DNA from: Eubacteriales bacterium | GTDB lineage: Bacteria > Bacillota > Clostridia > Oscillospirales > CAG-382 | Length of the DNA stretch: 64,000 nt | Direction of reading: 5' to 3' | Assembly (NCBI GenBank): GCA_045536535.1 | Contig: JAZSNS010000019.1 | Coordinates: 18,826 to 82,825 of the forward strand | Part shown: in pieces, positions 1-64,000 of the stretch | How the letters are laid out: every line of letters starts with the position of its first letter | How positions within the stretch are numbered: position 1 is the stretch's first letter | Position numbers and translations under genes: made by a program | Notes under the pieces: model-generated | The model's input: the letters and a program-made list of their open reading frames with translations, nothing else | Told to the model about the DNA's origin: nothing | Database searches by the model: none

Positions 1-999
1 CGCTGTTCAAATCCAACGCGCGAAGCCTTTGAAAAATCGCTTGCGTCGCTTGAATGCGGGAAATATGCTTTTGCGTTTTCCTCGGGGTTGGCGGCGGTGA
101 ATTCGGTTTTTTCTCTGCTAAAAAGCGGCGACAGAGTTATAGTTTCCGATGATCTTTATGGCGGTACATATCGCATGATAACGCAAATTTATGAAAAATA
201 CGGGATAGAATTCATATTTGCGGATATGACCGATGCCGAAAACGTTGCCATTGCGCTTCACGGCGGGGCGGAAATGGTTTTTGCCGAAACACCGACGAAC
301 CCGATGATGAAGATCGCGCCGATCGCCGATATCGCATCGCTTTGCCGCGATGCGGGCGCGATTTTTGTTGTTGACAACACCTTTTTAACGCCATATTTCC
401 AAAATCCGATCGCGCTCGGCGCCGACATCGTGCTTCATTCTGCAACGAAATTCATTTCGGGGCATCACGATTGTGTCGCAGGCGCGGTCATCACCGATGA
501 TAAAAAACTCGCCGAAAGACTTCGCATGATCTCAATGACGCTCGGCAACGCGCTCTCCTCGTTCGATTCATGGCTTGCTTTGCGCGGATTGAGAACCTTG
601 CCGATGAGAATGGAAAAGCATCAGGAAAACGCGATTGCGGTCGCGGAATTCCTGAAAACGCTTCCCGAAGTCGATCGGGTGATCTATCCGGGTCTGAAAG
701 AACATTTCGGGCACAGCCTTTGTAAAAAGCAGGCGAAAGGTTTTGGCGGGGTTGTTTCTTTCACGGTTAAAAACGGCGAGAGCATCAAAAAATTGCGCCA
801 AGGCGGAAAGATAATCAAATTTGCCGAAAGTCTGGGAGGGTTCAGAAGCCTCATAACCTATCCGTTAACACAGACACATGCATCGATTCCCGAAGGTATA
901 AGGGAGAAAATCGGGATAACCGACAAACTTTTCCGCCTTTCGTTAGGTCTTGAAAACATAAAAGACATCAAAACCGACCTGATTGGTATGCTCGACTGA
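1..999 (+). CDS. PLP-dependent Cys/Met-metabolism enzyme (cystathionine beta-lyase / gamma-synthase family), 5'-truncated by the window edge
   Basis: Frame 1 is open from base 1 (RCSNPTREAFEKSLASLECGKYAFAFSSGLAAV...) and continuous with listed ORF 88-999. Family motifs seen: DDLYGGT, ETPTNP, DNTF, HSATKFISGH (PLP lysine context). Confidence 0.85.
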   Translation, partial: RCSNPTREAFEKSLASLECGKYAFAFSSGLAAVNSVFSLLKSGDRVIVSDDLYGGTYRMITQIYEKYGIEFIFADMTDAENVAIALHGGAEMVFAETPTNPMMKIAPIADIASLCRDAGAIFVVDNTFLTPYFQNPIALGADIVLHSATKFISGHHDCVAGAVITDDKKLAERLRMISMTLGNALSSFDSWLALRGLRTLPMRMEKHQENAIAVAEFLKTLPEVDRVIYPGLKEHFGHSLCKKQAKGFGGVVSFTVKNGESIKKLRQGGKIIKFAESLGGFRSLITYPLTQTHASIPEGIREKIGITDKLFRLSLGLENIKDIKTDLIGMLD

Positions 1000-1006
1000 C
1001 AAATTC

Positions 1007-1035
1007 TTGACATTGTATGGAAAACGCGGTATAAT
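1007..1035 (+). promoter_or_regulatory. sigma-A-like promoter (TTGACA-17-TATAAT)
   Basis: TTGACA at 1007-1012 and TATAAT at 1030-1035 with a 17-nt spacer, about 30 nt upstream of the 1067 start. Confidence 0.55.
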
Positions 1036-1066
1036 TTATAGGTAATAAAGAAAAAGGAGTATGACC

Positions 1067-1795
1067 ATGAAAAGATTTTCCGCATTTTTACTCGCGTTGA
1101 TCATCGTTTGTCTTGCCGTACCCTTTGCAGGCGTTTCTGCCGCAGAGCAAAAACAACTTTGGGTAACTCATTACAACAGCAGCGCCGTTGAGGGCGCAGG
1201 TGTTATCATGACCGACCCTAACATCAAATTTGAATGGCGCATAAGCGTTGCTTTCTCTCCTGTTGCCGGCGAAGAAAATACTTACAGAGTCGCTAAAATC
1301 GTTGATTATCTTACCACGAACGAGGTCACCACAAAACTTCCCGTTCCGACCGGCGGCTTTGTTTATCAGGTAAATCGCGGCAATAACTATGCCGAGATAA
1401 ACGGCGGTATTGATTATACCAACGACGGTGTCGATTCCATGATCCTCGATATCAATACCTGGGCGGTCGGCGACGTTTTCGTGATCGAAGGTATCGACCT
1501 TCAAACTCAAACCGTTCCGACAAGCACTCCGAACGTGAACTGGTATGAAGATTCCTATGTTTGCACCGCAACCTACAAAGAATTTGTAGAGGGCGAAAAT
1601 GCCGATTCCGAGACCGTCGAAAGCGAAGAACCGACTGACGAGCCCGAAAGTTCGCTCGTTGATGAATCGGAAGACGAAGAAAAAGACAATGACGGTTCGG
1701 TCCTTACCATCGTTCTTTGGTCTGTCGCCGGTGTCGTTATCGTTGCAGTTATCGCGGCGATCGTTATAATTGTTTTGACCAAGAAAAAGAAATAA
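1067..1795 (+). CDS. Secreted, C-terminally membrane-anchored protein (signal peptide, unassigned beta-rich ectodomain, acidic linker, TM, KKKK tail)
   Basis: ORF 1061-1795. AAGGAG lies 7 nt before the second ATG (1067). Signal peptide MKRFSAFLLALIIVCLAVPFAGVSA, D/E-rich linker, TM VLTIVLWSVAGVVIVAVIAAIVIIVL followed by TKKKK. Confidence 0.7.
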   Translation: MKRFSAFLLALIIVCLAVPFAGVSAAEQKQLWVTHYNSSAVEGAGVIMTDPNIKFEWRISVAFSPVAGEENTYRVAKIVDYLTTNEVTTKLPVPTGGFVYQVNRGNNYAEINGGIDYTNDGVDSMILDINTWAVGDVFVIEGIDLQTQTVPTSTPNVNWYEDSYVCTATYKEFVEGENADSETVESEEPTDEPESSLVDESEDEEKDNDGSVLTIVLWSVAGVVIVAVIAAIVIIVLTKKKK

Positions 1796-1807
1796 CGAAT
1801 TGACAAA

Positions 1808-1837
1808 AAGAGGCTGATTTTTCAGCCTCTTTTCTTT
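1808..1837 (+). terminator. Rho-independent terminator
   Basis: 10-bp stem AAGAGGCTGA/TCAGCCTCTT with a TTTT loop, followed by a T-rich tail. Confidence 0.75.
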
Positions 1838-1847
1838 GTTACATTTA

Positions 1848-1877
1848 TTGACAACAAAGGGAGATATGGCTTATAAT
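1848..1877 (+). promoter_or_regulatory. sigma-A-like promoter (TTGACA-18-TATAAT)
   Basis: TTGACA at 1848-1853 and TATAAT at 1872-1877, upstream of the 1909 start. Confidence 0.5.
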
Positions 1878-1908
1878 AAAGAAAGAAACATCAATGGAGG
1901 TAGCTATT

Positions 1909-2502
1909 ATGGACTATATCATTCGCGCCGAAAAAGAGATCGACTTTACCCGTGCGGAAAAAGCGATGATCTCAAATTACAAATGGACCGAGGGCTATGC
2001 GCCCGAAGCGTTTGCGCAACTTATTTATGTTGAGGGCAGAGGCTTCGCGCTTCGCATGACGGCGGTCGAGTCGGATCCTAAAGCGGTTTACACCAAATTT
2101 GACGAACCTGTTTATAAAGACAGTTGCCTCGAATTTTTTGTGAATTTCAATAACGGCGATAAATATATGAACTTCGAGATGAACTCGAACGGCGCATTCC
2201 TTGCCGCAGTTCGTACCGACCGTTACAACAAAACTTCGATCAAGATGCTTGCTCCGCTTCCGAAGGTCAAACCTTTCAAAGAGGATGACCGCTGGGGCGT
2301 TGAAGTCTTTTTCTCGAACGATTTCATCGGCAAGACCTTCGGCAAATTCAGTTTTGCTCGCGGCGAAAGCTTCAAGGGCAACTTCTACAAATGCGGTGAC
2401 GAAACCGAAATTCCCCATTTCGGCATGTGGTCGCCCGTTGACAACGAAACTCCCGATTTCCACCGCCCCGAGTTCTTCGGAACGCTCACCATCGAGGCAT
2501 GA
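1909..2502 (+). CDS. Carbohydrate-binding family 9-like (CBM9/DOMON-like) protein, no signal peptide
   Basis: ORF 1894-2502. GGAGG lies 8 nt before the ATG at 1909. The motif pattern DSCLEFFVNF...YMNFEMNSNGA...W.VE..F recalls CBM9_2-type proteins. Assignment is from memory, not a search. Confidence 0.6.
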   Translation: MDYIIRAEKEIDFTRAEKAMISNYKWTEGYAPEAFAQLIYVEGRGFALRMTAVESDPKAVYTKFDEPVYKDSCLEFFVNFNNGDKYMNFEMNSNGAFLAAVRTDRYNKTSIKMLAPLPKVKPFKEDDRWGVEVFFSNDFIGKTFGKFSFARGESFKGNFYKCGDETEIPHFGMWSPVDNETPDFHRPEFFGTLTIEA

Positions 2503-2522
2503 TTTAAACTAAAACAAAGGAA

Positions 2523-3680
2523 ATGAACAAAATGAAAAAGACGTTAGCTTTCGTGCTTGCACTTTCGGTTCTTTTGGCCTGTTTTCCGTTCGTTGCTTCC
2601 GCCGGGGAAGATCTGCCGGTCATCAGTTGGTTCACCGTTGGAATGACGGTAAAGGATGCAAAATCAATTTCGCCTGCGTTGAAAGGTTTTACGCATAACG
2701 GCAAAACACTTTCGAATGACGATCTGCTTTCAACGGGCGATGTTGCAACCACCGACAACGGCGATTATCAGATCATCGTTTGCGGCGACGTTTGCGGCGA
2801 GGGGAAAGTCAGCGCAAGGGGTTATATCAACATCAAACGCTCGGTTCTCGGCACTCGTGAACTCAGCGAGGTTGAATTCCTTGCCGCAGACCTCAACAAA
2901 GACGGAAAGATAAGCTCGCTTGATTATATCCGCGCAAAGCGCTTGGTTTTGGGCACCTATAAAATGGAAAAACCCGAAAACGCGGAAAATGTGCCTGTTT
3001 TGCTTTATCACCACATTCTTCCCGATGCAGACAGAAACACTTCTCAATGGAGAGGCAACGAAATCACCATCGCGACGAGCGAATTCACCCGTCACATGCA
3101 GATGTTGACCGACGGCGAACATTACGTTGCAACGGTTGAAGAGGTCGTCCAATACGTTCGCGGCGAGATTCTTTTGCCCAAGGGCTCGATCTGCCTGACC
3201 TTTGACGACGGTTATAAGTCCAACACCTATTACGCCGCGCCGATTCTCAGAGACTTCGGTTTCAAGGCAACCGTTTTTGCGATCACAAGTTTTTATGATG
3301 ATGAATACCAGGCTGATTATGATGCGACTTCGCTTCAACATATGACCGAAAGGGACCTTGAATCTGCCGCAGACGTTATCGATCAGCAAAGCCACACCTG
3401 GTATAACCATAACCAGCTTTCGAGCCAAAGTTATAACGAAATCTATAATGATCTGATGCTCTCGCAGAGCGTTGACGAAAATCGGTTCTTTGCTTATCCT
3501 TACGGTATGTATAACTCGACCGTCATCAACGCCGTGCGCGACGCAGGGTTCGAGGCGGCATTCACGACCGAGCGGGACGGCGCAAGACCCGGTGATGCGA
3601 TCTATGAGATTCCGCGTTACACCATCACATCGCCGCTGTCGGACAGCGAATATCTCGCTTATCTTGCAAAAGCAAAATAA
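2523..3680 (+). CDS. Secreted polysaccharide deacetylase (NodB/CE4 domain) with an N-terminal dockerin-like module
   Basis: Signal peptide MNKMKKTLAFVLALSVLLACFPFVASA. Dockerin-like pair GDVCGEGKVSARGYINIKRSVLG and ADLNKDGKISSLDYIRAKRLVLG. NodB motifs LLYHHI and LTFDDGY. Confidence 0.8.
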   Translation: MNKMKKTLAFVLALSVLLACFPFVASAGEDLPVISWFTVGMTVKDAKSISPALKGFTHNGKTLSNDDLLSTGDVATTDNGDYQIIVCGDVCGEGKVSARGYINIKRSVLGTRELSEVEFLAADLNKDGKISSLDYIRAKRLVLGTYKMEKPENAENVPVLLYHHILPDADRNTSQWRGNEITIATSEFTRHMQMLTDGEHYVATVEEVVQYVRGEILLPKGSICLTFDDGYKSNTYYAAPILRDFGFKATVFAITSFYDDEYQADYDATSLQHMTERDLESAADVIDQQSHTWYNHNQLSSQSYNEIYNDLMLSQSVDENRFFAYPYGMYNSTVINAVRDAGFEAAFTTERDGARPGDAIYEIPRYTITSPLSDSEYLAYLAKAK

Positions 3681-3700
3681 GTTTAAAATCAATTTGAAAA

Positions 3701-3727
3701 GACTCCCCGAAAAAGGGGAGTCTTTTC
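3701..3727. terminator. Bidirectional Rho-independent terminator
   Basis: GACTCCCC-GAAAA-GGGGAGTC hairpin with an A-run 5' and TTTT 3'. It lies between convergent genes (2523-3680 on + and 3755-3847 on -). Confidence 0.75.
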
Positions 3728-3754
3728 GATTGCGTTAAAATCGCTTATGTCGGT

Positions 3755-3847
3755 TTAGCCGCAGCAGCAGCACAGGATGACGATCGCGATCAGGATAATG
3801 ATCCAGCAGCAATTGTTGTTGCCGAAGAACGAATCAAAGCAGCCCAT
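3755..3847 (-). CDS. 30-aa Cys-rich hydrophobic micro-protein (tiny-TM / YjcZ-like sporulation peptide type, tentative)
   Basis: Not in the ORF track (under 60 aa). Minus strand reads ATG...TAA = MGCFDSFFGNNNCCWIIILIAIVILCCCCG, with GGGAGG 7 nt upstream of the ATG. Confidence 0.55.
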   Translation of the reverse strand: MGCFDSFFGNNNCCWIIILIAIVILCCCCG

Positions 3848-3992
3848 TGCAAAGCCTCCCTTCACTACTTTAAGAATATGTTATCGGGAGGTTATGTGTT
3901 ACAACGCCGCTAAGAGTTTAAAAAACCCGGGCCGGAATTTGAAAAGCCTGCCGCGCTCGCTGTCAAGCCGGAGGGAAATGCCATAAGGACCG

Positions 3993-4823
3993 TTATTTGT
4001 CACCGAAGATATTTCTTTCGCGGTAGAAAAGATATTGCTGTGCGATGCCTGCATATTCGCCCAAAGAGTTCGGGTTGAAGTTTTCACCGTAGTATTTCGT
4101 GATAACGCGCTTTACCCAAACGTCGATCGGGAAGGCTTCGTAATATCCAAACCCGAACAAAAGCACACAGTTTGCGACCTTGTCACCGACGCCCTTGATT
4201 TTTTTGAGTTCGTTCAGCGCCTCGGCATATCCGCAAACGGCGATTTTTTCAAGCGAAACCTCGCCCGAAACGACCTTTTCGGCGGCGTCGATGATGTATT
4301 TTGCGCGGAAACCGCTTTTTATCGGAGCGAGCCCTTCGATTCCCGCGTTTCTGATACTTTCGGCATCGGGAAATGAATAAAACCCGTTTTCTTCTTTGCC
4401 GAGCAAACGGCAAAGCGATTCGATGATCTTCTTAATGCGCGGTATGTTGTTGTTTTGAGAGATGATGAACGAAATCAATGTTTCCCAAGGATCTTGGCGG
4501 AAAATGCGGATCCCGTTTCCGAGCTTTGCGGCATCGCTTATCTCGGCATCATCGGAATAGCGGTTGATGATCGCGGAATAATCGCGCGAGAGGTCAAAAT
4601 AATCAAAAAAACTGTTTTTGAATTCGACTTCGTCAATATCCGAAAAAAGCCAACCGCCGTCAGCCTTTTTTATGTCGAGCTTTCTGCCTTTGGCAAAAAG
4701 GATATATTCGGTTTCATCAATTTTTGTAAAACGGAAGCATTGACCGCATTCACAGGAAACAAAAGGGTCGAAATTTTCGCAACCGAGCAGCAAAAGTCCG
4801 TTTTTTGTGTTTTGGAATTCCAT
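3993..4823 (-). CDS. ogg: 8-oxoguanine DNA glycosylase / DNA-(apurinic site) lyase (HhH-GPD, Ogg-type)
   Basis: DPWETLISFIISQNNNIPRIKKIIESLC, the helix-hairpin-helix GVGDKVANCVLLFG, and FPIDVW. Confidence 0.8.
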   Translation of the reverse strand: MEFQNTKNGLLLLGCENFDPFVSCECGQCFRFTKIDETEYILFAKGRKLDIKKADGGWLFSDIDEVEFKNSFFDYFDLSRDYSAIINRYSDDAEISDAAKLGNGIRIFRQDPWETLISFIISQNNNIPRIKKIIESLCRLLGKEENGFYSFPDAESIRNAGIEGLAPIKSGFRAKYIIDAAEKVVSGEVSLEKIAVCGYAEALNELKKIKGVGDKVANCVLLFGFGYYEAFPIDVWVKRVITKYYGENFNPNSLGEYAGIAQQYLFYRERNIFGDK

Positions 4824-4895
4824 AATATTTGTGCCTCTTGTAATTTGGCATTGAATGATATATAATAAAAACAGTAAATTTCAGGAGTGATGAAG

Positions 4896-5588
4896 ATGAA
4901 AGAGCATATTTATACAATCCCCGTCACCGAGGCGTTTGCCGAACATAAGGATTGCTGTCCTTTTTGCAAACTTTTTGAGAAATTGGAACGCGACGAACTT
5001 GAAATAATCCTCGGCGCATCAATGATGGAGCCCGATGTGCGAAGCGAAACCAACCGAAACGGCTTTTGCAAACGTCATTTTTCAAAAATGTTTGAGATGA
5101 AGAACCGTTTGGGACTTGCGCTTATGCTCGAAAGCCATCTCGAATCGCTCAAAAAAGAACTTAAAACGGGCAACGTTTTTTCTCGCGACATCGCTCAAAA
5201 GAGCGTCGACCGCATTGAATCGCTGAACGGAAGTTGCTATGTCTGCACCCGTATTGACGATAAGATTTCAAAAATGTTCACAACGGCATCTTATCTTTAC
5301 AAAGAAGAAAAGGATTTTCGCGAATCGTTTTCCGAGGTCAGATATTTCTGCCTTGACCATTATCGCGAATATATGCTCGCGGCAAAAAGGGTTCTCGGCA
5401 AAGAGGATTATGCCGAACTTGTCCGCGCAGCCAACGGAAAAGTGATCGATTATCTCAACAGCCTTAAAGATGACGTTTCGCTTTTCTGCAAAAAGTTTGA
5501 TTACCGCTTTGACGACCTTCCTTGGGGCGAATCCAAGGATTCTGTTGAGCGCTCGATAAAGTTTTTGGTTGGCGACGATTTCAAGTGA
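4896..5588 (+). CDS. Conserved Cys-rich hypothetical protein (possibly DUF6062-type)
   Basis: ORF 4887-5588. AGGAG lies 8 nt before the ATG at 4896 (MKEHIY). Cys motifs: DCCPFC, FCKRH, SCYVC, FCLDH. The family name is from recall only. Confidence 0.65.
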   Translation: MKEHIYTIPVTEAFAEHKDCCPFCKLFEKLERDELEIILGASMMEPDVRSETNRNGFCKRHFSKMFEMKNRLGLALMLESHLESLKKELKTGNVFSRDIAQKSVDRIESLNGSCYVCTRIDDKISKMFTTASYLYKEEKDFRESFSEVRYFCLDHYREYMLAAKRVLGKEDYAELVRAANGKVIDYLNSLKDDVSLFCKKFDYRFDDLPWGESKDSVERSIKFLVGDDFK

Positions 5589-5600
5589 TAAATGATTATC

Positions 5601-5636
5601 AAGGGTTTTCCGATAAAATCGGAAAACCCTTTTTTG
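5601..5636 (+). terminator. Rho-independent terminator
   Basis: AAGGGTTTTCCGAT-AAA-ATCGGAAAACCCTT stem-loop followed by TTTTT. Confidence 0.8.
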
Positions 5637-5811
5637 TTGCACGGATCTGTAATTTGAAACGGTATCGAAAGATAAACACCGCCCGCCCTTTGCGCCGCGT
5701 CATGCAACGCTTCGTTTCGGGAAAATCATCGCCTTTTCTTGCTTAATATACAAAAATTATACACCGCAAGGGTTGACATAATTCGTGGAAGATTTTGCGT
5801 TATTTAAACGG

Positions 5812-5926
5812 GTTTTCCACTTATTCCACCGAGTTTTCCACAACCAAAACCTGGAAAAGGCTTGTTTTTCGGTAATTCGACTTTGAGTTTTCCACTTTCT
5901 CCACCGAGTTTTCCACATTTTCCTCA
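5812..5926 (+). repeat. Cluster of seven same-orientation DnaA-box-like 9-mers, built from a duplicated 31-nt unit
   Basis: TTTTCCACA at 5834 and 5909 fit TTWTNCACA exactly. TTTTCCACT (5813, 5888) and TTTTCCTCA (5918) have 1 mismatch; TATTCCACC (5822) and TTCTCCACC (5897) have 2. The 31-nt unit at 5812-5842 repeats at 5887-5917 with 29/31 identity. Confidence 0.45.
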
Positions 5927-5967
5927 AAACATTATGTAATATTCAAGAATGAATAATCGGTGAAATT

Positions 5968-6978
5968 TCAGACCGATTTTGTTGCAAAAGCGTTGAGATT
6001 TGTGTCTCCCAACACCCCTTTTTTGTATTCAAAATACCCCTGCGAAGCGATCATAGCGGCGTTATCTCCGCAAAGTTTCAAAGGGGGAAGAAAGAGTTTT
6101 GCGCCGAACTTGTCTGCCGTTTTTTCGACCGCTTTTCTCAGATGGGAGTTTGCGGCAACGCCGCCTGCAAGAACAATGTTGCAACCGCCCTCACGCGAGA
6201 GAAGAAGTTCAAGACGCGAGTCAATGGTGCGAATGAGAGTTTCGGTAAAGGACGCCGCAACGTCTGCGCGGAATTCGTCGTCGATAACTCTGCCGCGCTG
6301 GGTCTCGCTGTGAACGAGGTTTATCACCGCCGTTTTAAGTCCCGAGAAAGTAAAATCATATTCAGCGCCGTCAACGCTGCCCGCCGTGAATTTGTATTTA
6401 TGTTTGTCGCCGAGCGAAGCGAGCCTGTCCATAGCCGCGCCGCCGGGATAGGGAAGTCCGAGCACGCGCGCGCATTTGTCAAATGCTTCGCCTGCCGCGT
6501 CGTCACGGGCCTGTCCGATGAGACTGTATTCGGTATAATCGCTGACGCGCATCAGCGAGGTGTGACCGCCCGAAACGACGAGCGAAACAAAAGGCGGTTC
6601 AAGATCGGGGTGTGCAAGATAATTTGCCGCAACGTGACCGCGAATATGATGAACCGGCACGAGCGGTTTTCCGCTTGAAAACGCCAGCCCTTTTGCAAAA
6701 GAAAGACCTGTCAGCAAAGCGCCGATAAGACCGGGAGCGTTCGTGACGGCAATTGCGTCGATATCGTCAAGCGTCACTTCCGCCTGTGCGAGCGCGCTTT
6801 CGACAACACCGCAGATAGCCTCGGTGTGCGCTCTCGATGCGATTTCGGGAACAACACCGCCATAGGCCGCGTGGATATCAATTTGTGATGCGACAACGCT
6901 TGAAAGCAGATTTCTGCCGTCTTCAACGACAGCTGCCGCAGTTTCGTCACATGATGATTCTATGCCAAGTATCTTCAT
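5968..6978 (-). CDS. tsaD: tRNA N6-adenosine threonylcarbamoyltransferase TsaD
   Basis: MKILGIESSCDETAAAVV...GGVVPEIASRAHTE...HHIRGH..., the typical Kae1/TsaD signature. Confidence 0.95.
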   Translation of the reverse strand: MKILGIESSCDETAAAVVEDGRNLLSSVVASQIDIHAAYGGVVPEIASRAHTEAICGVVESALAQAEVTLDDIDAIAVTNAPGLIGALLTGLSFAKGLAFSSGKPLVPVHHIRGHVAANYLAHPDLEPPFVSLVVSGGHTSLMRVSDYTEYSLIGQARDDAAGEAFDKCARVLGLPYPGGAAMDRLASLGDKHKYKFTAGSVDGAEYDFTFSGLKTAVINLVHSETQRGRVIDDEFRADVAASFTETLIRTIDSRLELLLSREGGCNIVLAGGVAANSHLRKAVEKTADKFGAKLFLPPLKLCGDNAAMIASQGYFEYKKGVLGDTNLNAFATKSV

Positions 6979-7067
6979 TTTATTTCTCCGTATTCAGCAA
7001 CAACAAAAAATTTCGATTCATGTGAAGGGCTTGCCCCTTCCGAGTGATTTCGGAACGACTTTTGTGT

Positions 7068-7496
7068 TCAAATCGTTTTATCCATTAAGATCGCGTCGGC
7101 ATCGCCGTAAAAGCCTTTTCGTTTTCCGACCGTGAAAAATCCTAACTTTTCATAAAGCGCAACGGCGGATTTATTGTTTTCGGCAACTTCAAGAGTTACG
7201 GTTTTGCAATTTTTCTCTTTTGCTCTTTCGAGAAGCCGGTTCATAAGCGAATTTGCAATGCCTTTTCGGCGGAATTTTTCGGAAACCGCAACGTTCATGA
7301 TCTGCCCTTCGTCAAGCAGGCAATACATCGAGGCGATCCCGCACATTTCTTCACCATCAAACGCAACGAGATAAACGGCATTCTCGGGGAGTTCGGTTAT
7401 CTGCTTTTCCGTCCATGCGGTTTTAAGGCATTCTCTCTCGATAGCGGCCGCTCTTTCGGCTTCGTCTTTCGCGACATTGCGAACGGTTATACTCAT
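7068..7496 (-). CDS. rimI: Ribosomal-protein-alanine N-acetyltransferase (GNAT, RimI-type)
   Basis: GNAT core NVAVSEKFRRKGIANSLM and synteny directly upstream of tsaD. The start MSITV at 7496 overlaps the upstream stop as TAATG; the listed ORF extends to 7535. Confidence 0.8.
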   Translation of the reverse strand: MSITVRNVAKDEAERAAAIERECLKTAWTEKQITELPENAVYLVAFDGEEMCGIASMYCLLDEGQIMNVAVSEKFRRKGIANSLMNRLLERAKEKNCKTVTLEVAENNKSAVALYEKLGFFTVGKRKGFYGDADAILMDKTI

Positions 7497-8182
7497 TATT
7501 CGCCGACCATCCTGACGGTTATCTCGTTGGGACATACGACCGTTTTGCCCGTCGCGCGGTCGCGGAGATAATATCTTCCGGTGCCGTTGCCGAAGAATAC
7601 GACGAGATAATAAAGACCGGGGTATTTTTTTGAAAGAAGACGGATAAAGAACATATCCTCGGTCGAGATGTTATCAACCGCGACGTCTTCGCCGTTCTCT
7701 ATTGCGGTTGCAATGCTTTGGCAAAGCGCGCTGTCGCGGTCGCCCACAACGCCGTTTTTCTCATCTTCGGGGAGATATTTTTCGTCGGCATAAAAGGTCG
7801 TGACCTTAACTGCGTTGGTTTCGTTATAAACTTCCGCCGCGATGGGTTCAAAGGTATAAAGAGTCGGTTCTTCGATATCCTTGTTGCGGACAAGCAGATA
7901 TTCGCCGCTGTCTTCAATGCAAAGGAACTCGTTGGGGTCTTCAAGTAAAAGCTCGTAATATATCATTTTGCTGCTGCCCGAGCCTACTGTGATATATTCC
8001 TTGATGTATTTCTTGCTCGGCACCGAGGCATAAAGCCCGAAGGGCGCGACGTCAACATATTCTATATCGGTGTTTTTGTCTATAAATCCGTAAAGGGTTT
8101 CTTCGCCGCGCTTTTGAAAGCAGGAAGTGAGCGAAAACAGCATTAAAACGGCAAGTGAAATTGCAAGAATTCTTTTTGTCAT
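7496..8182 (-). CDS. Lipoprotein, function unknown
   Basis: Lipobox signal MTKRILAISLAVLMLFSLTSC. Overlaps the rimI start by 1 nt. Confidence 0.75.
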   Translation of the reverse strand: MTKRILAISLAVLMLFSLTSCFQKRGEETLYGFIDKNTDIEYVDVAPFGLYASVPSKKYIKEYITVGSGSSKMIYYELLLEDPNEFLCIEDSGEYLLVRNKDIEEPTLYTFEPIAAEVYNETNAVKVTTFYADEKYLPEDEKNGVVGDRDSALCQSIATAIENGEDVAVDNISTEDMFFIRLLSKKYPGLYYLVVFFGNGTGRYYLRDRATGKTVVCPNEITVRMVGE

Positions 8183-8186
8183 GAGC

Positions 8187-8675
8187 TTAATATCCTATCT
8201 GTCCCAAACTGTCGTCGTTTTCAATCCAGTCCGAAACGTTGAAAATCGTATAATCATCTTTGGTATTACGAACGATAACGCGCGCAATACCCGCGTTTAT
8301 GACCAGACGTTTGCACATCTGACAGCAACTCGTTCCGCCGACAAGTTCGCCGGTTTTAGCATCAATACATGCGAGATAAAGGTCTGCACCGAGCATTCTG
8401 TCACGCGGAGCGGCAATGATGGCGTTCGCTTCGGCGTGGACCGAGCGGCAGAGCTCATATCTTTCGCCGCGCGGAATGCTCATCTGTTCGCGCAGGCAGA
8501 ATTCGAGATCACAACAGTTTTGCCTTCCTCTCGGCGCGCCTGCGTAACCTGTGGAAACGATAACGTCATCTTTAACGATGATAGCGCCGAATCTGCGGCG
8601 AAGACAGGTTCCTCGCTCGGTAACGGTTTGTGCGATGTCGAGATAATAGTTTATTTTGCTTCTTCTTTCTTCCAT
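8187..8675 (-). CDS. comEB: dCMP deaminase (ComEB-type cytidine/deoxycytidylate deaminase)
   Basis: Zinc motifs VHAEANAI and CCQMCKRLVINAGI; length about 160 aa. Confidence 0.85.
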   Translation of the reverse strand: MEERRSKINYYLDIAQTVTERGTCLRRRFGAIIVKDDVIVSTGYAGAPRGRQNCCDLEFCLREQMSIPRGERYELCRSVHAEANAIIAAPRDRMLGADLYLACIDAKTGELVGGTSCCQMCKRLVINAGIARVIVRNTKDDYTIFNVSDWIENDDSLGQIGY

Positions 8676-8703
8676 TTTTCTGTTCTCCGTTCAATTTGTT
8701 TTT

Positions 8704-9204
8704 TTACATAACGCAGACGAAGACCATTCTGTCTCCGCCGTCGGGATAGTTGCCTTTGAAGGTCTTTGTATGCATGAATCCGCATTTTTTCATGACCGAT
8801 TGCATACGCGTGTTTTTTGTCGAGACGTCAGCATAAACACGGGTTATGCCGAGAGTATCTTTTATGTAATCCTTTGCGAGCATTAACGCCTCGGTTCCGA
8901 TACCTCTGTTGCGGTAGGTTTCGCTTGCGAGCATCATTCTTATCTCGCAACGTTTTTCCGAAACGACGATCCTTTCGATAACGACCATTCCGACAACTTC
9001 GTTGTTTTTTGTGAAGATGCCCATCGTCGGCTCGGTTTTTTCGCGTTCGACCATGCGTTCATAAGCCGCGTCGACAACTTCTTCGTTGTAGACATAAGGC
9101 TTCTCGCCCGAATCGGGCGCAGGAGTATATTTGCGCCAGAGCGCGCGCATTTCTTTTTGCGACATCGTTTTGAGAGTGATGTTTTTGTTGGTGAGTTCGG
9201 GCAT
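8704..9204 (-). CDS. GNAT family N-acetyltransferase
   Basis: ORF 8704-9240. AAGGAG lies 8 nt before the ATG at 9204 (MPELT). GNAT core RNRGIGTEAL. Confidence 0.75.
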   Translation of the reverse strand: MPELTNKNITLKTMSQKEMRALWRKYTPAPDSGEKPYVYNEEVVDAAYERMVEREKTEPTMGIFTKNNEVVGMVVIERIVVSEKRCEIRMMLASETYRNRGIGTEALMLAKDYIKDTLGITRVYADVSTKNTRMQSVMKKCGFMHTKTFKGNYPDGGDRMVFVCVM

Positions 9205-9209
9205 GATTT

Positions 9210-9482
9210 TTACTCCTTTAATTTGAAGATTAGCAGACAAATCAATAATATATGCAAAACAAGCATCAAAGGCATCGAAAGCCTGAAAACTAACTTTTTC
9301 GTTTTGTGGCGGAAGATCATCATTGCAAGCAACCCGCCGAGCGAGCCGCCGATGAACGAAACGAAAAGAAGAGTTGCTTCTCTGATCCGTCTTTTCTTTT
9401 TCACCGCTTTTCGCTTGTCAGACGCAAAAAGCAGAAACGCCAAAAGGTTAATTATCGCGAGATATATATAAAGCCAATGCAT
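9210..9482 (-). CDS. DUF1294 family small membrane protein
   Basis: MHWLYIYLAIINLLAFLLFASDKRKA...RIREATLL..GGSLGGLLAMMIFRHKT. AAGGAG lies upstream of the ATG at 9482; the listed ORF extends to 9557. Confidence 0.75.
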   Translation of the reverse strand: MHWLYIYLAIINLLAFLLFASDKRKAVKKKRRIREATLLFVSFIGGSLGGLLAMMIFRHKTKKLVFRLSMPLMLVLHILLICLLIFKLKE

Positions 9483-9513
9483 GTCGACTCCTTTTTTTGT
9501 TCGGTGAACGAAT

Positions 9514-10656
9514 TTAGTCGTCAAAAGCGCGTGTGAGACACACAACATTTTCGACATGGTCCGTAAACGGGAACATATCGACCGGCTGAATCTTCTTCAC
9601 CTTATATCCGCCCTTGCGGAGCGCAAACAGATCGCGCGAAAGAGTTTCGGGGTTACAGGAAACGTAAACGATTTTTTCGGGCGAAAGGGAAAGCAGGCTC
9701 TTGATAAACTTAATGCTGCAACCGGCTCGCGGTGGATCGGTTATCACGGCATTGATCTTCTCGCCCTTTTCGGCAAGAGATTGCATGAACTCGCCTGCGT
9801 CGGAGTTAATGAATCTTGCGTTTTTAATGCCGTTGAGCCTTGCGTTTTCGATCGCGTCGGCAACCGCGTCGGGATTGACCTCAACGCCGATGATCTCTTT
9901 TGCACCGCGCGCCGCCGTGAGCCCGATAGTGCCTGTGCCGCAATAGGCGTCGATAACCTTTTCCTTGCCCGAAAGGGCTAAAAATTCGCGCACTTTCGCA
10001 TAAAGTATCTCGGTCTGGATCGGGTTGACTTGATAAAAAGAGTTCGGACTGATACGGAATTTCAATCCGCTAAGCACATCGGTTATATAACCGTTTCCGT
10101 ACAGTATCTCGCTTTTTTCACCGAGGAAAAGCGGTGTGCTCGTTGGGTTGATGTTCCAAACGAGGGTCGTGATCTCGGGGTGCTTTTTCAGAAGCGCATC
10201 GGCAAAATCCTTTTTGTGCGGAAACTCGCCCTTTGCCGTGACGATGACCGCCATAATTTCGCCGCTTTTGAAGCCGCGCCTTATGAGCACATGGCGCATA
10301 AATCCTTTTCCGTTTGTCAGATCATAGGATTTGATCTTAAAAGCGTTGCAAAGATCTTTAACCGTTTTGACGATCGCGCCTGCGTTTTTGTCTTCGAGCA
10401 GACAGGTTTCAACAGGAACAACGCGCCTCGTCGCCGATTGATAAATCCCACAGACGGTTTTTCCGTTGCGGAAGGAAAACAAAGATTGAACCTTGTTTCG
10501 GTAATAAAACGGCTCGTTCATGCCGATTATTTCGTCCACATGGCAATATTTACCGACAAGTCGGATTATTTTTGCCTGCTTCATGCTCAATTGTTCTTCA
10601 TATGTAAGATTTTGCAGACTGCATCCGCCGCATTTTTTGGCATAAGGACAAAGCAT
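9514..10656 (-). CDS. RumA/TrmA-family RNA (uracil-C5)-methyltransferase lacking the N-terminal TRAM domain
   Basis: The 4Fe-4S Cys cluster starts at residue 3 (CPYAKKCGGC). FYQVN, DAYCGTGTIG and DPPRAG motifs are present. Catalytic Cys context VYVSCNP. Confidence 0.85.
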   Translation of the reverse strand: MLCPYAKKCGGCSLQNLTYEEQLSMKQAKIIRLVGKYCHVDEIIGMNEPFYYRNKVQSLFSFRNGKTVCGIYQSATRRVVPVETCLLEDKNAGAIVKTVKDLCNAFKIKSYDLTNGKGFMRHVLIRRGFKSGEIMAVIVTAKGEFPHKKDFADALLKKHPEITTLVWNINPTSTPLFLGEKSEILYGNGYITDVLSGLKFRISPNSFYQVNPIQTEILYAKVREFLALSGKEKVIDAYCGTGTIGLTAARGAKEIIGVEVNPDAVADAIENARLNGIKNARFINSDAGEFMQSLAEKGEKINAVITDPPRAGCSIKFIKSLLSLSPEKIVYVSCNPETLSRDLFALRKGGYKVKKIQPVDMFPFTDHVENVVCLTRAFDD

Positions 10657-10697
10657 TTTGATACCGCCTTAGGTTATTTTGAGGGAGTTGTTTTTTC

Positions 10698-11768
10698 TTA
10701 CTCTTTCGGGGTTGCCGCTTTATGTACGAGCAATTTTTTATATCCGCTCAGAATAAGTTTGTTAAGCATGCAGAAAAGTTTTGCAAAAACAACCGAGCAG
10801 ATTATTGCAACAACGGCATATAACAGGTCGTTTTGAATAACAAGCTGAGTTTTGAATAGTTTTAAAAATATTTCGTGGCAAAGATAAAGTTCCAACGAAA
10901 TTCCGCCGATAAAATCAAGCACGGGATTGCCGATATTGCATTTAAGCAACAGAAGAAGAACGCAAAGAACAAACAAAACCGACAAAATGATATTATCGCC
11001 GAATAAGTCAACTAATCCAAACGCGTAAGACAATCCGATGTAGGCACCGAAGATCAGCAAAGCGGTGACCCAATAAAATTTCTTGACGATCGCTGATATT
11101 TTTTCCTCGAATATCGCCCAAAACATTCCGACGATAAGAAGATGCGTGCTGACGTACCACCATGCGCCGTAATTCATTTTAAGACAAAACAGCACGTAAA
11201 CGACATAGTAAACCGTTCCGCCGACAAACATGAGCCAATAACGTTTTTTGCAGATCAACATTAACAGCCAAAAGACGATATAAAACGCCAGAATACTTAA
11301 AACGTACCAGGAATGCGCCACCACGGGTTCCCCGTTTATGAACACTTTGAAAAAATCCGAAACGGTGTAGGGCTTGTCCGAGGCAATGCCAATCACCCAA
11401 TAAACGAGGTTGATGATTATATAAGGAAATAAAACCGCGGGCAGCCGTTTAAGCAAAAAGCCCTTTTTGTAATTTTCGTTTGAAATATATTGCTTTTGCA
11501 GACCGTAGCCCGAAATGAAGAAGAACACTGCCACGGCAAGAAAGCCGAGATTGTTGAACAAACGGAACGTCAAACCTCCGTTTAAGGGATCGATATGGTT
11601 TGTAATATGATGCAGAACGATCGCAATCGCAAGCAGGCCGCGCAGGGATTTGCCTGTTTTTACCGAAAGATATTCATCGTTTATGCCGTTTGTTATCGGC
11701 TTCGCAGGCTTGATTTTAACGAGCATTAAGCCCAAAAACACCAACGGCAACAGATCAATTAAAGCCAT
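10698..11768 (-). CDS. Membrane acyltransferase (acyltransferase family 3)
   Basis: About 10 predicted TM segments. N-terminal LRGLLAIAIVLHH motif. AT-rich relative to neighbours. Confidence 0.8.
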   Translation of the reverse strand: MALIDLLPLVFLGLMLVKIKPAKPITNGINDEYLSVKTGKSLRGLLAIAIVLHHITNHIDPLNGGLTFRLFNNLGFLAVAVFFFISGYGLQKQYISNENYKKGFLLKRLPAVLFPYIIINLVYWVIGIASDKPYTVSDFFKVFINGEPVVAHSWYVLSILAFYIVFWLLMLICKKRYWLMFVGGTVYYVVYVLFCLKMNYGAWWYVSTHLLIVGMFWAIFEEKISAIVKKFYWVTALLIFGAYIGLSYAFGLVDLFGDNIILSVLFVLCVLLLLLKCNIGNPVLDFIGGISLELYLCHEIFLKLFKTQLVIQNDLLYAVVAIICSVVFAKLFCMLNKLILSGYKKLLVHKAATPKE

Positions 11769-11869
11769 GGTTTTTGTCTCCGAAATAATCAGTAAATTTT
11801 TGTTTATAAACGAATTTTTGTTTCATCAGACAGGAAATCTATCAGGGTGTTTGACATATTGGAATTTGC

Positions 11870-12196
11870 TTATTTGGTTTTTCGTTGATTCAAATAGTCC
11901 CAAATTACTTTAAAATCTTTTTTGTGTTTGAAAGAAAACTTAAATTCCTTTCCTTCGATGTCAACGATTCGCAACCCACCACCCGGAAGATAGGTGTATT
12001 TATCAAAGAGAGCGATGTTTTCGAGAGGTATCATTATATGGTCCTCTGTGGCAGCATTCATTGCACCAAATGCCAAATATGACGTAGCGGATTTATTCCA
12101 AATCAATGCTGCATCTGTTAATGTTAAATCCCCATATCCACGAAAAACAAAAGTCACCCTTGTCTTAACGATCGTCTGTGTTCCCATTGCATTCAT
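11870..12196 (-). CDS. Hypothetical small cytoplasmic protein (possible bacterial PH-like fold)
   Basis: 108-aa ORF with no recognisable catalytic motif. The fold guess is weak. Confidence 0.45.
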   Translation of the reverse strand: MNAMGTQTIVKTRVTFVFRGYGDLTLTDAALIWNKSATSYLAFGAMNAATEDHIMIPLENIALFDKYTYLPGGGLRIVDIEGKEFKFSFKHKKDFKVIWDYLNQRKTK

Positions 12197-12298
12197 TACA
12201 ACACTCTCGCTTTCATAGCATGTATTAAATATACAAATTCAAGTTTGTCGGTCAGTTCATACTCGCTTTCAAATCTTTTGTATGAACAGAAACGCGGA

Positions 12299-13660
12299 CT
12301 AATCATCGGCTTTTTCCCGACTTAAACAGACCACCGTTTCAACATGCCCGGTTCTTGGGAATAAGTCAAACGGAGTTGCTTCTTTCGTTTTGTATCCGTT
12401 TTCGGCAAAAATCGCGCAATCGCGCGCAAGTGTCGCGGGATCGCAGGAGATATAGACGATCTTTTCGGGGCTTGCGTTAACGACGGTTTCGATAACAGCT
12501 CTGTCAAGCCCCTTTCGGGGAGGATCGACGATGATAATTCCGGGGTTTCCGAATTTCTCGCGGCATTTTTGCACGCCGATATTCGCGTCGCCGCAGACGA
12601 AAAGAGTGTTTTCATCGTTTCTGCCGTTCCTGACCGAGTTTTGCTTTGCATTTTCGATCGCGGCTTCGATAATTTCAACGCCGCAGAGCTTGTCGTTTTT
12701 GTTCGCAACGCAAAGACCGATCGTTCCCGCTCCGCAATAAAGGTCAAGGATGATGCTCCCGTTTTCTTTGGGCGAGGCGAGTTTTACCGCATGGTTATAA
12801 AGTTTTTCCGCCATTTCGGCGTTGACCTGATAAAATGCACGCGGCGAAACGTCAAACGTTTTTCCGCAAAGTTCGTCGGTGAGTGCGTCTGCGCCGAGCA
12901 GTTTTTTCGTAACCTCGCCGAAAATAACGTTGTCGCGTTTTTTGTTTATGTTAAGATGAACGCCGATGACGGATTTGAACCTTTCGCTCATCAATTCGGC
13001 AAGAATTTGCAGTTTTTTATCCTCTTTTGCCGCAACGATGCAGACAAGTATCTCACCTTTTCGGTTTTTCCTCATGACGATATGGCGCAAAACGCCCCTG
13101 CCTGTCAATTCGTCATATGCGTTGATGTAAAGACTGTCTGCGGTTTTGGCACAGAAGTCGGCGAGTTCGGTAAAAATTTTGTCCTGCAAAAGACATTCGC
13201 CGTGCGAAACGATTCTGTGCGAACGGCGCGCATAATATCCGAAAGCGCATTTTCCGTTTTCGTCGGGCGCAAAAGGATATTGCACTTTGTTGCGGTAACG
13301 TTCGGGAGAACCGAAAACCGTTTCGTTGACGGTGATATCAATGTTTCCGATCCGCGAAAATGATTGTTTGACGATATTTCTTTTGAGCCTTAATTCGGCT
13401 TCATAGGAAATGTGACGGAAAACACAGCCGCCGCATTTTTGCGAAACGGCGCAATCGGCCGCGATTCGGTCGGGAGAGGGGGTAATGACCTCAACGACTT
13501 TCGCGAACGAGCGGTTTTTGAGTTCTTTAAGCACAAGCGCGCTTATTTTATCCCCGATCGCTGTATCGGCAACGAAAAAAACCTTGCCGTCAAGCCGTCC
13601 CACGCCGAACCCTTCGGGCGTCACGTCGGTTATTTCAAGTGTGATGATGTCATTCTTCAT
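12299..13660 (-). CDS. rlmD: 23S rRNA (uracil-C5)-methyltransferase RlmD/RumA with TRAM domain
   Basis: TRAM N-terminus (ITLEITDVTPEGFGVGRLDGKVFFV), Cys cluster CAVSQKCGGC, FYQVN, DLYCGAGTIG, DPPRKG and YISCDP. Confidence 0.88.
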   Translation of the reverse strand: MKNDIITLEITDVTPEGFGVGRLDGKVFFVADTAIGDKISALVLKELKNRSFAKVVEVITPSPDRIAADCAVSQKCGGCVFRHISYEAELRLKRNIVKQSFSRIGNIDITVNETVFGSPERYRNKVQYPFAPDENGKCAFGYYARRSHRIVSHGECLLQDKIFTELADFCAKTADSLYINAYDELTGRGVLRHIVMRKNRKGEILVCIVAAKEDKKLQILAELMSERFKSVIGVHLNINKKRDNVIFGEVTKKLLGADALTDELCGKTFDVSPRAFYQVNAEMAEKLYNHAVKLASPKENGSIILDLYCGAGTIGLCVANKNDKLCGVEIIEAAIENAKQNSVRNGRNDENTLFVCGDANIGVQKCREKFGNPGIIIVDPPRKGLDRAVIETVVNASPEKIVYISCDPATLARDCAIFAENGYKTKEATPFDLFPRTGHVETVVCLSREKADD

Positions 13661-13661
13661 G

Positions 13662-14666
13662 TTATTTTCTCAAAAAACTCTTTTGGGGTTTTTCTTCGTT
13701 CAATGCTCTCGGCTGAGTGAATTTTTCGATAAAAGGAGACAGCGCGTTAAGCACAAGCACAACGAAATAGCCCCATTCAAAACCGCCGCCGAATTTGCGG
13801 AAGACAAAAATCAAAACGCCGCAGATTGCACCGAAAACGATTTTGCCGAGTTTGGTGATCGGAACGGTTGAACTTTCGCCGAGCGCAAAGACAGAGAGAA
13901 AAACGACCGCGCCCGAGAAGAGGACGCTGAATGCATAATAATTGCTTTCGGCGTCGGCAGACGGGAATATCAGAGCCAGCAACAAAACAGGAATAAGCAT
14001 CGAAGCCGTTGCATAAGGATCAAGCGCTTTGCGAACAAAAAGCCAGACCGCGGAAAGAATTATCGCGGTGATCGCGATCTCTCCGATATGTCCCGAGGCG
14101 AATCCGTAAAGCTGTGCAAGAACACCGTCTTCATAAACGCTTCCGTCAGCCATATATTGAAGCGGGGAAATAACGCGGTAATTATCCAAAAGAATCGGGT
14201 CGATGTTTATATCGAACGCCGAAAAATAGGCGAAAGGCTTTGTGAAAGCCGTCATGATCTTCGGGAAGACGACGTTAAGCATTGCCGCCGAAAAAACGAA
14301 AGGATTGAAGAGCCGCTTCGAGCGGAAAACATAAATGTTTTTTGCCGCAACGACGAGGATCGCCGAAAGAGTCGGAAACCAAAGCGGAACCGAAACCGGC
14401 ATGGTGAAAACCGCGAGAATCGCATAAACACAAGCGGAAATTTCAACTCTCGTTCCTTTTGCGCGCTTGAAAAGATATCGTTGGATCGGGTAATCGAGCG
14501 CAAGTGCGCCGGCCGCGCCGACGATACAGAGCGTTATAACTCTTGCACCGAACATAAAAACCGCCCAAACAAGGACCGGTGCGATCGCGACAAGCCAATC
14601 AAACGCGAGATAATTATGATTCTCTTTGGTGTGCACAAAGGGTGCGCGGTTTGTTTTTGCCGTCAC
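13662..14666 (-). CDS. RnfD/NqrB-family membrane subunit homologue (divergent)
   Basis: Collinear with E. coli RsxD by manual alignment: PFVHT N-terminus, LFNPFVF, and C-terminal LFSGAVVFLSVF...GKIVFGAICGVLIFVFRKFGG. GTG start with GGAGG 7 nt upstream, overlapping the upstream stop as GTGA. Confidence 0.85.
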   Translation of the reverse strand: MTAKTNRAPFVHTKENHNYLAFDWLVAIAPVLVWAVFMFGARVITLCIVGAAGALALDYPIQRYLFKRAKGTRVEISACVYAILAVFTMPVSVPLWFPTLSAILVVAAKNIYVFRSKRLFNPFVFSAAMLNVVFPKIMTAFTKPFAYFSAFDINIDPILLDNYRVISPLQYMADGSVYEDGVLAQLYGFASGHIGEIAITAIILSAVWLFVRKALDPYATASMLIPVLLLALIFPSADAESNYYAFSVLFSGAVVFLSVFALGESSTVPITKLGKIVFGAICGVLIFVFRKFGGGFEWGYFVVLVLNALSPFIEKFTQPRALNEEKPQKSFLRK

Positions 14667-15910
14667 AATAACACCTCCGGATCCTCCGACTCGCGCGGAG
14701 TTTCGTTAAATGCGGTCAACGGGTTTATGAGCGAGAGCAAAGGGATACCGCTCGGGCAGACAAACTCACAGGCGCCGCACGAAATGCAATATTTACGCAA
14801 CTTTCCGTTTTTGTCGGAAAGAATGTCAGAGGGAATAAGTTTCACAGGGCAGGCTTCGGCGCATTTTCCGCAGGAAATACAAGCCGTTCTCTTTTTGGTT
14901 TTGGGGAGGAGCGATATAACGGCACGCGTCGAATCGGAAAGCGCGCCTTGGGCGACGTTTCCGGTGAGACGGCTGTTTGCAACAAGAGTGCGGCTCTTTT
15001 TTGCCGCTTTGCGAACCTCAACAAGGTCGTGCATCGTTATTCCTCGCGGAACTTTGAAATTTCCGGTGTGTTCAAGACCGTTTCCGCAGACCGAAACATA
15101 TCTGTCCAAAAACGGAGTTCCGTTCACCATCGCGTCGTAAAACGTGATCGCGGTCTCGGCGCCGATAATGCAAACGCCGTAATCAAGCGGAGTTTCGTTT
15201 CGCAAAAGCGGTTTCACATAGAGAGCATACATAAGTGTGAAATCGTTGAAAGGATATTTTTCATCGAGTTCCGCCATCGCGAAGAGCTTTTCGTCATTTG
15301 CAAATTCAAGCAACGAGCCAAAAGCCGCTTTGCGGTAATGTTCCGCCGCGAAAACGCATTTGAGCGCACCCGTCGAGCGGAGCAAAACTTTCGCGCCGCC
15401 GATGAGCGATTTTGCCTTTTCGATGCAAAGACGGTAATTTATCGCGCTTTCCGCATCGGGTTCTGTGCAATCAATGATCAGTCTTCGGCATTTGTTTCCG
15501 GCTTCTTCGAGGATCTCCCAAAGCGGCCTTCCGCTTCTTGTGTCAATAATGCCGAATTTTTGTGCGCATTCAATTATATCATCGGTCGTCATTTGTGTGA
15601 GCGATCGGCTTTCGGGCGCGAAAAGTCGCTTTTCCCCCTTTTCGCCGCTGTTGATGATGACGAAATATTTCCTTCCGCCGATCTCGGCAACGCCGTTGAA
15701 TTTTCCGGCGACCGGGGCAAAAACGGGAGTGCCCGCGTTTTCGCCGATAAGGCTTCCGCGATCAACGGTCTCGCCTTCTTTGGCGACAATGCCGAAATCA
15801 TCAAACGCTTCAATGCACACAGCAGAGCAGTCGGTTATATTTTCGATCGGCTTTTTACCGATACGCGTTCTTTCGTCGGGGCGCGCTCCGCCCGGAAAAC
15901 GTAAAATCAT
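14663..15910 (-). CDS. RnfC-family subunit homologue with two [4Fe-4S] motifs and degenerate nucleotide/FMN motifs
   Basis: Start MILRFPGGARP at 15910 (AAAGGAAG upstream; listed ORF extends to 16042). Barrel-sandwich segment GETVDRGSLIG...PVFAPVAG. Cluster motifs CISCGKCAEACP and CISCGACEFVCP. Confidence 0.8.
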   Translation of the reverse strand: MILRFPGGARPDERTRIGKKPIENITDCSAVCIEAFDDFGIVAKEGETVDRGSLIGENAGTPVFAPVAGKFNGVAEIGGRKYFVIINSGEKGEKRLFAPESRSLTQMTTDDIIECAQKFGIIDTRSGRPLWEILEEAGNKCRRLIIDCTEPDAESAINYRLCIEKAKSLIGGAKVLLRSTGALKCVFAAEHYRKAAFGSLLEFANDEKLFAMAELDEKYPFNDFTLMYALYVKPLLRNETPLDYGVCIIGAETAITFYDAMVNGTPFLDRYVSVCGNGLEHTGNFKVPRGITMHDLVEVRKAAKKSRTLVANSRLTGNVAQGALSDSTRAVISLLPKTKKRTACISCGKCAEACPVKLIPSDILSDKNGKLRKYCISCGACEFVCPSGIPLLSLINPLTAFNETPRESEDPEVLL

Positions 15911-16095
15911 TTTTCTCTTCCTTTTTGTTGCCGTTTTGGCAGAACGGCTTCGTTGATCTTCCCACACGGCACGACGGCAGGGATCGCATGCCGTTTCGCC
16001 GCCGTATGCGAAGAAACATTTCAAATAAATATATATATACAAAATAAGTATACCACATATGGCTTATTTTTCAAGTGAAACTTTCAATCCTCTTA

Positions 16096-16124
16096 TTGAA
16101 ATATTTGTAAGAATGATGTATAAT
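16096..16124 (+). promoter_or_regulatory. sigma-A-like promoter (TTGAAA-17-TATAAT with a TG extension)
   Basis: TTGAAA at 16096-16101 and TGTATAAT ending at 16124, upstream of 16210. Confidence 0.5.
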
Positions 16125-16209
16125 ATGTTGAATAATTATATGCTATGTAAAAAATTGCCGAAAAAACGCGTTTGAAAGTCGTTTTCAAAGCGCGATAAAG
16201 AGGTTTGAA

Positions 16210-16752
16210 ATGAAACTCGCAAACAGTATCGACGTCAAAGTTTTCATACTTTACCTTTTGAATAACGTTGGAATGCCGCTTGAATTCGATACCGTCAACG
16301 ATATCGTTCTTCAAGACGAGTTCGTCAATTATTTTGATTTCGCGATCTGCTTTTCGGAGCTTCTCGACAACGGTCAGATCACCGAGATCAAAGACGGCGA
16401 AAAGATTCTTTACATCATTTCCGAAAGCGGAAAAGAAACGCTTGAAAGTTACGAGAGCGAGCTTTTGCCGATAACGAAAGAACGCGCATTGAGAAGTGCG
16501 TTGAGGCTTATTTCGTTCAAACTCAACGGCAACCGCATTCAGAGCTCGATCACCGAATCCGCAAACGGCGGTTATAACCTGAACTGTTCGATCGTTGATA
16601 AAGAAAAAACGCTTTTTTCGCTCAACGTTCATCTTAACGACAAGAATTATGCCGAAAAGATGCGTGCGAATTTCGAGGACCGCGCCGAGATAATCTATCG
16701 CGGCTCGCTTTCGCTCCTTTCGGGCGATGTGAATTTTATTTTTGATGATTGA
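16210..16752 (+). CDS. DUF4364-type protein (putative winged-helix regulator)
   Basis: N-terminal KVFILYLLNNVGMPLEFDTVNDIV...ELLDNGQI pattern. The family name is from recall. Confidence 0.6.
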   Translation: MKLANSIDVKVFILYLLNNVGMPLEFDTVNDIVLQDEFVNYFDFAICFSELLDNGQITEIKDGEKILYIISESGKETLESYESELLPITKERALRSALRLISFKLNGNRIQSSITESANGGYNLNCSIVDKEKTLFSLNVHLNDKNYAEKMRANFEDRAEIIYRGSLSLLSGDVNFIFDD

Positions 16753-16804
16753 GGGCTCTCCGCTTTTCCCCAAAAACGCTTTGATTTAAACATTTTGTTG
16801 ATTT

Positions 16805-17449
16805 ATGGACTTGAAAACAAAAGCAGAAAAGATAATAAACGCGCTTGAAACGCTTTACCCCGAGCCCGCTTGCGGGCTTTTCTGGGAAGGCGATCCTTAC
16901 AGATTGCTCATCATGGCGATCCTTTCGGCGCAATGTACCGACGCGCGCGTGAATATCGTCGCGAAAACGCTTTTTCTTCGATTTCCGACGGTTTACGATA
17001 TGGCGAAAGCCGATCTGAGCGACATCGAAAACGAGATCCGCTCGGTCGGTCTTTACCGATCAAAGGCGGTTGCGCTCAAAGAATGCTCGGCGCGTGTCTG
17101 TGAGGTCTACGGAGGAGAGGTTCCGCGCGAAATGGAGGATCTTCTCACGCTTCGCGGCGTCGGAAGAAAGGTTGCAAATCTGTTAAGAGGCGACATTTTC
17201 GGGCTTGGCGGAATCGTTGCCGATACCCATTGTATCCGAATTTCGGGGAGATTGGGGCTTGCCGACGGAAAGGATCCGATCAAAACCGAGCGTTCGCTTT
17301 CAAAACTTGTTCCTCTTGAAAAACAGAGCGATTTTTGCCACAGAATGGTGCTTTTCGGCCGCGAAGTATGCGTTGCCCGATCGCCGAAATGCGGCGAATG
17401 TCCGCTCAAAGAATTTTGTATGTATGATAAAAAGGTGAAGAATGATTGA
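16805..17449 (+). CDS. nth: Endonuclease III (DNA-(apurinic or apyrimidinic site) lyase)
   Basis: HhH-GPD (LTLRGVGRKVANLL) and the C-terminal FeS loop CVARSPKCGECPLKEFC. Confidence 0.9.
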   Translation: MDLKTKAEKIINALETLYPEPACGLFWEGDPYRLLIMAILSAQCTDARVNIVAKTLFLRFPTVYDMAKADLSDIENEIRSVGLYRSKAVALKECSARVCEVYGGEVPREMEDLLTLRGVGRKVANLLRGDIFGLGGIVADTHCIRISGRLGLADGKDPIKTERSLSKLVPLEKQSDFCHRMVLFGREVCVARSPKCGECPLKEFCMYDKKVKND

Positions 17450-18164
17450 TCCCAAGGCGTTGCAAAAACTCATGTCATTCACTCGGCGCGCTGTTGAGAA
17501 ATATGACATGATTGAAGACGGTGACAGAATCGCTGTCGGCGTTTCGGGCGGCAAGGACAGCCTTGCTCTGCTTTGTGCGCTTAACGGACTCAAAAGATTT
17601 TATCCCAAAAAATTCGAAATCGTTCCGATAAACCTGAAAATGGGATTCCCGAATGAGGACGATTCGGTCTCGCGCAGTCTTTGCGAAGAATTGGGGCTTG
17701 AACTCAAAACCGTCGGAACGGGCGAGATATATCAGGTTGTTTTTGAGGTCAGAAAAGAAAAACACCCATGCTCGCTTTGCTCAAACATGCGTCGCGGCGG
17801 ACTTCATAACGCGGCGAAGGAACTCGGTTGCAACAAACTTGCGCTCGGGCATCATTTCGATGATGCTGTTGAAACGATAATCATGAATTTATTTATCGAG
17901 GGGCGGTTTGATTGTTTCCGTCCCGTCACCTATCTTGATCGAAGCGACATGACTGTCATTCGACCGTTGCTTTATGCTCCCGAAAAGGAAATTTCTCATT
18001 TTGTCCGCGCGAGCGGAATAACTCCCGTTCCGAAAAATTGTCCTGCCGACGGCAATACCCGCCGCGAGCAGGCAAAGAACGCGCTTGCCGAACTTGAACG
18101 CAACGATCGCGGCGTGAAACAGCGTGTTTTTAATGCGTTTTTCGAGAAATATGATAAAGAATAA
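17442..18164 (+). CDS. PP-loop ATPase, tRNA 2-thiocytidine synthetase TtcA-like
   Basis: PP-loop VGVSGGKDS, followed by CSLCSNMRRG and a CPADG Cys pair. Overlaps nth by 8 nt. Confidence 0.78.
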   Translation: MIDPKALQKLMSFTRRAVEKYDMIEDGDRIAVGVSGGKDSLALLCALNGLKRFYPKKFEIVPINLKMGFPNEDDSVSRSLCEELGLELKTVGTGEIYQVVFEVRKEKHPCSLCSNMRRGGLHNAAKELGCNKLALGHHFDDAVETIIMNLFIEGRFDCFRPVTYLDRSDMTVIRPLLYAPEKEISHFVRASGITPVPKNCPADGNTRREQAKNALAELERNDRGVKQRVFNAFFEKYDKE

Positions 18165-18190
18165 ATCAAAAAAGAGAAAGGGAAAGTCAC

Positions 18191-19228
18191 ATGAAAAAAG
18201 CGTTATCTTTCATTCTTGCCGCAGTAATGCTCTGCGCGATGCTTGTCCTGCCTTCTTCGGCGGCGGACAACGTTAATTATCAAGAGGAATTTTGGTATGT
18301 CAAAACTGCTCCGAAGATCGACGGTGTCGTTAAAACGACGGAATACGGCCCCATTTTTCCCAATGATACCGAAAAGCCGATGGGAAGTATCCCCGCCCAC
18401 CTCGCTGACAAGACTCATCTCGTTATCGACAAAGTGAACAGCCCGATAACCGGAGAAGATTCGATGCTCATAACAGATATATCGGGAATCTACAATTATA
18501 ATCTGGATTGGGCATATTGTATGCTTTTGGAACCCATTTATTACGGATCGAGTGTTTATAGACTTATTGATATCTCGTATCCGACGGGCTACGTTCCCGC
18601 TTTCGATACGGAATTCGTTCAAGGTATGCTCATCGTTGCGGTCCATTCCGACGGACAGCAAGCAGGGGCGGATCGCGCAAATCTTGCAAAATCCATCCCG
18701 GTAGGCACCACGTTCGGGCTTTGGGAGATCGACCTCAACAACGACGATACAAATTATAAAAACTCCTCGATCTATGTTATCGACAGACCCGATATTGAAG
18801 GCGGTGTTGTTGATCCCGACGTATCAATGCCCGACACCGAAGACGTTTCGGACGACGTTTCGGACGACGTTTCGGACGATGTTTCGGACGACGGCTCGGT
18901 CGATATGAGCATCGTAATCCGTCCCGACACTTCGTTCGATAGCGACGCTGTAAAGGGCGAGACCGTTTTCGGTGAAGGCATCACTGAAAACGCAGAATCC
19001 ATTTCAGGCAAAACAGGCATTCCTGTCTTGGCCGTTATTGTGATCATCGTAATTTTGCTTCTCCTCTTCCTCGCAGTTCTGCCTTTGGTCATTGTTATCG
19101 TTATAATTATCGTCATCGTCAAAATCGTCAAGAAAAACAAAGCGAAGAAAGCGGCGGCGTTGGCGGCGGCAGAGGCTGAGGCTTATGAACCCGTTCAAGA
19201 AAACCCGACCGAAAGCGAAGGCGAATAA
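18191..19228 (+). CDS. Secreted, C-terminally membrane-anchored protein with a (DVSD)n acidic repeat
   Basis: Signal peptide MKKALSFILAAVMLCAMLVLPSSAA. The ectodomain is collinear with the 1067-1795 module. DVSD occurs 4 times, followed by a long TM and a KKNKAKK tail. Confidence 0.7.
   Translation: MKKALSFILAAVMLCAMLVLPSSAADNVNYQEEFWYVKTAPKIDGVVKTTEYGPIFPNDTEKPMGSIPAHLADKTHLVIDKVNSPITGEDSMLITDISGIYNYNLDWAYCMLLEPIYYGSSVYRLIDISYPTGYVPAFDTEFVQGMLIVAVHSDGQQAGADRANLAKSIPVGTTFGLWEIDLNNDDTNYKNSSIYVIDRPDIEGGVVDPDVSMPDTEDVSDDVSDDVSDDVSDDGSVDMSIVIRPDTSFDSDAVKGETVFGEGITENAESISGKTGIPVLAVIVIIVILLLLFLAVLPLVIVIVIIIVIVKIVKKNKAKKAAALAAAEAEAYEPVQENPTESEGE
18842..18901 (+). repeat. In-frame 12-nt tandem repeat (GACGTTTCGGAC, 4 copies plus one degenerate copy)
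   Basis: gacgtttcggac gacgtttcggac gacgtttcggac gatgtttcggac gacggctcggtc, encoding DVSD repeats. Confidence 0.9.
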
Positions 19229-19287
19229 TAAGTCATTCTTTAACAATCCCCCTCAATAACTCCTCGAACGAAAAAGGAGAAAAATCC

Positions 19288-20859
19288 ATGAAAAAGTTTT
19301 TATCTGTTCTGATCGTATCCTTGATGATATTTGCGCTTGTGCCTTTCGCGGCGTCCGCCGAGAGCGTTGACGTTATTGTTGCGGTCGCCGACGGCGGAAG
19401 CGTTGAGGCAAACGGCGTTGAGATTTACGGCGGCGAATCGGTTGTTTCGGTCACGAACGGAACGCTTAACTGTGTTTCGACTTCTTATGATACATCCAAG
19501 GTCGTCAGAGCGTTTGTTAACGGCGAGGAAATCCCGGCACCGAACGGAGAGTTCTCTGTCAACAACGTCACATCAGCAACGAGAGTTTATGTTGCGTTTG
19601 CCTATCTTTATGTCGACGATATGGGCATTGAAATCGATGATGTCGATTGGACCGCCGAGAATATCGTTATTCCCGTGAGTTCTTCCGAGCCTGTGGTCGA
19701 CGAGGTTTTTCATAAAATCGCTGCGATTCCCGAAGGGAAGTTTGTCGAATTCAAAAGCGCGCTCGGCAGCATTTTCATACCTACCGGCAGGCTCATGTAC
19801 TTCGTCGAAACTTCTTATATGAACGTCGGCGATATTGTCGGCGGAAACCGTTATGAGAACATCAGATCGGCGATGCAGCTTCGCGGTGAAGAAAACACGA
19901 ATTTTGCGGCTTTCGGTTTTCTTGCGTCCTGCGTTTTCCCGAGCGGAACCGAGGTTTCTTTCAACCTTGGTGAAAAATACGCAAATTCGACAACTCAGGT
20001 CTTTGATTACGACGACGATTTGAAATATGTTTATTCAAAAGCCGAGGTCGGCGTTTCGGAAACCGGCGTAACGGAAAGAATCGTTTATGATAACGAATCG
20101 GTTCTTGTGTGTGCCCTTAACGAGGCGATCAGATACAGTATCTATATTTCGGCCAACGGAGAGGGCGGAAGCGTTTCTCCCGAAGGCGTTCAGAGCGTCA
20201 TTTATAAAGACTCTCTTGAAGTTAACGCCAAGGCGGACGAAGGGTTTGTTATAAAGAGAATCCTTGTTGACGGCGCGGAAATCGAGATCGAAAAAAATCT
20301 TACCGATTACACCCATTCGTTTTCGGAAGTCGAAGCTAATCATACCTTTTCGGTCGAATTTAAAGAGAAAGAAGCAGAACCTGTGACGATCATCGTCAAC
20401 GTTGACGATGATATCGACGTTGATCCGACGGATGAGTCGAAAACCGAATTAAGACCGATCGCGATATTTTTGATCATTGTCGGTGTTCTTCTCTTGCTCT
20501 TTGGGTTGCTGATTATAATAATCGTTATCATCATCGTTGCGATGCGCAAAAAGAAGAAAAAACGCGAACGTCTTGCGGCAGAAAACGTTGCGGCGGCAAA
20601 TGTTGCGCCGGCGGCAGGCGCCGCGGAAGAAAACGCGGAAAATTCAAATCCGGAGATCGTTGAAGGTTCTGTTGCCGATGATGCCGTTTGCGCGGCCGCG
20701 GCAAAAGACGCGTCCGAATGCGCTGATGAATCCGACGGCGCAAACGACGAAGCGCCTGCCGTTGCGGCAGACGTGTCCGAATTTAAATTCTGCTCGAACT
20801 GCGGAACAAAACTCGAACCCAACAGCGAGATTTGCCATAACTGCGGAAACAAGCAATAA
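19288..20859 (+). CDS. Bitopic surface protein: signal peptide, repeated beta-modules, TM, and a cytoplasmic tail ending in a zinc ribbon
   Basis: Signal peptide MKKFLSVLIVSLMIFALVPFAASA. Two ..GGSV....F modules sit near the ends of the ectodomain. TM IAIFLIIVGVLLLLFGLLIIIIVIIIV is followed by KKKKKR. C-terminus FCSNCGTKLEPNSEICHNCGNKQ. Confidence 0.72.
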   Translation: MKKFLSVLIVSLMIFALVPFAASAESVDVIVAVADGGSVEANGVEIYGGESVVSVTNGTLNCVSTSYDTSKVVRAFVNGEEIPAPNGEFSVNNVTSATRVYVAFAYLYVDDMGIEIDDVDWTAENIVIPVSSSEPVVDEVFHKIAAIPEGKFVEFKSALGSIFIPTGRLMYFVETSYMNVGDIVGGNRYENIRSAMQLRGEENTNFAAFGFLASCVFPSGTEVSFNLGEKYANSTTQVFDYDDDLKYVYSKAEVGVSETGVTERIVYDNESVLVCALNEAIRYSIYISANGEGGSVSPEGVQSVIYKDSLEVNAKADEGFVIKRILVDGAEIEIEKNLTDYTHSFSEVEANHTFSVEFKEKEAEPVTIIVNVDDDIDVDPTDESKTELRPIAIFLIIVGVLLLLFGLLIIIIVIIIVAMRKKKKKRERLAAENVAAANVAPAAGAAEENAENSNPEIVEGSVADDAVCAAAAKDASECADESDGANDEAPAVAADVSEFKFCSNCGTKLEPNSEICHNCGNKQ

Positions 20860-20881
20860 ATCCAAAGAGAATGTAAAATTT

Positions 20882-21934
20882 ATGAAAAAGATAACTGCTG
20901 TAATTATAACCGTTGTTGCCGTTCTTGCGCTTGCCCTTCTTCCGACGTTGGCAAGCGTCGAGAGCGATATGAAGAATGCGGTCGGGAGCGAAAATTCGGC
21001 CGCCGAGTTTAAATTGAATATCAATGCGCCCGATACGTACAAAGCGGGGGAAACCGTCAACGTTTCGGTTACGGTCGACAGCATCACCCATCAAGGCGGA
21101 CTGACCTCGGTCGAATTCGAGTTCGTTTATGACAAGGACAAACTTGTTCTTAAAAACGAAGCCGACAGCGAAAACGCGCTCGACTGCATCAAAAAACAGC
21201 CGAACGACGATTGGGAAAATCTCACGAGCGCCGACAGAACAAACGGCGTGATAAACTGCTCGTTGCTCACGATGGGTTTTGAAGAAAGTGCTGCGAAAAA
21301 CAACGGCGACGTTACATTTTCCTTTGATTTTGAGGTGAAATCCGATTCGGTCGGAGATATCGGTTTTTACATAGAACACAAAACCGTTTACGGCAGTTTG
21401 AACGTTGATCGGACCATTGAAGATTTCGTCGGCAACGGCGGTTATGCCGTTATGACTGAATTTGTAAATCAGGAAAGTTCCGAAACGGAATCTTCAAACA
21501 CCGAAAATTCAAAAGAGGACACCTCTTCGGGCGTTTCGAGCGAAGGCTCTGAGAATTCAAACGCGAGCAACACTTCTTCATCCGCCCCCGAAAGCTCCTT
21601 GAACTCCGACCCTGAAAGTTCTTTGAGTTCCGAACCCGAAACGTCGGTCGGAACCTCTCAAAATTCCCAACAAAGCCATGACTCTCGCCCCGAATTCCCC
21701 TGGAACGGAAACACCGACGATTCAAAACCCTTCTCGCCGAGCGCTTGGTCATCCGACGAAAGCGATGCGGTTGAAGAAAAGAACGGGCTTCCCGATTTCG
21801 TCATTCCGGTCATGATCATTGGTGCGATAGTTCTCGTTATCGTCATAGCGGTCATCGTTATTTTTGCGCTTGAAAAGAAAAAGGAGCGCGATGCGCTCGA
21901 CGAAATAAAAGACGAGATCGAAAACGAAAGATAA
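20882..21934 (+). CDS. Membrane-anchored protein with a cohesin-like domain and a Ser-rich linker
   Basis: True start MKKITAVIITVVAVLALALL at 20882; listed ORF 20537-21934 is a 5' over-extension running through the upstream gene. Cohesin-like pattern KAGETVNVSVTVDSITHQGGLTSVEFEFVYDKDKLVL...GDVTFSFDFEVKS, then an S/E-rich linker and a C-terminal TM. Confidence 0.65.
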   Translation: MKKITAVIITVVAVLALALLPTLASVESDMKNAVGSENSAAEFKLNINAPDTYKAGETVNVSVTVDSITHQGGLTSVEFEFVYDKDKLVLKNEADSENALDCIKKQPNDDWENLTSADRTNGVINCSLLTMGFEESAAKNNGDVTFSFDFEVKSDSVGDIGFYIEHKTVYGSLNVDRTIEDFVGNGGYAVMTEFVNQESSETESSNTENSKEDTSSGVSSEGSENSNASNTSSSAPESSLNSDPESSLSSEPETSVGTSQNSQQSHDSRPEFPWNGNTDDSKPFSPSAWSSDESDAVEEKNGLPDFVIPVMIIGAIVLVIVIAVIVIFALEKKKERDALDEIKDEIENER

Positions 21935-21949
21935 TTTGATCCTGCATCA

Positions 21950-21984
21950 AACCCGAGCGATTTTAACGTCGCTCGGGTTTTTTG
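21950..21984 (+). terminator. Rho-independent terminator
   Basis: 11-bp stem AACCCGAGCGA/TCGCTCGGGTT followed by TTTTT. Confidence 0.8.
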
Positions 21985-22241
21985 TTGACGTTCAAACGTT
22001 GTTTCCGAGAAAAAAGCAAAAACGCAAAAACCCAATATATAGAGAGTGAATAAGTTCAAACCGCATTCTGTGGGACTTGACAAGGTGTGATATAATAGTA
22101 TTCGGGTTAACTTGCGCCATTGGCAGAAATTGGTTTTTTGTCAAAAAGCAGGAATGTTTTCCGAGGATGTCGCATATAATATCTTGGTATAAACTGTTAA
22201 TTCGAGCGGCTTCCGAAAAAATTTAAGGAGAGAATTTATCT

Positions 22242-22733
22242 GTGAAGAAATTTATCATTCCGCTTGTCATCGTTGCGCTTTGTCTTGCGTTGATTCCCGT
22301 TGCGGCGATGAACACGTTTGCGGAGGGTGGTTCTGACGAGGTTTCTATCCCCGACAACACGCTTATTGATTACGGTTATCTTAAAACCTTTAAAGAACAG
22401 CTCAGGCAGGAACTCATCGAAGAACTTACTGCTTCGGGCGGAATTACCGTCAACACCACTTATGAAGACGTTTCCTTGAAGGAAGGTCAATTCATAATAC
22501 TTTCGCCCGACAGCGAAGTCATCTATCGCGGCGGCGGCGCGGTCGTTATTTCCTCGTCGAACGCCGAGAACGAAGGCATTACCGATATGTCAAAAGGCAC
22601 CGAACTTTTTTCGGGTGAGTCTTTGGAATACGGACATATCTATTACGCATCGGCGACCGAATCAAAAAAAGCAGTGCTCGTCACAGGCAGCAAGGCATAT
22701 TTTACGGTAAGGGGAAGTTATGAGATCGTTTAA
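22242..22733 (+). CDS. Secreted hypothetical protein
   Basis: GTG start preceded by AAGGAGAG. Signal peptide KKFIIPLVIVALCLALIPVAAMNTFA. Overlaps the next gene by 14 nt. Confidence 0.6.
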   Translation: MKKFIIPLVIVALCLALIPVAAMNTFAEGGSDEVSIPDNTLIDYGYLKTFKEQLRQELIEELTASGGITVNTTYEDVSLKEGQFIILSPDSEVIYRGGGAVVISSSNAENEGITDMSKGTELFSGESLEYGHIYYASATESKKAVLVTGSKAYFTVRGSYEIV

Positions 22734-24348
22734 GCCCTGCCGTTTCATCGGTTTCGCGCTGGCATTCGTATTCTGCTTCGGCGCGGCGGTAACGCCTTTC
22801 GGCACAACCACTTTTGCAAAATCGGACAGTTACAAAGAACCTAACGTTCAGGTCGGAATGTATGTTTCGACTCCTTTGCTTGACACAAAACGTTTTTCCT
22901 CGAAGAACGTTTCGTCGAGCGGTTTTGAGATCGGATATGTTTCCGGTGAAAGTTTCAAACTTCTTCATTCGCTCGATAACAAATCAATAATTTTGATTCC
23001 GCAGGTCAATGCGAATTTCAACGGCGGCAACGTTAAGGCTGACTCCAACGGCGATATCGGCGCATACAGCGCGGTCATGGGCAGTTATCAAAGCGCGTCG
23101 AGTGCATTTTCCGCCGCAAAAAGTTCGGGCGGATTCGTCGCTTTCGTAAAGGGCGGTTATGAGGTCCGCAAATTCGCTTCGGTCACTGCCGAAAAGGCGA
23201 AAAAGGCTTCAAACGGCAGAGAGATCGCTTCGCCCGTTTCGGGTGGCTTGACGGTTCTCGATGCCGAAAACGGCAAGATACTCTTCACCTTTGAGGATTC
23301 TTCGCACAAACTTGCGATCCGCGCAAAGAACGGCGGAACGGTCAATCTCCCCATGAAACACCGTTCGGGAAGCGAAAACAGTTACGATTATCGCGGTATT
23401 TTTGTTTATTCGGTTTCGGGCGGATTGCTCCAAATGGTCAATATTCTCGGTTTGGAGGAATATACCCGTTGCGTAATGGCGAACGAAATCGGCACGAACT
23501 TCTCGGTCGAGACCCGCAAGGCTTTTGCGGTTCTCGCGCGCACGGTCCCGCTTAACAGCAAACATTCAAAACTCGGGTTTGACGTTTGTTGCAACTCTGC
23601 TTGTTGCCAGGTCTATTACGGAACCTACCGCATGAGCGAGGCAAACAACAAGATCGTCGATGCAACTCGCGGACTTGTCTGTACCTATCAGGGTGCACCT
23701 ATTACCGTTCTTTATCATAACTCAAACGGCGGCGCAAGTTGTTCGTCGGTTGCGGCTTGGGGCGGTGTTGAAGTTCCTTATCTTACCACCGTTTTCCAAG
23801 AGGAATTTGAAGACGGCGACAAATGGGAACGCGTTTACACAAAGCAAGAATTTTTTGAATATATCCGCTCGCGCAACGCTTTTTCTTCGTTGAGCGACGA
23901 TGAAATTTCGATGAAGATTCTCGGCAAAGATCCTTACGGCTCGGATTATATCACCGTTCTCTCGGTCAGTGACGGAAAAGGCAACACAGTCACCGTTGAA
24001 ACCAGCGAAGATATCCGCGCGGCGTGCGGATTCACCAGCGCGAATTTCGAGATTGAATACAGCGTTGAAATTCCTGTTCTGTCCTCGGACGGAAAGGTCG
24101 AGACCCGACCGATCAGCGGCGTTCTCACCGCCGAAGGTTACAAACCGTTTGAAGGCTTCGGCGACGGCGTGAAAACCGCCCAAGGCGTTGAATACAAAGC
24201 AGAAAAGATCGCGATCAAAGGCTCGGGCGTCGGTCACGGCGTTGGATTCTCGGCAACGGGAAGCGAAAAACTTTCGCAAGACGGATATAGTTATAAATAT
24301 ATCCTCACTTTCTTCTTCAACGGCACAAAACTTGAATATGCAAAATAA
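22720..24348 (+). CDS. SpoIID/LytB domain-containing secreted protein
   Basis: LEEYTRCVMANEIG...ETRKAFAVLARTV...CCNSACCQVYYG...YHNSNGG motifs typical of the SpoIID/LytB amidase-enhancer domain. An N-terminal signal is present. Confidence 0.8.
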   Translation: MRSFKPCRFIGFALAFVFCFGAAVTPFGTTTFAKSDSYKEPNVQVGMYVSTPLLDTKRFSSKNVSSSGFEIGYVSGESFKLLHSLDNKSIILIPQVNANFNGGNVKADSNGDIGAYSAVMGSYQSASSAFSAAKSSGGFVAFVKGGYEVRKFASVTAEKAKKASNGREIASPVSGGLTVLDAENGKILFTFEDSSHKLAIRAKNGGTVNLPMKHRSGSENSYDYRGIFVYSVSGGLLQMVNILGLEEYTRCVMANEIGTNFSVETRKAFAVLARTVPLNSKHSKLGFDVCCNSACCQVYYGTYRMSEANNKIVDATRGLVCTYQGAPITVLYHNSNGGASCSSVAAWGGVEVPYLTTVFQEEFEDGDKWERVYTKQEFFEYIRSRNAFSSLSDDEISMKILGKDPYGSDYITVLSVSDGKGNTVTVETSEDIRAACGFTSANFEIEYSVEIPVLSSDGKVETRPISGVLTAEGYKPFEGFGDGVKTAQGVEYKAEKIAIKGSGVGHGVGFSATGSEKLSQDGYSYKYILTFFFNGTKLEYAK

Positions 24349-24352
24349 AAAA

Positions 24353-24376
24353 ACCGCCCTTTGTGGGCGGTTTTCT
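24353..24376. terminator. Bidirectional Rho-independent terminator
   Basis: ACCGCCC-TTTGT-GGGCGGT flanked by an A-run and a T-run, between convergent genes. Confidence 0.78.
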
Positions 24377-24381
24377 TTGTT

Positions 24382-24966
24382 TTATTCAAAAATCCAATTC
24401 GGCTTTATGCCATGCTCGTTAAGGAAAGCATAGACCTGCCTGACGGGAAGCCCGATAACGTTGAAGAAATCGCCCTCGACGCGGTCAACGAAAAGGCAAG
24501 CGCGTTCCTGAATCGCATATGCTCCTGCTTTGTCATAACATTCATTCGTTGCGATGTAAGAATCTATCTCGCTGTCGGTCAGTTCTTTGAAAAAGACCTT
24601 TGTTTCGCAAACCCCCGAGCTTTCACCCAAACCGCTGACAACGGCAAAACCTGTCAAAACCTCGTGAACACTGCCCGAAAGGTTTTTGAGCATCTCTCTT
24701 GCGCCCTGTTCTCCGTCCGGTTTGCCGAGAATTTTATCGCCGAGACAAACGACGGTATCTGCGCCGAGAATCACGCTTTCGCTGCCCGAACGCGCAAAAA
24801 CCTCGCGCGCTTTCAAAAGCGCGTTGATACGCACAAGGTCAGCGGCAGACGAACCGTCTGTGATTTCTTCCGCGCATGAGGGAACGACCTCATGGTCATA
24901 CCCTGCGAGAGTCAAAAGTTCGCGTCTTCTCGGCGAGGCGGAAGCGAGGATCAGTTTTTTGTTCAT
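24382..24966 (-). CDS. maf: Maf-like nucleoside triphosphate pyrophosphatase (septum formation protein)
   Basis: LILASASPRRRELL N-terminus and AGAYAIQ motif. Confidence 0.9.
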   Translation of the reverse strand: MNKKLILASASPRRRELLTLAGYDHEVVPSCAEEITDGSSAADLVRINALLKAREVFARSGSESVILGADTVVCLGDKILGKPDGEQGAREMLKNLSGSVHEVLTGFAVVSGLGESSGVCETKVFFKELTDSEIDSYIATNECYDKAGAYAIQERACLFVDRVEGDFFNVIGLPVRQVYAFLNEHGIKPNWIFE

Positions 24967-25058
24967 ATATTTTATCTCCCGTTCAAAAAAGCCTTGATTA
25001 TTTTAATATATTATATTATAATTCTAAATTATTGAAAGTAAATATTCAAGGTGAAAAA

Positions 25059-25853
25059 ATGAAAATATCGGTAGAAAATTTCAAAAGAGTCGTTGTTAAA
25101 GTCGGAACTTCAACCCTGACTCACGGCTCGGGATATATAAATATTCGCAAGGTCGAAAAACTCGTGACATGCCTTGCCGACCTGCACAACAGCGGCAAAC
25201 AGATCGTTCTTGTTTCGTCGGGTGCGGTAAGCTGCGGTCTTGCCAAGATCGGTTTTGACCGCGCAACGTTGACCACCGAGCAAAAACAGGCCGCTGCCGC
25301 TGTCGGTCAGTGCCAACTTATTGATATGTATGCGCGTCGCTTTGCCGATCACGGCGCAACGATCGGACAGATTCTGCTCACCAGAAGCGTTATCGACGAT
25401 AAAGAACGCCGCGCTCATGCAAGCACAACGCTCGAACTTCTTCTCGGTCAGGGTATTATTCCGATCGTTAACGAAAACGACACCCTTTCAAACGAGCAGA
25501 TCAAAATCGGAAGTAACGATACCCTTGCCGCAACGGTCGCAAGGCTTTGTAACGCCGATCTGCTGATTAATATGACGGACATCGACGGTCTTTACGACGG
25601 CGATCCCAGAATTAACGAAAACGCGAAATTCATCGAGTTTGTTCCCGAGGTGACCGATGCTATCTTTTCCTACGGCGCGGGCGCGGGTACTGCTCGCGGT
25701 ACGGGCGGCATGGCGGCGAAACTCGAAAGCGCGAAATATGTCACCGAGCGCGGTATCCCGATGATTATTATCAACGGCGCCGACCCCGAAATTCTTTATG
25801 ACGTGTTTGACGGCGATTTTGTCGGAACCTATTTCGCCGCAAAAAACAAATAA
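25059..25853 (+). CDS. proB: Glutamate 5-kinase (no PUA domain)
   Basis: Start MKISVENFKRVVVKVGTSTLT at 25059; the listed ORF start at 24876 is an over-extension. LVSSGAV and NENDT motifs present. Confidence 0.92.
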   Translation: MKISVENFKRVVVKVGTSTLTHGSGYINIRKVEKLVTCLADLHNSGKQIVLVSSGAVSCGLAKIGFDRATLTTEQKQAAAAVGQCQLIDMYARRFADHGATIGQILLTRSVIDDKERRAHASTTLELLLGQGIIPIVNENDTLSNEQIKIGSNDTLAATVARLCNADLLINMTDIDGLYDGDPRINENAKFIEFVPEVTDAIFSYGAGAGTARGTGGMAAKLESAKYVTERGIPMIIINGADPEILYDVFDGDFVGTYFAAKNK

Positions 25854-25868
25854 ACGGAGTGAATCAGA

Positions 25869-27098
25869 ATGCTCATAAACATGTGTGCCGAGGCAAGAAA
25901 GGCTTCTGCCGTTCTTGGCTCTGCCGATGAAACCACAAGGAACAAAGCGTTAAAAGCAATGGCAGATGCGCTTTCTGCGCGTTCTTCGGAGATCATTGCC
26001 GCAAACGAGGTCGATCTGACGCGCGCAAAAGAAAACGGAATGAGCAACGCGATGCTCGACCGATTAACGCTTACCGATGACCGCATTAAAGCGATCGCTT
26101 CGGCAGTCGAAAAGGTTATCGTTCTCCCCGATCCGCTCGGCGGAAGCGAAAGTTGGACTCGTCCCAACGGGCTGGTTATCGAGAAAAAACGCGTTCCGTT
26201 CGGTGTTATCGCGATAATTTACGAGGCGCGCCCGAACGTCACCGCCGATGCGGCGGCGCTTTGCGTCAAATCGGGTAACGCTGTTATTCTTCGCGGCGGT
26301 AAAGAGGCGATAAGTTCCAACGTTGCCGTTGCAACCGTGCTTTCCGACGCGCTCTTTTCGGTCGGTCTTCCGAGGGAGTGCATTCAGATCGTTTCCGATA
26401 CCTCGCGCGAGACAGCGAACGCTTTGATGAAGATGAAGGGCGGCATTGATCTTTTGATTCCGCGCGGCGGCAAATCGCTCATTCGCTCGGTGGTTGAAAA
26501 CGCGACGGTTCCCGTTATCGAGACCGGCGCAGGCAATTGCCATGTCTTTTTCGACGAAAGCGCCGATTTCGGTGTTGCGCTTGACGTTATCGACAACGCA
26601 AAACGCCAACGCCCCTCGGTTTGTAACGCGGCAGAAAGTCTGCTCGTTCATGAAAAGATCGCCGAACAGATCCTTCCTCTTGTCAAGACCCGTCTTGACA
26701 ACGTTGAACTTCGCGGTTGCGAAAAAACCCGCTCTGTCATTCCCGACATAAAGGTTGCGACCGATGACGACTTCTTTACCGAATATAACGATTATATCCT
26801 CGCGGTCAAGGTCGTTTCGGGCGTTGAGGAAGCGGTTGAGCACATCAATCTTCACGGAACGGGTCACAGCGAAGCGATCATCACCCAAAACAGCGAAAAC
26901 GCCGAATATTTCTGCAACAATATCGACGCCGCAGCGGTTTATGTTAATGCTTCGACGCGTTTCACCGACGGCGAAGAGTTCGGATTCGGCGCAGAGATTG
27001 GCATCTCAACCCAGAAAATGCATGCTCGCGGTCCGATGGGCTTGCGCGAAATGACGACCTATAAATATGTCATTCACGGCAACGGTCAGATCAGATAA
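25869..27098 (+). CDS. proA: Glutamate-5-semialdehyde dehydrogenase (gamma-glutamyl phosphate reductase)
   Basis: GVIAIIYEARPNVT, CNAAESLLVH, HGTGHSEAI and NASTRFTDG. Confidence 0.95.
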   Translation: MLINMCAEARKASAVLGSADETTRNKALKAMADALSARSSEIIAANEVDLTRAKENGMSNAMLDRLTLTDDRIKAIASAVEKVIVLPDPLGGSESWTRPNGLVIEKKRVPFGVIAIIYEARPNVTADAAALCVKSGNAVILRGGKEAISSNVAVATVLSDALFSVGLPRECIQIVSDTSRETANALMKMKGGIDLLIPRGGKSLIRSVVENATVPVIETGAGNCHVFFDESADFGVALDVIDNAKRQRPSVCNAAESLLVHEKIAEQILPLVKTRLDNVELRGCEKTRSVIPDIKVATDDDFFTEYNDYILAVKVVSGVEEAVEHINLHGTGHSEAIITQNSENAEYFCNNIDAAAVYVNASTRFTDGEEFGFGAEIGISTQKMHARGPMGLREMTTYKYVIHGNGQIR

Positions 27099-27118
27099 AA
27101 CGAAAAAGATAACAAAAA

Positions 27119-27146
27119 ACGGTTTGGTTTCCCAAACCGTTTTCTT
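27119..27146. terminator. Bidirectional Rho-independent terminator
   Basis: AACGGTTTGG-TTTC-CCAAACCGTT flanked by an A-run and a T-run. Confidence 0.75.
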
Positions 27147-27988
27147 TATTTACAAAGCCAAACTTTGAGTTCTTCAACGCAGTTCTCGGCACTTCTCACG
27201 CCGGCGTCGTAAGCGGATTTTACCTTTTCGGGGTCGTGCTCCATTCTTCCGATGTCAAGCGGATTTTCGGGACGGATAACGAATATCTCGCCTCGTTTTT
27301 CGAGTTCGGCAATTCGCGCTGCCGTGCGGTTGTAGACTTCGTGACGGTTGGCGAGAACCGACACAAATTCGGGATATTTGCGATAGATGAGTTTCGGCAA
27401 AAAACGAAGTTCTTTCTTTTTGATGTAAGATGCGGGCCGGGTGAGAATGACAACGTTCTTCGTATAACCCATTTCGCGGAAGGCGTCGATCGGAACGCTG
27501 TCGGCACAGCCGCCATCGAGATATTTTTTGCCGTCAAGTTCGACGATGCGCGAAAGATATGGAAGCGTTGCCGACGCGCGAAGATAGTCGATGTCTTCAA
27601 GCATATCGTTCATTTTTATGTATTCCGCCTTGCCCGTTTCAAGGTTGGTGGCAACGACGTAAAACGGAATTTTGCATTTGTCGAACGCGTCATAATCATA
27701 GGGAACAAGTTTCTCGGGAAGCTCGTGATAGGCGAACTCCACCCCGACAACGTCGCCCGTTTTCAAAAAGCTCTTAAAACTCATAAAACGCGGATCGTTG
27801 CAATATTTGATGTAATAATTTATGCTTCTGCCCTTTTGTGATGAAAGGAAAGAGCAACCGTGCACCGCGCCCGCCGAAACACCGATAACACCGTCAAAAG
27901 AGATGCCGTGATCGAGAAAAACGTCGAGCACGCCTGCTGTATAGATGCCTCGGAAACCTCCGCCTTCCAGAACAAGTCCTGTTTTCAT
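27146..27988 (-). CDS. Patatin-like phospholipase
   Basis: GLVLEGGGFRGIYTAGVL oxyanion motif, GVSAGA nucleophile elbow and a DGG Asp motif. Confidence 0.85.
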   Translation of the reverse strand: MKTGLVLEGGGFRGIYTAGVLDVFLDHGISFDGVIGVSAGAVHGCSFLSSQKGRSINYYIKYCNDPRFMSFKSFLKTGDVVGVEFAYHELPEKLVPYDYDAFDKCKIPFYVVATNLETGKAEYIKMNDMLEDIDYLRASATLPYLSRIVELDGKKYLDGGCADSVPIDAFREMGYTKNVVILTRPASYIKKKELRFLPKLIYRKYPEFVSVLANRHEVYNRTAARIAELEKRGEIFVIRPENPLDIGRMEHDPEKVKSAYDAGVRSAENCVEELKVWLCK

Positions 27989-28108
27989 AAAAACCTCTCA
28001 ATGAATTCGGTTCATTATATCATCTTTGTTTTCATAATTCAAGCATTGCATAATTTTGCCGTTTTTGCGGAAAATAAAAACGCAAAAAACAAACAAGGGG
28101 TTTAAAAT

Positions 28109-28885
28109 ATGAAAAAACTTTTGGTTTCGGCGGTTTTGTGCTTTTTGATCTTAGGCACCTGCAACGCTTCGGCGGAGGACACAAAACCGATCTCCGAGGG
28201 CAGGGATTATTCTCTGATCACGCCTGCTTCGACCGCTTATCCCGACGACGGAATAAAACTCACCGATGGGATTTTCGGTACGATTCCCGACGGCAAAACA
28301 AGTTATTATTCAAGCAATTCCTACGTCGGCTTCAACAAGACCGACGTTGACGGAAACGGAAATTTCGTTATCATTCTCGACCTCGGAAAAACCGTTGACG
28401 TTTCCTCGCTTTCGCTGGGGTTTCTGAACGAAACTTCGGCGGGAATCTATGCGCCGAGATCGGTTGAGTTTGCTATATCTAAAACCCGAAACGGCAAATA
28501 TAACAGTCTCGGTTCGGTCAAAACCGAAAAAAGCACGGTTTCGAGCGCGAGCGAGACCTATGCCGCATCGCTTGATGCGGACCGATCGGGTCGGTTTGTC
28601 CGCGTTACCGTAACTCCGCTGACGGATTTTATTGACGACGGCGGTGAAATTGTAAATGCCGATTGGACATTTATTGACGAGATCAGTGTTTTCGGGACCG
28701 TGTCCGCCGATACTTCCGACGACACAAACGGCAAAGAACCGTTTGCGGACGGAAGCGCGGACGGCGATTCAAAGCCCGAAACTGGCGATTCGAGCGTTGG
28801 GATCATCGTGTTCATTCTGCTTGCCGTTTCGGCGGTGACGATGATGTTTGCGCTGTTCACAAATAAAAAAGAAAAGGATTTTTAA
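28109..28885 (+). CDS. Secreted, C-terminally membrane-anchored protein with a discoidin (F5/8 type C, CBM32-like) domain
   Basis: Signal peptide. LTDGIFG...VIILDLGKTVDVSSLSLGF...PRSVEFAISK...FVRVTV...WTFIDEISVFG pattern. Acidic linker and C-terminal TM. Confidence 0.65.
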   Translation: MKKLLVSAVLCFLILGTCNASAEDTKPISEGRDYSLITPASTAYPDDGIKLTDGIFGTIPDGKTSYYSSNSYVGFNKTDVDGNGNFVIILDLGKTVDVSSLSLGFLNETSAGIYAPRSVEFAISKTRNGKYNSLGSVKTEKSTVSSASETYAASLDADRSGRFVRVTVTPLTDFIDDGGEIVNADWTFIDEISVFGTVSADTSDDTNGKEPFADGSADGDSKPETGDSSVGIIVFILLAVSAVTMMFALFTNKKEKDF

Positions 28886-28917
28886 AGAACATCTTCGCGG
28901 AGATGACCGAACAAACA

Positions 28918-28955
28918 AAACCGATTTGATTTAATTCATCAAATCGGTTTTTTTG
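28918..28955. terminator. Bidirectional Rho-independent terminator
   Basis: CCGATTTGAT-TTAATTC-ATCAAATCGG followed by TTTTTTT, with an A-rich 5' flank. Confidence 0.72.
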
Positions 28956-28989
28956 TTTGTATTTCAAAGTTTATCCGGATTGATTCGGT

Positions 28990-29688
28990 TCACGCAATCT
29001 CCAAACAGAGCTTTATCATATCGTCAAAGCCCATCTGGCGTTCTTCGGTCGAAAGTTCTTCCTTTGTGAACATGTGGTTGCTGACCGTGCAGACACAAAG
29101 CGCTTTTGCTTTCGCCTTTGCGGCAATCATATAAAGAGCGGCGGCTTCCATTTCGACGCCGAGAATTCCCATTTCTTTCCATTGCGAATTGACTTCCTCG
29201 GGCGCATAAAAAACATCGGTGGAATAAATGTTGCCGACGCGCGCATTGATGCCGAGTTCTGCGGCTTTTGCATCGGCGGCTTTGAGCAGCCCGAAATCCG
29301 CGATCGGCGCAAAAGTTCCGGGGAGGTTATATTGCCAAGCAAAATTGCTGTCGTGGCAGACTCCCTGCGCGATGATTATGTCACGGACGTTCACGCCCTC
29401 GCCGATACCGCCCGCGCTTCCTGCGCGGATGATCTGCTTGACGCCGTAATGGTTATAAAGTTCATAAGCATAAATGCCGATCGAAGCCATGCCCATGCCG
29501 TGTCCCATGACCGAAACGCGCTTGCCTTTGTAAAAACCCGTGTAACCGAGCATTCCGCGAACTTCGTTGAAGCAAACCGCATTTTCAAGATAGGTTTCGG
29601 CGATGTATTTGACGCGCAACGGGTCGCCGCACATAACGACCGATTCTGCAATATCGCCGATTTTAGCTGAATTGTGGGGAGTAGACAT
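28990..29688 (-). CDS. deoD: Purine nucleoside phosphorylase, DeoD type
   Basis: TPHNSAKIGDIAESVVMCGDPLR...GHGMGMASIGIY...GVEMEAAALY. Confidence 0.92.
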   Translation of the reverse strand: MSTPHNSAKIGDIAESVVMCGDPLRVKYIAETYLENAVCFNEVRGMLGYTGFYKGKRVSVMGHGMGMASIGIYAYELYNHYGVKQIIRAGSAGGIGEGVNVRDIIIAQGVCHDSNFAWQYNLPGTFAPIADFGLLKAADAKAAELGINARVGNIYSTDVFYAPEEVNSQWKEMGILGVEMEAAALYMIAAKAKAKALCVCTVSNHMFTKEELSTEERQMGFDDMIKLCLEIA

Positions 29689-29840
29689 ATAAAAACCTCC
29701 GGTGTTTTTTTGAAAAATATACCTATGAGTTCCGATGATTCGGATAAGACCTCAGGCCTCGCACGAATTCTGCGCGAGCTAACGGAACTCTTAAAACTCA
29801 ATCAAAAACAGGTGTTTTCGATTGAAAAGCGTCGGCGGTC

Positions 29841-31091
29841 TCAATGCTGCCAAGCGCTTAAATATTTTTTCTGATTTTCGGAAAGAACGTCAATCTCGCA
29901 ACCCCAGAAAGCAAGTTTGCGGCGAGCGACTTCTTCATCGACCTCACGCGGAACGCGAATGATCTTTTCTTGGAGTTTTCCTTGGTTGTTGACAAGATGG
30001 AGAGCCGAAAGCGCTTGGATCGCGAACGACATGTCCATGATCTCGGCAGGGTGACCGTCACCCGCGCAGATGTTGACAAGTCTGCCCTCGGCGATGACGT
30101 AAACCGTGTTGCCGGTGGGGAGTTTGTATCCGATGATGTTGTTGCGCGCTTCGAAGGTCTCGGTTGCATATTCGCGCAGAGCCTTCATATCGACTTCAAC
30201 GTCAAAGTGACCTGCGTTGGTAAGGATCGCGCCGTCTTTAAGAAGAGGGAAGTGTTTGGTGGTGAGGATTTCGCAGTTGCCGGTAACCGTGCAGAAGAAA
30301 TCGCCGATCTTTGCGGCTTCTTCCATCGGCATAACGGCAAAACCGTCCATGACCGCTTCCATTGCGCGAATAGGATCGACTTCGGTAACAACGACCGACG
30401 CGCCCAGCCCTTTTGCACGCATCGCAACACCCTTGCCGCACCAGCCATATCCTGCGACAACGACTTTTTTGCCTGCGACAATAAGGTTCGTCGTGCGGTT
30501 GATGCCGTCCCAAACCGATTGACCCGTGCCGTAGCGGTTATCGAAAAGATGTTTACAGTCGGCATCGTTGACGAGCACCATCGGGAATTCAAGAATGCCC
30601 TCGCGCGCCATTGCGTGGAGACGGATTATGCCCGTTGTGGTTTCTTCGCAACCGCCGATAACGTTCGGAAGAAGTTCGCGGTATTTGGTGTGGATAAGAT
30701 TGACAAGGTCGCCGCCGTCATCGATGATGATGTTCGGTTTACCCTCGGCGATAACGCGCGAGGTATGTTCTTCATATTCCTCGTCGGTACAGCCGTGCCA
30801 TGCATAGACGTTCAATCCGCCGTGAACGAGCGCTGCGGCAACGTCGTCCTGGGTGGAGAGGGGGTTAGAACCCGTGATATACATTTCTGCGCCGCCTGCG
30901 GCGAGCACACGGCAGAGGTAAGCGGTTTTTGCTTCAAGATGTACGGAAAGCGCAACGCGAAGACCCGCAAAAGGCTTGGTTTTGCTGAATTCTTCTTCGA
31001 TTCCGCGAAGAAGGTCCATGTTGTTTTTAACCCATTGAATCTTTTTTTCGCCGCTTTCCCAAAGCGAAATATCTCTGATATCGTAAGACAT
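29841..31091 (-). CDS. ahcY: Adenosylhomocysteinase
   Basis: YDIRDISLWESGEKKIQWV, GYGWCGKG NAD fold and NAGHFDVE. Confidence 0.95.
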   Translation of the reverse strand: MSYDIRDISLWESGEKKIQWVKNNMDLLRGIEEEFSKTKPFAGLRVALSVHLEAKTAYLCRVLAAGGAEMYITGSNPLSTQDDVAAALVHGGLNVYAWHGCTDEEYEEHTSRVIAEGKPNIIIDDGGDLVNLIHTKYRELLPNVIGGCEETTTGIIRLHAMAREGILEFPMVLVNDADCKHLFDNRYGTGQSVWDGINRTTNLIVAGKKVVVAGYGWCGKGVAMRAKGLGASVVVTEVDPIRAMEAVMDGFAVMPMEEAAKIGDFFCTVTGNCEILTTKHFPLLKDGAILTNAGHFDVEVDMKALREYATETFEARNNIIGYKLPTGNTVYVIAEGRLVNICAGDGHPAEIMDMSFAIQALSALHLVNNQGKLQEKIIRVPREVDEEVARRKLAFWGCEIDVLSENQKKYLSAWQH

Positions 31092-31102
31092 ATTTTTACT
31101 CC

Positions 31103-32365
31103 TTAATTATCAAGAAAATCAACGATTTTGTTAACTTCGTAATAAAGTTTTTCTTCGTCAATGGTGGTGAGTTGCTTATTTTTCAAAACCACCTTGCCGC
31201 CGATGATGAGCGTGTCGGTCTCGCTGCCGTCGCAGCAATAGCAGATCGCGGCATAATAGTTGCGGATCGGCTTCATCTGGGGAACGTTTGTGTCAAGCAG
31301 TGCGATATCGGCTTTCCAGCCCGCTTCGATTTTGCCCAATTTTTCAAAACCGAGCGCCTTTGCGCCGTTAACGGTTGCGAAATCGAGCGCTTTTTTCGCG
31401 GGGATCGCGGTCGAATCGTAATTCGTGCCTTTGTGGAGAAGCGTCATATAATTGAGTTCGGAGAACATATTGAGCGCGTTGTTGGAAGCAGCCGAGTCGG
31501 TGCCGATACAAACGTTGACGCCCGCTTGGTCAAGCTGATAGATCGGAGCGATGCCGTTGCCGAGTTTCAAATTGCTCTTCGGGTTTGAAGCAACGCTGAC
31601 GCCATGCTTTGCAAGAAGCGAGATGTCGTTTTCGGTAAGTTGAACGCAATGCGCCGCAAGGGTTTTGTTTTCGAAAAGACCGAGGCTTGCGCAATATTCG
31701 GTCGGGGTACAGCCGTTGTCGCGCATGCAGTCGGAAAATTCCGCCTTGCTTTCCGAAAGGTGAATGTTCAACCCCAAACCGAGACGTTTTGCCTCGCCCG
31801 AAATTTTAAGAAGATATTCTTTGTCACAGGTGTAGATCGCGTGAGGCGCGAGCATGAATTTTATGTTGTCATGACCCGACCATTCCTCGATTTCCTGAAA
31901 TTGCTCATCGAGGCGTTTCTGGCCGCCTTCGCTTCCGACAAGACCTCTGCTCACGACAGCGCGCATACCCGATTCGACCGCCGCTTTTGCCGAAGCGCCG
32001 GGGAAGAGATGCATGTCGCAAAAAGTGCCGCAACCGCGCTTTATCATCTCGGCACATGCGAGAAGTGAGCCCCAATAAGCCTGTTCGTTGTTAAGTCTGT
32101 CCTCTTTCGGCATAACGCCTTCAAAGAGCCATTGCATGAAAGGAAGATCGTCAGCCGCGTTGCGGAGAACCGACATATAAGCATGAGTGTGCGCGTTGAC
32201 GAACGCAGGCATGGCAATTCTGCCCTGACCGTCGATCGTTTCGTCAGCGACGAAATCCGTCGGAGCGTTTCCGATCGAAACGATCGTATCGCCCGAAACG
32301 TAAATGTCTGTGCCGACGGGCTTGTCACCCTCGGGCAGAAGAACGTTTTTGATAAGAAGGTTCAT
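31103..32365 (-). CDS. mtaD: Amidohydrolase, 5-methylthioadenosine/S-adenosylhomocysteine deaminase type
   Basis: NAHTHAYMS metal motif, HLSES and GTDSAASNN. Size and order match MtaD. Confidence 0.82.
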   Translation of the reverse strand: MNLLIKNVLLPEGDKPVGTDIYVSGDTIVSIGNAPTDFVADETIDGQGRIAMPAFVNAHTHAYMSVLRNAADDLPFMQWLFEGVMPKEDRLNNEQAYWGSLLACAEMIKRGCGTFCDMHLFPGASAKAAVESGMRAVVSRGLVGSEGGQKRLDEQFQEIEEWSGHDNIKFMLAPHAIYTCDKEYLLKISGEAKRLGLGLNIHLSESKAEFSDCMRDNGCTPTEYCASLGLFENKTLAAHCVQLTENDISLLAKHGVSVASNPKSNLKLGNGIAPIYQLDQAGVNVCIGTDSAASNNALNMFSELNYMTLLHKGTNYDSTAIPAKKALDFATVNGAKALGFEKLGKIEAGWKADIALLDTNVPQMKPIRNYYAAICYCCDGSETDTLIIGGKVVLKNKQLTTIDEEKLYYEVNKIVDFLDN

Positions 32366-32597
32366 AACAGTCCTCCGTAATAATGATTGATTTAAGTATA
32401 ACCGAATTTGCCGAAAATTACAATAAAAAATCTCGAGAGATGACGACTTTACCGAATTCTCGGAATTATATCATTATTATACAATGGAAATATTTGAAAA
32501 TCAACGAAAATTGAACAAAAAAACATTGCCAAGAGGGTATTTTGGTGTTATAATTATAAAATCCATGAAAATCGCTTTGAAATCAGGTGTATTGATT

Positions 32598-33440
32598 ATG
32601 TTTAAAATTGTTTCAAAGGCGGCGCTTAATCCGACCGTTTCGAAAATGGTCGTTTATGCTCCTCAAATTGCAAAAAAAGCCGAGCCCGGTCAGTTCATAA
32701 TTCTTCGTGTCGATGACGACGGCGAACGCATTCCTCTTACTATTGCGGATTACGACGCAAAAGAGGGAACCGTTACCATTATTTATCAGATCGTCGGCGC
32801 AACGACCAAAAGGCTCGATGCCAAAAAAGAAGGCGAATATATTTCCGACTTTGTCGGCCCGTTGGGCAGACCTACCGAAACCGAAGGGATCAAAAAGGTT
32901 GCCGTTATCGGCGGCGGCGTCGGGTGCGCGATCGCGCTTCCCGTTGCTAAAAAGCTCCACGAACTCGGCGCGGAGGTTCATTCGGTCGTCGGATTTCGTA
33001 ACAAGGACCTTGTTATTCTCAGCGACGAATTCACTGCTTGCAGCGATAAATACATCATCATGACCGACGACGGCTCGATCGGCGAAAAGGGTCTTGTTAC
33101 CGATGCGCTGCGCAAGTTGATCGAAAGCGGCGAACAATATGACGAAGTTATCGCGATCGGTCCGGTGATCATGATGAAGTTCGTCTGCAAACTCACCAAG
33201 GAATTCGGAATCAAAACCACCGTCAGCATGAACCCGATCATGATCGACGGAACAGGTATGTGCGGCGGTTGCCGTCTTACCGTCGGCGGCAAGGTCAAGT
33301 TCGCATGTGTTGACGGCCCCGATTTTGACGGTCACGAGGTCGATTTTGACGAGGCTATGGATCGCGGCTCGATGTATCGCGATTTTGAACGCCATAAATA
33401 TGAAGAAACCTGCAACCTTCTTAACAAGTCGGTTGAATGA
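32598..33440 (+). CDS. nfnA: Ferredoxin-NADP+ reductase-like FAD/[2Fe-2S] subunit (NfnA; PyrK-like)
   Basis: Start MFKIVSK at 32598; the listed ORF start at 32484 is an over-extension. GQFIILRV..GERIPLTI. C-terminal CGGCR..C cluster. Paired with nfnB. Confidence 0.8.
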   Translation: MFKIVSKAALNPTVSKMVVYAPQIAKKAEPGQFIILRVDDDGERIPLTIADYDAKEGTVTIIYQIVGATTKRLDAKKEGEYISDFVGPLGRPTETEGIKKVAVIGGGVGCAIALPVAKKLHELGAEVHSVVGFRNKDLVILSDEFTACSDKYIIMTDDGSIGEKGLVTDALRKLIESGEQYDEVIAIGPVIMMKFVCKLTKEFGIKTTVSMNPIMIDGTGMCGGCRLTVGGKVKFACVDGPDFDGHEVDFDEAMDRGSMYRDFERHKYEETCNLLNKSVE

Positions 33441-33460
33441 ACGATGGGGAGGAATCACTA

Positions 33461-34846
33461 ATGCCTAATATGTCTTTAAAAAAGAACGAAATGCCCCATC
33501 AGGCTCCCGAGGTACGCGCTCGTAATTTCGAGGAAGTTGCGCTCGGTTATACCCCCGAACAGGCGATCGACGAGGCACAGCGTTGCCTCAACTGCAAAAA
33601 CCGTCCCTGCGTTTCGGGTTGCCCCGTTAATATCGCTATCCCCGAATTTATCGCGCTTGTTGCAGAGGGCGATTTTGAAGCTGCATATAACGTTATCAGC
33701 CGTCAGAGTTCGCTTCCCGCCGTTTGCGGCAGAGTTTGCCCGCAGGAATCGCAATGCGAAAGCAAATGCGTGCGCGGGATCAAGGGCGAACCGGTTGCTA
33801 TCGGCAGGCTTGAACGGTTTGTTGCCGATTGGCATAACGCTCATTGCGACGTTCTTCCCGAACGTCCCGAAAGCAACGGACACCGCGTTGCGGTCATCGG
33901 ATCCGGTCCTTCCGGTTTGGCTTGCGCGGGCGACCTTGCAAAGAAAGGTTATGAGGTCACCGTTTTTGAAGCACTTCACGTTGCCGGCGGCGTTCTTGTT
34001 TACGGTATTCCCGAATTCCGCCTTCCCAAGGCGATCGTTGCCAAAGAGATCGAGACCCTTAAAGCCCTCGGCGTTGAGATCAGAACCAATTCGGTTGTCG
34101 GCAAACTTATCTCGGTAGACGAACTTTTTGAAGAAGGCTTTGAAGCTGTGTTCATCGGCTCTGGCGCAGGCCTGCCCAGATTCATGGGCATTGAGGGCGA
34201 AAACCTCAAAGGCGTCTATTCCGCGAACGAATTTCTGACAAGAATAAATCTCATGAAAGCCTACCGCGAGGAGAGCAACACTCCTATTTTCCGTGCAAAG
34301 AAGGTTGCGGTCTGCGGCGGCGGTAACGTTGCTATGGATGCGGCAAGAAGCGCGCTCCGTCTGGGCGCTGACGAGGTTTATATCGTCTATCGCCGCGGCG
34401 AAAACGAACTTCCCGCACGTGCCGAAGAAGTTGAACACGCAAAGGAAGAGGGCATCATCTTCAAACTTCTCACCAACCCCACCCGTATCCTCAAAGGCGA
34501 AAACGGCTTTGTCGGCGGCATGGAATGCGTTGAGATGACGCTTGGTGAACCCGATGCGTCGGGCAGAAGAAAGCCTGTCGTTAAGGAAGGCAGTGAATTT
34601 GTGCTTGACGTTGATTGCGTGATCATGGCGATCGGTACATCACCCAACCCCCTCATCAAATCAACCACCGAAAACCTTGCGACCGAAAAATGGGGCGGCA
34701 TTATTGCCGACGAAAACGGCTTGACCTCGCGTGAAAACGTCTATGCGGGCGGCGACGCCGTCACGGGCGCGGCAACCGTAATTCTCGCGATGGGCGCGGG
34801 CAAGACCGCGGCCGATGCGATCGACAAGAAACTTTCGGGCAAATAA
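33461..34846 (+). CDS. nfnB: Glutamate synthase small-subunit-like NADPH oxidoreductase (NfnB)
   Basis: GGGGAGG lies 8 nt before the ATG at 33461. FeS motifs CLNCKNRPC and CPV. Two dinucleotide folds, VAVIGSGPSG and VAVCGGGNVAMD. Confidence 0.85.
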   Translation: MPNMSLKKNEMPHQAPEVRARNFEEVALGYTPEQAIDEAQRCLNCKNRPCVSGCPVNIAIPEFIALVAEGDFEAAYNVISRQSSLPAVCGRVCPQESQCESKCVRGIKGEPVAIGRLERFVADWHNAHCDVLPERPESNGHRVAVIGSGPSGLACAGDLAKKGYEVTVFEALHVAGGVLVYGIPEFRLPKAIVAKEIETLKALGVEIRTNSVVGKLISVDELFEEGFEAVFIGSGAGLPRFMGIEGENLKGVYSANEFLTRINLMKAYREESNTPIFRAKKVAVCGGGNVAMDAARSALRLGADEVYIVYRRGENELPARAEEVEHAKEEGIIFKLLTNPTRILKGENGFVGGMECVEMTLGEPDASGRRKPVVKEGSEFVLDVDCVIMAIGTSPNPLIKSTTENLATEKWGGIIADENGLTSRENVYAGGDAVTGAATVILAMGAGKTAADAIDKKLSGK

Positions 34847-34862
34847 AATTCCATGATTTTCG

Positions 34863-34900
34863 GAACCGCTTGGAAAAACCAAGCGGTTCTTTGTTTTTTT
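34863..34900 (+). terminator. Rho-independent terminator
   Basis: 11-bp stem GAACCGCTTGG/CCAAGCGGTTC with an AAAAA loop and a T-rich tail. Confidence 0.8.
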
Positions 34901-34934
34901 ACAATTATTATATGGGCAAAAAGCCAAAAAACTG

Positions 34935-34963
34935 TTGACTTTGTGCATGCGATTTTGTATAAT
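34935..34963 (+). promoter_or_regulatory. sigma-A-like promoter (TTGACT-17-TATAAT)
   Basis: TTGACT at 34935-34940 and TATAAT at 34958-34963. Confidence 0.6.
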
Positions 34964-34991
34964 ATACAAAAATAAAACAAAGGAGATTATT

Positions 34992-37250
34992 ATGAAATTT
35001 ACAAAAAGATTTCTCGCGTTTGTTCTCGCGGCGTTGATGCTCGTTTCTGTTTGCGTCGTGGTCGTTTCCGCTGAATCTTACGTTCTCGGTGACGTTACAC
35101 GCGACGGAAAAATCAACGCAAGAGACTACATTAAGGTAAAACGTCATTGCCTTAAAACCACGACTCTTACCGATGAAGAGTTTAACCTTGCTGACATTAA
35201 CCGCGACGGCAGGGTAAATGCTCAGGACTACATCAAAATCAAGCGTCATTGTCTCGGCACAGCCATCATTGAAAACACTTTGTTCTCAATGACTCCTCAG
35301 GGCGATGTCGTTGAAATCGACGATAACGTTTATTATCAGTATTACACCGTTCAGAGCGGCGAAGCAAATCGCACCGAAACCGTTGTTTCGATGGAATTTG
35401 ACCCTGCTGACGGTTATATCCCGATGGTATTCTCGGGTCAGGCATGTAATTATTGGGATTACGATTCGGGCATCCTCTCTACGCAATATGATATCGCTAC
35501 CCAGAAATACGGTTATGACGTAGTAGGTGTTATCAACGGCTCGTTCTTCTCGATGGACACCGCTTATGGTCAATACGGTCTTCTTAACGGAAATATCATT
35601 TCCAACGGCAAGGTCGTTTCCGCACATGCAGGCCACTATGATACAGTTGTTGCTTTCGATTCGGACGGCAGCATGAATTTTGTCAACAGCCAGCTTGAAT
35701 TCAAACTGTTCCTCGGCGGCAAGGAAGTGCCCAACGGTATTTATTACATCAACAAGCACTCCGGCCATTTGAACGGAGCTAACTGGAGCAACAGATTCTA
35801 TTATTTCGATACCTCTTGCGGCAGCAACGCCACGACCTATGCTGTATGCCCGGGTTACGAAGTGGTTTGCGAAAAGGTAAACAACTCCGAACTTGCTGTC
35901 GGCGATATGCTTTACGGCAGAATTATCGAAATCAAAGAAAATTCCTACGGCACTGCTCTTTCGGACGGCGAATACGATATGTCCGATAAGTTCGTTCTCT
36001 TCGTAGCTGACGATTCGCCTTATGCAAGTTATGTCGAAGACCTTGTTTTAGGTGACATCGTTAACATTCAGGTTAACGAAACCGTTGCGGCTTCCAAAGA
36101 AATCATGGAAAACGCAAACAGCGTTATCCCCAACGTCGGCTTCCTCGTTAAGGACGGCGTTGACCAGACTCAGATCAAATCCACGATCGGCACTCACGAC
36201 GTTACTCTCGCTGCTCGTTGGACTGCATTCGGTCAGAAGGCAGACGGCTCTTACGTATTCTTCACCTCCGAAGGCGGCTCTACCGGCGAAACCAGCAGAT
36301 CGATCACCCTCCGCGACGTTGCGAAGTTCATGATCGAAAAGGGCTGCGTTAACGTTATCCGTATGGACGGCGGCGGATCGAGCGCAATGTACGTTAAAGA
36401 CACCGGCGACGGCGAACCCGGTTATCTCCAAAGCAGCACTCGCGACGTTGGCGACTGTATCCTCGTTGTCAAGGCCGACAGCACCAAGAGCGAAGACCTT
36501 GAAAACATTCTTTCTGCCAGAATAGCCGAAGCAAAAGCTATCGTTGCAAGCGAACCCAACGCAACTATTTCTGCCGCAATCGCAGAAGCAGAAGCGATTC
36601 TCGCGCTTGACAACCCCGTTTCGGGCGATGTTCGCCGCGAAATCTGCGACCTTGATGATGCTATGTCCGGCAGAGACAGAATCGCTGATCTTATCGAGCA
36701 GGCAAACGGCGTTAAATTCACCGAATTCAGCGTTACAAACCTCGATGCTCTCCGCAATGCTTATGCGGACGCGGTTGCGGCTCTTAACGCTCCCGACGTT
36801 ACATATGGAGAATCGAAATATATCTGCGATACTCTCGAAGCGCTTCTTGAAACCAAAGGCGAAGGCGAACTTGTTGAAAACGGCATTTTCATCACCGGCT
36901 TCAACAGCTCCATTCTCGCAGGCGATGCCACCATTTTCACTCCCGATTTCGGCGAGATCTCTCACTCTACCGCAAACCACAAATGGACGCAGAACATGAT
37001 TCTCACCTGGGATGATTTGATGGGCGGTTATGTCGTTACCGAAATGTTCCATGGCAACGGCGATGCAAAGACGGTCAACCTCGAAGAAAATCAGTTGTTC
37101 ATCGCGCTTCACCGGGACAGCTCTGTTCCCGACAGCATTCCCAATATGGACGCATTCAGTCAGGCAACCGTAGGCCAGAGACTTATTATCAACGGCATCG
37201 ACATTGAAAATAAGACGATCGGCTTCCTCGCTTATATTAAATTTGTATAA
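34992..37250 (+). CDS. Secreted dockerin-bearing phosphodiester glycosidase (NAGPA/DUF2233-like) with a C-terminal unassigned module
   Basis: Start MKFTKRFLAFVLAALMLVSV at 34992 with GGAG upstream. Dockerin pair GDVTRDGKINARDYIKVKRHCL and ADINRDGRVNAQDYIKIKRHCLG. NAGPA-like GVINGSFF...RWTAFGQKADGSYVFFT...IRMDGGGSSAMYV. Confidence 0.75.
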   Translation: MKFTKRFLAFVLAALMLVSVCVVVVSAESYVLGDVTRDGKINARDYIKVKRHCLKTTTLTDEEFNLADINRDGRVNAQDYIKIKRHCLGTAIIENTLFSMTPQGDVVEIDDNVYYQYYTVQSGEANRTETVVSMEFDPADGYIPMVFSGQACNYWDYDSGILSTQYDIATQKYGYDVVGVINGSFFSMDTAYGQYGLLNGNIISNGKVVSAHAGHYDTVVAFDSDGSMNFVNSQLEFKLFLGGKEVPNGIYYINKHSGHLNGANWSNRFYYFDTSCGSNATTYAVCPGYEVVCEKVNNSELAVGDMLYGRIIEIKENSYGTALSDGEYDMSDKFVLFVADDSPYASYVEDLVLGDIVNIQVNETVAASKEIMENANSVIPNVGFLVKDGVDQTQIKSTIGTHDVTLAARWTAFGQKADGSYVFFTSEGGSTGETSRSITLRDVAKFMIEKGCVNVIRMDGGGSSAMYVKDTGDGEPGYLQSSTRDVGDCILVVKADSTKSEDLENILSARIAEAKAIVASEPNATISAAIAEAEAILALDNPVSGDVRREICDLDDAMSGRDRIADLIEQANGVKFTEFSVTNLDALRNAYADAVAALNAPDVTYGESKYICDTLEALLETKGEGELVENGIFITGFNSSILAGDATIFTPDFGEISHSTANHKWTQNMILTWDDLMGGYVVTEMFHGNGDAKTVNLEENQLFIALHRDSSVPDSIPNMDAFSQATVGQRLIINGIDIENKTIGFLAYIKFV

Positions 37251-37266
37251 TCCCAAAATAAGAAAA

Positions 37267-37300
37267 GAAGGTTTTCCTCAACGGAAAACCTTCTTTTTTT
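37267..37300 (+). terminator. Rho-independent terminator
   Basis: GAAGGTTTTCC-TCAAC-GGAAAACCTTC followed by TTTTTTT. Confidence 0.82.
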
Positions 37301-37338
37301 GACGTTGTTGCGAAACCGAAACGTCAAACCTAAAAGGA

Positions 37339-37366
37339 TTGACTTTTTGGCAAAAACATTTATAAT
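37339..37366 (+). promoter_or_regulatory. sigma-A-like promoter (TTGACT-16-TATAAT) driving only a 12-codon gene fragment
   Basis: TTGACT at 37339-37344 and TATAAT at 37361-37366. A GAGGAA RBS and the ATG at 37396 follow. Confidence 0.5.
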
Positions 37367-37395
37367 GTTCAAAAAACGGTTGAGGAATTTGTTTT

Positions 37396-37434
37396 ATGAC
37401 GAGAATCATGTTTGTCTGTCACGGCAAGATTTAA
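37396..37434 (+). pseudogene. 5' fragment of a low-molecular-weight protein-tyrosine-phosphatase gene (MTRIMFVCHGKI, then stop)
   Basis: Encodes the start of the CX5R P-loop (FVCHG). It shares the 14-nt core GTCTGTCACGGCAA with the intact gene at 38368. The frame ends after codon 12. Confidence 0.55.
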
Positions 37435-37613
37435 GCCAGCCACGGCACACCAAGCTATGCCACCTTATACTACCCTTTGCAACGGGTTGACCTCATTTGT
37501 ACTACTCGCATACTACTTTTGAAAACAACCACATTTTGCCCCAATATGACGAAATAGCACAGCCGCCTCCATCACGGAGGCGGCTGTTTTTATCATTTCG
37601 ATACCTAATACTT

Positions 37614-38057
37614 TTAACCTACACCCAGAACTACTTGGAATAAAGAAAAGCCAATACCTTGATTGTCGGAAAGGTAAACCACATTTAGGAAAACTACGGC
37701 ACCATCAGTCAGCGTAACTTGGTAAGTTACTTGCTCTTGTCTGGTTTTTCCAGCTGTGCCAGTGGAGGTATTGACGGTGATACTTTTCAATTCAATGGCA
37801 CTTGCTTTTCTACCTGCCAGGTAGGCACTCATTTGGGCGATAGCATTATCGGATGTTTCTGCAACCTGGGGATGTAGCAAGGCTTTGGCATCGGATGCGT
37901 TATCATCAGCTAATGCTGCCATCATTTCCTCTACTTTCGGAGTAGCTTCTGCCTCGCCTGCTATCGCACCTGACATATTTTGTGTAAAGTTACAGGCGGT
38001 CAAGCAGCCAAGTAGTGCAAATAGGACCAGGGTAAGGCGAATTATCTTTTTCATCAA
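37614..38057 (-). CDS. Lipoprotein, function unknown, in a compositionally distinct cassette
   Basis: Lipobox MMKKIIRLTLVLFALLGCLTAC. Codon choice visibly differs from neighbours (few NCG codons). An RBS (AAAGGAG) lies upstream. Confidence 0.7.
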   Translation of the reverse strand: MMKKIIRLTLVLFALLGCLTACNFTQNMSGAIAGEAEATPKVEEMMAALADDNASDAKALLHPQVAETSDNAIAQMSAYLAGRKASAIELKSITVNTSTGTAGKTRQEQVTYQVTLTDGAVVFLNVVYLSDNQGIGFSLFQVVLGVG

Positions 38058-38367
38058 TAGGACTCCTTTCGTTTTTTATCAAACTGTTTGCCTAATTGAA
38101 TTATATACCGCCAACTCACAGAAATCAAGAAATTTCGTATCAATCCCCAATTACCGCTGCCCGTCCATATCTGCAAAAGTAGCTATGATGATGGTAGTGG
38201 GATTTTTGTTTTCAGCATTTACCCCGTCAGCCAAAAGCCGTTTTTTCGGCTTCTACTTTAGATGCGTAACTCTTGCCGACGGAAAAGCCTTCCCCTCAAG
38301 GGGAAAGCCTTTGTTGCAATCTTTGGGCGGCTGTGTTACAATATTCCTTCGAAAGCGAGGAAAAGTT

Positions 38368-38832
38368 ATGAATAAGATATTATTCGTCTGTCACGGCAAC
38401 ATCTGCCGCTCTCCTATGGCGGAATTTATTTTCAAAAACATGCTTTCGGAACGCGGACTTTCTTCGGATTTTTACGTATGTTCAAGCGCAACGAGCAGCG
38501 AGGAGATTTGGAACGGCAGAGGCAATCCCGTTTATCCTCCCGCGAAAGCCGAACTTTTAAAACACGGAATCACCTGCGAGGGCAAGACCGCGGTTCAGCT
38601 CAAAAAGGCAGATTATGACAATTATGATCTTTTCGTCGGAATGGACAGCGCAAACATTCGCAATATGCACCGTATTTTCGGAAGCGATGCCGACGATAAG
38701 ATAAGAAAACTCATGGATTACACCTCTCGCGGGGGCGACGTTGCCGACCCTTGGTATTCCGACCGTTTTGATGTTGCCTATCGCGATATTTTCGACGGTT
38801 GTAAAGCGCTTCTTGCTGAATTGATAAAATAA
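38368..38832 (+). CDS. Low-molecular-weight protein-tyrosine phosphatase
   Basis: Start MNKILFVCHGNICRSPMAE at 38368 (P-loop CX5R(S)). DP motif DVADPWY. The listed ORF start at 37885 is an over-extension. Confidence 0.88.
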   Translation: MNKILFVCHGNICRSPMAEFIFKNMLSERGLSSDFYVCSSATSSEEIWNGRGNPVYPPAKAELLKHGITCEGKTAVQLKKADYDNYDLFVGMDSANIRNMHRIFGSDADDKIRKLMDYTSRGGDVADPWYSDRFDVAYRDIFDGCKALLAELIK

Positions 38833-39003
38833 AAGGAAAAAAGTGTTTTGATTTGCAAAGCACTTTTTTAAAATTTCGGGGGGGTTGTTTAAGTTTTGCT
38901 TTTATCCTCTTGAAAAACGGAAAAAAATATGATAGAATAATGCAATATATAATGTGTTATTATGGCTTAAAATGTCGAAAGTGCAACCGTTTGGGAGATT
39001 TGC

Positions 39004-39861
39004 ATGAATATAGGATTGGTTTTGGCGGGGGGAATGGCCAAGGGCGCTTATGAAGTGGGCGCGCTGAAAGCCTTGGCTGAATTCGTACCGAAAGACGAAA
39101 TTAAATATATGAGCTGTTCTTCAATCGGAACTCTTAACGGTTATGCTTATATGACTGACCGAATGGATTGGATGGACAGCGTTTGGGATACAATCTGCGG
39201 AGACAAGGATCGTCAGATATTCACGCGTGTTCTTCGTTCCGATCTGCTTGACAGCAAGGTTGATGAACTTGACCTTGCCGAAGACAAATTGGATTTTGTG
39301 TTTTATACCTCGATGCTCGATCTTGGAAAAACGCAGATAAATTATAAAGATATCGCAAACGTTCCGCCCGAAAAACGCAGGGAATATCTCCTTGCAAGCG
39401 CGGCGTTCCCGATTTATCGCAAGCCTGTTAAAATCGGCGATCGAAAGTATTATGACGGCGCGTTGATAGATAACATACCCGTTTATCCGATGATGAAACA
39501 CGAAATGGATTATATAATTTGCATCCATTTTGACGATACCGCATATAAATTCGAGAACCCCGAGTTTGATAATAAGATCATCGAGATCACCTTTTATGAT
39601 GATACGATCTTCAAAGACTATTTCATTTTCAACAAAAAAGATATCGAGCGAATGAAGGAACAGGGTTACGAAAAAACGAAACGCGTTCTTTCCGACGTTT
39701 TTGCTCAGGGTTATGACAATAAAGAAGCGGTCTATGAGGGCATAATCAGGAATGATGAGCAAAATGCCAAGAGCCGTAAACTTCGCCTGACCACCGACGT
39801 TGTCGTGTCAAACTTCAACAAACTCACTCAAAAATTTACAAAACGGCGCATCACGCCGTAG
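39004..39861 (+). CDS. Patatin-like phospholipase (second copy, divergent)
   Basis: GLVLAGGMAKGAYEVGALKAL, and a nucleophile elbow that reads CSSIGT (G-x-S-x-G position reads CSSIG). DGALIDN Asp motif. Confidence 0.78.
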   Translation: MNIGLVLAGGMAKGAYEVGALKALAEFVPKDEIKYMSCSSIGTLNGYAYMTDRMDWMDSVWDTICGDKDRQIFTRVLRSDLLDSKVDELDLAEDKLDFVFYTSMLDLGKTQINYKDIANVPPEKRREYLLASAAFPIYRKPVKIGDRKYYDGALIDNIPVYPMMKHEMDYIICIHFDDTAYKFENPEFDNKIIEITFYDDTIFKDYFIFNKKDIERMKEQGYEKTKRVLSDVFAQGYDNKEAVYEGIIRNDEQNAKSRKLRLTTDVVVSNFNKLTQKFTKRRITP

Positions 39862-39890
39862 TTGACAATAGGATTTATCTGTGATATGAT
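39862..39890 (+). promoter_or_regulatory. sigma-A-like promoter for tRNA-Ala (TTGACA-17-TATGAT)
   Basis: TTGACA at 39862-39867 and TATGAT at 39885-39890, 10 nt before the tRNA 5' end. Confidence 0.55.
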
Positions 39891-39899
39891 AAATCTCAC

Positions 39900-39975
39900 G
39901 GGGCATTAGCGCAGCTGGGAGCGCACAACACTGGCAGTGTTGGGGTCAGGGGTTCGAATCCCCTATGCTCCACCA
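39900..39975 (+). tRNA. tRNA-Ala (anticodon GGC), CCA encoded
   Basis: Cloverleaf folds by hand. Acceptor GGGGCAT/ATGCTCC includes the G3:U70 alanine identity pair. Anticodon loop CTGGCAG, T-loop TTCGAAT, 3' ACCA. Confidence 0.92.
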
Positions 39976-39977
39976 AA

Positions 39978-40009
39978 AAACGACAGGTTTTGACCTGTCG
40001 TTTCTTTTT
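39978..40009 (+). terminator. Rho-independent terminator
   Basis: CGACAGGT-TTTG-ACCTGTCG followed by TTTCTTTTT. Confidence 0.75.
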
Positions 40010-40054
40010 GTGCATTGACCTCTCGTTGTTCTCGCTTTTTCTCTGATCGTCGTT

Positions 40055-40975
40055 TCAATGACAACGAGAGGAGGGAATTGCGCTGCCCTGAATGATGTTT
40101 CGTTTTTCCATTTCGCGCTTTATTGTGTTCATGACGGTTTTCTTATCCGCGCTCCAAAGCGGCGAAACAAGGTGCGCTTTCGGCGCGTCGCCCGTGATGC
40201 GGTGAACAACGATATTTTCGGGCAGACGGTTGATGCAGGCAAAAAGGATCTCCATATATTCATCAAGAGAAAGCGCATTGAATCCGCCCGATTCAAAATC
40301 GGCACAAAGGTCGGTGCCGCGAAGAACATGAAGAAGTTGAAGTTTTATCCCTTTTGTACCCGATTTTACGGCAAGGTCGACCGAATCAAGTGCGTCGGCA
40401 ACCGTTTCGCCGGGCAGCCCGAGGATTATGTGGGTTATGACTTCAATGCCGTTCGCATTAAGGTCGGAAACCGCTTTTTCAAAAGCTTCGTTTTTGTAAC
40501 AGCGCCTTATGTATTCGGCGGTCTTTTCGTTTGCGGTCTGCAACCCGAGTTCGACCCAAACGGGTTTTATTCTGTTCAGCTCGGCGAGCATTGCAACGGT
40601 TTCTTCGGGCAGGCAATCGGGACGCGTCGCGACAGAAATCGCAACGATATCGTCGCGTTTTAAAACTTCCGAAAACACGTTTTTCAAAAAGTCAACGGGC
40701 GCATAGGTGTTTGTGAAACTTTGAAAATATGCAATGAATTTCTGTGCATCGGTCTTTTTTGAAATGAGTTTTTTCGCTTCTTCAATACGGGCGTGGACAT
40801 CGCCGTTCTGCTTTGCGAAATGGGACGAACCTTCAAGACAGAAAATGCAACCGCGAGTGTCAAGCGTTCCGTCGCGGTTAGGGCAGGTAAGCCCCAGATC
40901 GAGCGAAATTTTATAGACCTTCTCGCCGAAGGTCTTTTTCAGATATTCGTTCAAAGAATAATATCGGTTTTGCAT
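40055..40975 (-). CDS. Radical SAM protein, TIGR01212 family
   Basis: N-terminal YYSLNEYLKKTFGEKVYKISLDLGLTCPNRDG...GCIFC, characteristic of this family. Confidence 0.85.
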   Translation of the reverse strand: MQNRYYSLNEYLKKTFGEKVYKISLDLGLTCPNRDGTLDTRGCIFCLEGSSHFAKQNGDVHARIEEAKKLISKKTDAQKFIAYFQSFTNTYAPVDFLKNVFSEVLKRDDIVAISVATRPDCLPEETVAMLAELNRIKPVWVELGLQTANEKTAEYIRRCYKNEAFEKAVSDLNANGIEVITHIILGLPGETVADALDSVDLAVKSGTKGIKLQLLHVLRGTDLCADFESGGFNALSLDEYMEILFACINRLPENIVVHRITGDAPKAHLVSPLWSADKKTVMNTIKREMEKRNIIQGSAIPSSRCH

Positions 40976-41055
40976 TTTGTTTCACCGCCCGAAAACAATT
41001 ATAACAAAAACCTCTTCGCTTTACAATAGAAAAGCGATTTTGACAAACGATTCTC

Positions 41056-41084
41056 TTGACAAAAAAATGAGGTTGGGTTATAAT
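41056..41084 (+). promoter_or_regulatory. sigma-A-like promoter for tRNA-Gly (TTGACA-17-TATAAT)
   Basis: TTGACA at 41056-41061 and TATAAT at 41079-41084. Confidence 0.6.
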
Positions 41085-41104
41085 TCTTCTCACAAAACAA
41101 AAAC

Positions 41105-41178
41105 GCAGGCGTAGTTTAGTGGCAGAACTTCAGCTTCCCAAGCTGACTGTGCGGGTTCGATTCCCGTCGCTTGCTCCA
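41105..41178 (+). tRNA. tRNA-Gly (anticodon CCC), CCA encoded
   Basis: Acceptor GCAGGCG/CGCTTGC, anticodon stem TCAGC/GCTGA with loop TTCCCAA, T-loop TTCGATT, discriminator T plus CCA. Confidence 0.9.
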
Positions 41179-41244
41179 AAAGAAAAAGAGACGCAAGGTC
41201 TCTTTTTTTCTTTTGGATTACAAAAATGGAGGGAATCGAAGGGC
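41177..41244 (+). repeat. 68-nt direct repeat, copy 1 (tRNA-Gly 3' flank)
   Basis: Matches 42044-42111 at 67/68 positions; the single difference is T41227 versus C42094. Confidence 0.9.
41183..41210 (+). terminator. Rho-independent terminator after tRNA-Gly
   Basis: AGAGAC-GCAAG-GTCTCT followed by TTTTTT. Two more hairpin+T-run structures follow at about 41248-41276 and 41368-41410. Confidence 0.72.
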
Positions 41245-41345
41245 AGTAAAAAAACAGTCCGGTGGACTGTTTTTTCTGCCACAGGGGAGAGAGCGAAAAG
41301 GCGAGAGCGAGCGGAGCGCAGCGGCAAGCCTTGAAAGCGAACGGA

Positions 41346-41365
41346 GATTCCCGTCGCTTGCTCCA
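41346..41365 (+). repeat. 20-nt perfect direct repeat of the tRNA-Gly 3' end (att-like remnant)
   Basis: GATTCCCGTCGCTTGCTCCA at 41346-41365 is identical to tRNA positions 41159-41178. Confidence 0.88.
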
Positions 41366-41410
41366 ACAAAAAAGTCTCTTTTGTCTATCAGACAAAAGAG
41401 ACTTTTTTCA

Positions 41411-41580
41411 ATGATATCCGTTCCCTGCGGTCGCAGATGATACAGCAAACGCTATGATATCTGCTTCGCAGATGATATACGCTTCGCGTATGAAGGAACG
41501 GATATTATATCATGCTTGCGGAGCAAGTATATCATACGGCGATAGCCGTATATCATGTCGCGTCAGCGATATATCATTGA
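41411..41580. repeat. Array of short hairpin units separated by ATC/GAT trinucleotides, in two opposed orientations
   Basis: Right half: ATC + ATGCTTGC-GGA-GCAAGTAT (41512-41530), ATC + ATACGGC-GATA-GCCGTAT (41534-41551), ATC + ATGTCGC-GTCA-GCGATAT (41555-41572), ATC. Left half, inverted: ATCTGC-TTC-GCAGAT (41459-41473) and ATACGC-TTC-GCGTAT (41477-41491), plus two imperfect units. An outer 13/14 inverted repeat pairs 41411-41424 with 41495-41508. Confidence 0.6.
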
Positions 41581-41605
41581 ATACTGCAATAATTCATGGT
41601 ATAAT
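41577..41605 (+). promoter_or_regulatory. sigma-A-like promoter (TTGAAT-17-TATAAT) abutting the hairpin array
   Basis: TTGAAT at 41577-41582 and TATAAT at 41600-41605, 22 nt upstream of the ATG at 41628. Confidence 0.5.
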
Positions 41606-41627
41606 CATTTCGAAAGGAGAATGCGAA

Positions 41628-41984
41628 ATGAAAAAATTATATATTATATTACTTGTCGTTGTTTTGATTTTTAATCTCACTGCTTGTGATGAGGATTTGG
41701 TAAAAGGAAGTATTGTAAACCAAGCAAACAACACAACAGCAGAACTTGATATTATGCCTCAAAAACTGTTTGAATTTGCAGAGATTGGCGATATAGTTGT
41801 GGTAACTGCTGGGAATTTCAAAGCAGAAATGCCCCTTGTTGATGAATTGATTGCAGAAGAAGGCAAATTGCAATTATTTTATGATGCAAATGAACATACA
41901 TTAAACATATGTTCTTACAATCAAAACTTTTTTGAAACTTGTGATGTTTCATCCGATGACAAGGTTAAAATTAACAAAAAGTGA
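41628..41984 (+). CDS. Small lipoprotein, function unknown (AT-rich cargo gene)
   Basis: Start MKKLYIILLVVVLIFNLTAC at 41628 with a GGAGA RBS; the listed ORF start at 41454 reads through the hairpin array. Hand count of 41641-41700 gives 18/60 G+C. Confidence 0.65.
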   Translation: MKKLYIILLVVVLIFNLTACDEDLVKGSIVNQANNTTAELDIMPQKLFEFAEIGDIVVVTAGNFKAEMPLVDELIAEEGKLQLFYDANEHTLNICSYNQNFFETCDVSSDDKVKINKK

Positions 41985-42043
41985 ATACACTACTTTTGGT
42001 CGTTTTTACCCCCCCACTTATACACCTTTTGGTCGTTCTTTCG

Positions 42044-42111
42044 CAAAAGAAAAAGAGACGCAAGGTCTCTTTTTTTCTTTTGGATTACAAAAACGGAGGG
42101 AATCGAAGGGC
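42044..42111 (+). repeat. 68-nt direct repeat, copy 2
   Basis: 67/68 identical to 41177-41244. It includes a second copy of the AGAGAC/GTCTCT terminator hairpin. The preceding about 15 nt weakly resemble the tRNA 3' end. Confidence 0.9.
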
Positions 42112-42183
42112 GCGTGTTGAATGAAGGAGGGACAAGACCTTTCCTCGCATTATTATATCTATATGTTGATCAAATCACAAAAA

Positions 42184-42220
42184 GATAAAAAAGGTTTTCC
42201 GCTTTTGACGGAAAACCTTC
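42184..42220 (-). terminator. Rho-independent terminator (minus strand)
   Basis: AAGGTTTTCCG/CGGAAAACCTT stem. On the minus strand it is followed by TTTTTT. Confidence 0.75.
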
Positions 42221-42236
42221 TATAATTATTTATTAT

Positions 42237-43814
42237 TCATTTTTGGTTATTCATCAAAACAAATTCCTCCGCCGAGCGCAAACCGTCGATCGCGGCCGAA
42301 ATAATGCCGCCGGCATATCCTGCGCCCTCGCCGAGAGGGAAGATACCCTTGATGTTGCTCTGGCGGTCGTCAGAACGTTTGATCCTTATCGGGGAACTCG
42401 TTCGGCTTTCGACGGCGGTGATGACCGCGCCCGAATCGTCAAAGCCTTTTATCTTTCTGCCGAAATCGATAAGCGCTTCGCGGAACGATGCATTCATCTC
42501 GTCGGAGAAAAGTGATGCGACGTCGCAAATACGTACTCCGCGCGGATAGGTCGGGTCGACCTTTCGGTTTGCCTTTTCGGTTATTCCCAGATAATCCCCG
42601 ACGCTCATCGCAGGCGCGGTGAAATCGTTTCCGCCGAGTTCAAACGCCGCTTTTTCGAGCCGTTCGCGATAGTCATAGCCTGCGAAAATGCCGTCGCCCA
42701 GATCTTCCGGCAAGACTTCGCAAAGTATCGCGCTGTTGGCGTTTTTACCGTCGCGCGCGTGGTAACTCATGCCGTTTGTGACAAGCCGTTCATTTTCGCT
42801 CGCCGCCGCGACAACGTGGCCGCCGGGACACATGCAAAAACTGTAAACGGTTCTGCCCGTTGAGCAATGCCTGAAAAGTTTATATTCCGCAGGAGGCAAA
42901 AAGCGAAGAAAATCGTTTTTGCCGTATTGCGCGATGTCAATGCATTTTTGCTCATGTTCAATACGGAATCCCACCGAAAACGGCTTTTTTTCCAATTCCG
43001 CACCATGAGAATAAAGCATTTCGGCGACATCTCTCGCCGATTGTCCCGTTGCGAGGAAAAGAGTTTCGGTCTTTATGTTTTCGCCGTTTGCGATAACGGC
43101 TTTGAGACGTCCGTTTTCGGTAACGATGTTTTCGAGTTTGGTTTCAAACCGAATCTCTCCGCCGAGTGCGATGATCTCTTTGCGCAGATTTTCCACAACG
43201 TTGCGGAGCAGATCGGTGCCGATGTGCGGTTTTGCGATATAAAGCGTTTCCTGCGGCGCGCCGGCGTCAACGAGAGTTTTGAGAACAAACTGACCGCGAA
43301 AGCTTTTGTCTTTGACAAGGGTGTTGAGTTTTCCGTCGGAAAACGCGCCTGCGCCGCCCTCGCCGTATTGAATGTTGGAATCGGGGTTGAGTTCTCCGCC
43401 CGAGAAAAACGAGTCGACATCTTTTTTCCGTTCATGGCCGATTTTTCCGCGTTCGAGAACGATCGGCTTCAAACCCGCCCTTGCGAGCATGAGCGCGGCA
43501 AAAATACCCGCAGGACCGAAACCTGCGACAACAGGGCGGTTTTCGGGCATGAAACGCGCTTCGGGGAATTTATATTCCTCCTCCGAAAGCATAACAGTGC
43601 CGCCGCAACGCGAGGCGATTTTTTCCTCGTCTGACCCGTTTGCGAAAACATCAACGGTATAGACGAATTTCGCCTTGTTACGGCGCGCGTCGAGAGATTT
43701 TTTCTTTATTTCATAATCAAATCCGCCGATTTCAAGCCCCGTCAATTCCGAAAGAGCCGATTCGAGGGAAAGAGCGTCCTCTTTCGGAGAACGCTCGAAT
43801 GTAACCCTTATCAT
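42237..43814 (-). CDS. FAD-dependent protein, COG2509-type uncharacterised dehydrogenase
   Basis: N-terminal ferredoxin-like leader with KKSLDARR, then the dinucleotide fold VVAGFGPAGIFAAL. Length about 525 aa. Confidence 0.78.
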   Translation of the reverse strand: MIRVTFERSPKEDALSLESALSELTGLEIGGFDYEIKKKSLDARRNKAKFVYTVDVFANGSDEEKIASRCGGTVMLSEEEYKFPEARFMPENRPVVAGFGPAGIFAALMLARAGLKPIVLERGKIGHERKKDVDSFFSGGELNPDSNIQYGEGGAGAFSDGKLNTLVKDKSFRGQFVLKTLVDAGAPQETLYIAKPHIGTDLLRNVVENLRKEIIALGGEIRFETKLENIVTENGRLKAVIANGENIKTETLFLATGQSARDVAEMLYSHGAELEKKPFSVGFRIEHEQKCIDIAQYGKNDFLRFLPPAEYKLFRHCSTGRTVYSFCMCPGGHVVAAASENERLVTNGMSYHARDGKNANSAILCEVLPEDLGDGIFAGYDYRERLEKAAFELGGNDFTAPAMSVGDYLGITEKANRKVDPTYPRGVRICDVASLFSDEMNASFREALIDFGRKIKGFDDSGAVITAVESRTSSPIRIKRSDDRQSNIKGIFPLGEGAGYAGGIISAAIDGLRSAEEFVLMNNQK

Positions 43815-44782
43815 TATTTAGTGAAGTTTTTGTCGAGCCAAGCTTTATAGTCGTTATAAAGTTGGATCGAGCCGGGATGGCCGCAGAAAGCGGTGGTGCC
43901 GGGTTTGTTGAACATACCGAGATATTGATAGATGAGGATCTCGTCAACGTAAGGAGAGATGCTCTTGATCTGTTGATCGATTCTGTCCATAGCGGCGGGA
44001 CAAAGCGCGCTTCGGTAAACGTCGCCCTCGAATTCAAACACTTCCATGTCAGCCCAAAGCGCAGCTCTGCCTGCTTTGTCGTGAGCCTTGCGAAGCGCTT
44101 CGTAATATGCGGGAGTTTCGTGGGGTTTAGCCTTGCGGACGCCGATCTCGTCCTGATATGCGATGATATCGCAATCGAGTCTTTCGAGCTGGCTGACAAA
44201 GTTATCGTCGGCTTTGAGGCTGTTTGTACCGTAAGGAGCGATGAGAACTTTGAGGTTCGGGTCGAAGCTCTTGCCGTATTTGGTGTAAAGATTGGTGTAT
44301 TCGATGAAAGTGTCGGGATAGTAGGGGTAGATGCCGAGCTCATCGGGGAGATACCAGCCATAGAAGGACTTGTGGTGGCCGTACTGTGCATAAAGCTGGT
44401 CCATAGCCTTAAATGCGCGCTTGGTAACCTCGGGGCTTGTCATATTATTAACGGTATCGGTCCAGAGGCCGTAGAAGCCTGTGCCCATAAAGATCTTCAT
44501 ATCGTGGCGATCAGCCGCACGATACATTGCCTCCATAGGATCGGACGCGCCCATTTTCGCCATGGGATAGATGTCTGTCTTGAAGTATGCCTCGCAGGAA
44601 TCCTCATAGACCAGCGCGCTTGCCATAAGCACGATATATTTCATGCCGAGAGAAGCCATTTCTTCCATTTTGGTTTCCCACTGTTCGTCGGAGAAGTGAC
44701 GGCAGATGGGATTCCAATATTTTCCCTCGGGAAGATTGTGATGGTGGAATTCAAACCAAGTACCTGTGATGGGTTTAAGCAT
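43814..44782 (-). CDS. DUF4434-type glycoside-hydrolase-like protein
   Basis: PITGTWFEFHHHN...EGKYWN...W...M...GMKYIVL pattern. Family name is from recall. Overlaps the downstream gene by 1 nt. Confidence 0.6.
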   Translation of the reverse strand: MLKPITGTWFEFHHHNLPEGKYWNPICRHFSDEQWETKMEEMASLGMKYIVLMASALVYEDSCEAYFKTDIYPMAKMGASDPMEAMYRAADRHDMKIFMGTGFYGLWTDTVNNMTSPEVTKRAFKAMDQLYAQYGHHKSFYGWYLPDELGIYPYYPDTFIEYTNLYTKYGKSFDPNLKVLIAPYGTNSLKADDNFVSQLERLDCDIIAYQDEIGVRKAKPHETPAYYEALRKAHDKAGRAALWADMEVFEFEGDVYRSALCPAAMDRIDQQIKSISPYVDEILIYQYLGMFNKPGTTAFCGHPGSIQLYNDYKAWLDKNFTK

Positions 44783-44877
44783 AGCAAAAATTTCCTTTCC
44801 TTGAATTTATTACCTTTTACAGAATAACATTTAGATGTGTTTTTTTCAATAGTTTTTCATAAAAAAGCCGCGCGTTT

Positions 44878-45531
44878 TTATATAATACCGTTCATCGAAA
44901 GTATGAACAGAACACATGTGGCGATTATCGCGCCGGCGAGGATAAAAAGACCGATCGGGAACTTCTTTTTTGTGCCGGAAGAAGAATTATCAACAAGATT
45001 TGCTTTCCGTAAAGCCGTGACAACAGGACGGTAAAGCAAAAAGGTGAAACCTGCGTTAAGTCCGGCTTTCAAAAGGTTGAACGGTAAAAATGCGGGCAGC
45101 AGAAGTTCGACGACCGCCTCGCGCGGGTAACCCATATAAAGCGGCGTGATGAGGTAATTCCAAAGCATCATCACCGCGACCATAAGAACGCTTCCGACAG
45201 CCAAACCGATGACCGCGCCCCAAAGGGTGCGCTTCTTTTTATAGATAAAAGCGGCTGTGCAGGCGAACGAGCAGGACGACAAAACATTCATCACCAATCC
45301 GATGAACCCCGTTTCGCTCGCAAACGCCATTTCGATCAGCGAAACGATCAACGAAACCGAAAACGATATCCAAGGACCCCAAATGAAACCGCCGAGAGCG
45401 ATGATGATGTCCTTCGGGTCATATTTCAAAAACAGCGTCACGGGGATCCTGCCGACCAACATGACGATATACGCCAAGGCGCAGAGCATGGCGGTTATTG
45501 AAATTATTTTTATTCTGTTTTTGTTTTTCAT
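44878..45531 (-). CDS. ribU: ECF transporter S component, riboflavin-specific (RibU-type)
   Basis: Start MKNKNRIKIISITAMLCALAYIV at 45531 with an AAGGTG RBS. Six TM segments. Directly preceded by an FMN riboswitch. Confidence 0.82.
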   Translation of the reverse strand: MKNKNRIKIISITAMLCALAYIVMLVGRIPVTLFLKYDPKDIIIALGGFIWGPWISFSVSLIVSLIEMAFASETGFIGLVMNVLSSCSFACTAAFIYKKKRTLWGAVIGLAVGSVLMVAVMMLWNYLITPLYMGYPREAVVELLLPAFLPFNLLKAGLNAGFTFLLYRPVVTALRKANLVDNSSSGTKKKFPIGLFILAGAIIATCVLFILSMNGII

Positions 45532-45546
45532 AAAGCTCACCTTAAT

Positions 45547-45730
45547 AAAAAATCCCCGAAAGCATAAAACTTTCGGGGGAATTTGCAAAATGACGCAAAA
45601 CTTAAAAACGCGAAATCTCTGCTTCTTTTATCCAGACTTTACTGTTGGTTTCGGAATCGCACCGAATCATGCAAAAACGCTCGCGGACTTTACCGCCAAT
45701 CGGGAATCACACCCTGCCCCGAAGCAATAT
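45547..45730 (-). promoter_or_regulatory. FMN riboswitch (RFN element) with a terminator expression platform
   Basis: Minus strand reads GCTTCGGGGCAGGGTGTGATTCCCGATTGGCGGTAAAGTCCGCGAGC...GATTCGGTGCGATTCCGAAACCAACAGTAAAGTCTGGATAAAAGAAGC, then TCCCCGAAAG-loop-CTTTCGGGGA plus TTTTTT. This matches the conserved RFN core. Confidence 0.88.
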
Positions 45731-45791
45731 TCGTTTGTGTATTTATATTATAATTACAGAACAGAATATGTCAAGAGGATAAATTAAGATA

Positions 45792-45820
45792 TTGAAAAAA
45801 CGAAAAAAATGTGCTATAAT
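45792..45820 (+). promoter_or_regulatory. sigma-A-like promoter (TTGAAA-17-TATAAT, TG-extended)
   Basis: TTGAAA at 45792-45797 and TGTGCTATAAT ending at 45820, upstream of trkA. Confidence 0.6.
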
Positions 45821-45864
45821 ACACGACAAATCGAGCATCGAACTTTGTTTTAACGAGGTTTTTT

Positions 45865-47223
45865 ATGAAGATAATTATTGTCGGATGCGGAAAAGCAGGC
45901 ACTTCGATTCTCGCCAGCCTTGTCGGAGAGGGCAACGACGTTGTTGCCATTGACTCTTCGCCTGCCGTTATCGAAGAAATCAGCAACGTTTATGACGTTA
46001 TGTGTGTTTGCGGCAACGGCGCGGACACCGAAACGCTTGAAGAAGCTGAGGTTTCAAAGGCTGAGCTTTTTGTTGCTGCCACCAAATCGGACGAGCTTAA
46101 CATGCTCGCCTGCTTTGTCGCCGAAAGAATGGGCGCAAAGCATACCATTGCGCGCATCCGCAACCCTGAATATAACGATCGCAGTCTTGATTTTCTCCGC
46201 AAACATCTCGGTCTTACCGTTTCGGTCAACCCCGAATGGATGGCGGCGAAAGAACTTTATAACATTTTAAAACTGCCCGCGGCGGTCAATATCGAAAGCT
46301 TTTCGGGCGGCAACCTTGAAATGGTCGAGATCCGCCTTAAACAGGATTCGATTCTCGACGGCATGAACCTTATCGAACTTCGACGTCAATACAAAGCGAA
46401 GTTCCTTATTTGCGCGGTTCAGCGCGAGAACGATGTTTATATCCCCGACGGCAATTTTGTGCTTAAAAGCGGTGACAGGATAGGTCTTTCCGCATCTGCG
46501 AGCGAAATCCAAAAGATTTTGCGCATGTGGGGGCTTGTTCAGAAATCGGCAAGAAGCGTTATGATCCTCGGCGCGAGCCGAACCTCATATTATCTCGCAA
46601 AACGTCTTATTGCAAGCGGAAACAGCGTTAAGATAATCGACGAGGACGAAAAACGCTGCCGTGAATTCGCCGAAAAACTTCCCGAAGCGGTCGTCATCTG
46701 CGGCGACGGCGCCGAACAGGAACTGCTTCTTGAAGAAGGGCTCGGCTCTACCGATGCGTTTGTCGCGCTCACGGGCAAGGACGAACTTAACATCCTCATT
46801 TCGATCTTTGCGGCGTCTCAGAACGTACCAAAAGTCATTCCCAAAGTAAACCGCGCCGAACTTGCGGCAATGGCGGAAAATCTGGGTTTGGATTGTATTA
46901 TTTCTCCGAGAAAGATCGTTTCCGACGTTCTTGCGCGTTACGCAAGAGCGATCAAGAACTCGGTCGGCAGTAACATCGAAACGCTTTATAAGCTCATGGG
47001 CGGAAGCGTTGAGGCTTTGGAATTTAACGTAAGTCCCGATTTCAAGGGCGCGAATATTCCTCTTAAAGACCTCGCGATGAAACCGAACATTTTGATTGCG
47101 GGAATAATTCGCGGACGAAAAGCGATCATACCTTCGGGCGACGACATGATCCAGCCCGGCAACCGAGTTGTCGTTATCGTTTCCGGTCAGCAATTGGTCG
47201 ATCTTTCGGATATTCTTCAATAA
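45865..47223 (+). CDS. trkA: Trk potassium uptake system, NAD-binding subunit TrkA
   Basis: Two RCK/NAD folds (MKIIIVGCGKAGTS and VMILGASRTSYYLA), each followed by an RCK_C segment. Confidence 0.92.
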   Translation: MKIIIVGCGKAGTSILASLVGEGNDVVAIDSSPAVIEEISNVYDVMCVCGNGADTETLEEAEVSKAELFVAATKSDELNMLACFVAERMGAKHTIARIRNPEYNDRSLDFLRKHLGLTVSVNPEWMAAKELYNILKLPAAVNIESFSGGNLEMVEIRLKQDSILDGMNLIELRRQYKAKFLICAVQRENDVYIPDGNFVLKSGDRIGLSASASEIQKILRMWGLVQKSARSVMILGASRTSYYLAKRLIASGNSVKIIDEDEKRCREFAEKLPEAVVICGDGAEQELLLEEGLGSTDAFVALTGKDELNILISIFAASQNVPKVIPKVNRAELAAMAENLGLDCIISPRKIVSDVLARYARAIKNSVGSNIETLYKLMGGSVEALEFNVSPDFKGANIPLKDLAMKPNILIAGIIRGRKAIIPSGDDMIQPGNRVVVIVSGQQLVDLSDILQ

Positions 47224-47242
47224 AAAGGCGGTCGTTTGATAT

Positions 47243-48691
47243 ATGAACCGAAAAATGGTATTTTATATGTTCGGCCGTATCGGGCAGATCGTTGCTTTGA
47301 TGATGCTTCTGCCCGCGCTCGTCGCGATCGTTTACGGCGAGATGTCTCAGATGTGGTCGTTCATCGTCACCGCGCTTTGTGCGGCGGCGTTGGGCACGCT
47401 TTGCGCGGTTGTTTTCCGAACGAAAGACAGAGTTATTTATGCAAAAGAGGGCTTTGCGGTCGTTGCTTTGGCATGGCTTGCAATGTCGGGTTTCGGCGCG
47501 TTGCCTTTTGTTATCAGCGGCGAAATTCCCTCTTATGTCGATGCGTTTTTTGAAACGGTCAGCGGTTTCACAACGACCGGCGCTTCGATTTTGACCGATG
47601 TTGAAGCAATGAGTTACAGCATGCTCTTTTGGCGCAGTTTCACCCATTGGGTGGGCGGTATGGGCGTGCTCGTCTTCGTGATGGCGGTGGTCTCAAACAT
47701 GACCGACCGTTCGATTCACATCATGCGCGCAGAAATTCCGGGACCTGTCGTCGGCAAACTTGTTCCGCGCGCGAGGGACACCGCGAAGATACTTTATCTT
47801 ATTTATATCGCGATGACTTTCATTCAGATACTGTTGCTTTATGCGGGCGGAATGCCGATGTTTGACAGCATCATTCACACTTTCGGCACTGCGGGCACGG
47901 GCGGTTTCGGCGTTAAGTCGGACAGCATTGCGGGATATAGCGTTTATTGCCAGAACGTTATCGGTGTTTTCATGATATTGTTCGGCATTAACTTCAATAT
48001 TTATTATCTTTTGATCATCCGACGTTTCAAAACGGTCTTCAAAAGCACCGAACTTTGGGTTTATCTCGGCGTGATAGCCGTTTCGGTGGTTCTTATAACC
48101 CTTAATCTCTATTCGGTCAACCGCAACGTTCCCGATTCTTTAAGGCTTTCGTTCTTTCAGGTTTCGTCGATCATCACGACAACGGGATTCTCAACCGCCA
48201 ACTTCAACGCATGGCCGTCACTTTCAAAGGGCATATTGCTCGTGTTGATGTGCCTTGGCGCATGTGCGGGCTCGACGGGCGGCGGACTTAAAGTTTCGCG
48301 CGCGGTAATTCTTTTCAAACTCATTCTCCGCGAGATAAAGCGCATGCTTCATCCGCGTTCGGTGACTTCGGTCAGGTTTGAAGGCAAAGCCGTCGATGAT
48401 CAGACGTTGAGCAGCGTCGCGACCTATTTTGCCTGCTATGCTTTATGCGTCATCGCCGCATTTTTGTTGATTTGTATCGAGCCGTCTGATTTTGAAACCG
48501 ATTTTTCTGCGGTTCTTGCAACCTTCAATAACATCGGCCCCGGTTTCGGCGAGGTTGGACCTGCGGGAAGTTTTGCGAACTATTCGGCGTTCTCAAAGCT
48601 CGTTCTGGCGTTCGGCATGTTGCTCGGCAGACTTGAAATTTTCCCGATAATCATCGCTCTTTCTCCCTCGACTTGGAGAAAAGAGGGCTGA
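47243..48691 (+). CDS. trkH: Trk/Ktr potassium transporter membrane subunit TrkH
   Basis: Polytopic. Repeated selectivity-filter-like TTTG/TGG segments (SGFTTTGAS, GTAGTGGFG, ITTTGFS, GSTGGGLK). Confidence 0.92.
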   Translation: MNRKMVFYMFGRIGQIVALMMLLPALVAIVYGEMSQMWSFIVTALCAAALGTLCAVVFRTKDRVIYAKEGFAVVALAWLAMSGFGALPFVISGEIPSYVDAFFETVSGFTTTGASILTDVEAMSYSMLFWRSFTHWVGGMGVLVFVMAVVSNMTDRSIHIMRAEIPGPVVGKLVPRARDTAKILYLIYIAMTFIQILLLYAGGMPMFDSIIHTFGTAGTGGFGVKSDSIAGYSVYCQNVIGVFMILFGINFNIYYLLIIRRFKTVFKSTELWVYLGVIAVSVVLITLNLYSVNRNVPDSLRLSFFQVSSIITTTGFSTANFNAWPSLSKGILLVLMCLGACAGSTGGGLKVSRAVILFKLILREIKRMLHPRSVTSVRFEGKAVDDQTLSSVATYFACYALCVIAAFLLICIEPSDFETDFSAVLATFNNIGPGFGEVGPAGSFANYSAFSKLVLAFGMLLGRLEIFPIIIALSPSTWRKEG

Positions 48692-48711
48692 AAAAAGATA
48701 AAACGGCAACA

Positions 48712-48747
48712 AAAAAATCTCCCGAAAATCGGGAGATTTTTGTTTTT
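48712..48747. terminator. Bidirectional Rho-independent terminator
   Basis: ATCTCCCGA-AAA-TCGGGAGAT flanked by an A-run and a T-run, between convergent genes. Confidence 0.78.
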
Positions 48748-48751
48748 AAAA

Positions 48752-49474
48752 TCAGCCGTTGTAAGCGTCTTTATCGACGATAATAACGGTGTCGGGGTGA
48801 ACGTTGAGAAGCGTTGCGGGGTTTTGGGTGGTGATAGCGCCGCTCAAAAGTTCTGCGACCGCGTCATGCTTTGCCTTGCCGGTAGCAAGAAGAATGATCT
48901 TCTTTGCCTTCATGATAGAGCCGATACCCATCGTAACCGCTTGGGTGGGAACGTCTTCTTTCTTTTCAAAGAAACGAGCGTTAGCATTGATGGTGCTTTC
49001 GGTGAGCGAGGTGAGGTGGGTGCCGCAAACGAGTTTTTCATCGGGTTCGTTGAACGCGATGTGACCGTTCTGGCCGATGCCGAGAACCTGAATGTCAACG
49101 CCGCCGGCCGCATCAATAGCAGCATCGTATGCCTTGCCCATTTCAGCGGGATCGGCAGCCATGCCGTCGGGAACGCGGGTGTTAGCTTTGTCGATGTCAA
49201 TATGATCGAAGAAGTTAACGTTCATGAAGTAACGGTAACTCTGATCGTGGTCGGGAGCGAGGGGATAATATTCATCAAGGTTGAAGCTCTTGCAGTCCTT
49301 GAACGAAATTTCGCCCTTTTGGTTCATATCGGCAAGAATCTTATACATGCCGACGGGGGTAGAACCGGTAGCAAGACCGAGAACCGAGTTGGGCTTCATA
49401 TAAACCTGTGCCGCAAAAAGCTTCGCAGCTTCTTTGGAAACTTCTTCGTAGTTTTCGCAAACAATAACTCTCAT
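48752..49474 (-). CDS. nagB: Glucosamine-6-phosphate deaminase
   Basis: LGLATGSTPVGMY, FNLDEYY and GIGQNGHIAFNEP. Confidence 0.93.
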   Translation of the reverse strand: MRVIVCENYEEVSKEAAKLFAAQVYMKPNSVLGLATGSTPVGMYKILADMNQKGEISFKDCKSFNLDEYYPLAPDHDQSYRYFMNVNFFDHIDIDKANTRVPDGMAADPAEMGKAYDAAIDAAGGVDIQVLGIGQNGHIAFNEPDEKLVCGTHLTSLTESTINANARFFEKKEDVPTQAVTMGIGSIMKAKKIILLATGKAKHDAVAELLSGAITTQNPATLLNVHPDTVIIVDKDAYNG

Positions 49475-49630
49475 TTTTCAATCCTCCGAAAAATTTTTAT
49501 CTATCACGAATTATATCATTTTGTTTCGAAAAAGTCAATAGATAACGAGGTTTTAGAAGCTCCACTTGACAAGGTTTTGCTCGTATGATAAAATGTTTGT
49601 GATAAAATAAATGATAAGGAGAACCGCACC

Positions 49631-51130
49631 ATGAATCTGAAACGTTTTCTTTCAATATTGGTTTGTCTTGTTTTGTGTTCCTCGATGTTGCTCGTTTCGT
49701 GCAGCGACAAAAAGGAAGAAGAAATGGACAAAGGCGAACTTGTCGGCGAATGGATTGATAAATATACCGATCTTGCCGAATTCAAATGGGAAGACCGTGA
49801 TGAGTTTCACATTTTGATTTCCGACGATAAGGCCGACCCGACATATTTCTGCGAAGACGTTGTGCCCGACCTTTATTCGACGACCGACAACCTTCTTAAC
49901 GAAGCGGTTGCAACGCGTAACGACGAAATTTTCAGCCGTTACGGAGTTACGATCAAAGCAACCACAACCAACAGCGTTAAAAGCGACCTTGAAAAAGACC
50001 GCGCCGCAACGCTCAATACCTATGACGCTGCGCTTCCTTTTGTTCGTGAGGCAACTTCTCTTGCCGAAGGCGGATATCTTTATGACCTCAACGACGATAT
50101 TTTTGACGGTTATATTCATCTTGATCAGAAATGGTGGGACCAGAAAGCGACCGAATCTTTCTCGATCGGCAACCACCTCTATTTCACGACGGGCGATATC
50201 TCGATAATGCCCAAAATCGTTTCGACGGCGATCACCTTCAACAAGAAGATGCTCGAAACCTATTTCGGCGATGAAAATATGCTTTATGATGCTGTCAGAA
50301 ACAAAACCTGGACATTTGACAAAATGGTCGAAATGGCAACCGAAGTCACCTCTGATACCGATGGCAGAGCAGGCATGACTTTTGAAGACACTTGGGGCCT
50401 TTCCGGTTCTTATCAGGATATCAATACCTTCTTCATCGGTTCGGGCAGAAATTTCGTTGTCAAGGATGGCGACGATCTCCCTGTTCTTGTTATTGAACAG
50501 ACCGCTTCGGTCAACGTTGCGGGCAAACTTCTCGAAGAACTTCAAAAACCCAACACCTGGGTATGGCATTGCGACACAGTGACTGACGGTACTCAATGGG
50601 TCAAATCGCTCGACATCTTCGGCCAAAACCGCGCTCTTTTCAGAACCAGCGCATTCTCTGCTATCAAGAAACTCCGCGCTTATACCGATGCCGAGGAGTT
50701 CGGAATCATTCCTCTTCCGCTTGTCACCGAAGAGCAGGATTCTTATTACACCTCTTGCGGCGCAACCATGGCGTTTGCTGCCGTTATCCCCGCTTCGCTC
50801 AGCACCGAAGAGGCACAGTTCTCTGCATATATTCTTGACGCAATGGCGTTCGGCGGTATGAAGCACATCACTCCCGCTTATTATGAGACCACTCTTAAAC
50901 ACCGCGATCTGCGTGACTCGGAATCCGAGGAAATGCTTGACAACTATATTTTCAACAACATCGTTTATGACCTTGGTGTCGTTTATAACTTCGGCAACAT
51001 CACCGGCATCATGACAAATGTAATGACGTTGAAAAAGACCTCGATCGCTTCCGATATCCAAACTAATAAAAACGTTATTCAGGCGGCGATCGACGATTGC
51101 GTCGAGGCGTTCGAAAAACACGCTCAATAA
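49631..51130 (+). CDS. Large lipoprotein, extracellular solute-binding-protein-like (orphan; paralogue of 60343-61806)
   Basis: Lipobox LVLCSSMLLVSC. Blocks shared with the paralogue: WWDQ, TGDIS/CGDIN, RDSESEEML/RDSESEKML. No adjacent permease or ATPase genes. Confidence 0.7.
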   Translation: MNLKRFLSILVCLVLCSSMLLVSCSDKKEEEMDKGELVGEWIDKYTDLAEFKWEDRDEFHILISDDKADPTYFCEDVVPDLYSTTDNLLNEAVATRNDEIFSRYGVTIKATTTNSVKSDLEKDRAATLNTYDAALPFVREATSLAEGGYLYDLNDDIFDGYIHLDQKWWDQKATESFSIGNHLYFTTGDISIMPKIVSTAITFNKKMLETYFGDENMLYDAVRNKTWTFDKMVEMATEVTSDTDGRAGMTFEDTWGLSGSYQDINTFFIGSGRNFVVKDGDDLPVLVIEQTASVNVAGKLLEELQKPNTWVWHCDTVTDGTQWVKSLDIFGQNRALFRTSAFSAIKKLRAYTDAEEFGIIPLPLVTEEQDSYYTSCGATMAFAAVIPASLSTEEAQFSAYILDAMAFGGMKHITPAYYETTLKHRDLRDSESEEMLDNYIFNNIVYDLGVVYNFGNITGIMTNVMTLKKTSIASDIQTNKNVIQAAIDDCVEAFEKHAQ

Positions 51131-51147
51131 AAACATAAAAGGCAAAT

Positions 51148-51176
51148 AAAAAAGAACCGCTTTGGTTCTTTTTTAT
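51148..51176. terminator. Bidirectional Rho-independent terminator
   Basis: AAAGAACC-GCTTT-GGTTCTTT flanked by an A-run and a T-run. Overlaps the stop of the minus-strand giant gene. Confidence 0.72.
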
Positions 51177-54100
51177 TTGCCTTTTTGTGTCGAGATGAAC
51201 AGACCGATCGAACCGAAAGCGATCAGCGACAAGATCACGGCGACGATTGCCGTTATCGCTCTGTCGTCTTTGATGTCGGGCGAACTGTATTCGGGGATCA
51301 AAGAAACGTTTATCTTGTAGATCATGGTTTCGCCGTCAGGCGTCACGACGGTGATCTCAATAACTTTCGGCACGCCGTAAAGTTTTGTATCCCCGATTAT
51401 GACTTCCGCTGTCGGGTTCTGAGCCGAGCAGAAAATGTTGATTTTTGAGGTCCTGCGCGGAACCGAAATGCTGTATTCCGTGATATCGGGAGAGAACGCG
51501 GGATTGAGTTTGAAGCCTTCGATTTCAAGCGATGAGAGCCGGCAGTTCGTGTCAAACACAGGCTCTTTTCTGCGTGAGACCTTGATGGTGTAGAAAGATG
51601 AACTTCCGTCTTCATCGTTGCGCCGAACAATGACAGTTGAAGCTCCCGAATCCGGAACGACAAGCCCCGAAACCGAAACGGTTTGGTTTTCTTCGTGAGA
51701 AACTTTGACATCTGCGAGCGCGCTGTCGTAAGGGATCGTGACTTCATATTCATACTTTTCGGGGTCGAATTTGAAGGAATCGGCGTTAAGGATATCGATC
51801 CCGAACTCTCCGTGAGTTTGTCGATTCACTTTGAACTTTTTGTTTTCAAATTTGACAACACGTGCGCCGTCGGGGAACGAAACGGTGATTCCGTCGGAGG
51901 AAACCGCGAGGGTTTCGGTTGCGTTTTCGGCAACCCTGAACCGAAGCGTTATCAGCGTTTTGAATGCCTTTCCGCAGGATTCGCCGTTTTCACCGTAAGC
52001 ATAGAAACAGATTTCGTTTTCGTTGTCGCGGAATCCGACTTCCCAACCCGTGCTCTCGCCTTCGATGAATTCAAGCCCTTTCGGATATCGAACCGCTCCG
52101 CTTGCGCCGAGGGCATATTTACAGCCGCCGAGGCAGATAACGACATCGATCGTATCTCCGCGTTCGATATAAGAAACCGTTTGTGCGGTTGTGTTGCCGA
52201 AAAGGTTTTTGCTCGGTGTTCCGAGCGGTGTTTGATCGCGGCGGAGGAGAACATTCCTCAGCGCGCGGTAATCGTTATCGGCGACAACGCCGTTTTTGTT
52301 CATGTCTGCCGAAGCATAAAATTCGGCGGGATAATCATATCCGCGAAGAATACGTTCGTGAACGTAAAGGTCATAAGCCGAGATGCAACCGTCGCCGTCG
52401 GTATCGCCGGTGACAACGGCGATCAGTTCGTCGGAGGGAAGACCGTCTTTATAAAGAATGATCTTATAACCGGTCGCGATAAACCCGTTTGCGTTCTTGC
52501 CGTTGGGAAGAACGATATCGACCGATTTGCCGCCTTTGAACATCTTTTCAACGGCCGAAACGTCAGTTCCTGCGGCGAACCCGAGAGCCAAGCCTCGGTC
52601 GCGATCGACGGTGATACCGCTGTCGTCGGGGAAGGTCAAAAGGTCGTCGCGAACCGTGATGACCGCTTTTGCGGTGAATCTGCCGTAATCGGTGTTGACG
52701 GTTGCGGTGACTGTGTATTTACCTACGGCGAGCGCTGTGACCTCGCCGTTTTCGTTGATTTTGATCCCTTTCGAGTCGCATTTGAAACTGACGGGCAGCG
52801 ACGATGCGCCTTCGGGCAGGTATCTGACTCTGAGAGATACCGTCTCGCCGACAGACATGATTCTGTCAGCGACAAGGAACTCGATTTTTGAGATTTTGGA
52901 TTCGACTTTGAATTTCAAAGAAACGCTGTTGCCGCAAGGGAGCGAGATCATGAAGATATGTTCGCCCGCAAGGGTCACCGAACTTCCCGAATCGAAAGGT
53001 TTGCCGTCAAGATAACCGATACCTCGACTGTATGATATCGGTGCGCTGCCGAGATAAACCCCGCCGTCTTCAACACCCGTGATTTCGGGAACAAGGGTGA
53101 TTTCGCTTCCGTCACCGTATGAACATATCGAGATAATGCCGTTTCCGATCGTGATCGCCGAGTTGTCGGGTGCGATCGTTGCGATTTCTGCGAAAACACC
53201 GACGTTACCGATATAACGGTTGAGATCAAGCCCGAAAACTCCGTTTTTGGTTATAACTGTGTTCCCGCGAAAAGCAAGAACTTCGGTGCCAAGCGTGATT
53301 TTTTCGCTGAGTTGGTCACCGAGGAAAACCTCTTTTCCGACAGCAACGCCGTTGCCGATATAAAGGCTTTCTCCGTTTGCCGTTATTCTGCGAACACGGC
53401 TGAGCGATTTGTTGTAAACCGAAAGAGCGTTTCCGTCAAGGACGTAAATATATTCATTGTCTGCGGCCGCCGAATCCGCGCTGATGCTCGTTGCCGAAAC
53501 CGCTCCGCCGCCGACGGGGCAATAGGCAAGTCTGCCGTTTGAAACGGCATAAAGACGACCGTCAAACGCGAACGCGGAGTCGCAATTCGATGCAAATTCG
53601 ATATAATCGCCGTTTTCCGCATCATCAACAGGCGCGAGATAAACGAAAGGCGAGTTTTCAAAAGCGACCGCAACTCGGTCTTCCGAAACCGAGATGCTTT
53701 TCGGCGCAAATTTCAAAGGAACGGGCAGGTTTTCTTCGAGAGAGCTGTTGTTGAAACTGTAAATCGAATTTTTGTTGCCGAAAATCAAAAACGTCGTTTC
53801 CGATGAAGCGGCGACCGAAATCGGTTCTGAATAAACGTCATAAAAAAGATGATCGCGGTAAGCGTTGATGGTTTCGGATTTTGAAACGGCTCGGTCGAGC
53901 CTTTCCGCCGCACCGTAGGCGGCGATGCCTTCGGCACCGTTTTTGATTATTGCGAACGTCTTTTCAAATCCGAAAAGATATACCGCATCGTTCCCGACAA
54001 CCATATCCGACACCGAGAAAGGAAAACTGCCGAGTTCTGTGCCCGATGAGATATCAATAAGCCCGCTTTCGGTGAAAAGAATGCCGTCCTCGATCATTAA

Positions 54101-56566
54101 TGCGGCATTGGAAGCGAATTCAAGAATCATTTCTCCGGTTGCGAGGTCAAAAAGCCGATTTCCGACAGCAAAATGATCATCATCGAAATAGAGATTCATT
54201 CCGATGAGCGGGGTGCTGACGTTCAGCGAGATTTGGTCGGATGTGTTAACGTTGTAAAAACGGGCAACGCCGTCATCCTCTTTCGAAACAAGACAGAAAA
54301 CACCGTTTGAATAAAGCGCCGATTCGCAATCGAACCCGAGTTCGGACAGCAATTCGGTTTCGCCGCTTTCGATATCGAGCGCATAAATGCTCTCGTTTCC
54401 GAAGCAGTAGGCGGTTCCGTCTTCAAAAGCGTAATACAGCATTCCTTCGACAGAAACCGTCGATACGATCGCAGGTTCGCCGTCAAGCACGGTTGATCGG
54501 TCGAGAACCGTAATGCCCGCATCACCGACAAGGATCAGGTTTTCGCCGACGAATTCGTGAGAATAAATCCGACCGAGAGGAAGAAAATGAATGTATTTTT
54601 CGGGGGAGCCGATATCATAAATTCTTGCGCCGACGAGAGAATCACCATAAAGGCACATATAGCCGTTTTCTTCATCGACCGCCGCCGATGCGTCGGCAAG
54701 GTCCGAGCCGATTATCTCGGCAAAGGGAAAGTTGATTTCAAAAGAGTAGGTCTCGGTTTTTGCACCGTTTCCGCTCCTGACGGTGAGGAGATGCTTTCCG
54801 TTTTTCGCAACTGCGGTTTCGCCGTAAATTTCTTTTCCGTCGAGCGTTGCGCTTCCGTCGCCGACGATTCTGATATCGACCGGCGCGTTATAAACTCCGC
54901 CGTTTTCGATCCCGTAAACCGTCGGGAGAGTATATTGCAGATAGATTTCCTTTTCGAGAGCCTCGTCGCCGTCGGCAAGGGTGAAATAATGCCTGCCCGA
55001 AGAGGTGATTCTGTCACCCGAGTTGTAGGGAAATCCGTCGAGAGTGGCTGTTCCGCGTGAAAATTCAAAATATGAAAACCCGGCAAATTCTTTGAATTTG
55101 TAATCAAGAGGGTCATAGTTCAGCCTGAATACAATGGTGCGCGAAAAATCACCGTCGGTCACTTCAAGCAGGTGTGTTCCGTTTGAAAAGACCGTTTCGC
55201 CGTCTTCAATAGGCTCGCCGTCGAGGATCGCAGTTCCTCTGTTGAAGCCGATGCGAACGCTGTTGTTATATCTTCCGTTGTTTACAACGCCCGTGATTAT
55301 CGGTTCGAGCGATTTGTTGACGATCTGCTCGGCGTTGATGATTCCATATCCGAATTCATCGTCGCGTTTGCTTCCGAGACAGTTGATTATCAGCGCGAGG
55401 AATTCGTCGTTCCCGAATCTTGCCGAACCGTCGATTTGCGAAGCCGCAAGCGCGGCGATCCCGCTCACGAACGCGCAGGAATAACTTGTGCCCGAATCGT
55501 AGCGGTAGACGGATCTTCCGTCTTCGACGAAGGGCATCGGAATGTTTTCGCCGTATGCGGCAACGTCAACGGCATCGTTGAATTGCGAGAAAGCACTTCT
55601 TTCTCCGTTTTCGTCGCAGGATGCAACAGATATAACCCCTTCGTAAGACGCAGGATAACTTTTTTGGTCGGCATAAGGACGGTTTCCTCCGTTGCCCGCC
55701 GCCGAGATGAGAATACAACCTTTTGAGATGGCATAATCGATCGCGTCTTGCTCGGCATAAGAGGACGAATAACCGCCGACAGACATGTTGATGATCTTTG
55801 CGCCTGCATCTGCCGCGAAACGAATGCCGGAAATCAGGTCGGAGGAATAGATCGTGGTGCCGCTCGAAGAAACTTTGACCGGCAAAACGGTGACGCCGTG
55901 AGCAATCCCCGCAATACCGACGTTGTTGTCGGCGGTCGCGGCGATAAGACCGATAACCCCCGTTCCGTGTCCCGCTTCGTCTCCTTTCACGCCTGCCGTG
56001 CGAAGAACCGCATCATATCCTGCGAGTATCTTTGCGTCTTTAAGGTCTTCATGAGAGCGGTCCACGCCGGTATCGAGAACAGCAACAATAACTTCCGACG
56101 ATGCTTTAACGGTGTTCCAAACTTTATAAACGCCGAGCGGTTCATAGGCGGGAACAGTTGCGGGGTCGTTGGTCGTTGCGAGCGTTCCGCGAATCAGGTC
56201 GGGTTCGTAATAATCAATGATTTCTTCGTTTGTTTTGAGAAAGCTCTCGCTTTCGGGAACAACCGCAAAAAGCCGTTGTTCGCTTTCGGCGAGAATGCGG
56301 TAAGGCGTGCTCCCAAGCGCGCGTTCGATTTCGGAAAGCGAAGCGCTTTGTTTGAATTTGACGATAAACCGCTCTCCGTCCGGGAGTTTTTCCTGCCCCT
56401 TTTGGTTCGGCGTTTCTTCGCCCAGCGCGTAATAAAGCGAGTTTTCCCGATTTTCATCAGAAACATCAAAAGGCGATTTGGGCGCAAAAAGAACACTGCC
56501 TGCCGCAATCACGACGGGCAGAATCAGCAGTGTTATTAAAATTGCCGAAACCGTTCTTTTTGTCAT
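51173..56566 (-). CDS. Giant (1797 aa) multidomain subtilisin-like S8 serine protease. Its segments, in order, are a propeptide, repeat modules, a propeller-like region, Big_2, a dockerin, a cohesin-like module, a cadherin-like module and a C-terminal TM.
   Basis: Catalytic triad contexts VAVLDTGVD, HGTGVIGLIAA and SGTSYSCAFVSGIAAL. Big_2-like VGETVSLRVRYLPEGA...VTALAVGKYTVTATV. Dockerin GDTDGDGCISAYDLYVHERIL...ADMNKNGVVADNDYRALRNVLL. Cohesin-like GDTIDVVICLGG...AVRYPKGLEFIE...LITLRFRV. C-terminal TM AIVAVILSLIAFGSIGLFI. Confidence 0.85.
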   Translation of the reverse strand: MTKRTVSAILITLLILPVVIAAGSVLFAPKSPFDVSDENRENSLYYALGEETPNQKGQEKLPDGERFIVKFKQSASLSEIERALGSTPYRILAESEQRLFAVVPESESFLKTNEEIIDYYEPDLIRGTLATTNDPATVPAYEPLGVYKVWNTVKASSEVIVAVLDTGVDRSHEDLKDAKILAGYDAVLRTAGVKGDEAGHGTGVIGLIAATADNNVGIAGIAHGVTVLPVKVSSSGTTIYSSDLISGIRFAADAGAKIINMSVGGYSSSYAEQDAIDYAISKGCILISAAGNGGNRPYADQKSYPASYEGVISVASCDENGERSAFSQFNDAVDVAAYGENIPMPFVEDGRSVYRYDSGTSYSCAFVSGIAALAASQIDGSARFGNDEFLALIINCLGSKRDDEFGYGIINAEQIVNKSLEPIITGVVNNGRYNNSVRIGFNRGTAILDGEPIEDGETVFSNGTHLLEVTDGDFSRTIVFRLNYDPLDYKFKEFAGFSYFEFSRGTATLDGFPYNSGDRITSSGRHYFTLADGDEALEKEIYLQYTLPTVYGIENGGVYNAPVDIRIVGDGSATLDGKEIYGETAVAKNGKHLLTVRSGNGAKTETYSFEINFPFAEIIGSDLADASAAVDEENGYMCLYGDSLVGARIYDIGSPEKYIHFLPLGRIYSHEFVGENLILVGDAGITVLDRSTVLDGEPAIVSTVSVEGMLYYAFEDGTAYCFGNESIYALDIESGETELLSELGFDCESALYSNGVFCLVSKEDDGVARFYNVNTSDQISLNVSTPLIGMNLYFDDDHFAVGNRLFDLATGEMILEFASNAALMIEDGILFTESGLIDISSGTELGSFPFSVSDMVVGNDAVYLFGFEKTFAIIKNGAEGIAAYGAAERLDRAVSKSETINAYRDHLFYDVYSEPISVAASSETTFLIFGNKNSIYSFNNSSLEENLPVPLKFAPKSISVSEDRVAVAFENSPFVYLAPVDDAENGDYIEFASNCDSAFAFDGRLYAVSNGRLAYCPVGGGAVSATSISADSAAADNEYIYVLDGNALSVYNKSLSRVRRITANGESLYIGNGVAVGKEVFLGDQLSEKITLGTEVLAFRGNTVITKNGVFGLDLNRYIGNVGVFAEIATIAPDNSAITIGNGIISICSYGDGSEITLVPEITGVEDGGVYLGSAPISYSRGIGYLDGKPFDSGSSVTLAGEHIFMISLPCGNSVSLKFKVESKISKIEFLVADRIMSVGETVSLRVRYLPEGASSLPVSFKCDSKGIKINENGEVTALAVGKYTVTATVNTDYGRFTAKAVITVRDDLLTFPDDSGITVDRDRGLALGFAAGTDVSAVEKMFKGGKSVDIVLPNGKNANGFIATGYKIILYKDGLPSDELIAVVTGDTDGDGCISAYDLYVHERILRGYDYPAEFYASADMNKNGVVADNDYRALRNVLLRRDQTPLGTPSKNLFGNTTAQTVSYIERGDTIDVVICLGGCKYALGASGAVRYPKGLEFIEGESTGWEVGFRDNENEICFYAYGENGESCGKAFKTLITLRFRVAENATETLAVSSDGITVSFPDGARVVKFENKKFKVNRQTHGEFGIDILNADSFKFDPEKYEYEVTIPYDSALADVKVSHEENQTVSVSGLVVPDSGASTVIVRRNDEDGSSSFYTIKVSRRKEPVFDTNCRLSSLEIEGFKLNPAFSPDITEYSISVPRRTSKINIFCSAQNPTAEVIIGDTKLYGVPKVIEITVVTPDGETMIYKINVSLIPEYSSPDIKDDRAITAIVAVILSLIAFGSIGLFISTQKGK

Positions 56567-56570
56567 TCTT

Positions 56571-57320
56571 TTATCTTTCGTTTCTTTCGCCGAAACGGGC
56601 GTAAATATTTTTCAATTCCTCGGTTTCCGAAGAATGTGTCCGGTCTTTATAGATGATAAGGTCGTTTTCATAGATCAAGCCTTCGCGTGCGTCCTTTTTT
56701 CCTTCGACAAGCACAAGAGAGGGTTTTTTGCCCTCCGAGGGGACGACGGCGCGCAGCCTTTTCGGCTCGATACCGTTGTCGCGCATGGCGCAGAGAAGTG
56801 TGACGAGCCTGTCGGGACGGTAAACGGCAAAAAACTGACCGCCGCTTTTCAAACACCAAGATGCCGCTTTGCAAAACAACTCGGCGCCGCCGCTTACCTC
56901 GCGCCTTGCGATCGCAAGCGAGAGCGAATCGTTGCTTTTTCCGCAATCGTCGCGCATGTAAGGTGGATTTGTTATGCAGTAATCGGCTTTGCCGCATTCA
57001 AAAAGAGTTCTGTGGTCAGCCGCGTCGCCGCAGATAACTTTGAATCTTTCCGAAAAACCGTTTTCTTTGGAATTTTCGGCGGCAATGCCCGCATGCTCCG
57101 GTTGGAGTTCAAGCCCGACGAAATCGGCTTTGCTTCCCGCAGAGAGAAGCAAAAGCGGAATAACGCCCGAGCCCGTGCCGAGATCGATGCAGGTTCCGCG
57201 CCGAATCGAATCGGCGGCGAAATCGGAAAGCAAAAGCGCATCTGTTCCGAAACGAATCCCGCCGCCGGGCTCTTTTAAACTTATGCCGGCGTTTATTTTT
57301 GTGTCGGTTATATCTATCAT
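56571..57320 (-). CDS. SAM-dependent N6-adenine methyltransferase, tRNA1(Val) m6A37 (TrmN6/YfiC)-like
   Basis: SAM motif DLGTGSGVIPLLL and catalytic NPPY (CITNPPYM). Confidence 0.72.
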   Translation of the reverse strand: MIDITDTKINAGISLKEPGGGIRFGTDALLLSDFAADSIRRGTCIDLGTGSGVIPLLLLSAGSKADFVGLELQPEHAGIAAENSKENGFSERFKVICGDAADHRTLFECGKADYCITNPPYMRDDCGKSNDSLSLAIARREVSGGAELFCKAASWCLKSGGQFFAVYRPDRLVTLLCAMRDNGIEPKRLRAVVPSEGKKPSLVLVEGKKDAREGLIYENDLIIYKDRTHSSETEELKNIYARFGERNER

Positions 57321-57474
57321 AATGGTTTTTCCGTTAAAAAACTGTAATTCTTTGTCGAATGCATTGAAACATCATCCGCCCCCAGAAAAACCCGGTTTTT
57401 CGGGGAGGGTGAAGCGACAAAAACAATAATGCGCCCACAGGAACCTGTGAACGCATTAAGGTTTAAGCCCTAAA

Positions 57475-57648
57475 TTACGCCTGAGGAGCGTCTACGGGGC
57501 AAACGCCTGCACAGGCGCCGCAATCAATGCAGAGTTCTGCATCGATGATGTACTTGCCGTCGTCGGCGACGGTGATAGCGCTAACGGGGCATTCAGCCTC
57601 GCAGGTGCCGCAACCGATGCAAGTTTCGTTGTTGATAGAATATGCCAT
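57475..57648 (-). CDS. 2x[4Fe-4S] ferredoxin
   Basis: GGAGG lies 8 nt before the ATG at 57648 (MAYSINNETC). CIGCGTCEAECP and CIDCGACAGVCP. Confidence 0.88.
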   Translation of the reverse strand: MAYSINNETCIGCGTCEAECPVSAITVADDGKYIIDAELCIDCGACAGVCPVDAPQA

Positions 57649-57756
57649 GGGAAACACCTCCGATTAATATTACATATGATAATATCATAACTTTTTATGA
57701 AATTCAATAGGTTATTCGACACTTTTAGATAAAAGTTATTTCCAAATTTGAAATTT

Positions 57757-59043
57757 TCATCCAAAGGTTTTTTCAAGCGCCGATTTTATGTCGTTCATGA
57801 TGTCATCGATATCCTCGATCCCGACCGAAATGCGGATGAGACCTGCATCAATACCTGCCGCAACGAGCATTTCGTCGCTCAACTGACGGTGAGTCGAACT
57901 TGCGGGGTGAAGAACGCAGGAATGAACCGTTGCAACGTGGACCGCGTTGACGAACATCGAAAGCGAATTCATGAACTTTTCTGCTTTTTCTCTGCCGCCC
58001 TTGATGCAGAACGAGACAACGCCGCTCGTGCCTTTGGGGAGATATTTTTTCGCGAGAGCGTTGTATCTGTCGCTTTCAAGCGCAGGATAATTGACATATT
58101 CGGCATAGCCGCTGTCTTCAAGGAACTTCGCGACTTTGTAAGCGTTTTCGCAATGACGCGCAAGGCGAACGTCGAGCGTTTGGATGCCGAGGTCGAGAAG
58201 AAACGCGGCTTGTGCGGTCGGATAAACGCCGAGGTCGCGGACAAGCTGAACACGCATTTTCGTGATATAAGCGAGTTTTCCGAACGATTCGGTATAAATC
58301 AAACCGTGATAGGAATCGTCGGGAGTGCAGAGCCCTTGGAACTTGTCATTTTGAGTCCAGTCAAAGTTGCCGCTGTCGATAACACAGCCGCCGAGTTGGA
58401 CAGCGTGACCATCCATATATTTCGAGGTGGAAAGAACAACGATGTCCGCGCCGAAATCGATAGGCCTGCAAAGCACACCCGTCGCAAAGGTGTTGTCAAC
58501 GATAAGAGGGATGCCCGCCTCGTGCGCAACGCTCGCGATACGTTCGATATCAAAAACCGAAAGCGCGGGGTTTGCAATGGTCTCTCCGAAGATGAGTTTT
58601 GTATTCGGTTGGATGAGATTTTTGAGTTCTTCGCTCGGAATGTCCTGATCGAAGAAGGTGCAATCGATGCCGAACCGTTTGAGAGTCACGGCGAAAAGGT
58701 TTGTTGTGCCGCCGTAGATCTTTGAAGACACGAGAATATGGTCGCCCGCAGATGCGATATTCGTGACAGCGAGGAAGGACGCTGCTTGACCCGAGTTGGT
58801 GCAGAGCGCGGCAACGCCGCCTTCAAGCGCGGCGATCTTTTCTTCAACGCAGGCAACCGTCGGGTTGGAAATGCGCGAGTACATATGACCGTCTGCCGTG
58901 AGGTCGAAAAGTTTTCCGATCTCTGTGGGCGAGCTGTAAGAATAGGTCGTGCTTTGATAGATCGGAAGGGCGAGCGGTTCGCCGTTTTCGGGGTGGTATC
59001 CCGAATGAATACATTGAGTTGCGGGAGAAAGTTCTTTTTTCAT
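57757..59043 (-). CDS. metY: O-acetylhomoserine aminocarboxypropyltransferase / sulfhydrylase
   Basis: IHSGY...PIYQSTTY...YSRISNPT...STSKYMDGH (PLP Lys); about 428 aa. Confidence 0.9.
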   Translation of the reverse strand: MKKELSPATQCIHSGYHPENGEPLALPIYQSTTYSYSSPTEIGKLFDLTADGHMYSRISNPTVACVEEKIAALEGGVAALCTNSGQAASFLAVTNIASAGDHILVSSKIYGGTTNLFAVTLKRFGIDCTFFDQDIPSEELKNLIQPNTKLIFGETIANPALSVFDIERIASVAHEAGIPLIVDNTFATGVLCRPIDFGADIVVLSTSKYMDGHAVQLGGCVIDSGNFDWTQNDKFQGLCTPDDSYHGLIYTESFGKLAYITKMRVQLVRDLGVYPTAQAAFLLDLGIQTLDVRLARHCENAYKVAKFLEDSGYAEYVNYPALESDRYNALAKKYLPKGTSGVVSFCIKGGREKAEKFMNSLSMFVNAVHVATVHSCVLHPASSTHRQLSDEMLVAAGIDAGLIRISVGIEDIDDIMNDIKSALEKTFG

Positions 59044-59075
59044 TTTTTATTACCTGCGATTTTTAAAACTTGATC

Positions 59076-60098
59076 TCAGCGATTGTAGCGGCCGTCGTAA
59101 TCACGAAGAGCAGCAACGCCCGACTGCCAGGTCGAGGGGTAGGTATAACGATAATATTTGTGAGAGAAAATCGTTGCAACGTGCTTTTCTGCAACGGCTT
59201 TTGTCAGGTTTGTATCGCTGATCGAAATGATCTCCGAAAACTTCGCGGCGCTTTGCGTTGCGAATTGTTGCGCAAAGAACTGCGCCATCAATTCTTTTGA
59301 AATCTCGGCATAAAGTTTGTTTTTGTTGCTTCCGACAGCATCTTTTTCGGATTCGAGAAGCCATTGAAGCTTTGTCTTGCCGTGAATCTCCGAGGTAAGA
59401 GAAACTCTTCCGCCTTCGTTTTCGATAACGAACGTGCTTTCGGCAGGCGGTTGTGATTGATCGGGAGTCGATGTGTTCTGATTGTTTTCGGGGGTGCCTT
59501 CGGGTTCGGTGGGAAGGTTTTCGTTTTCCGCTCCGGGCAACGTTATCATGACGGGGGAATTGAGAGATATAGAGGCATCGGTGATGCGCGAAGCGATGGC
59601 TCCCATGTCGCTTTTTGTGAAACGAAGGCAATAATCGGTTTGGATACCGGTAAGCGCGGTAACGCTGTCACAGATCGCCTCGTGGGACATGGTTCCGAAA
59701 GCAACGTCGATAGGAACGGGGTTGCCGATCTCGTTGGTTATCTTCGTCGATGTGGGAATCGAGCAATGGATATATCTGTTGGTTTTTGCGTTTGCGTCAA
59801 TGAAAGCGCAGTTGACAACGCGATCGCTGTCGTCAACGCAAAAAACGACGGCGGTAAAGATATCGCCTTTTTCGTTGTAATAGTTGTCGTTCAGATCGGG
59901 CGCTTGATTGTTATCGACCGAAACGTCACTGCCCGAAGTTTCGCTTGTTTCGGGGGTTGAAACGTCTTCGGGAGTGTCTTTTTTGCCGATCCCCAAAACG
60001 AGGTCGGTGAGCCACCCGCGAGCCTGAAAACCGAGGAAAGCGAAAATCACAAGACAAATTGAAAAGGTAATGAAGAAATTTTTAAATGCGGAGGACAA
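59076..60098 (-). CDS. Membrane-anchored extracytoplasmic protein, possibly a degenerate LytR-CpsA-Psr-like fold
   Basis: ORF 59076-60170. AAAGGAG lies 8 nt before the TTG at 60098 (start uncertain). N-terminal TM FFITFSICLVIFAFLGF. Loose resemblance to LCP blocks (DSDRVVNCAFID...HCSIPTST...LTGIQTDYCLRF). Confidence 0.45.
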   Translation of the reverse strand: MSSAFKNFFITFSICLVIFAFLGFQARGWLTDLVLGIGKKDTPEDVSTPETSETSGSDVSVDNNQAPDLNDNYYNEKGDIFTAVVFCVDDSDRVVNCAFIDANAKTNRYIHCSIPTSTKITNEIGNPVPIDVAFGTMSHEAICDSVTALTGIQTDYCLRFTKSDMGAIASRITDASISLNSPVMITLPGAENENLPTEPEGTPENNQNTSTPDQSQPPAESTFVIENEGGRVSLTSEIHGKTKLQWLLESEKDAVGSNKNKLYAEISKELMAQFFAQQFATQSAAKFSEIISISDTNLTKAVAEKHVATIFSHKYYRYTYPSTWQSGVAALRDYDGRYNR

Positions 60099-60342
60099 AT
60101 CCTCAACTCCTTTTTGATTGAAATCACAATTTTTCACGTTGATTATACACCAACAAAAAACATTTGTCAATTCATTGTTTCTTATATATGTTTATGAACC
60201 GACCCCGAACGAAAACACAAAAAACAAAAACCGTTTTGATGCATGCCTTGACAATTCGTGAATAATGTTTATAATATAATACTGAAAGAAAATAGGAAGA
60301 TTCTGTAAAGGATTCTTACCGTAATAAAGAAAGGAAAATATC

Positions 60343-61806
60343 ATGAAGAAATTGCTCATTTGCCTGTTGGCAATGTGTCTTCTCGTGCCGTTTCTCGTAG
60401 CGTGCGACAAGGATGACGACGGCGACAAGTCGGTTGAACTCGACGAAACTCTCACCGTTGAACCTATCGATCTCGGCGGCGATAAGATCAACGTTCTTTG
60501 CAGAGCGTTCGGCGCAGAAACAAAGTCGATTCTCGGCTACACCGGCGAAATTATTTTTGACGAAGAAAACCCCAGCACGGTTGACGAAGCAAAGAGAGAA
60601 GTGGCTGAATACATCGAAGGTGCATTCAATTGCGAAATCGTAGGAATGCAGACGACCGATTCGATCAGCGAAATCATCACACGTCAGATCACATCTAACC
60701 TTCGCGACTATGACATTTATTTCGATTCGTTCCGCAATTCCGCTCAAATCGCGACTGCGGGCTATTCGCTCGATCTCAATCAGGTTCCCAACCTTGACCT
60801 TTCCGATTCCTGGTGGGACCAGAACGCAGTCGCAGATCTTTCGGTCAACAACAAACTCTTTTTCGTCTGCGGCGATATCAACACCTATGACGATCAGGGT
60901 ACATGGTGCGTTCTCTTCAACAAGGAACTCAAAAACACTCTTAACATCGAAGAAGATTTCTATGAACTTGCCGATAGCGGCAAATGGACTTTCGAAAAGT
61001 TCACTGAGATCTGTGCCGAAAGCGGCGCAACGCTTGACTTGACCGGCAACGGACAGGACGAACACGACAGATGGGCGTTCGGTACCGAAACCTACAACCT
61101 TTACGTTCATGCGGTTGCGGCAGGTTACAAGATCGCTCAGAAGGACGAAAGCACAGACCTTCCTTATCTCACCATCAACAAACAGCCTTCCGGCACCTAC
61201 AAGGTTCTTCAAGACGCTGTTGATTTCTATTCCAGCAAAGACGTTATGGTTGCCAACGGCGGCAAATATACTTATGACAACGTTTGGGAAGAAACCGTAC
61301 ATAAGGCATTTATCGAAGGCCGCGAACTTTTCTACATGTGCGGTCTTATCAACGTTGCTTCCTTCCGTCAGATGGATGACGAATTCGGCATTCTTCCCGT
61401 TCCGAAGTTCTATGACACGCAGGACAGATATTATCACACCGTTTCGGTCGATAACTCTTCCTTCATGTTCCTCCCGATCAACATCGCTGATGACGAACTT
61501 GCAAAACTCGGCACAGTTATCTCCGCTATCGCAGAACTTTCTCAGAAAAAAGTTACTTATGCTTACAGAGAAGTTCAGCTCAAATACCGCGATGCGCGTG
61601 ACAGCGAATCCGAAAAGATGCTTGAAATCATCTTTGGCACCCGTACCTTCGACCTCGGCTGTGCATTCAACTGGGGCGGAATCCTTGACGAATACATGAA
61701 ACTTTCCGGCTCGCCCGAATCTAACTTCTCGGCGATCAAGACCAAGGCTCAGACCGAAATGGAAAAAACCATTGAGAAACTGAAACTTGACGAAAAGGCC
61801 GAATAA
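60343..61806 (+). CDS. Large lipoprotein, extracellular solute-binding-protein-like (orphan; paralogue of 49631-51130)
   Basis: Lipobox LLVPFLVAC. Collinear conserved blocks with the 49631-51130 product. No adjacent transporter genes. Confidence 0.7.
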   Translation: MKKLLICLLAMCLLVPFLVACDKDDDGDKSVELDETLTVEPIDLGGDKINVLCRAFGAETKSILGYTGEIIFDEENPSTVDEAKREVAEYIEGAFNCEIVGMQTTDSISEIITRQITSNLRDYDIYFDSFRNSAQIATAGYSLDLNQVPNLDLSDSWWDQNAVADLSVNNKLFFVCGDINTYDDQGTWCVLFNKELKNTLNIEEDFYELADSGKWTFEKFTEICAESGATLDLTGNGQDEHDRWAFGTETYNLYVHAVAAGYKIAQKDESTDLPYLTINKQPSGTYKVLQDAVDFYSSKDVMVANGGKYTYDNVWEETVHKAFIEGRELFYMCGLINVASFRQMDDEFGILPVPKFYDTQDRYYHTVSVDNSSFMFLPINIADDELAKLGTVISAIAELSQKKVTYAYREVQLKYRDARDSESEKMLEIIFGTRTFDLGCAFNWGGILDEYMKLSGSPESNFSAIKTKAQTEMEKTIEKLKLDEKAE

Positions 61807-61848
61807 CACATAACGGTTCCGCATCAGCGGAAGAGAGGCAGGCTCGTT

Positions 61849-62694
61849 TTGGGCGTTTTTGAAGCAATTATTTACGGAATAATTCAAGGCATCGCCGAAT
61901 TTTTGCCGATATCAAGTTCGGGGCATCTCGCGTTGGCGCAGAATATTTTCAGCGCAAACACCGAAAATGCCGACCATTTCGCGTTCAACATCGCGCTTCA
62001 CCTTGCGACGTTGGTCTCGGTTTGCGTGGTCTACCGTAAAGACGTGCTCGCGCTCATCAAAGGTTGCTTCTCGTTAATCAAAAAACTTTTCACCGGCAAA
62101 ATAAAATCGGGGCTCGACAAGGGCGAAAAGATGTTTCTGATGCTTTGCGTCGCAACGCTTCCGCTCGTTCCCGTTAAATTGCTCGGTCTGGACGATGCCG
62201 TTGAGGCGCTGAGCGGTTTCAGCTGGGCGATCGGCATTCTCCTCATCATCAACGGAATAATGCTTGTTATAAGCGACCGCCTCCGCGACGGAGGAATCAC
62301 CGCCGAAAACGGCGGATTCCTCCGCCCTTTGGGGGTTGGTGTTATGCAAGCGCTTCTGGGCGTTATGCCCGGTATTTCCCGCTCGGGTTCAACGATCACG
62401 GGCGGCAAGATCTTCGGTTTTTCCCGCGAGGAAGCCGTTAGATTTTCTTTCCTCATGTCTATCCCCGCGATTATCGGCGCATGCGTTGTTGAATTGCCCG
62501 AATTTTTCGAGAAAAGCGTCGGGATCGAAATGCTCGCTCCCGTCCTTGCGGGCGCGGTGACTGCGGCTGTGGTGGGATTTTTCGCCATCAAGCTGCTCCA
62601 ATATCTTACAAAAAACAAAAGTTTTACTTTCTTTGCGGTCTATTGCATCGTTATCGGTGTTGCCGCAATCGTAGCGGACATTTTCTTTGTTTAA
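61849..62694 (+). CDS. uppP: Undecaprenyl-diphosphate phosphatase
   Basis: GIIQGIAEFLPISSSGHL and PGISRSGSTI motifs. TTG start. Confidence 0.92.
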   Translation: MGVFEAIIYGIIQGIAEFLPISSSGHLALAQNIFSANTENADHFAFNIALHLATLVSVCVVYRKDVLALIKGCFSLIKKLFTGKIKSGLDKGEKMFLMLCVATLPLVPVKLLGLDDAVEALSGFSWAIGILLIINGIMLVISDRLRDGGITAENGGFLRPLGVGVMQALLGVMPGISRSGSTITGGKIFGFSREEAVRFSFLMSIPAIIGACVVELPEFFEKSVGIEMLAPVLAGAVTAAVVGFFAIKLLQYLTKNKSFTFFAVYCIVIGVAAIVADIFFV

Positions 62695-62720
62695 AGTTCC
62701 GCTTCTGACAGGAGAAAAAA

Positions 62721-64000
62721 GTGGCAGGAAGAAAAAATAACAACTCTGCAAAATCAACTTCGAAAAAAACCTCAAACTCCAAAAAGAGCGAGAGTTCAAA
62801 GAAAAAACAGAACGAGATAAAGGTCGACCGAAGCGAGATCATTCGCTGGGTGGTCGGCTTTCTCGCGTTTTTTATAATATTGACGTTTATCCCTGCGATT
62901 AACAGCGGTGTCGTCGGAAATTTCGCGGCAAACTTTTTGAAAGGCCTTTTCGGACCGATGTATTATGTCGTGCCGTTCATTATCCTTGCCGTTGTTATTT
63001 TTTGGGGACGCGACCGCGCAAACAATGTCGCGGGAATCAAATATTTGCTTTATACGCTTGAATTTATTTTCATCTCGATCATCGCCCATTTTTGCGTTGC
63101 AGGCGGGAACGAGATTGCTTACGGCGAACTTTATGAGACCGGCAAGTCACTCCATAGCGCGGGACTCATAAGCGGCTCTGTCGCTGTGTTGTTTAACAGC
63201 CTTATCGGCGCGACGGCATCGCTCGTTCTTGCGATACTCGGCATTTTCATTTGCACAGTGCTTCTTTGCGGAAAGACACCGAAGGATACCATCATGGCGA
63301 TCGTCGGTTGGATCCGCGATCTGATCGAACGCAAAAAAGAAGAACGTGCCGAAAAAACGGAGGACGAAGAAGAGGAAGAACCGGAAGTCGTTCCCGTTGT
63401 CAAGAAAACGCGCAAAAAGGAACCCGAACCCATTCCCGACGAGCTTCCCGAGGATCCTGCCGATGAAAACGAAGCGGAGGATAACGGGTTTTACGTCATT
63501 TCCGAATATAACGCCGAACCTTTCGAACAACCCGAACCTCAACCCGAACCCGAACCTGTCGGCGAACTTGTTGAGGATATCTTCCCCGAAGAACCGGTTT
63601 CCGAACCGAACGCTTTTGAGGAAGAGGACGACGAGGAACTTTGCCTTGAACCGATCGAGGACACTCCTTACGTATTCCCTCCGATCTCGCTTCTTACTGC
63701 CGACGAGGGCATAAGCGGAGGTCCGTCGTCCTTCGAGGTCGAGAGGACAAGCCGCAAGCTCGAAGAAGTTCTTGCGAGTTTCAACGTCAAGGCGAAGGTA
63801 ATAAATTCGACTTTCGGACCGACCGTCACCCGATATGAAGTTCAACCCGAAACGGGCGTCAGAGTCAAGTCGATCGCAAATCTCGCCGACGATATCGCGC
63901 TTCACCTTGCCGCGACGGCGATCAGAATTGAAAATATCCCCGGCAAAGCCGCGATAGGCATTGAAATACCCAACCGAACCGTTTCAACGGTGCGTTTGCG
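62721..64000 (+). CDS. ftsK: DNA translocase FtsK/SpoIIIE, 3'-truncated by the window edge
   Basis: Not in the ORF track because it runs off the window. GTG at 62721 follows AGGAG. The frame is open to 64000. It has N-terminal TM segments, an acidic P/E linker, then [34 protein letters not shown]...[13 protein letters not shown]. Confidence 0.88.

Follow-up and report, generated by a model that had tools for sequence, protein, structure and literature searches.

Cohesin-dockerin pairs are the textbook case of enzymes being assembled outside the cell, and protein engineers have reused them widely. Among surface proteases of the subtilisin (S8) family, lactocepin PrtP and the streptococcal C5a peptidase ScpA, both cell-envelope proteinases of Gram-positive bacteria, are very large, multi-domain enzymes with an N-terminal propeptide, a PA-domain insert, a beta-sandwich stalk, Fn-type domains and LPXTG/sortase attachment; to our knowledge, they carry no propellers, dockerin or cohesin. 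Dockerin-bearing S8 and cysteine peptidases occur in C. cellulovorans, R. flavefaciens, R. bromii and Limousia (PMC12484212, PMC3573020, PMC4611034, PMC12997984), and the X82 cohesins of C. perfringens NanJ (GH33) and NagJ (GH84C) are examples of a single cohesin placed inside an enzyme and not in a scaffoldin (PMC12997984). One starch enzyme is known to combine a cohesin with a dockerin; no protease has been described with both. The closest precedent for the protease reported here is Amy4 of the Ruminococcus bromii amylosome, a GH13 amylase with both modules, the cohesin of which binds the enzyme's own dockerin, suggesting multimerisation (PMC4611034; Ze et al. 2015).

The window (the whole 64 kb stretch of DNA that was analysed) carries a gene for a membrane-tethered S8 protease in which a dockerin and a cohesin-fold module, both genuine, occur together, an arrangement conserved throughout the protein family. 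The initial annotation, made from the sequence alone, had proposed a string of domains running from an N-terminal signal and propeptide to a C-terminal membrane helix, and the list and its order proved almost entirely correct in Pfam searches, family profiles and AF2 models. The features of the locus, given in the direction of transcription, are as follows.

56571..57320, (-), small MTS-type methyltransferase gene (Pfam), ending 4 nt before the protease start
51173..56566, (-), complete protease gene, 1797 aa, ATG start, stop codon included (ORF list)
56486..56566, (-), N-terminal signal peptide or signal anchor, aa 1-27 (hydrophobic segment in 111/117 orthologues)
56162..56389, (-), propeptide-like region, aa 60-135, weakly I9-like (profile match to proteinase K precursor)
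55343..56098, (-), Peptidase_S8 catalytic domain, aa 157-408, with D165, H200, N292 and S361 (Pfam E 4e-45)
54731..55297, (-), three tandem beta-sandwich repeats of about 60 aa, aa 424-612 (HMM; all-beta in the AF2 model)
53939..54721, (-), beta-propeller 1, aa ~616-876, limits approximate (AF2, Foldseek)
53123..53857, (-), beta-propeller 2, aa ~904-1148, limits approximate (AF2, Foldseek)
52901..53086, (-), ~60-aa repeat, copy 4, aa 1161-1222 (HMM)
52691..52858, (-), Big_2 domain, aa 1237-1292 (Pfam 23.5 bits, cut-off 22.8)
52412..52669, (-), conserved module directly N-terminal to the dockerin, aa ~1300-1385 (conservation)
52244..52408, (-), dockerin, aa 1387-1441; Ca-binding loops DTDGDGCISAYD and DMNKNGVVADND (Pfam, alignment, AF2)
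51824..52195, (-), cohesin-fold module of a divergent, non-cellulosomal type, aa ~1458-1581 (orthologue Pfam matches, profile, AF2/Foldseek)
51569..51778, (-), cadherin-like beta-sandwich 1, aa ~1597-1666 (PF12733, 27.5 bits, isolated segment)
51305..51538, (-), cadherin-like beta-sandwich 2, aa 1677-1754 (PF12733, E 1e-10)
51194..51259, (-), C-terminal transmembrane helix, aa ~1770-1791, ahead of a short basic tail (hydrophobic segment in 117/117 orthologues)
51139..51183, (.), bidirectional terminator-like hairpin with a 20-bp stem, located where the protease gene and the convergent gene 49631-51130 meet

Judged by its described architecture, Amy4 resembles this protein in joining a single cohesin and a single dockerin to a catalytic module in one secreted polypeptide, and its host, which is non-cellulolytic, likewise belongs to the gut Clostridia. 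The two differ in the enzyme (S8 protease here, GH13 amylase in Amy4) and in the order of the modules, since the dockerin precedes the cohesin here whereas in Amy4 the cohesin is followed by a C-terminal dockerin; Amy4 also lacks the TM anchor, the propellers and the cadherin-like domains. The peptidases that carry dockerins in cellulosome, amylosome and mucinolysome systems share the link between a protease and a dockerin in gut or rumen Clostridia but are described with a dockerin only, as enzymes recruited by scaffoldins, without a cohesin of their own or a membrane anchor.

The initial annotation had named a broken or frameshifted gene as one of the observations that would count against it. 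The open reading frame is intact over its 1797 codons, and 117 full-length orthologues from independent assemblies (1759-1872 aa, 31-58% identity) align with it collinearly and with few gaps, which shows that it is not an assembly artefact. The presence of internal repeats and the origin of the sequence in a metagenome-assembled genome might still suggest an artificially long ORF pieced together from repeats, an annotation error or a pseudogene, but the chance of this is negligible: the catalytic residues are invariant in the orthologues, the genomic neighbourhood is conserved, and the repeats share only distant similarity and are therefore little prone to misassembly. Together with the orthologue alignment, these observations effectively refute an artefact. 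The methyltransferase gene is the conserved upstream neighbour and is present at orthologous loci (56-31% identity), a synteny that indicates vertical inheritance of the protease as a core gene. In public data the family comprises 308 sequence clusters. Close homologues of the protease, and of TrkA, are named only as MAGs of 'Clostridia / Ruminococcaceae / Eubacteriales bacterium', and a scan of genome contigs with the single protease sequence returned an unrelated Winogradskyella S8 protease as its sole match. The protein is a real and widely conserved enzyme of subtilisin type, predicted to sit on the cell surface, from uncultured gut or rumen Clostridia.

The S8 domain is the best-conserved portion of the protein in the alignment of the 117 orthologues. 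PF00082 matched the whole protein at aa 157-408 with 154.7 bits (gathering cut-off 21.8), and D165 (VLDTG), H200 (GHGT) and S361 (GTSYS), the catalytic triad recognised at first reading, are each invariant in 117/117 orthologues, as is the oxyanion-hole residue N292 (AAGN). The I9-like propeptide that had been suggested ahead of this domain is weakly supported. A family profile of the region found residues 37-107 of the proteinase K precursor as its best PDB match (E 0.005), while the I9 inhibitors 1itp and 1v5i scored only E ~0.5, and the Pfam I9 model (PF05922) gave no match N-terminal to the S8 domain in the query or in 30 orthologous segments. Hydrophobic segments conserved at both ends of the family agree with the signal or anchor and the C-terminal TM helix initially proposed. 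Two more specific assignments of the enzyme were considered and rejected. The model for mycosin, the T7SS-associated S8 protease (TIGR03921), scored 177.5 bits, below its NCBIfam equivalog cut-off of 278.75. A lactocepin-type cell-envelope proteinase was rejected because Pfam found no PA domain and the C-terminus consists of a TM helix and basic tail with no LPXTG motif. The protease does resemble PrtP and ScpA as a very large, multi-domain S8 enzyme with a beta-sandwich stalk, and differs from them in its TM-helix anchor, in having no PA domain or LPXTG motif, and in its propellers, dockerin and cohesin.

Between the catalytic domain and the dockerin lies a long series of modules, most of them beta-rich. 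At least four repeats of about 60 aa had been noticed from the sequence, and four were found (aa 424-484, ~501-541, 549-612 and 1161-1222), which detect each other in HMM searches (iE 1e-5 to 1e-14). A propeller had been suspected from a stretch of ~40-aa repeats, with structure prediction as the proposed check; the AF2 model (pLDDT 91.3, about 28 short strands) predicts a tandem double beta-propeller, and the best Foldseek matches are tandem-propeller proteins. The Big_2 domain, just above its Pfam cut-off in the query, scores 24.5-36 bits in orthologues, and the single cadherin-like segment first described corresponds to two PF12733 domains. The conserved module at aa ~1300-1385 had no match in Pfam or the PDB, whether searched as a single sequence or as a 28-sequence profile. 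Its comparison with the pre-dockerin region of a deacetylase encoded elsewhere in the window gave no support for a likeness.

The dockerin, placed initially at about 52230-52420, was recovered at 52244-52408. Dockerin_1 (PF00404, cut-off 22.9) scored 21.1 bits in the whole protein and 28.2 bits in the isolated segment, with 17-35 bits in orthologues. The module has the duplicated build of a dockerin: in each of its two segments a helix comes after an EF-hand-like Ca2+ loop (pattern DxDxDGxIxxxD). Five loop aspartates (alignment positions D13, D17, D24, D46 and D57) are invariant in 55 diverse orthologues, and the AF2 model (aa 1376-1585) shows three helices at the canonical positions after the loops (model residues 22-32, 39-45 and 55-65).

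The cohesin-like module, first located at about 51880-52200, was confirmed by an indirect route at 51824-52195. PF00963 found no match in the query at E<=10, either in the whole protein or in the segment, and the segment's sequence, searched directly against the PDB, returned nothing relevant. The same Pfam model matched 24 of 74 orthologous segments (best E 8e-8), and in orthologues P0086 and P0105 the scores of 27.9 and 29.3 bits exceed the gathering score of 24.1, with the cohesin directly after the dockerin. A profile built from the 74 sequences gave 11 PDB matches, of which 9, including the best two, are cohesins. The AF2 model containing the module has a pLDDT of 95.8, and the four best Foldseek matches are all cohesins (2vo8, with TM 0.82 and rmsd 2.1, then 2xdh, 2jh2 and 2w1n), with type II and type III cohesins ranked after them. 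Because orthologue scores, PDB profile matches and predicted fold agree, the cohesin is established despite the absent Pfam match in the query. The structures nearest to it are the C. perfringens X82 cohesins (2vo8, 2jh2 and 2w1n; TM 0.74-0.82), which also gave the best full-length profile alignments; these share only 15-18% identity with the module and, unlike the protease, belong to secreted glycoside hydrolase toxins that are not TM-anchored. The second-best structural match, found in the profile search as well, is the non-cellulosomal cohesin 2xdh of Archaeoglobus fulgidus (21% identity), which comes from an organism without a cellulosome, in this case an archaeon, and lacks any protease context.

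The dockerin and cohesin are adjacent throughout the aligned family; gap columns make up only 0-4% of the region, and the linker of about 17 residues is conserved. AF2 predicts that aa 1376-1585 form a single rigid didomain (pTM 0.89, linker pLDDT ~95) in which the two modules would touch in cis. This rigid arrangement favours a dedicated self-pair, acting in cis or head-to-tail, over the recruitment of other enzymes. In APC-corrected mutual information, the split of the family into two clades swamped any signal between the columns of the dockerin and those of the cohesin. Both modules might instead be structural relics, Ca2+-stabilised spacers of the stalk that have no specific recognition of each other. 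Their Pfam scores are weak, they stand in a row of further spacers with a beta-sandwich fold (Big_2, the cadherin-like domains, the ~60-aa repeats), and the Foldseek list for the cohesin also includes non-cohesin beta-sandwiches (9ifr, an integrin and YcnI). This explanation appears improbable, however, as the modules are always retained together and adjacent, the aspartates of the Ca loops are invariant, and the ordered linker and confidently predicted didomain imply a selected interface.

It was originally envisaged that the two modules would allow either self-oligomerisation or the recruitment of other dockerin enzymes, making the protein a protease-centred display hub. The co-occurrence of dockerin and cohesin stands, and self-association of the protease through its own modules is reasonable by analogy with Amy4, but a display hub goes beyond the evidence. 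A scaffoldin or hub needs several cohesins on a non-catalytic protein, and the protease is catalytic and has one cohesin, so that each molecule can have at most one partner by this route. A more modest version, in which the protease is a node in a heterologous network, has its cohesin capturing another dockerin enzyme while its dockerin plugs into an anchoring cohesin. The same 64 kb encode two further dockerin proteins, a dockerin-deacetylase (2523-3680) and a dockerin-NAGPA protein (34935-37250), as well as a signal peptide, single cohesin and TM protein at 20882-21931 (20882-21934 in the initial annotation; ORF 20537-21934). The sequence of the latter had no Pfam cohesin match of its own; its relatives have 2-5 Pfam cohesins and a dockerin, and by this transitive homology the region probably does encode the cohesin initially assigned to it. 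A heterologous network with a membrane-anchored second cohesin therefore probably exists, which the protease could join, and single enzyme-borne cohesins that bind the dockerins of other enzymes are known from C. perfringens (PMC12997984) and R. bromii (PMC4611034). We nevertheless consider this role doubtful for the protease. Besides the limit set by a single cohesin, its own TM anchor makes anchoring through the dockerin redundant, the didomain model suggests that the two modules may occupy each other, and its dockerin is unlike the other two in the window, which resemble each other. The profile of the protease cohesin aligned to ORF 20537-21934 with a probability of only 2% (hhalign), the two being too divergent for a direct link. 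A private specificity fits these comparisons, because the protease dockerin and cohesin differ from the other dockerins of the window and from the 20882 cohesin.

Overall, the reading preferred here, for which we judge the chances to be about even, is of an active, cell-anchored surface protease in which dockerin and cohesin are a dedicated, co-inherited and most likely mutually recognising pair. An active subtilisin-family enzyme would be exported and held at the cell surface by its single C-terminal membrane helix, with a stalk that, from the membrane outward, would comprise the two cadherin-like sandwiches, the cohesin, the dockerin, the module at aa ~1300-1385, the Big_2 domain and one ~60-aa repeat. 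The stalk would bear the two beta-propellers, a likely platform for binding substrates or ligands, and the three further ~60-aa repeats and the catalytic domain would form the tip. Recognition between dockerin and cohesin could take place in cis, as a Ca2+-dependent clasp within one molecule that stiffens the stalk, or in trans, where neighbours bound head-to-tail would line up as arrays of protease on the membrane, similar to what has been proposed for R. bromii Amy4. The face of a cohesin that binds the dockerin is 8-3-6-5. It is conceivable, if rather unlikely, that the protease dockerin binds the cohesin of its own chain on this canonical face, giving a Ca2+-dependent and mechanically strong clasp or switch in the stalk that does not serve enzyme assembly and the opening of which could swap the modules into head-to-tail polymers. 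Were this so, it would be the first intramolecular cohesin-dockerin pair.

Surveys based on the Pfam cohesin model overlook this protease family, with no match in the query and matches in only about one third of orthologous segments, and both cohesin-bearing gut bacteria and cohesin-dockerin systems that do not act on polysaccharides are therefore probably undercounted. If the cis clasp or a self-polymerising unit is real, the protein would also be of practical interest, as a cohesin-dockerin module that is natural, compact and made of one chain. The family is large (308 clusters), vertically inherited and comes from abundant uncultured Clostridia of the rumen or gut. The occurrence of dockerin and cohesin side by side in every aligned full-length member suggests that these bacteria use the pair in surface proteolysis or in the architecture of the cell envelope.

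The open reading frame at window 51173–56566 (minus strand) is uninterrupted, with 1797 codons and an ATG start. Public protein sets hold 308 relatives of the encoded protease, of which more than 115 are full-length (1759–1872 aa, 31–58% identity) and stem from many independent assemblies (NCBI, ENA, JGI, Logan); the sole name given to any of them is 'S8 family serine peptidase [Clostridia bacterium]'. The initial annotation had allowed that so long a frame might be stitched together from repeats. Aligned with MAFFT, 117 full-length members run collinearly and nearly without gaps from end to end, which rules out such a chimera, and the chance that the frame is an artefact is negligible. In this alignment, conservation peaks in the S8 domain (query residue common to 61–76% of members) and is lowest in the propeller region (20–40%).

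A small MTS-type methyltransferase gene directly precedes the protease gene with a gap of 4 nt (3–36 nt across the window and the orthologous loci). At the other end, the stop codon overlaps a strong hairpin, apparently an intrinsic terminator acting in both directions, which separates the protease gene from a convergent gene for a solute-binding protein:

51139–51183, terminator-like hairpin with a perfect 20-bp stem and T-runs on both sides

The block of ftsK, two unknown genes, a Cys-Met PLP enzyme, ferredoxin, the methyltransferase and the protease is kept, whole or largely, in orthologous loci at 56%, 40%, 34% and 31% identity. Judged by this recurrence, the protease gene is a vertically inherited core gene of the lineage and not a mobile accessory. 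Window 56571–61887 shares with orthologous loci L002–L006 the order ~500-aa unknown protein (opposite strand), ~320-aa unknown protein, Cys-Met PLP enzyme, small ferredoxin, MTS methyltransferase and S8 protease, usually adjoining ftsK and persisting down to 31% protein identity. Close homologs of the housekeeping protein TrkA all come from MAGs named Clostridia, Ruminococcaceae or Eubacteriales bacterium, and no cultured relative was seen. A SpoIID-domain protein encoded at 22720–24348 (plus strand) suggests that the organism is a spore-former.

A whole-protein Pfam scan of the protease gave matches to four families, listed here with the repeats found by HMM:

aa 157–408, Peptidase_S8 (E = 4e-45)
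aa 424–612, three ~60-aa repeats in tandem (HMM)
aa 1161–1222, fourth copy of the ~60-aa repeat (HMM)
aa 1237–1292, Big_2 (marginally over the cut-off)
aa 1387–1441, Dockerin_1 (marginally under the cut-off)
aa ~1597–1666, cadherin-like sandwich 1
aa 1677–1754, cadherin-like sandwich 2

Much of the architecture read initially from the sequence is confirmed, including Big_2 and the cadherin-like segment, the latter in two copies. The catalytic residues D165, H200 and S361 and the oxyanion residue N292 are unchanged in all 117 orthologues, every one of which also has a C-terminal TM helix; the hydrophobic N-terminal segment, described as a signal or anchor, is found in 111. The closest NCBIfam model is mycosin, but the score is far under its cut-off, so the enzyme is classed from its sequence as a generic S8A protease rather than a mycosin. 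The proposed I9-like propeptide fared less clearly: a 30-sequence profile of aa 60–135 had the proteinase K precursor propeptide as its best PDB match (E = 0.005) and matched I9 inhibitors at E ~0.5, while Pfam I9 matched neither the query nor its orthologues, and an I9-like propeptide at this position is weakly supported. The ~60-aa repeats, predicted to number at least four, are recovered as four copies, since an HMM of any single copy finds the other three (iE 1e-5 to 1e-14). AlphaFold2 (AF2) modelling of aa 421–1232 with a 21-sequence alignment returned an all-beta structure (pLDDT 91.3, pTM 0.84), the best PDB matches of which are proteins with two consecutive beta-propellers, among them the Utp21 tandem WD (4nsx), COPB2, the Bacteroides BT4673/BT4663 sensor ectodomains and Apaf-1. 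The suspected propeller is thus modelled as a tandem double beta-propeller, and the ~28 short strands per half in the AF2 strand list point to seven blades in each.

The dockerin proposed in the initial annotation was recovered when scored as an isolated segment (28.2 bits; Pfam gathering score 22.9). Two canonical Ca2+ loops are present, DTDGDGCISAYD and DMNKNGVVADND; when 55 diverse orthologues are aligned, five Asp within these loops are the only invariant columns, and in the AF2 model three helices occupy precisely the positions expected for dockerin helices 1–3. By sequence and predicted structure, aa 1387–1441 is accepted as a true dockerin. Directly before it lies a conserved ~85-aa module (aa ~1300–1385, window 52412–52669, minus strand) with invariant V, R, G and D, for which neither Pfam nor PDB yielded a match, also when a 28-sequence profile was used.

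The claimed cohesin is absent from the query's own domain search, an outcome named beforehand as refuting it: the segment has no match in Pfam and none in PDB by sequence. Four independent lines of evidence uphold it. Cohesin is matched by 24 of 74 orthologous segments (best E 8e-8) and is the sole Pfam family matched by more than two of them. In the full-length orthologues P0086 and P0105 it scores 27.9 and 29.3 bits (gathering score 24.1), directly after Dockerin_1, the same place as the query module. When the 74-sequence profile was searched against PDB, nine of 11 matches were cohesins (A. cellulolyticus ScaB, C. perfringens NagJ, a C. thermocellum anchoring protein and the A. fulgidus cohesin). 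Lastly, the AF2 model of aa 1376–1585 (pLDDT 95.8) ranked non-cellulosomal cohesins first in Foldseek (2vo8, C. perfringens GH33, TM 0.82, rmsd 2.1), with 2xdh (A. fulgidus) and 2jh2 and 2w1n (NagJ) also leading, followed by many type II and III cohesins. On orthologue profiles and modelling, this is a divergent cohesin, non-cellulosomal and of the type carried by enzymes.

Other dockerin proteins and a candidate cohesin protein are encoded in the window:

2523–3680, plus strand, dockerin–polysaccharide deacetylase (Dockerin_1)
20882–21931, plus strand, protein made up of a signal peptide, a single domain of ~160 aa, a long linker rich in Ser and Glu, and a TM helix at the C-terminus
34935–37250, plus strand, dockerin–NAGPA phosphodiester glycosidase (Dockerin_1)

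Neither dockerin enzyme is a cellulase. The 20882–21931 protein has no Pfam match of its own, and its relatives found by exhaustive HMMER search (P0144, P0150, P0215) have between two and five Pfam cohesins together with a dockerin at the C-terminus, making it a candidate membrane-anchored single-cohesin anchoring protein. The TTG start listed at 20537 is probably spurious, and the signal peptide is consistent with a start at the ATG at 20882. Directly upstream, 19288–20859 (plus strand) encodes a protein of 523 aa that has a zinc ribbon at its C-terminus. From these genes, the organism runs a cohesin–dockerin system on non-cellulase surface proteins. The initial annotation envisaged the protease as a display hub, able to self-oligomerise or to recruit the other dockerin enzymes. 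Participation in a heterologous network of this kind is the main rival to the reading favoured below; it is possible but rather doubtful, being weakened by the single cohesin on the protease and by the predicted packing of its dockerin on that cohesin. The two modules are joined by a ~17-residue linker that contains an almost invariant Pro and is modelled at pLDDT ~95, and pTM for the didomain as a whole is 0.89. Were the linker floppy, two domains of this size (65 and 130 residues) would fall short of such a value; a fixed cis arrangement with the dockerin touching the cohesin is therefore predicted. Mutual-information analysis was uninformative on this contact. A purely structural role for the pair, without recognition, is improbable.

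The reading we favour, with about an even chance of being correct, is of an active surface protease held by its own TM helix on a long stalk, in which the two propellers would be a binding platform and dockerin and cohesin a private, co-inherited self-pair that would clasp in cis, join adjacent molecules head to tail, or do both. A self-pair is suggested because the modules constantly adjoin, the didomain is predicted to be rigid, and a dockerin anchor would be redundant beside the protein's own TM helix. Both modules also differ in sequence type from their counterparts elsewhere in the window: the dockerins of the deacetylase and of the NAGPA enzyme are alike (ARDYIxxKRxxLGT) and the protease dockerin is unlike both, while similarity between the protease cohesin and that of 20882–21931 is undetectable. 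By analogy, there is an experimental precedent in Amy4, which like the protease carries cohesin and dockerin on one enzyme, and which shows self-recognition (PMC4611034).

Peptidases with a dockerin, S8 enzymes among them, have been catalogued in cellulosomes, in the R. bromii amylosome and in the Limousia mucinolysome (PMC12484212, PMC3573020, PMC4611034, PMC12997984), and enzyme-borne single cohesins are reported in C. perfringens (PMC12997984). Open-access papers and preprints gave no description of a protease with both modules, of a dockerin-then-cohesin unit or of this protease family. The protease represents a large family that standard cohesin screens miss, and its dockerin–cohesin unit may work in cis.
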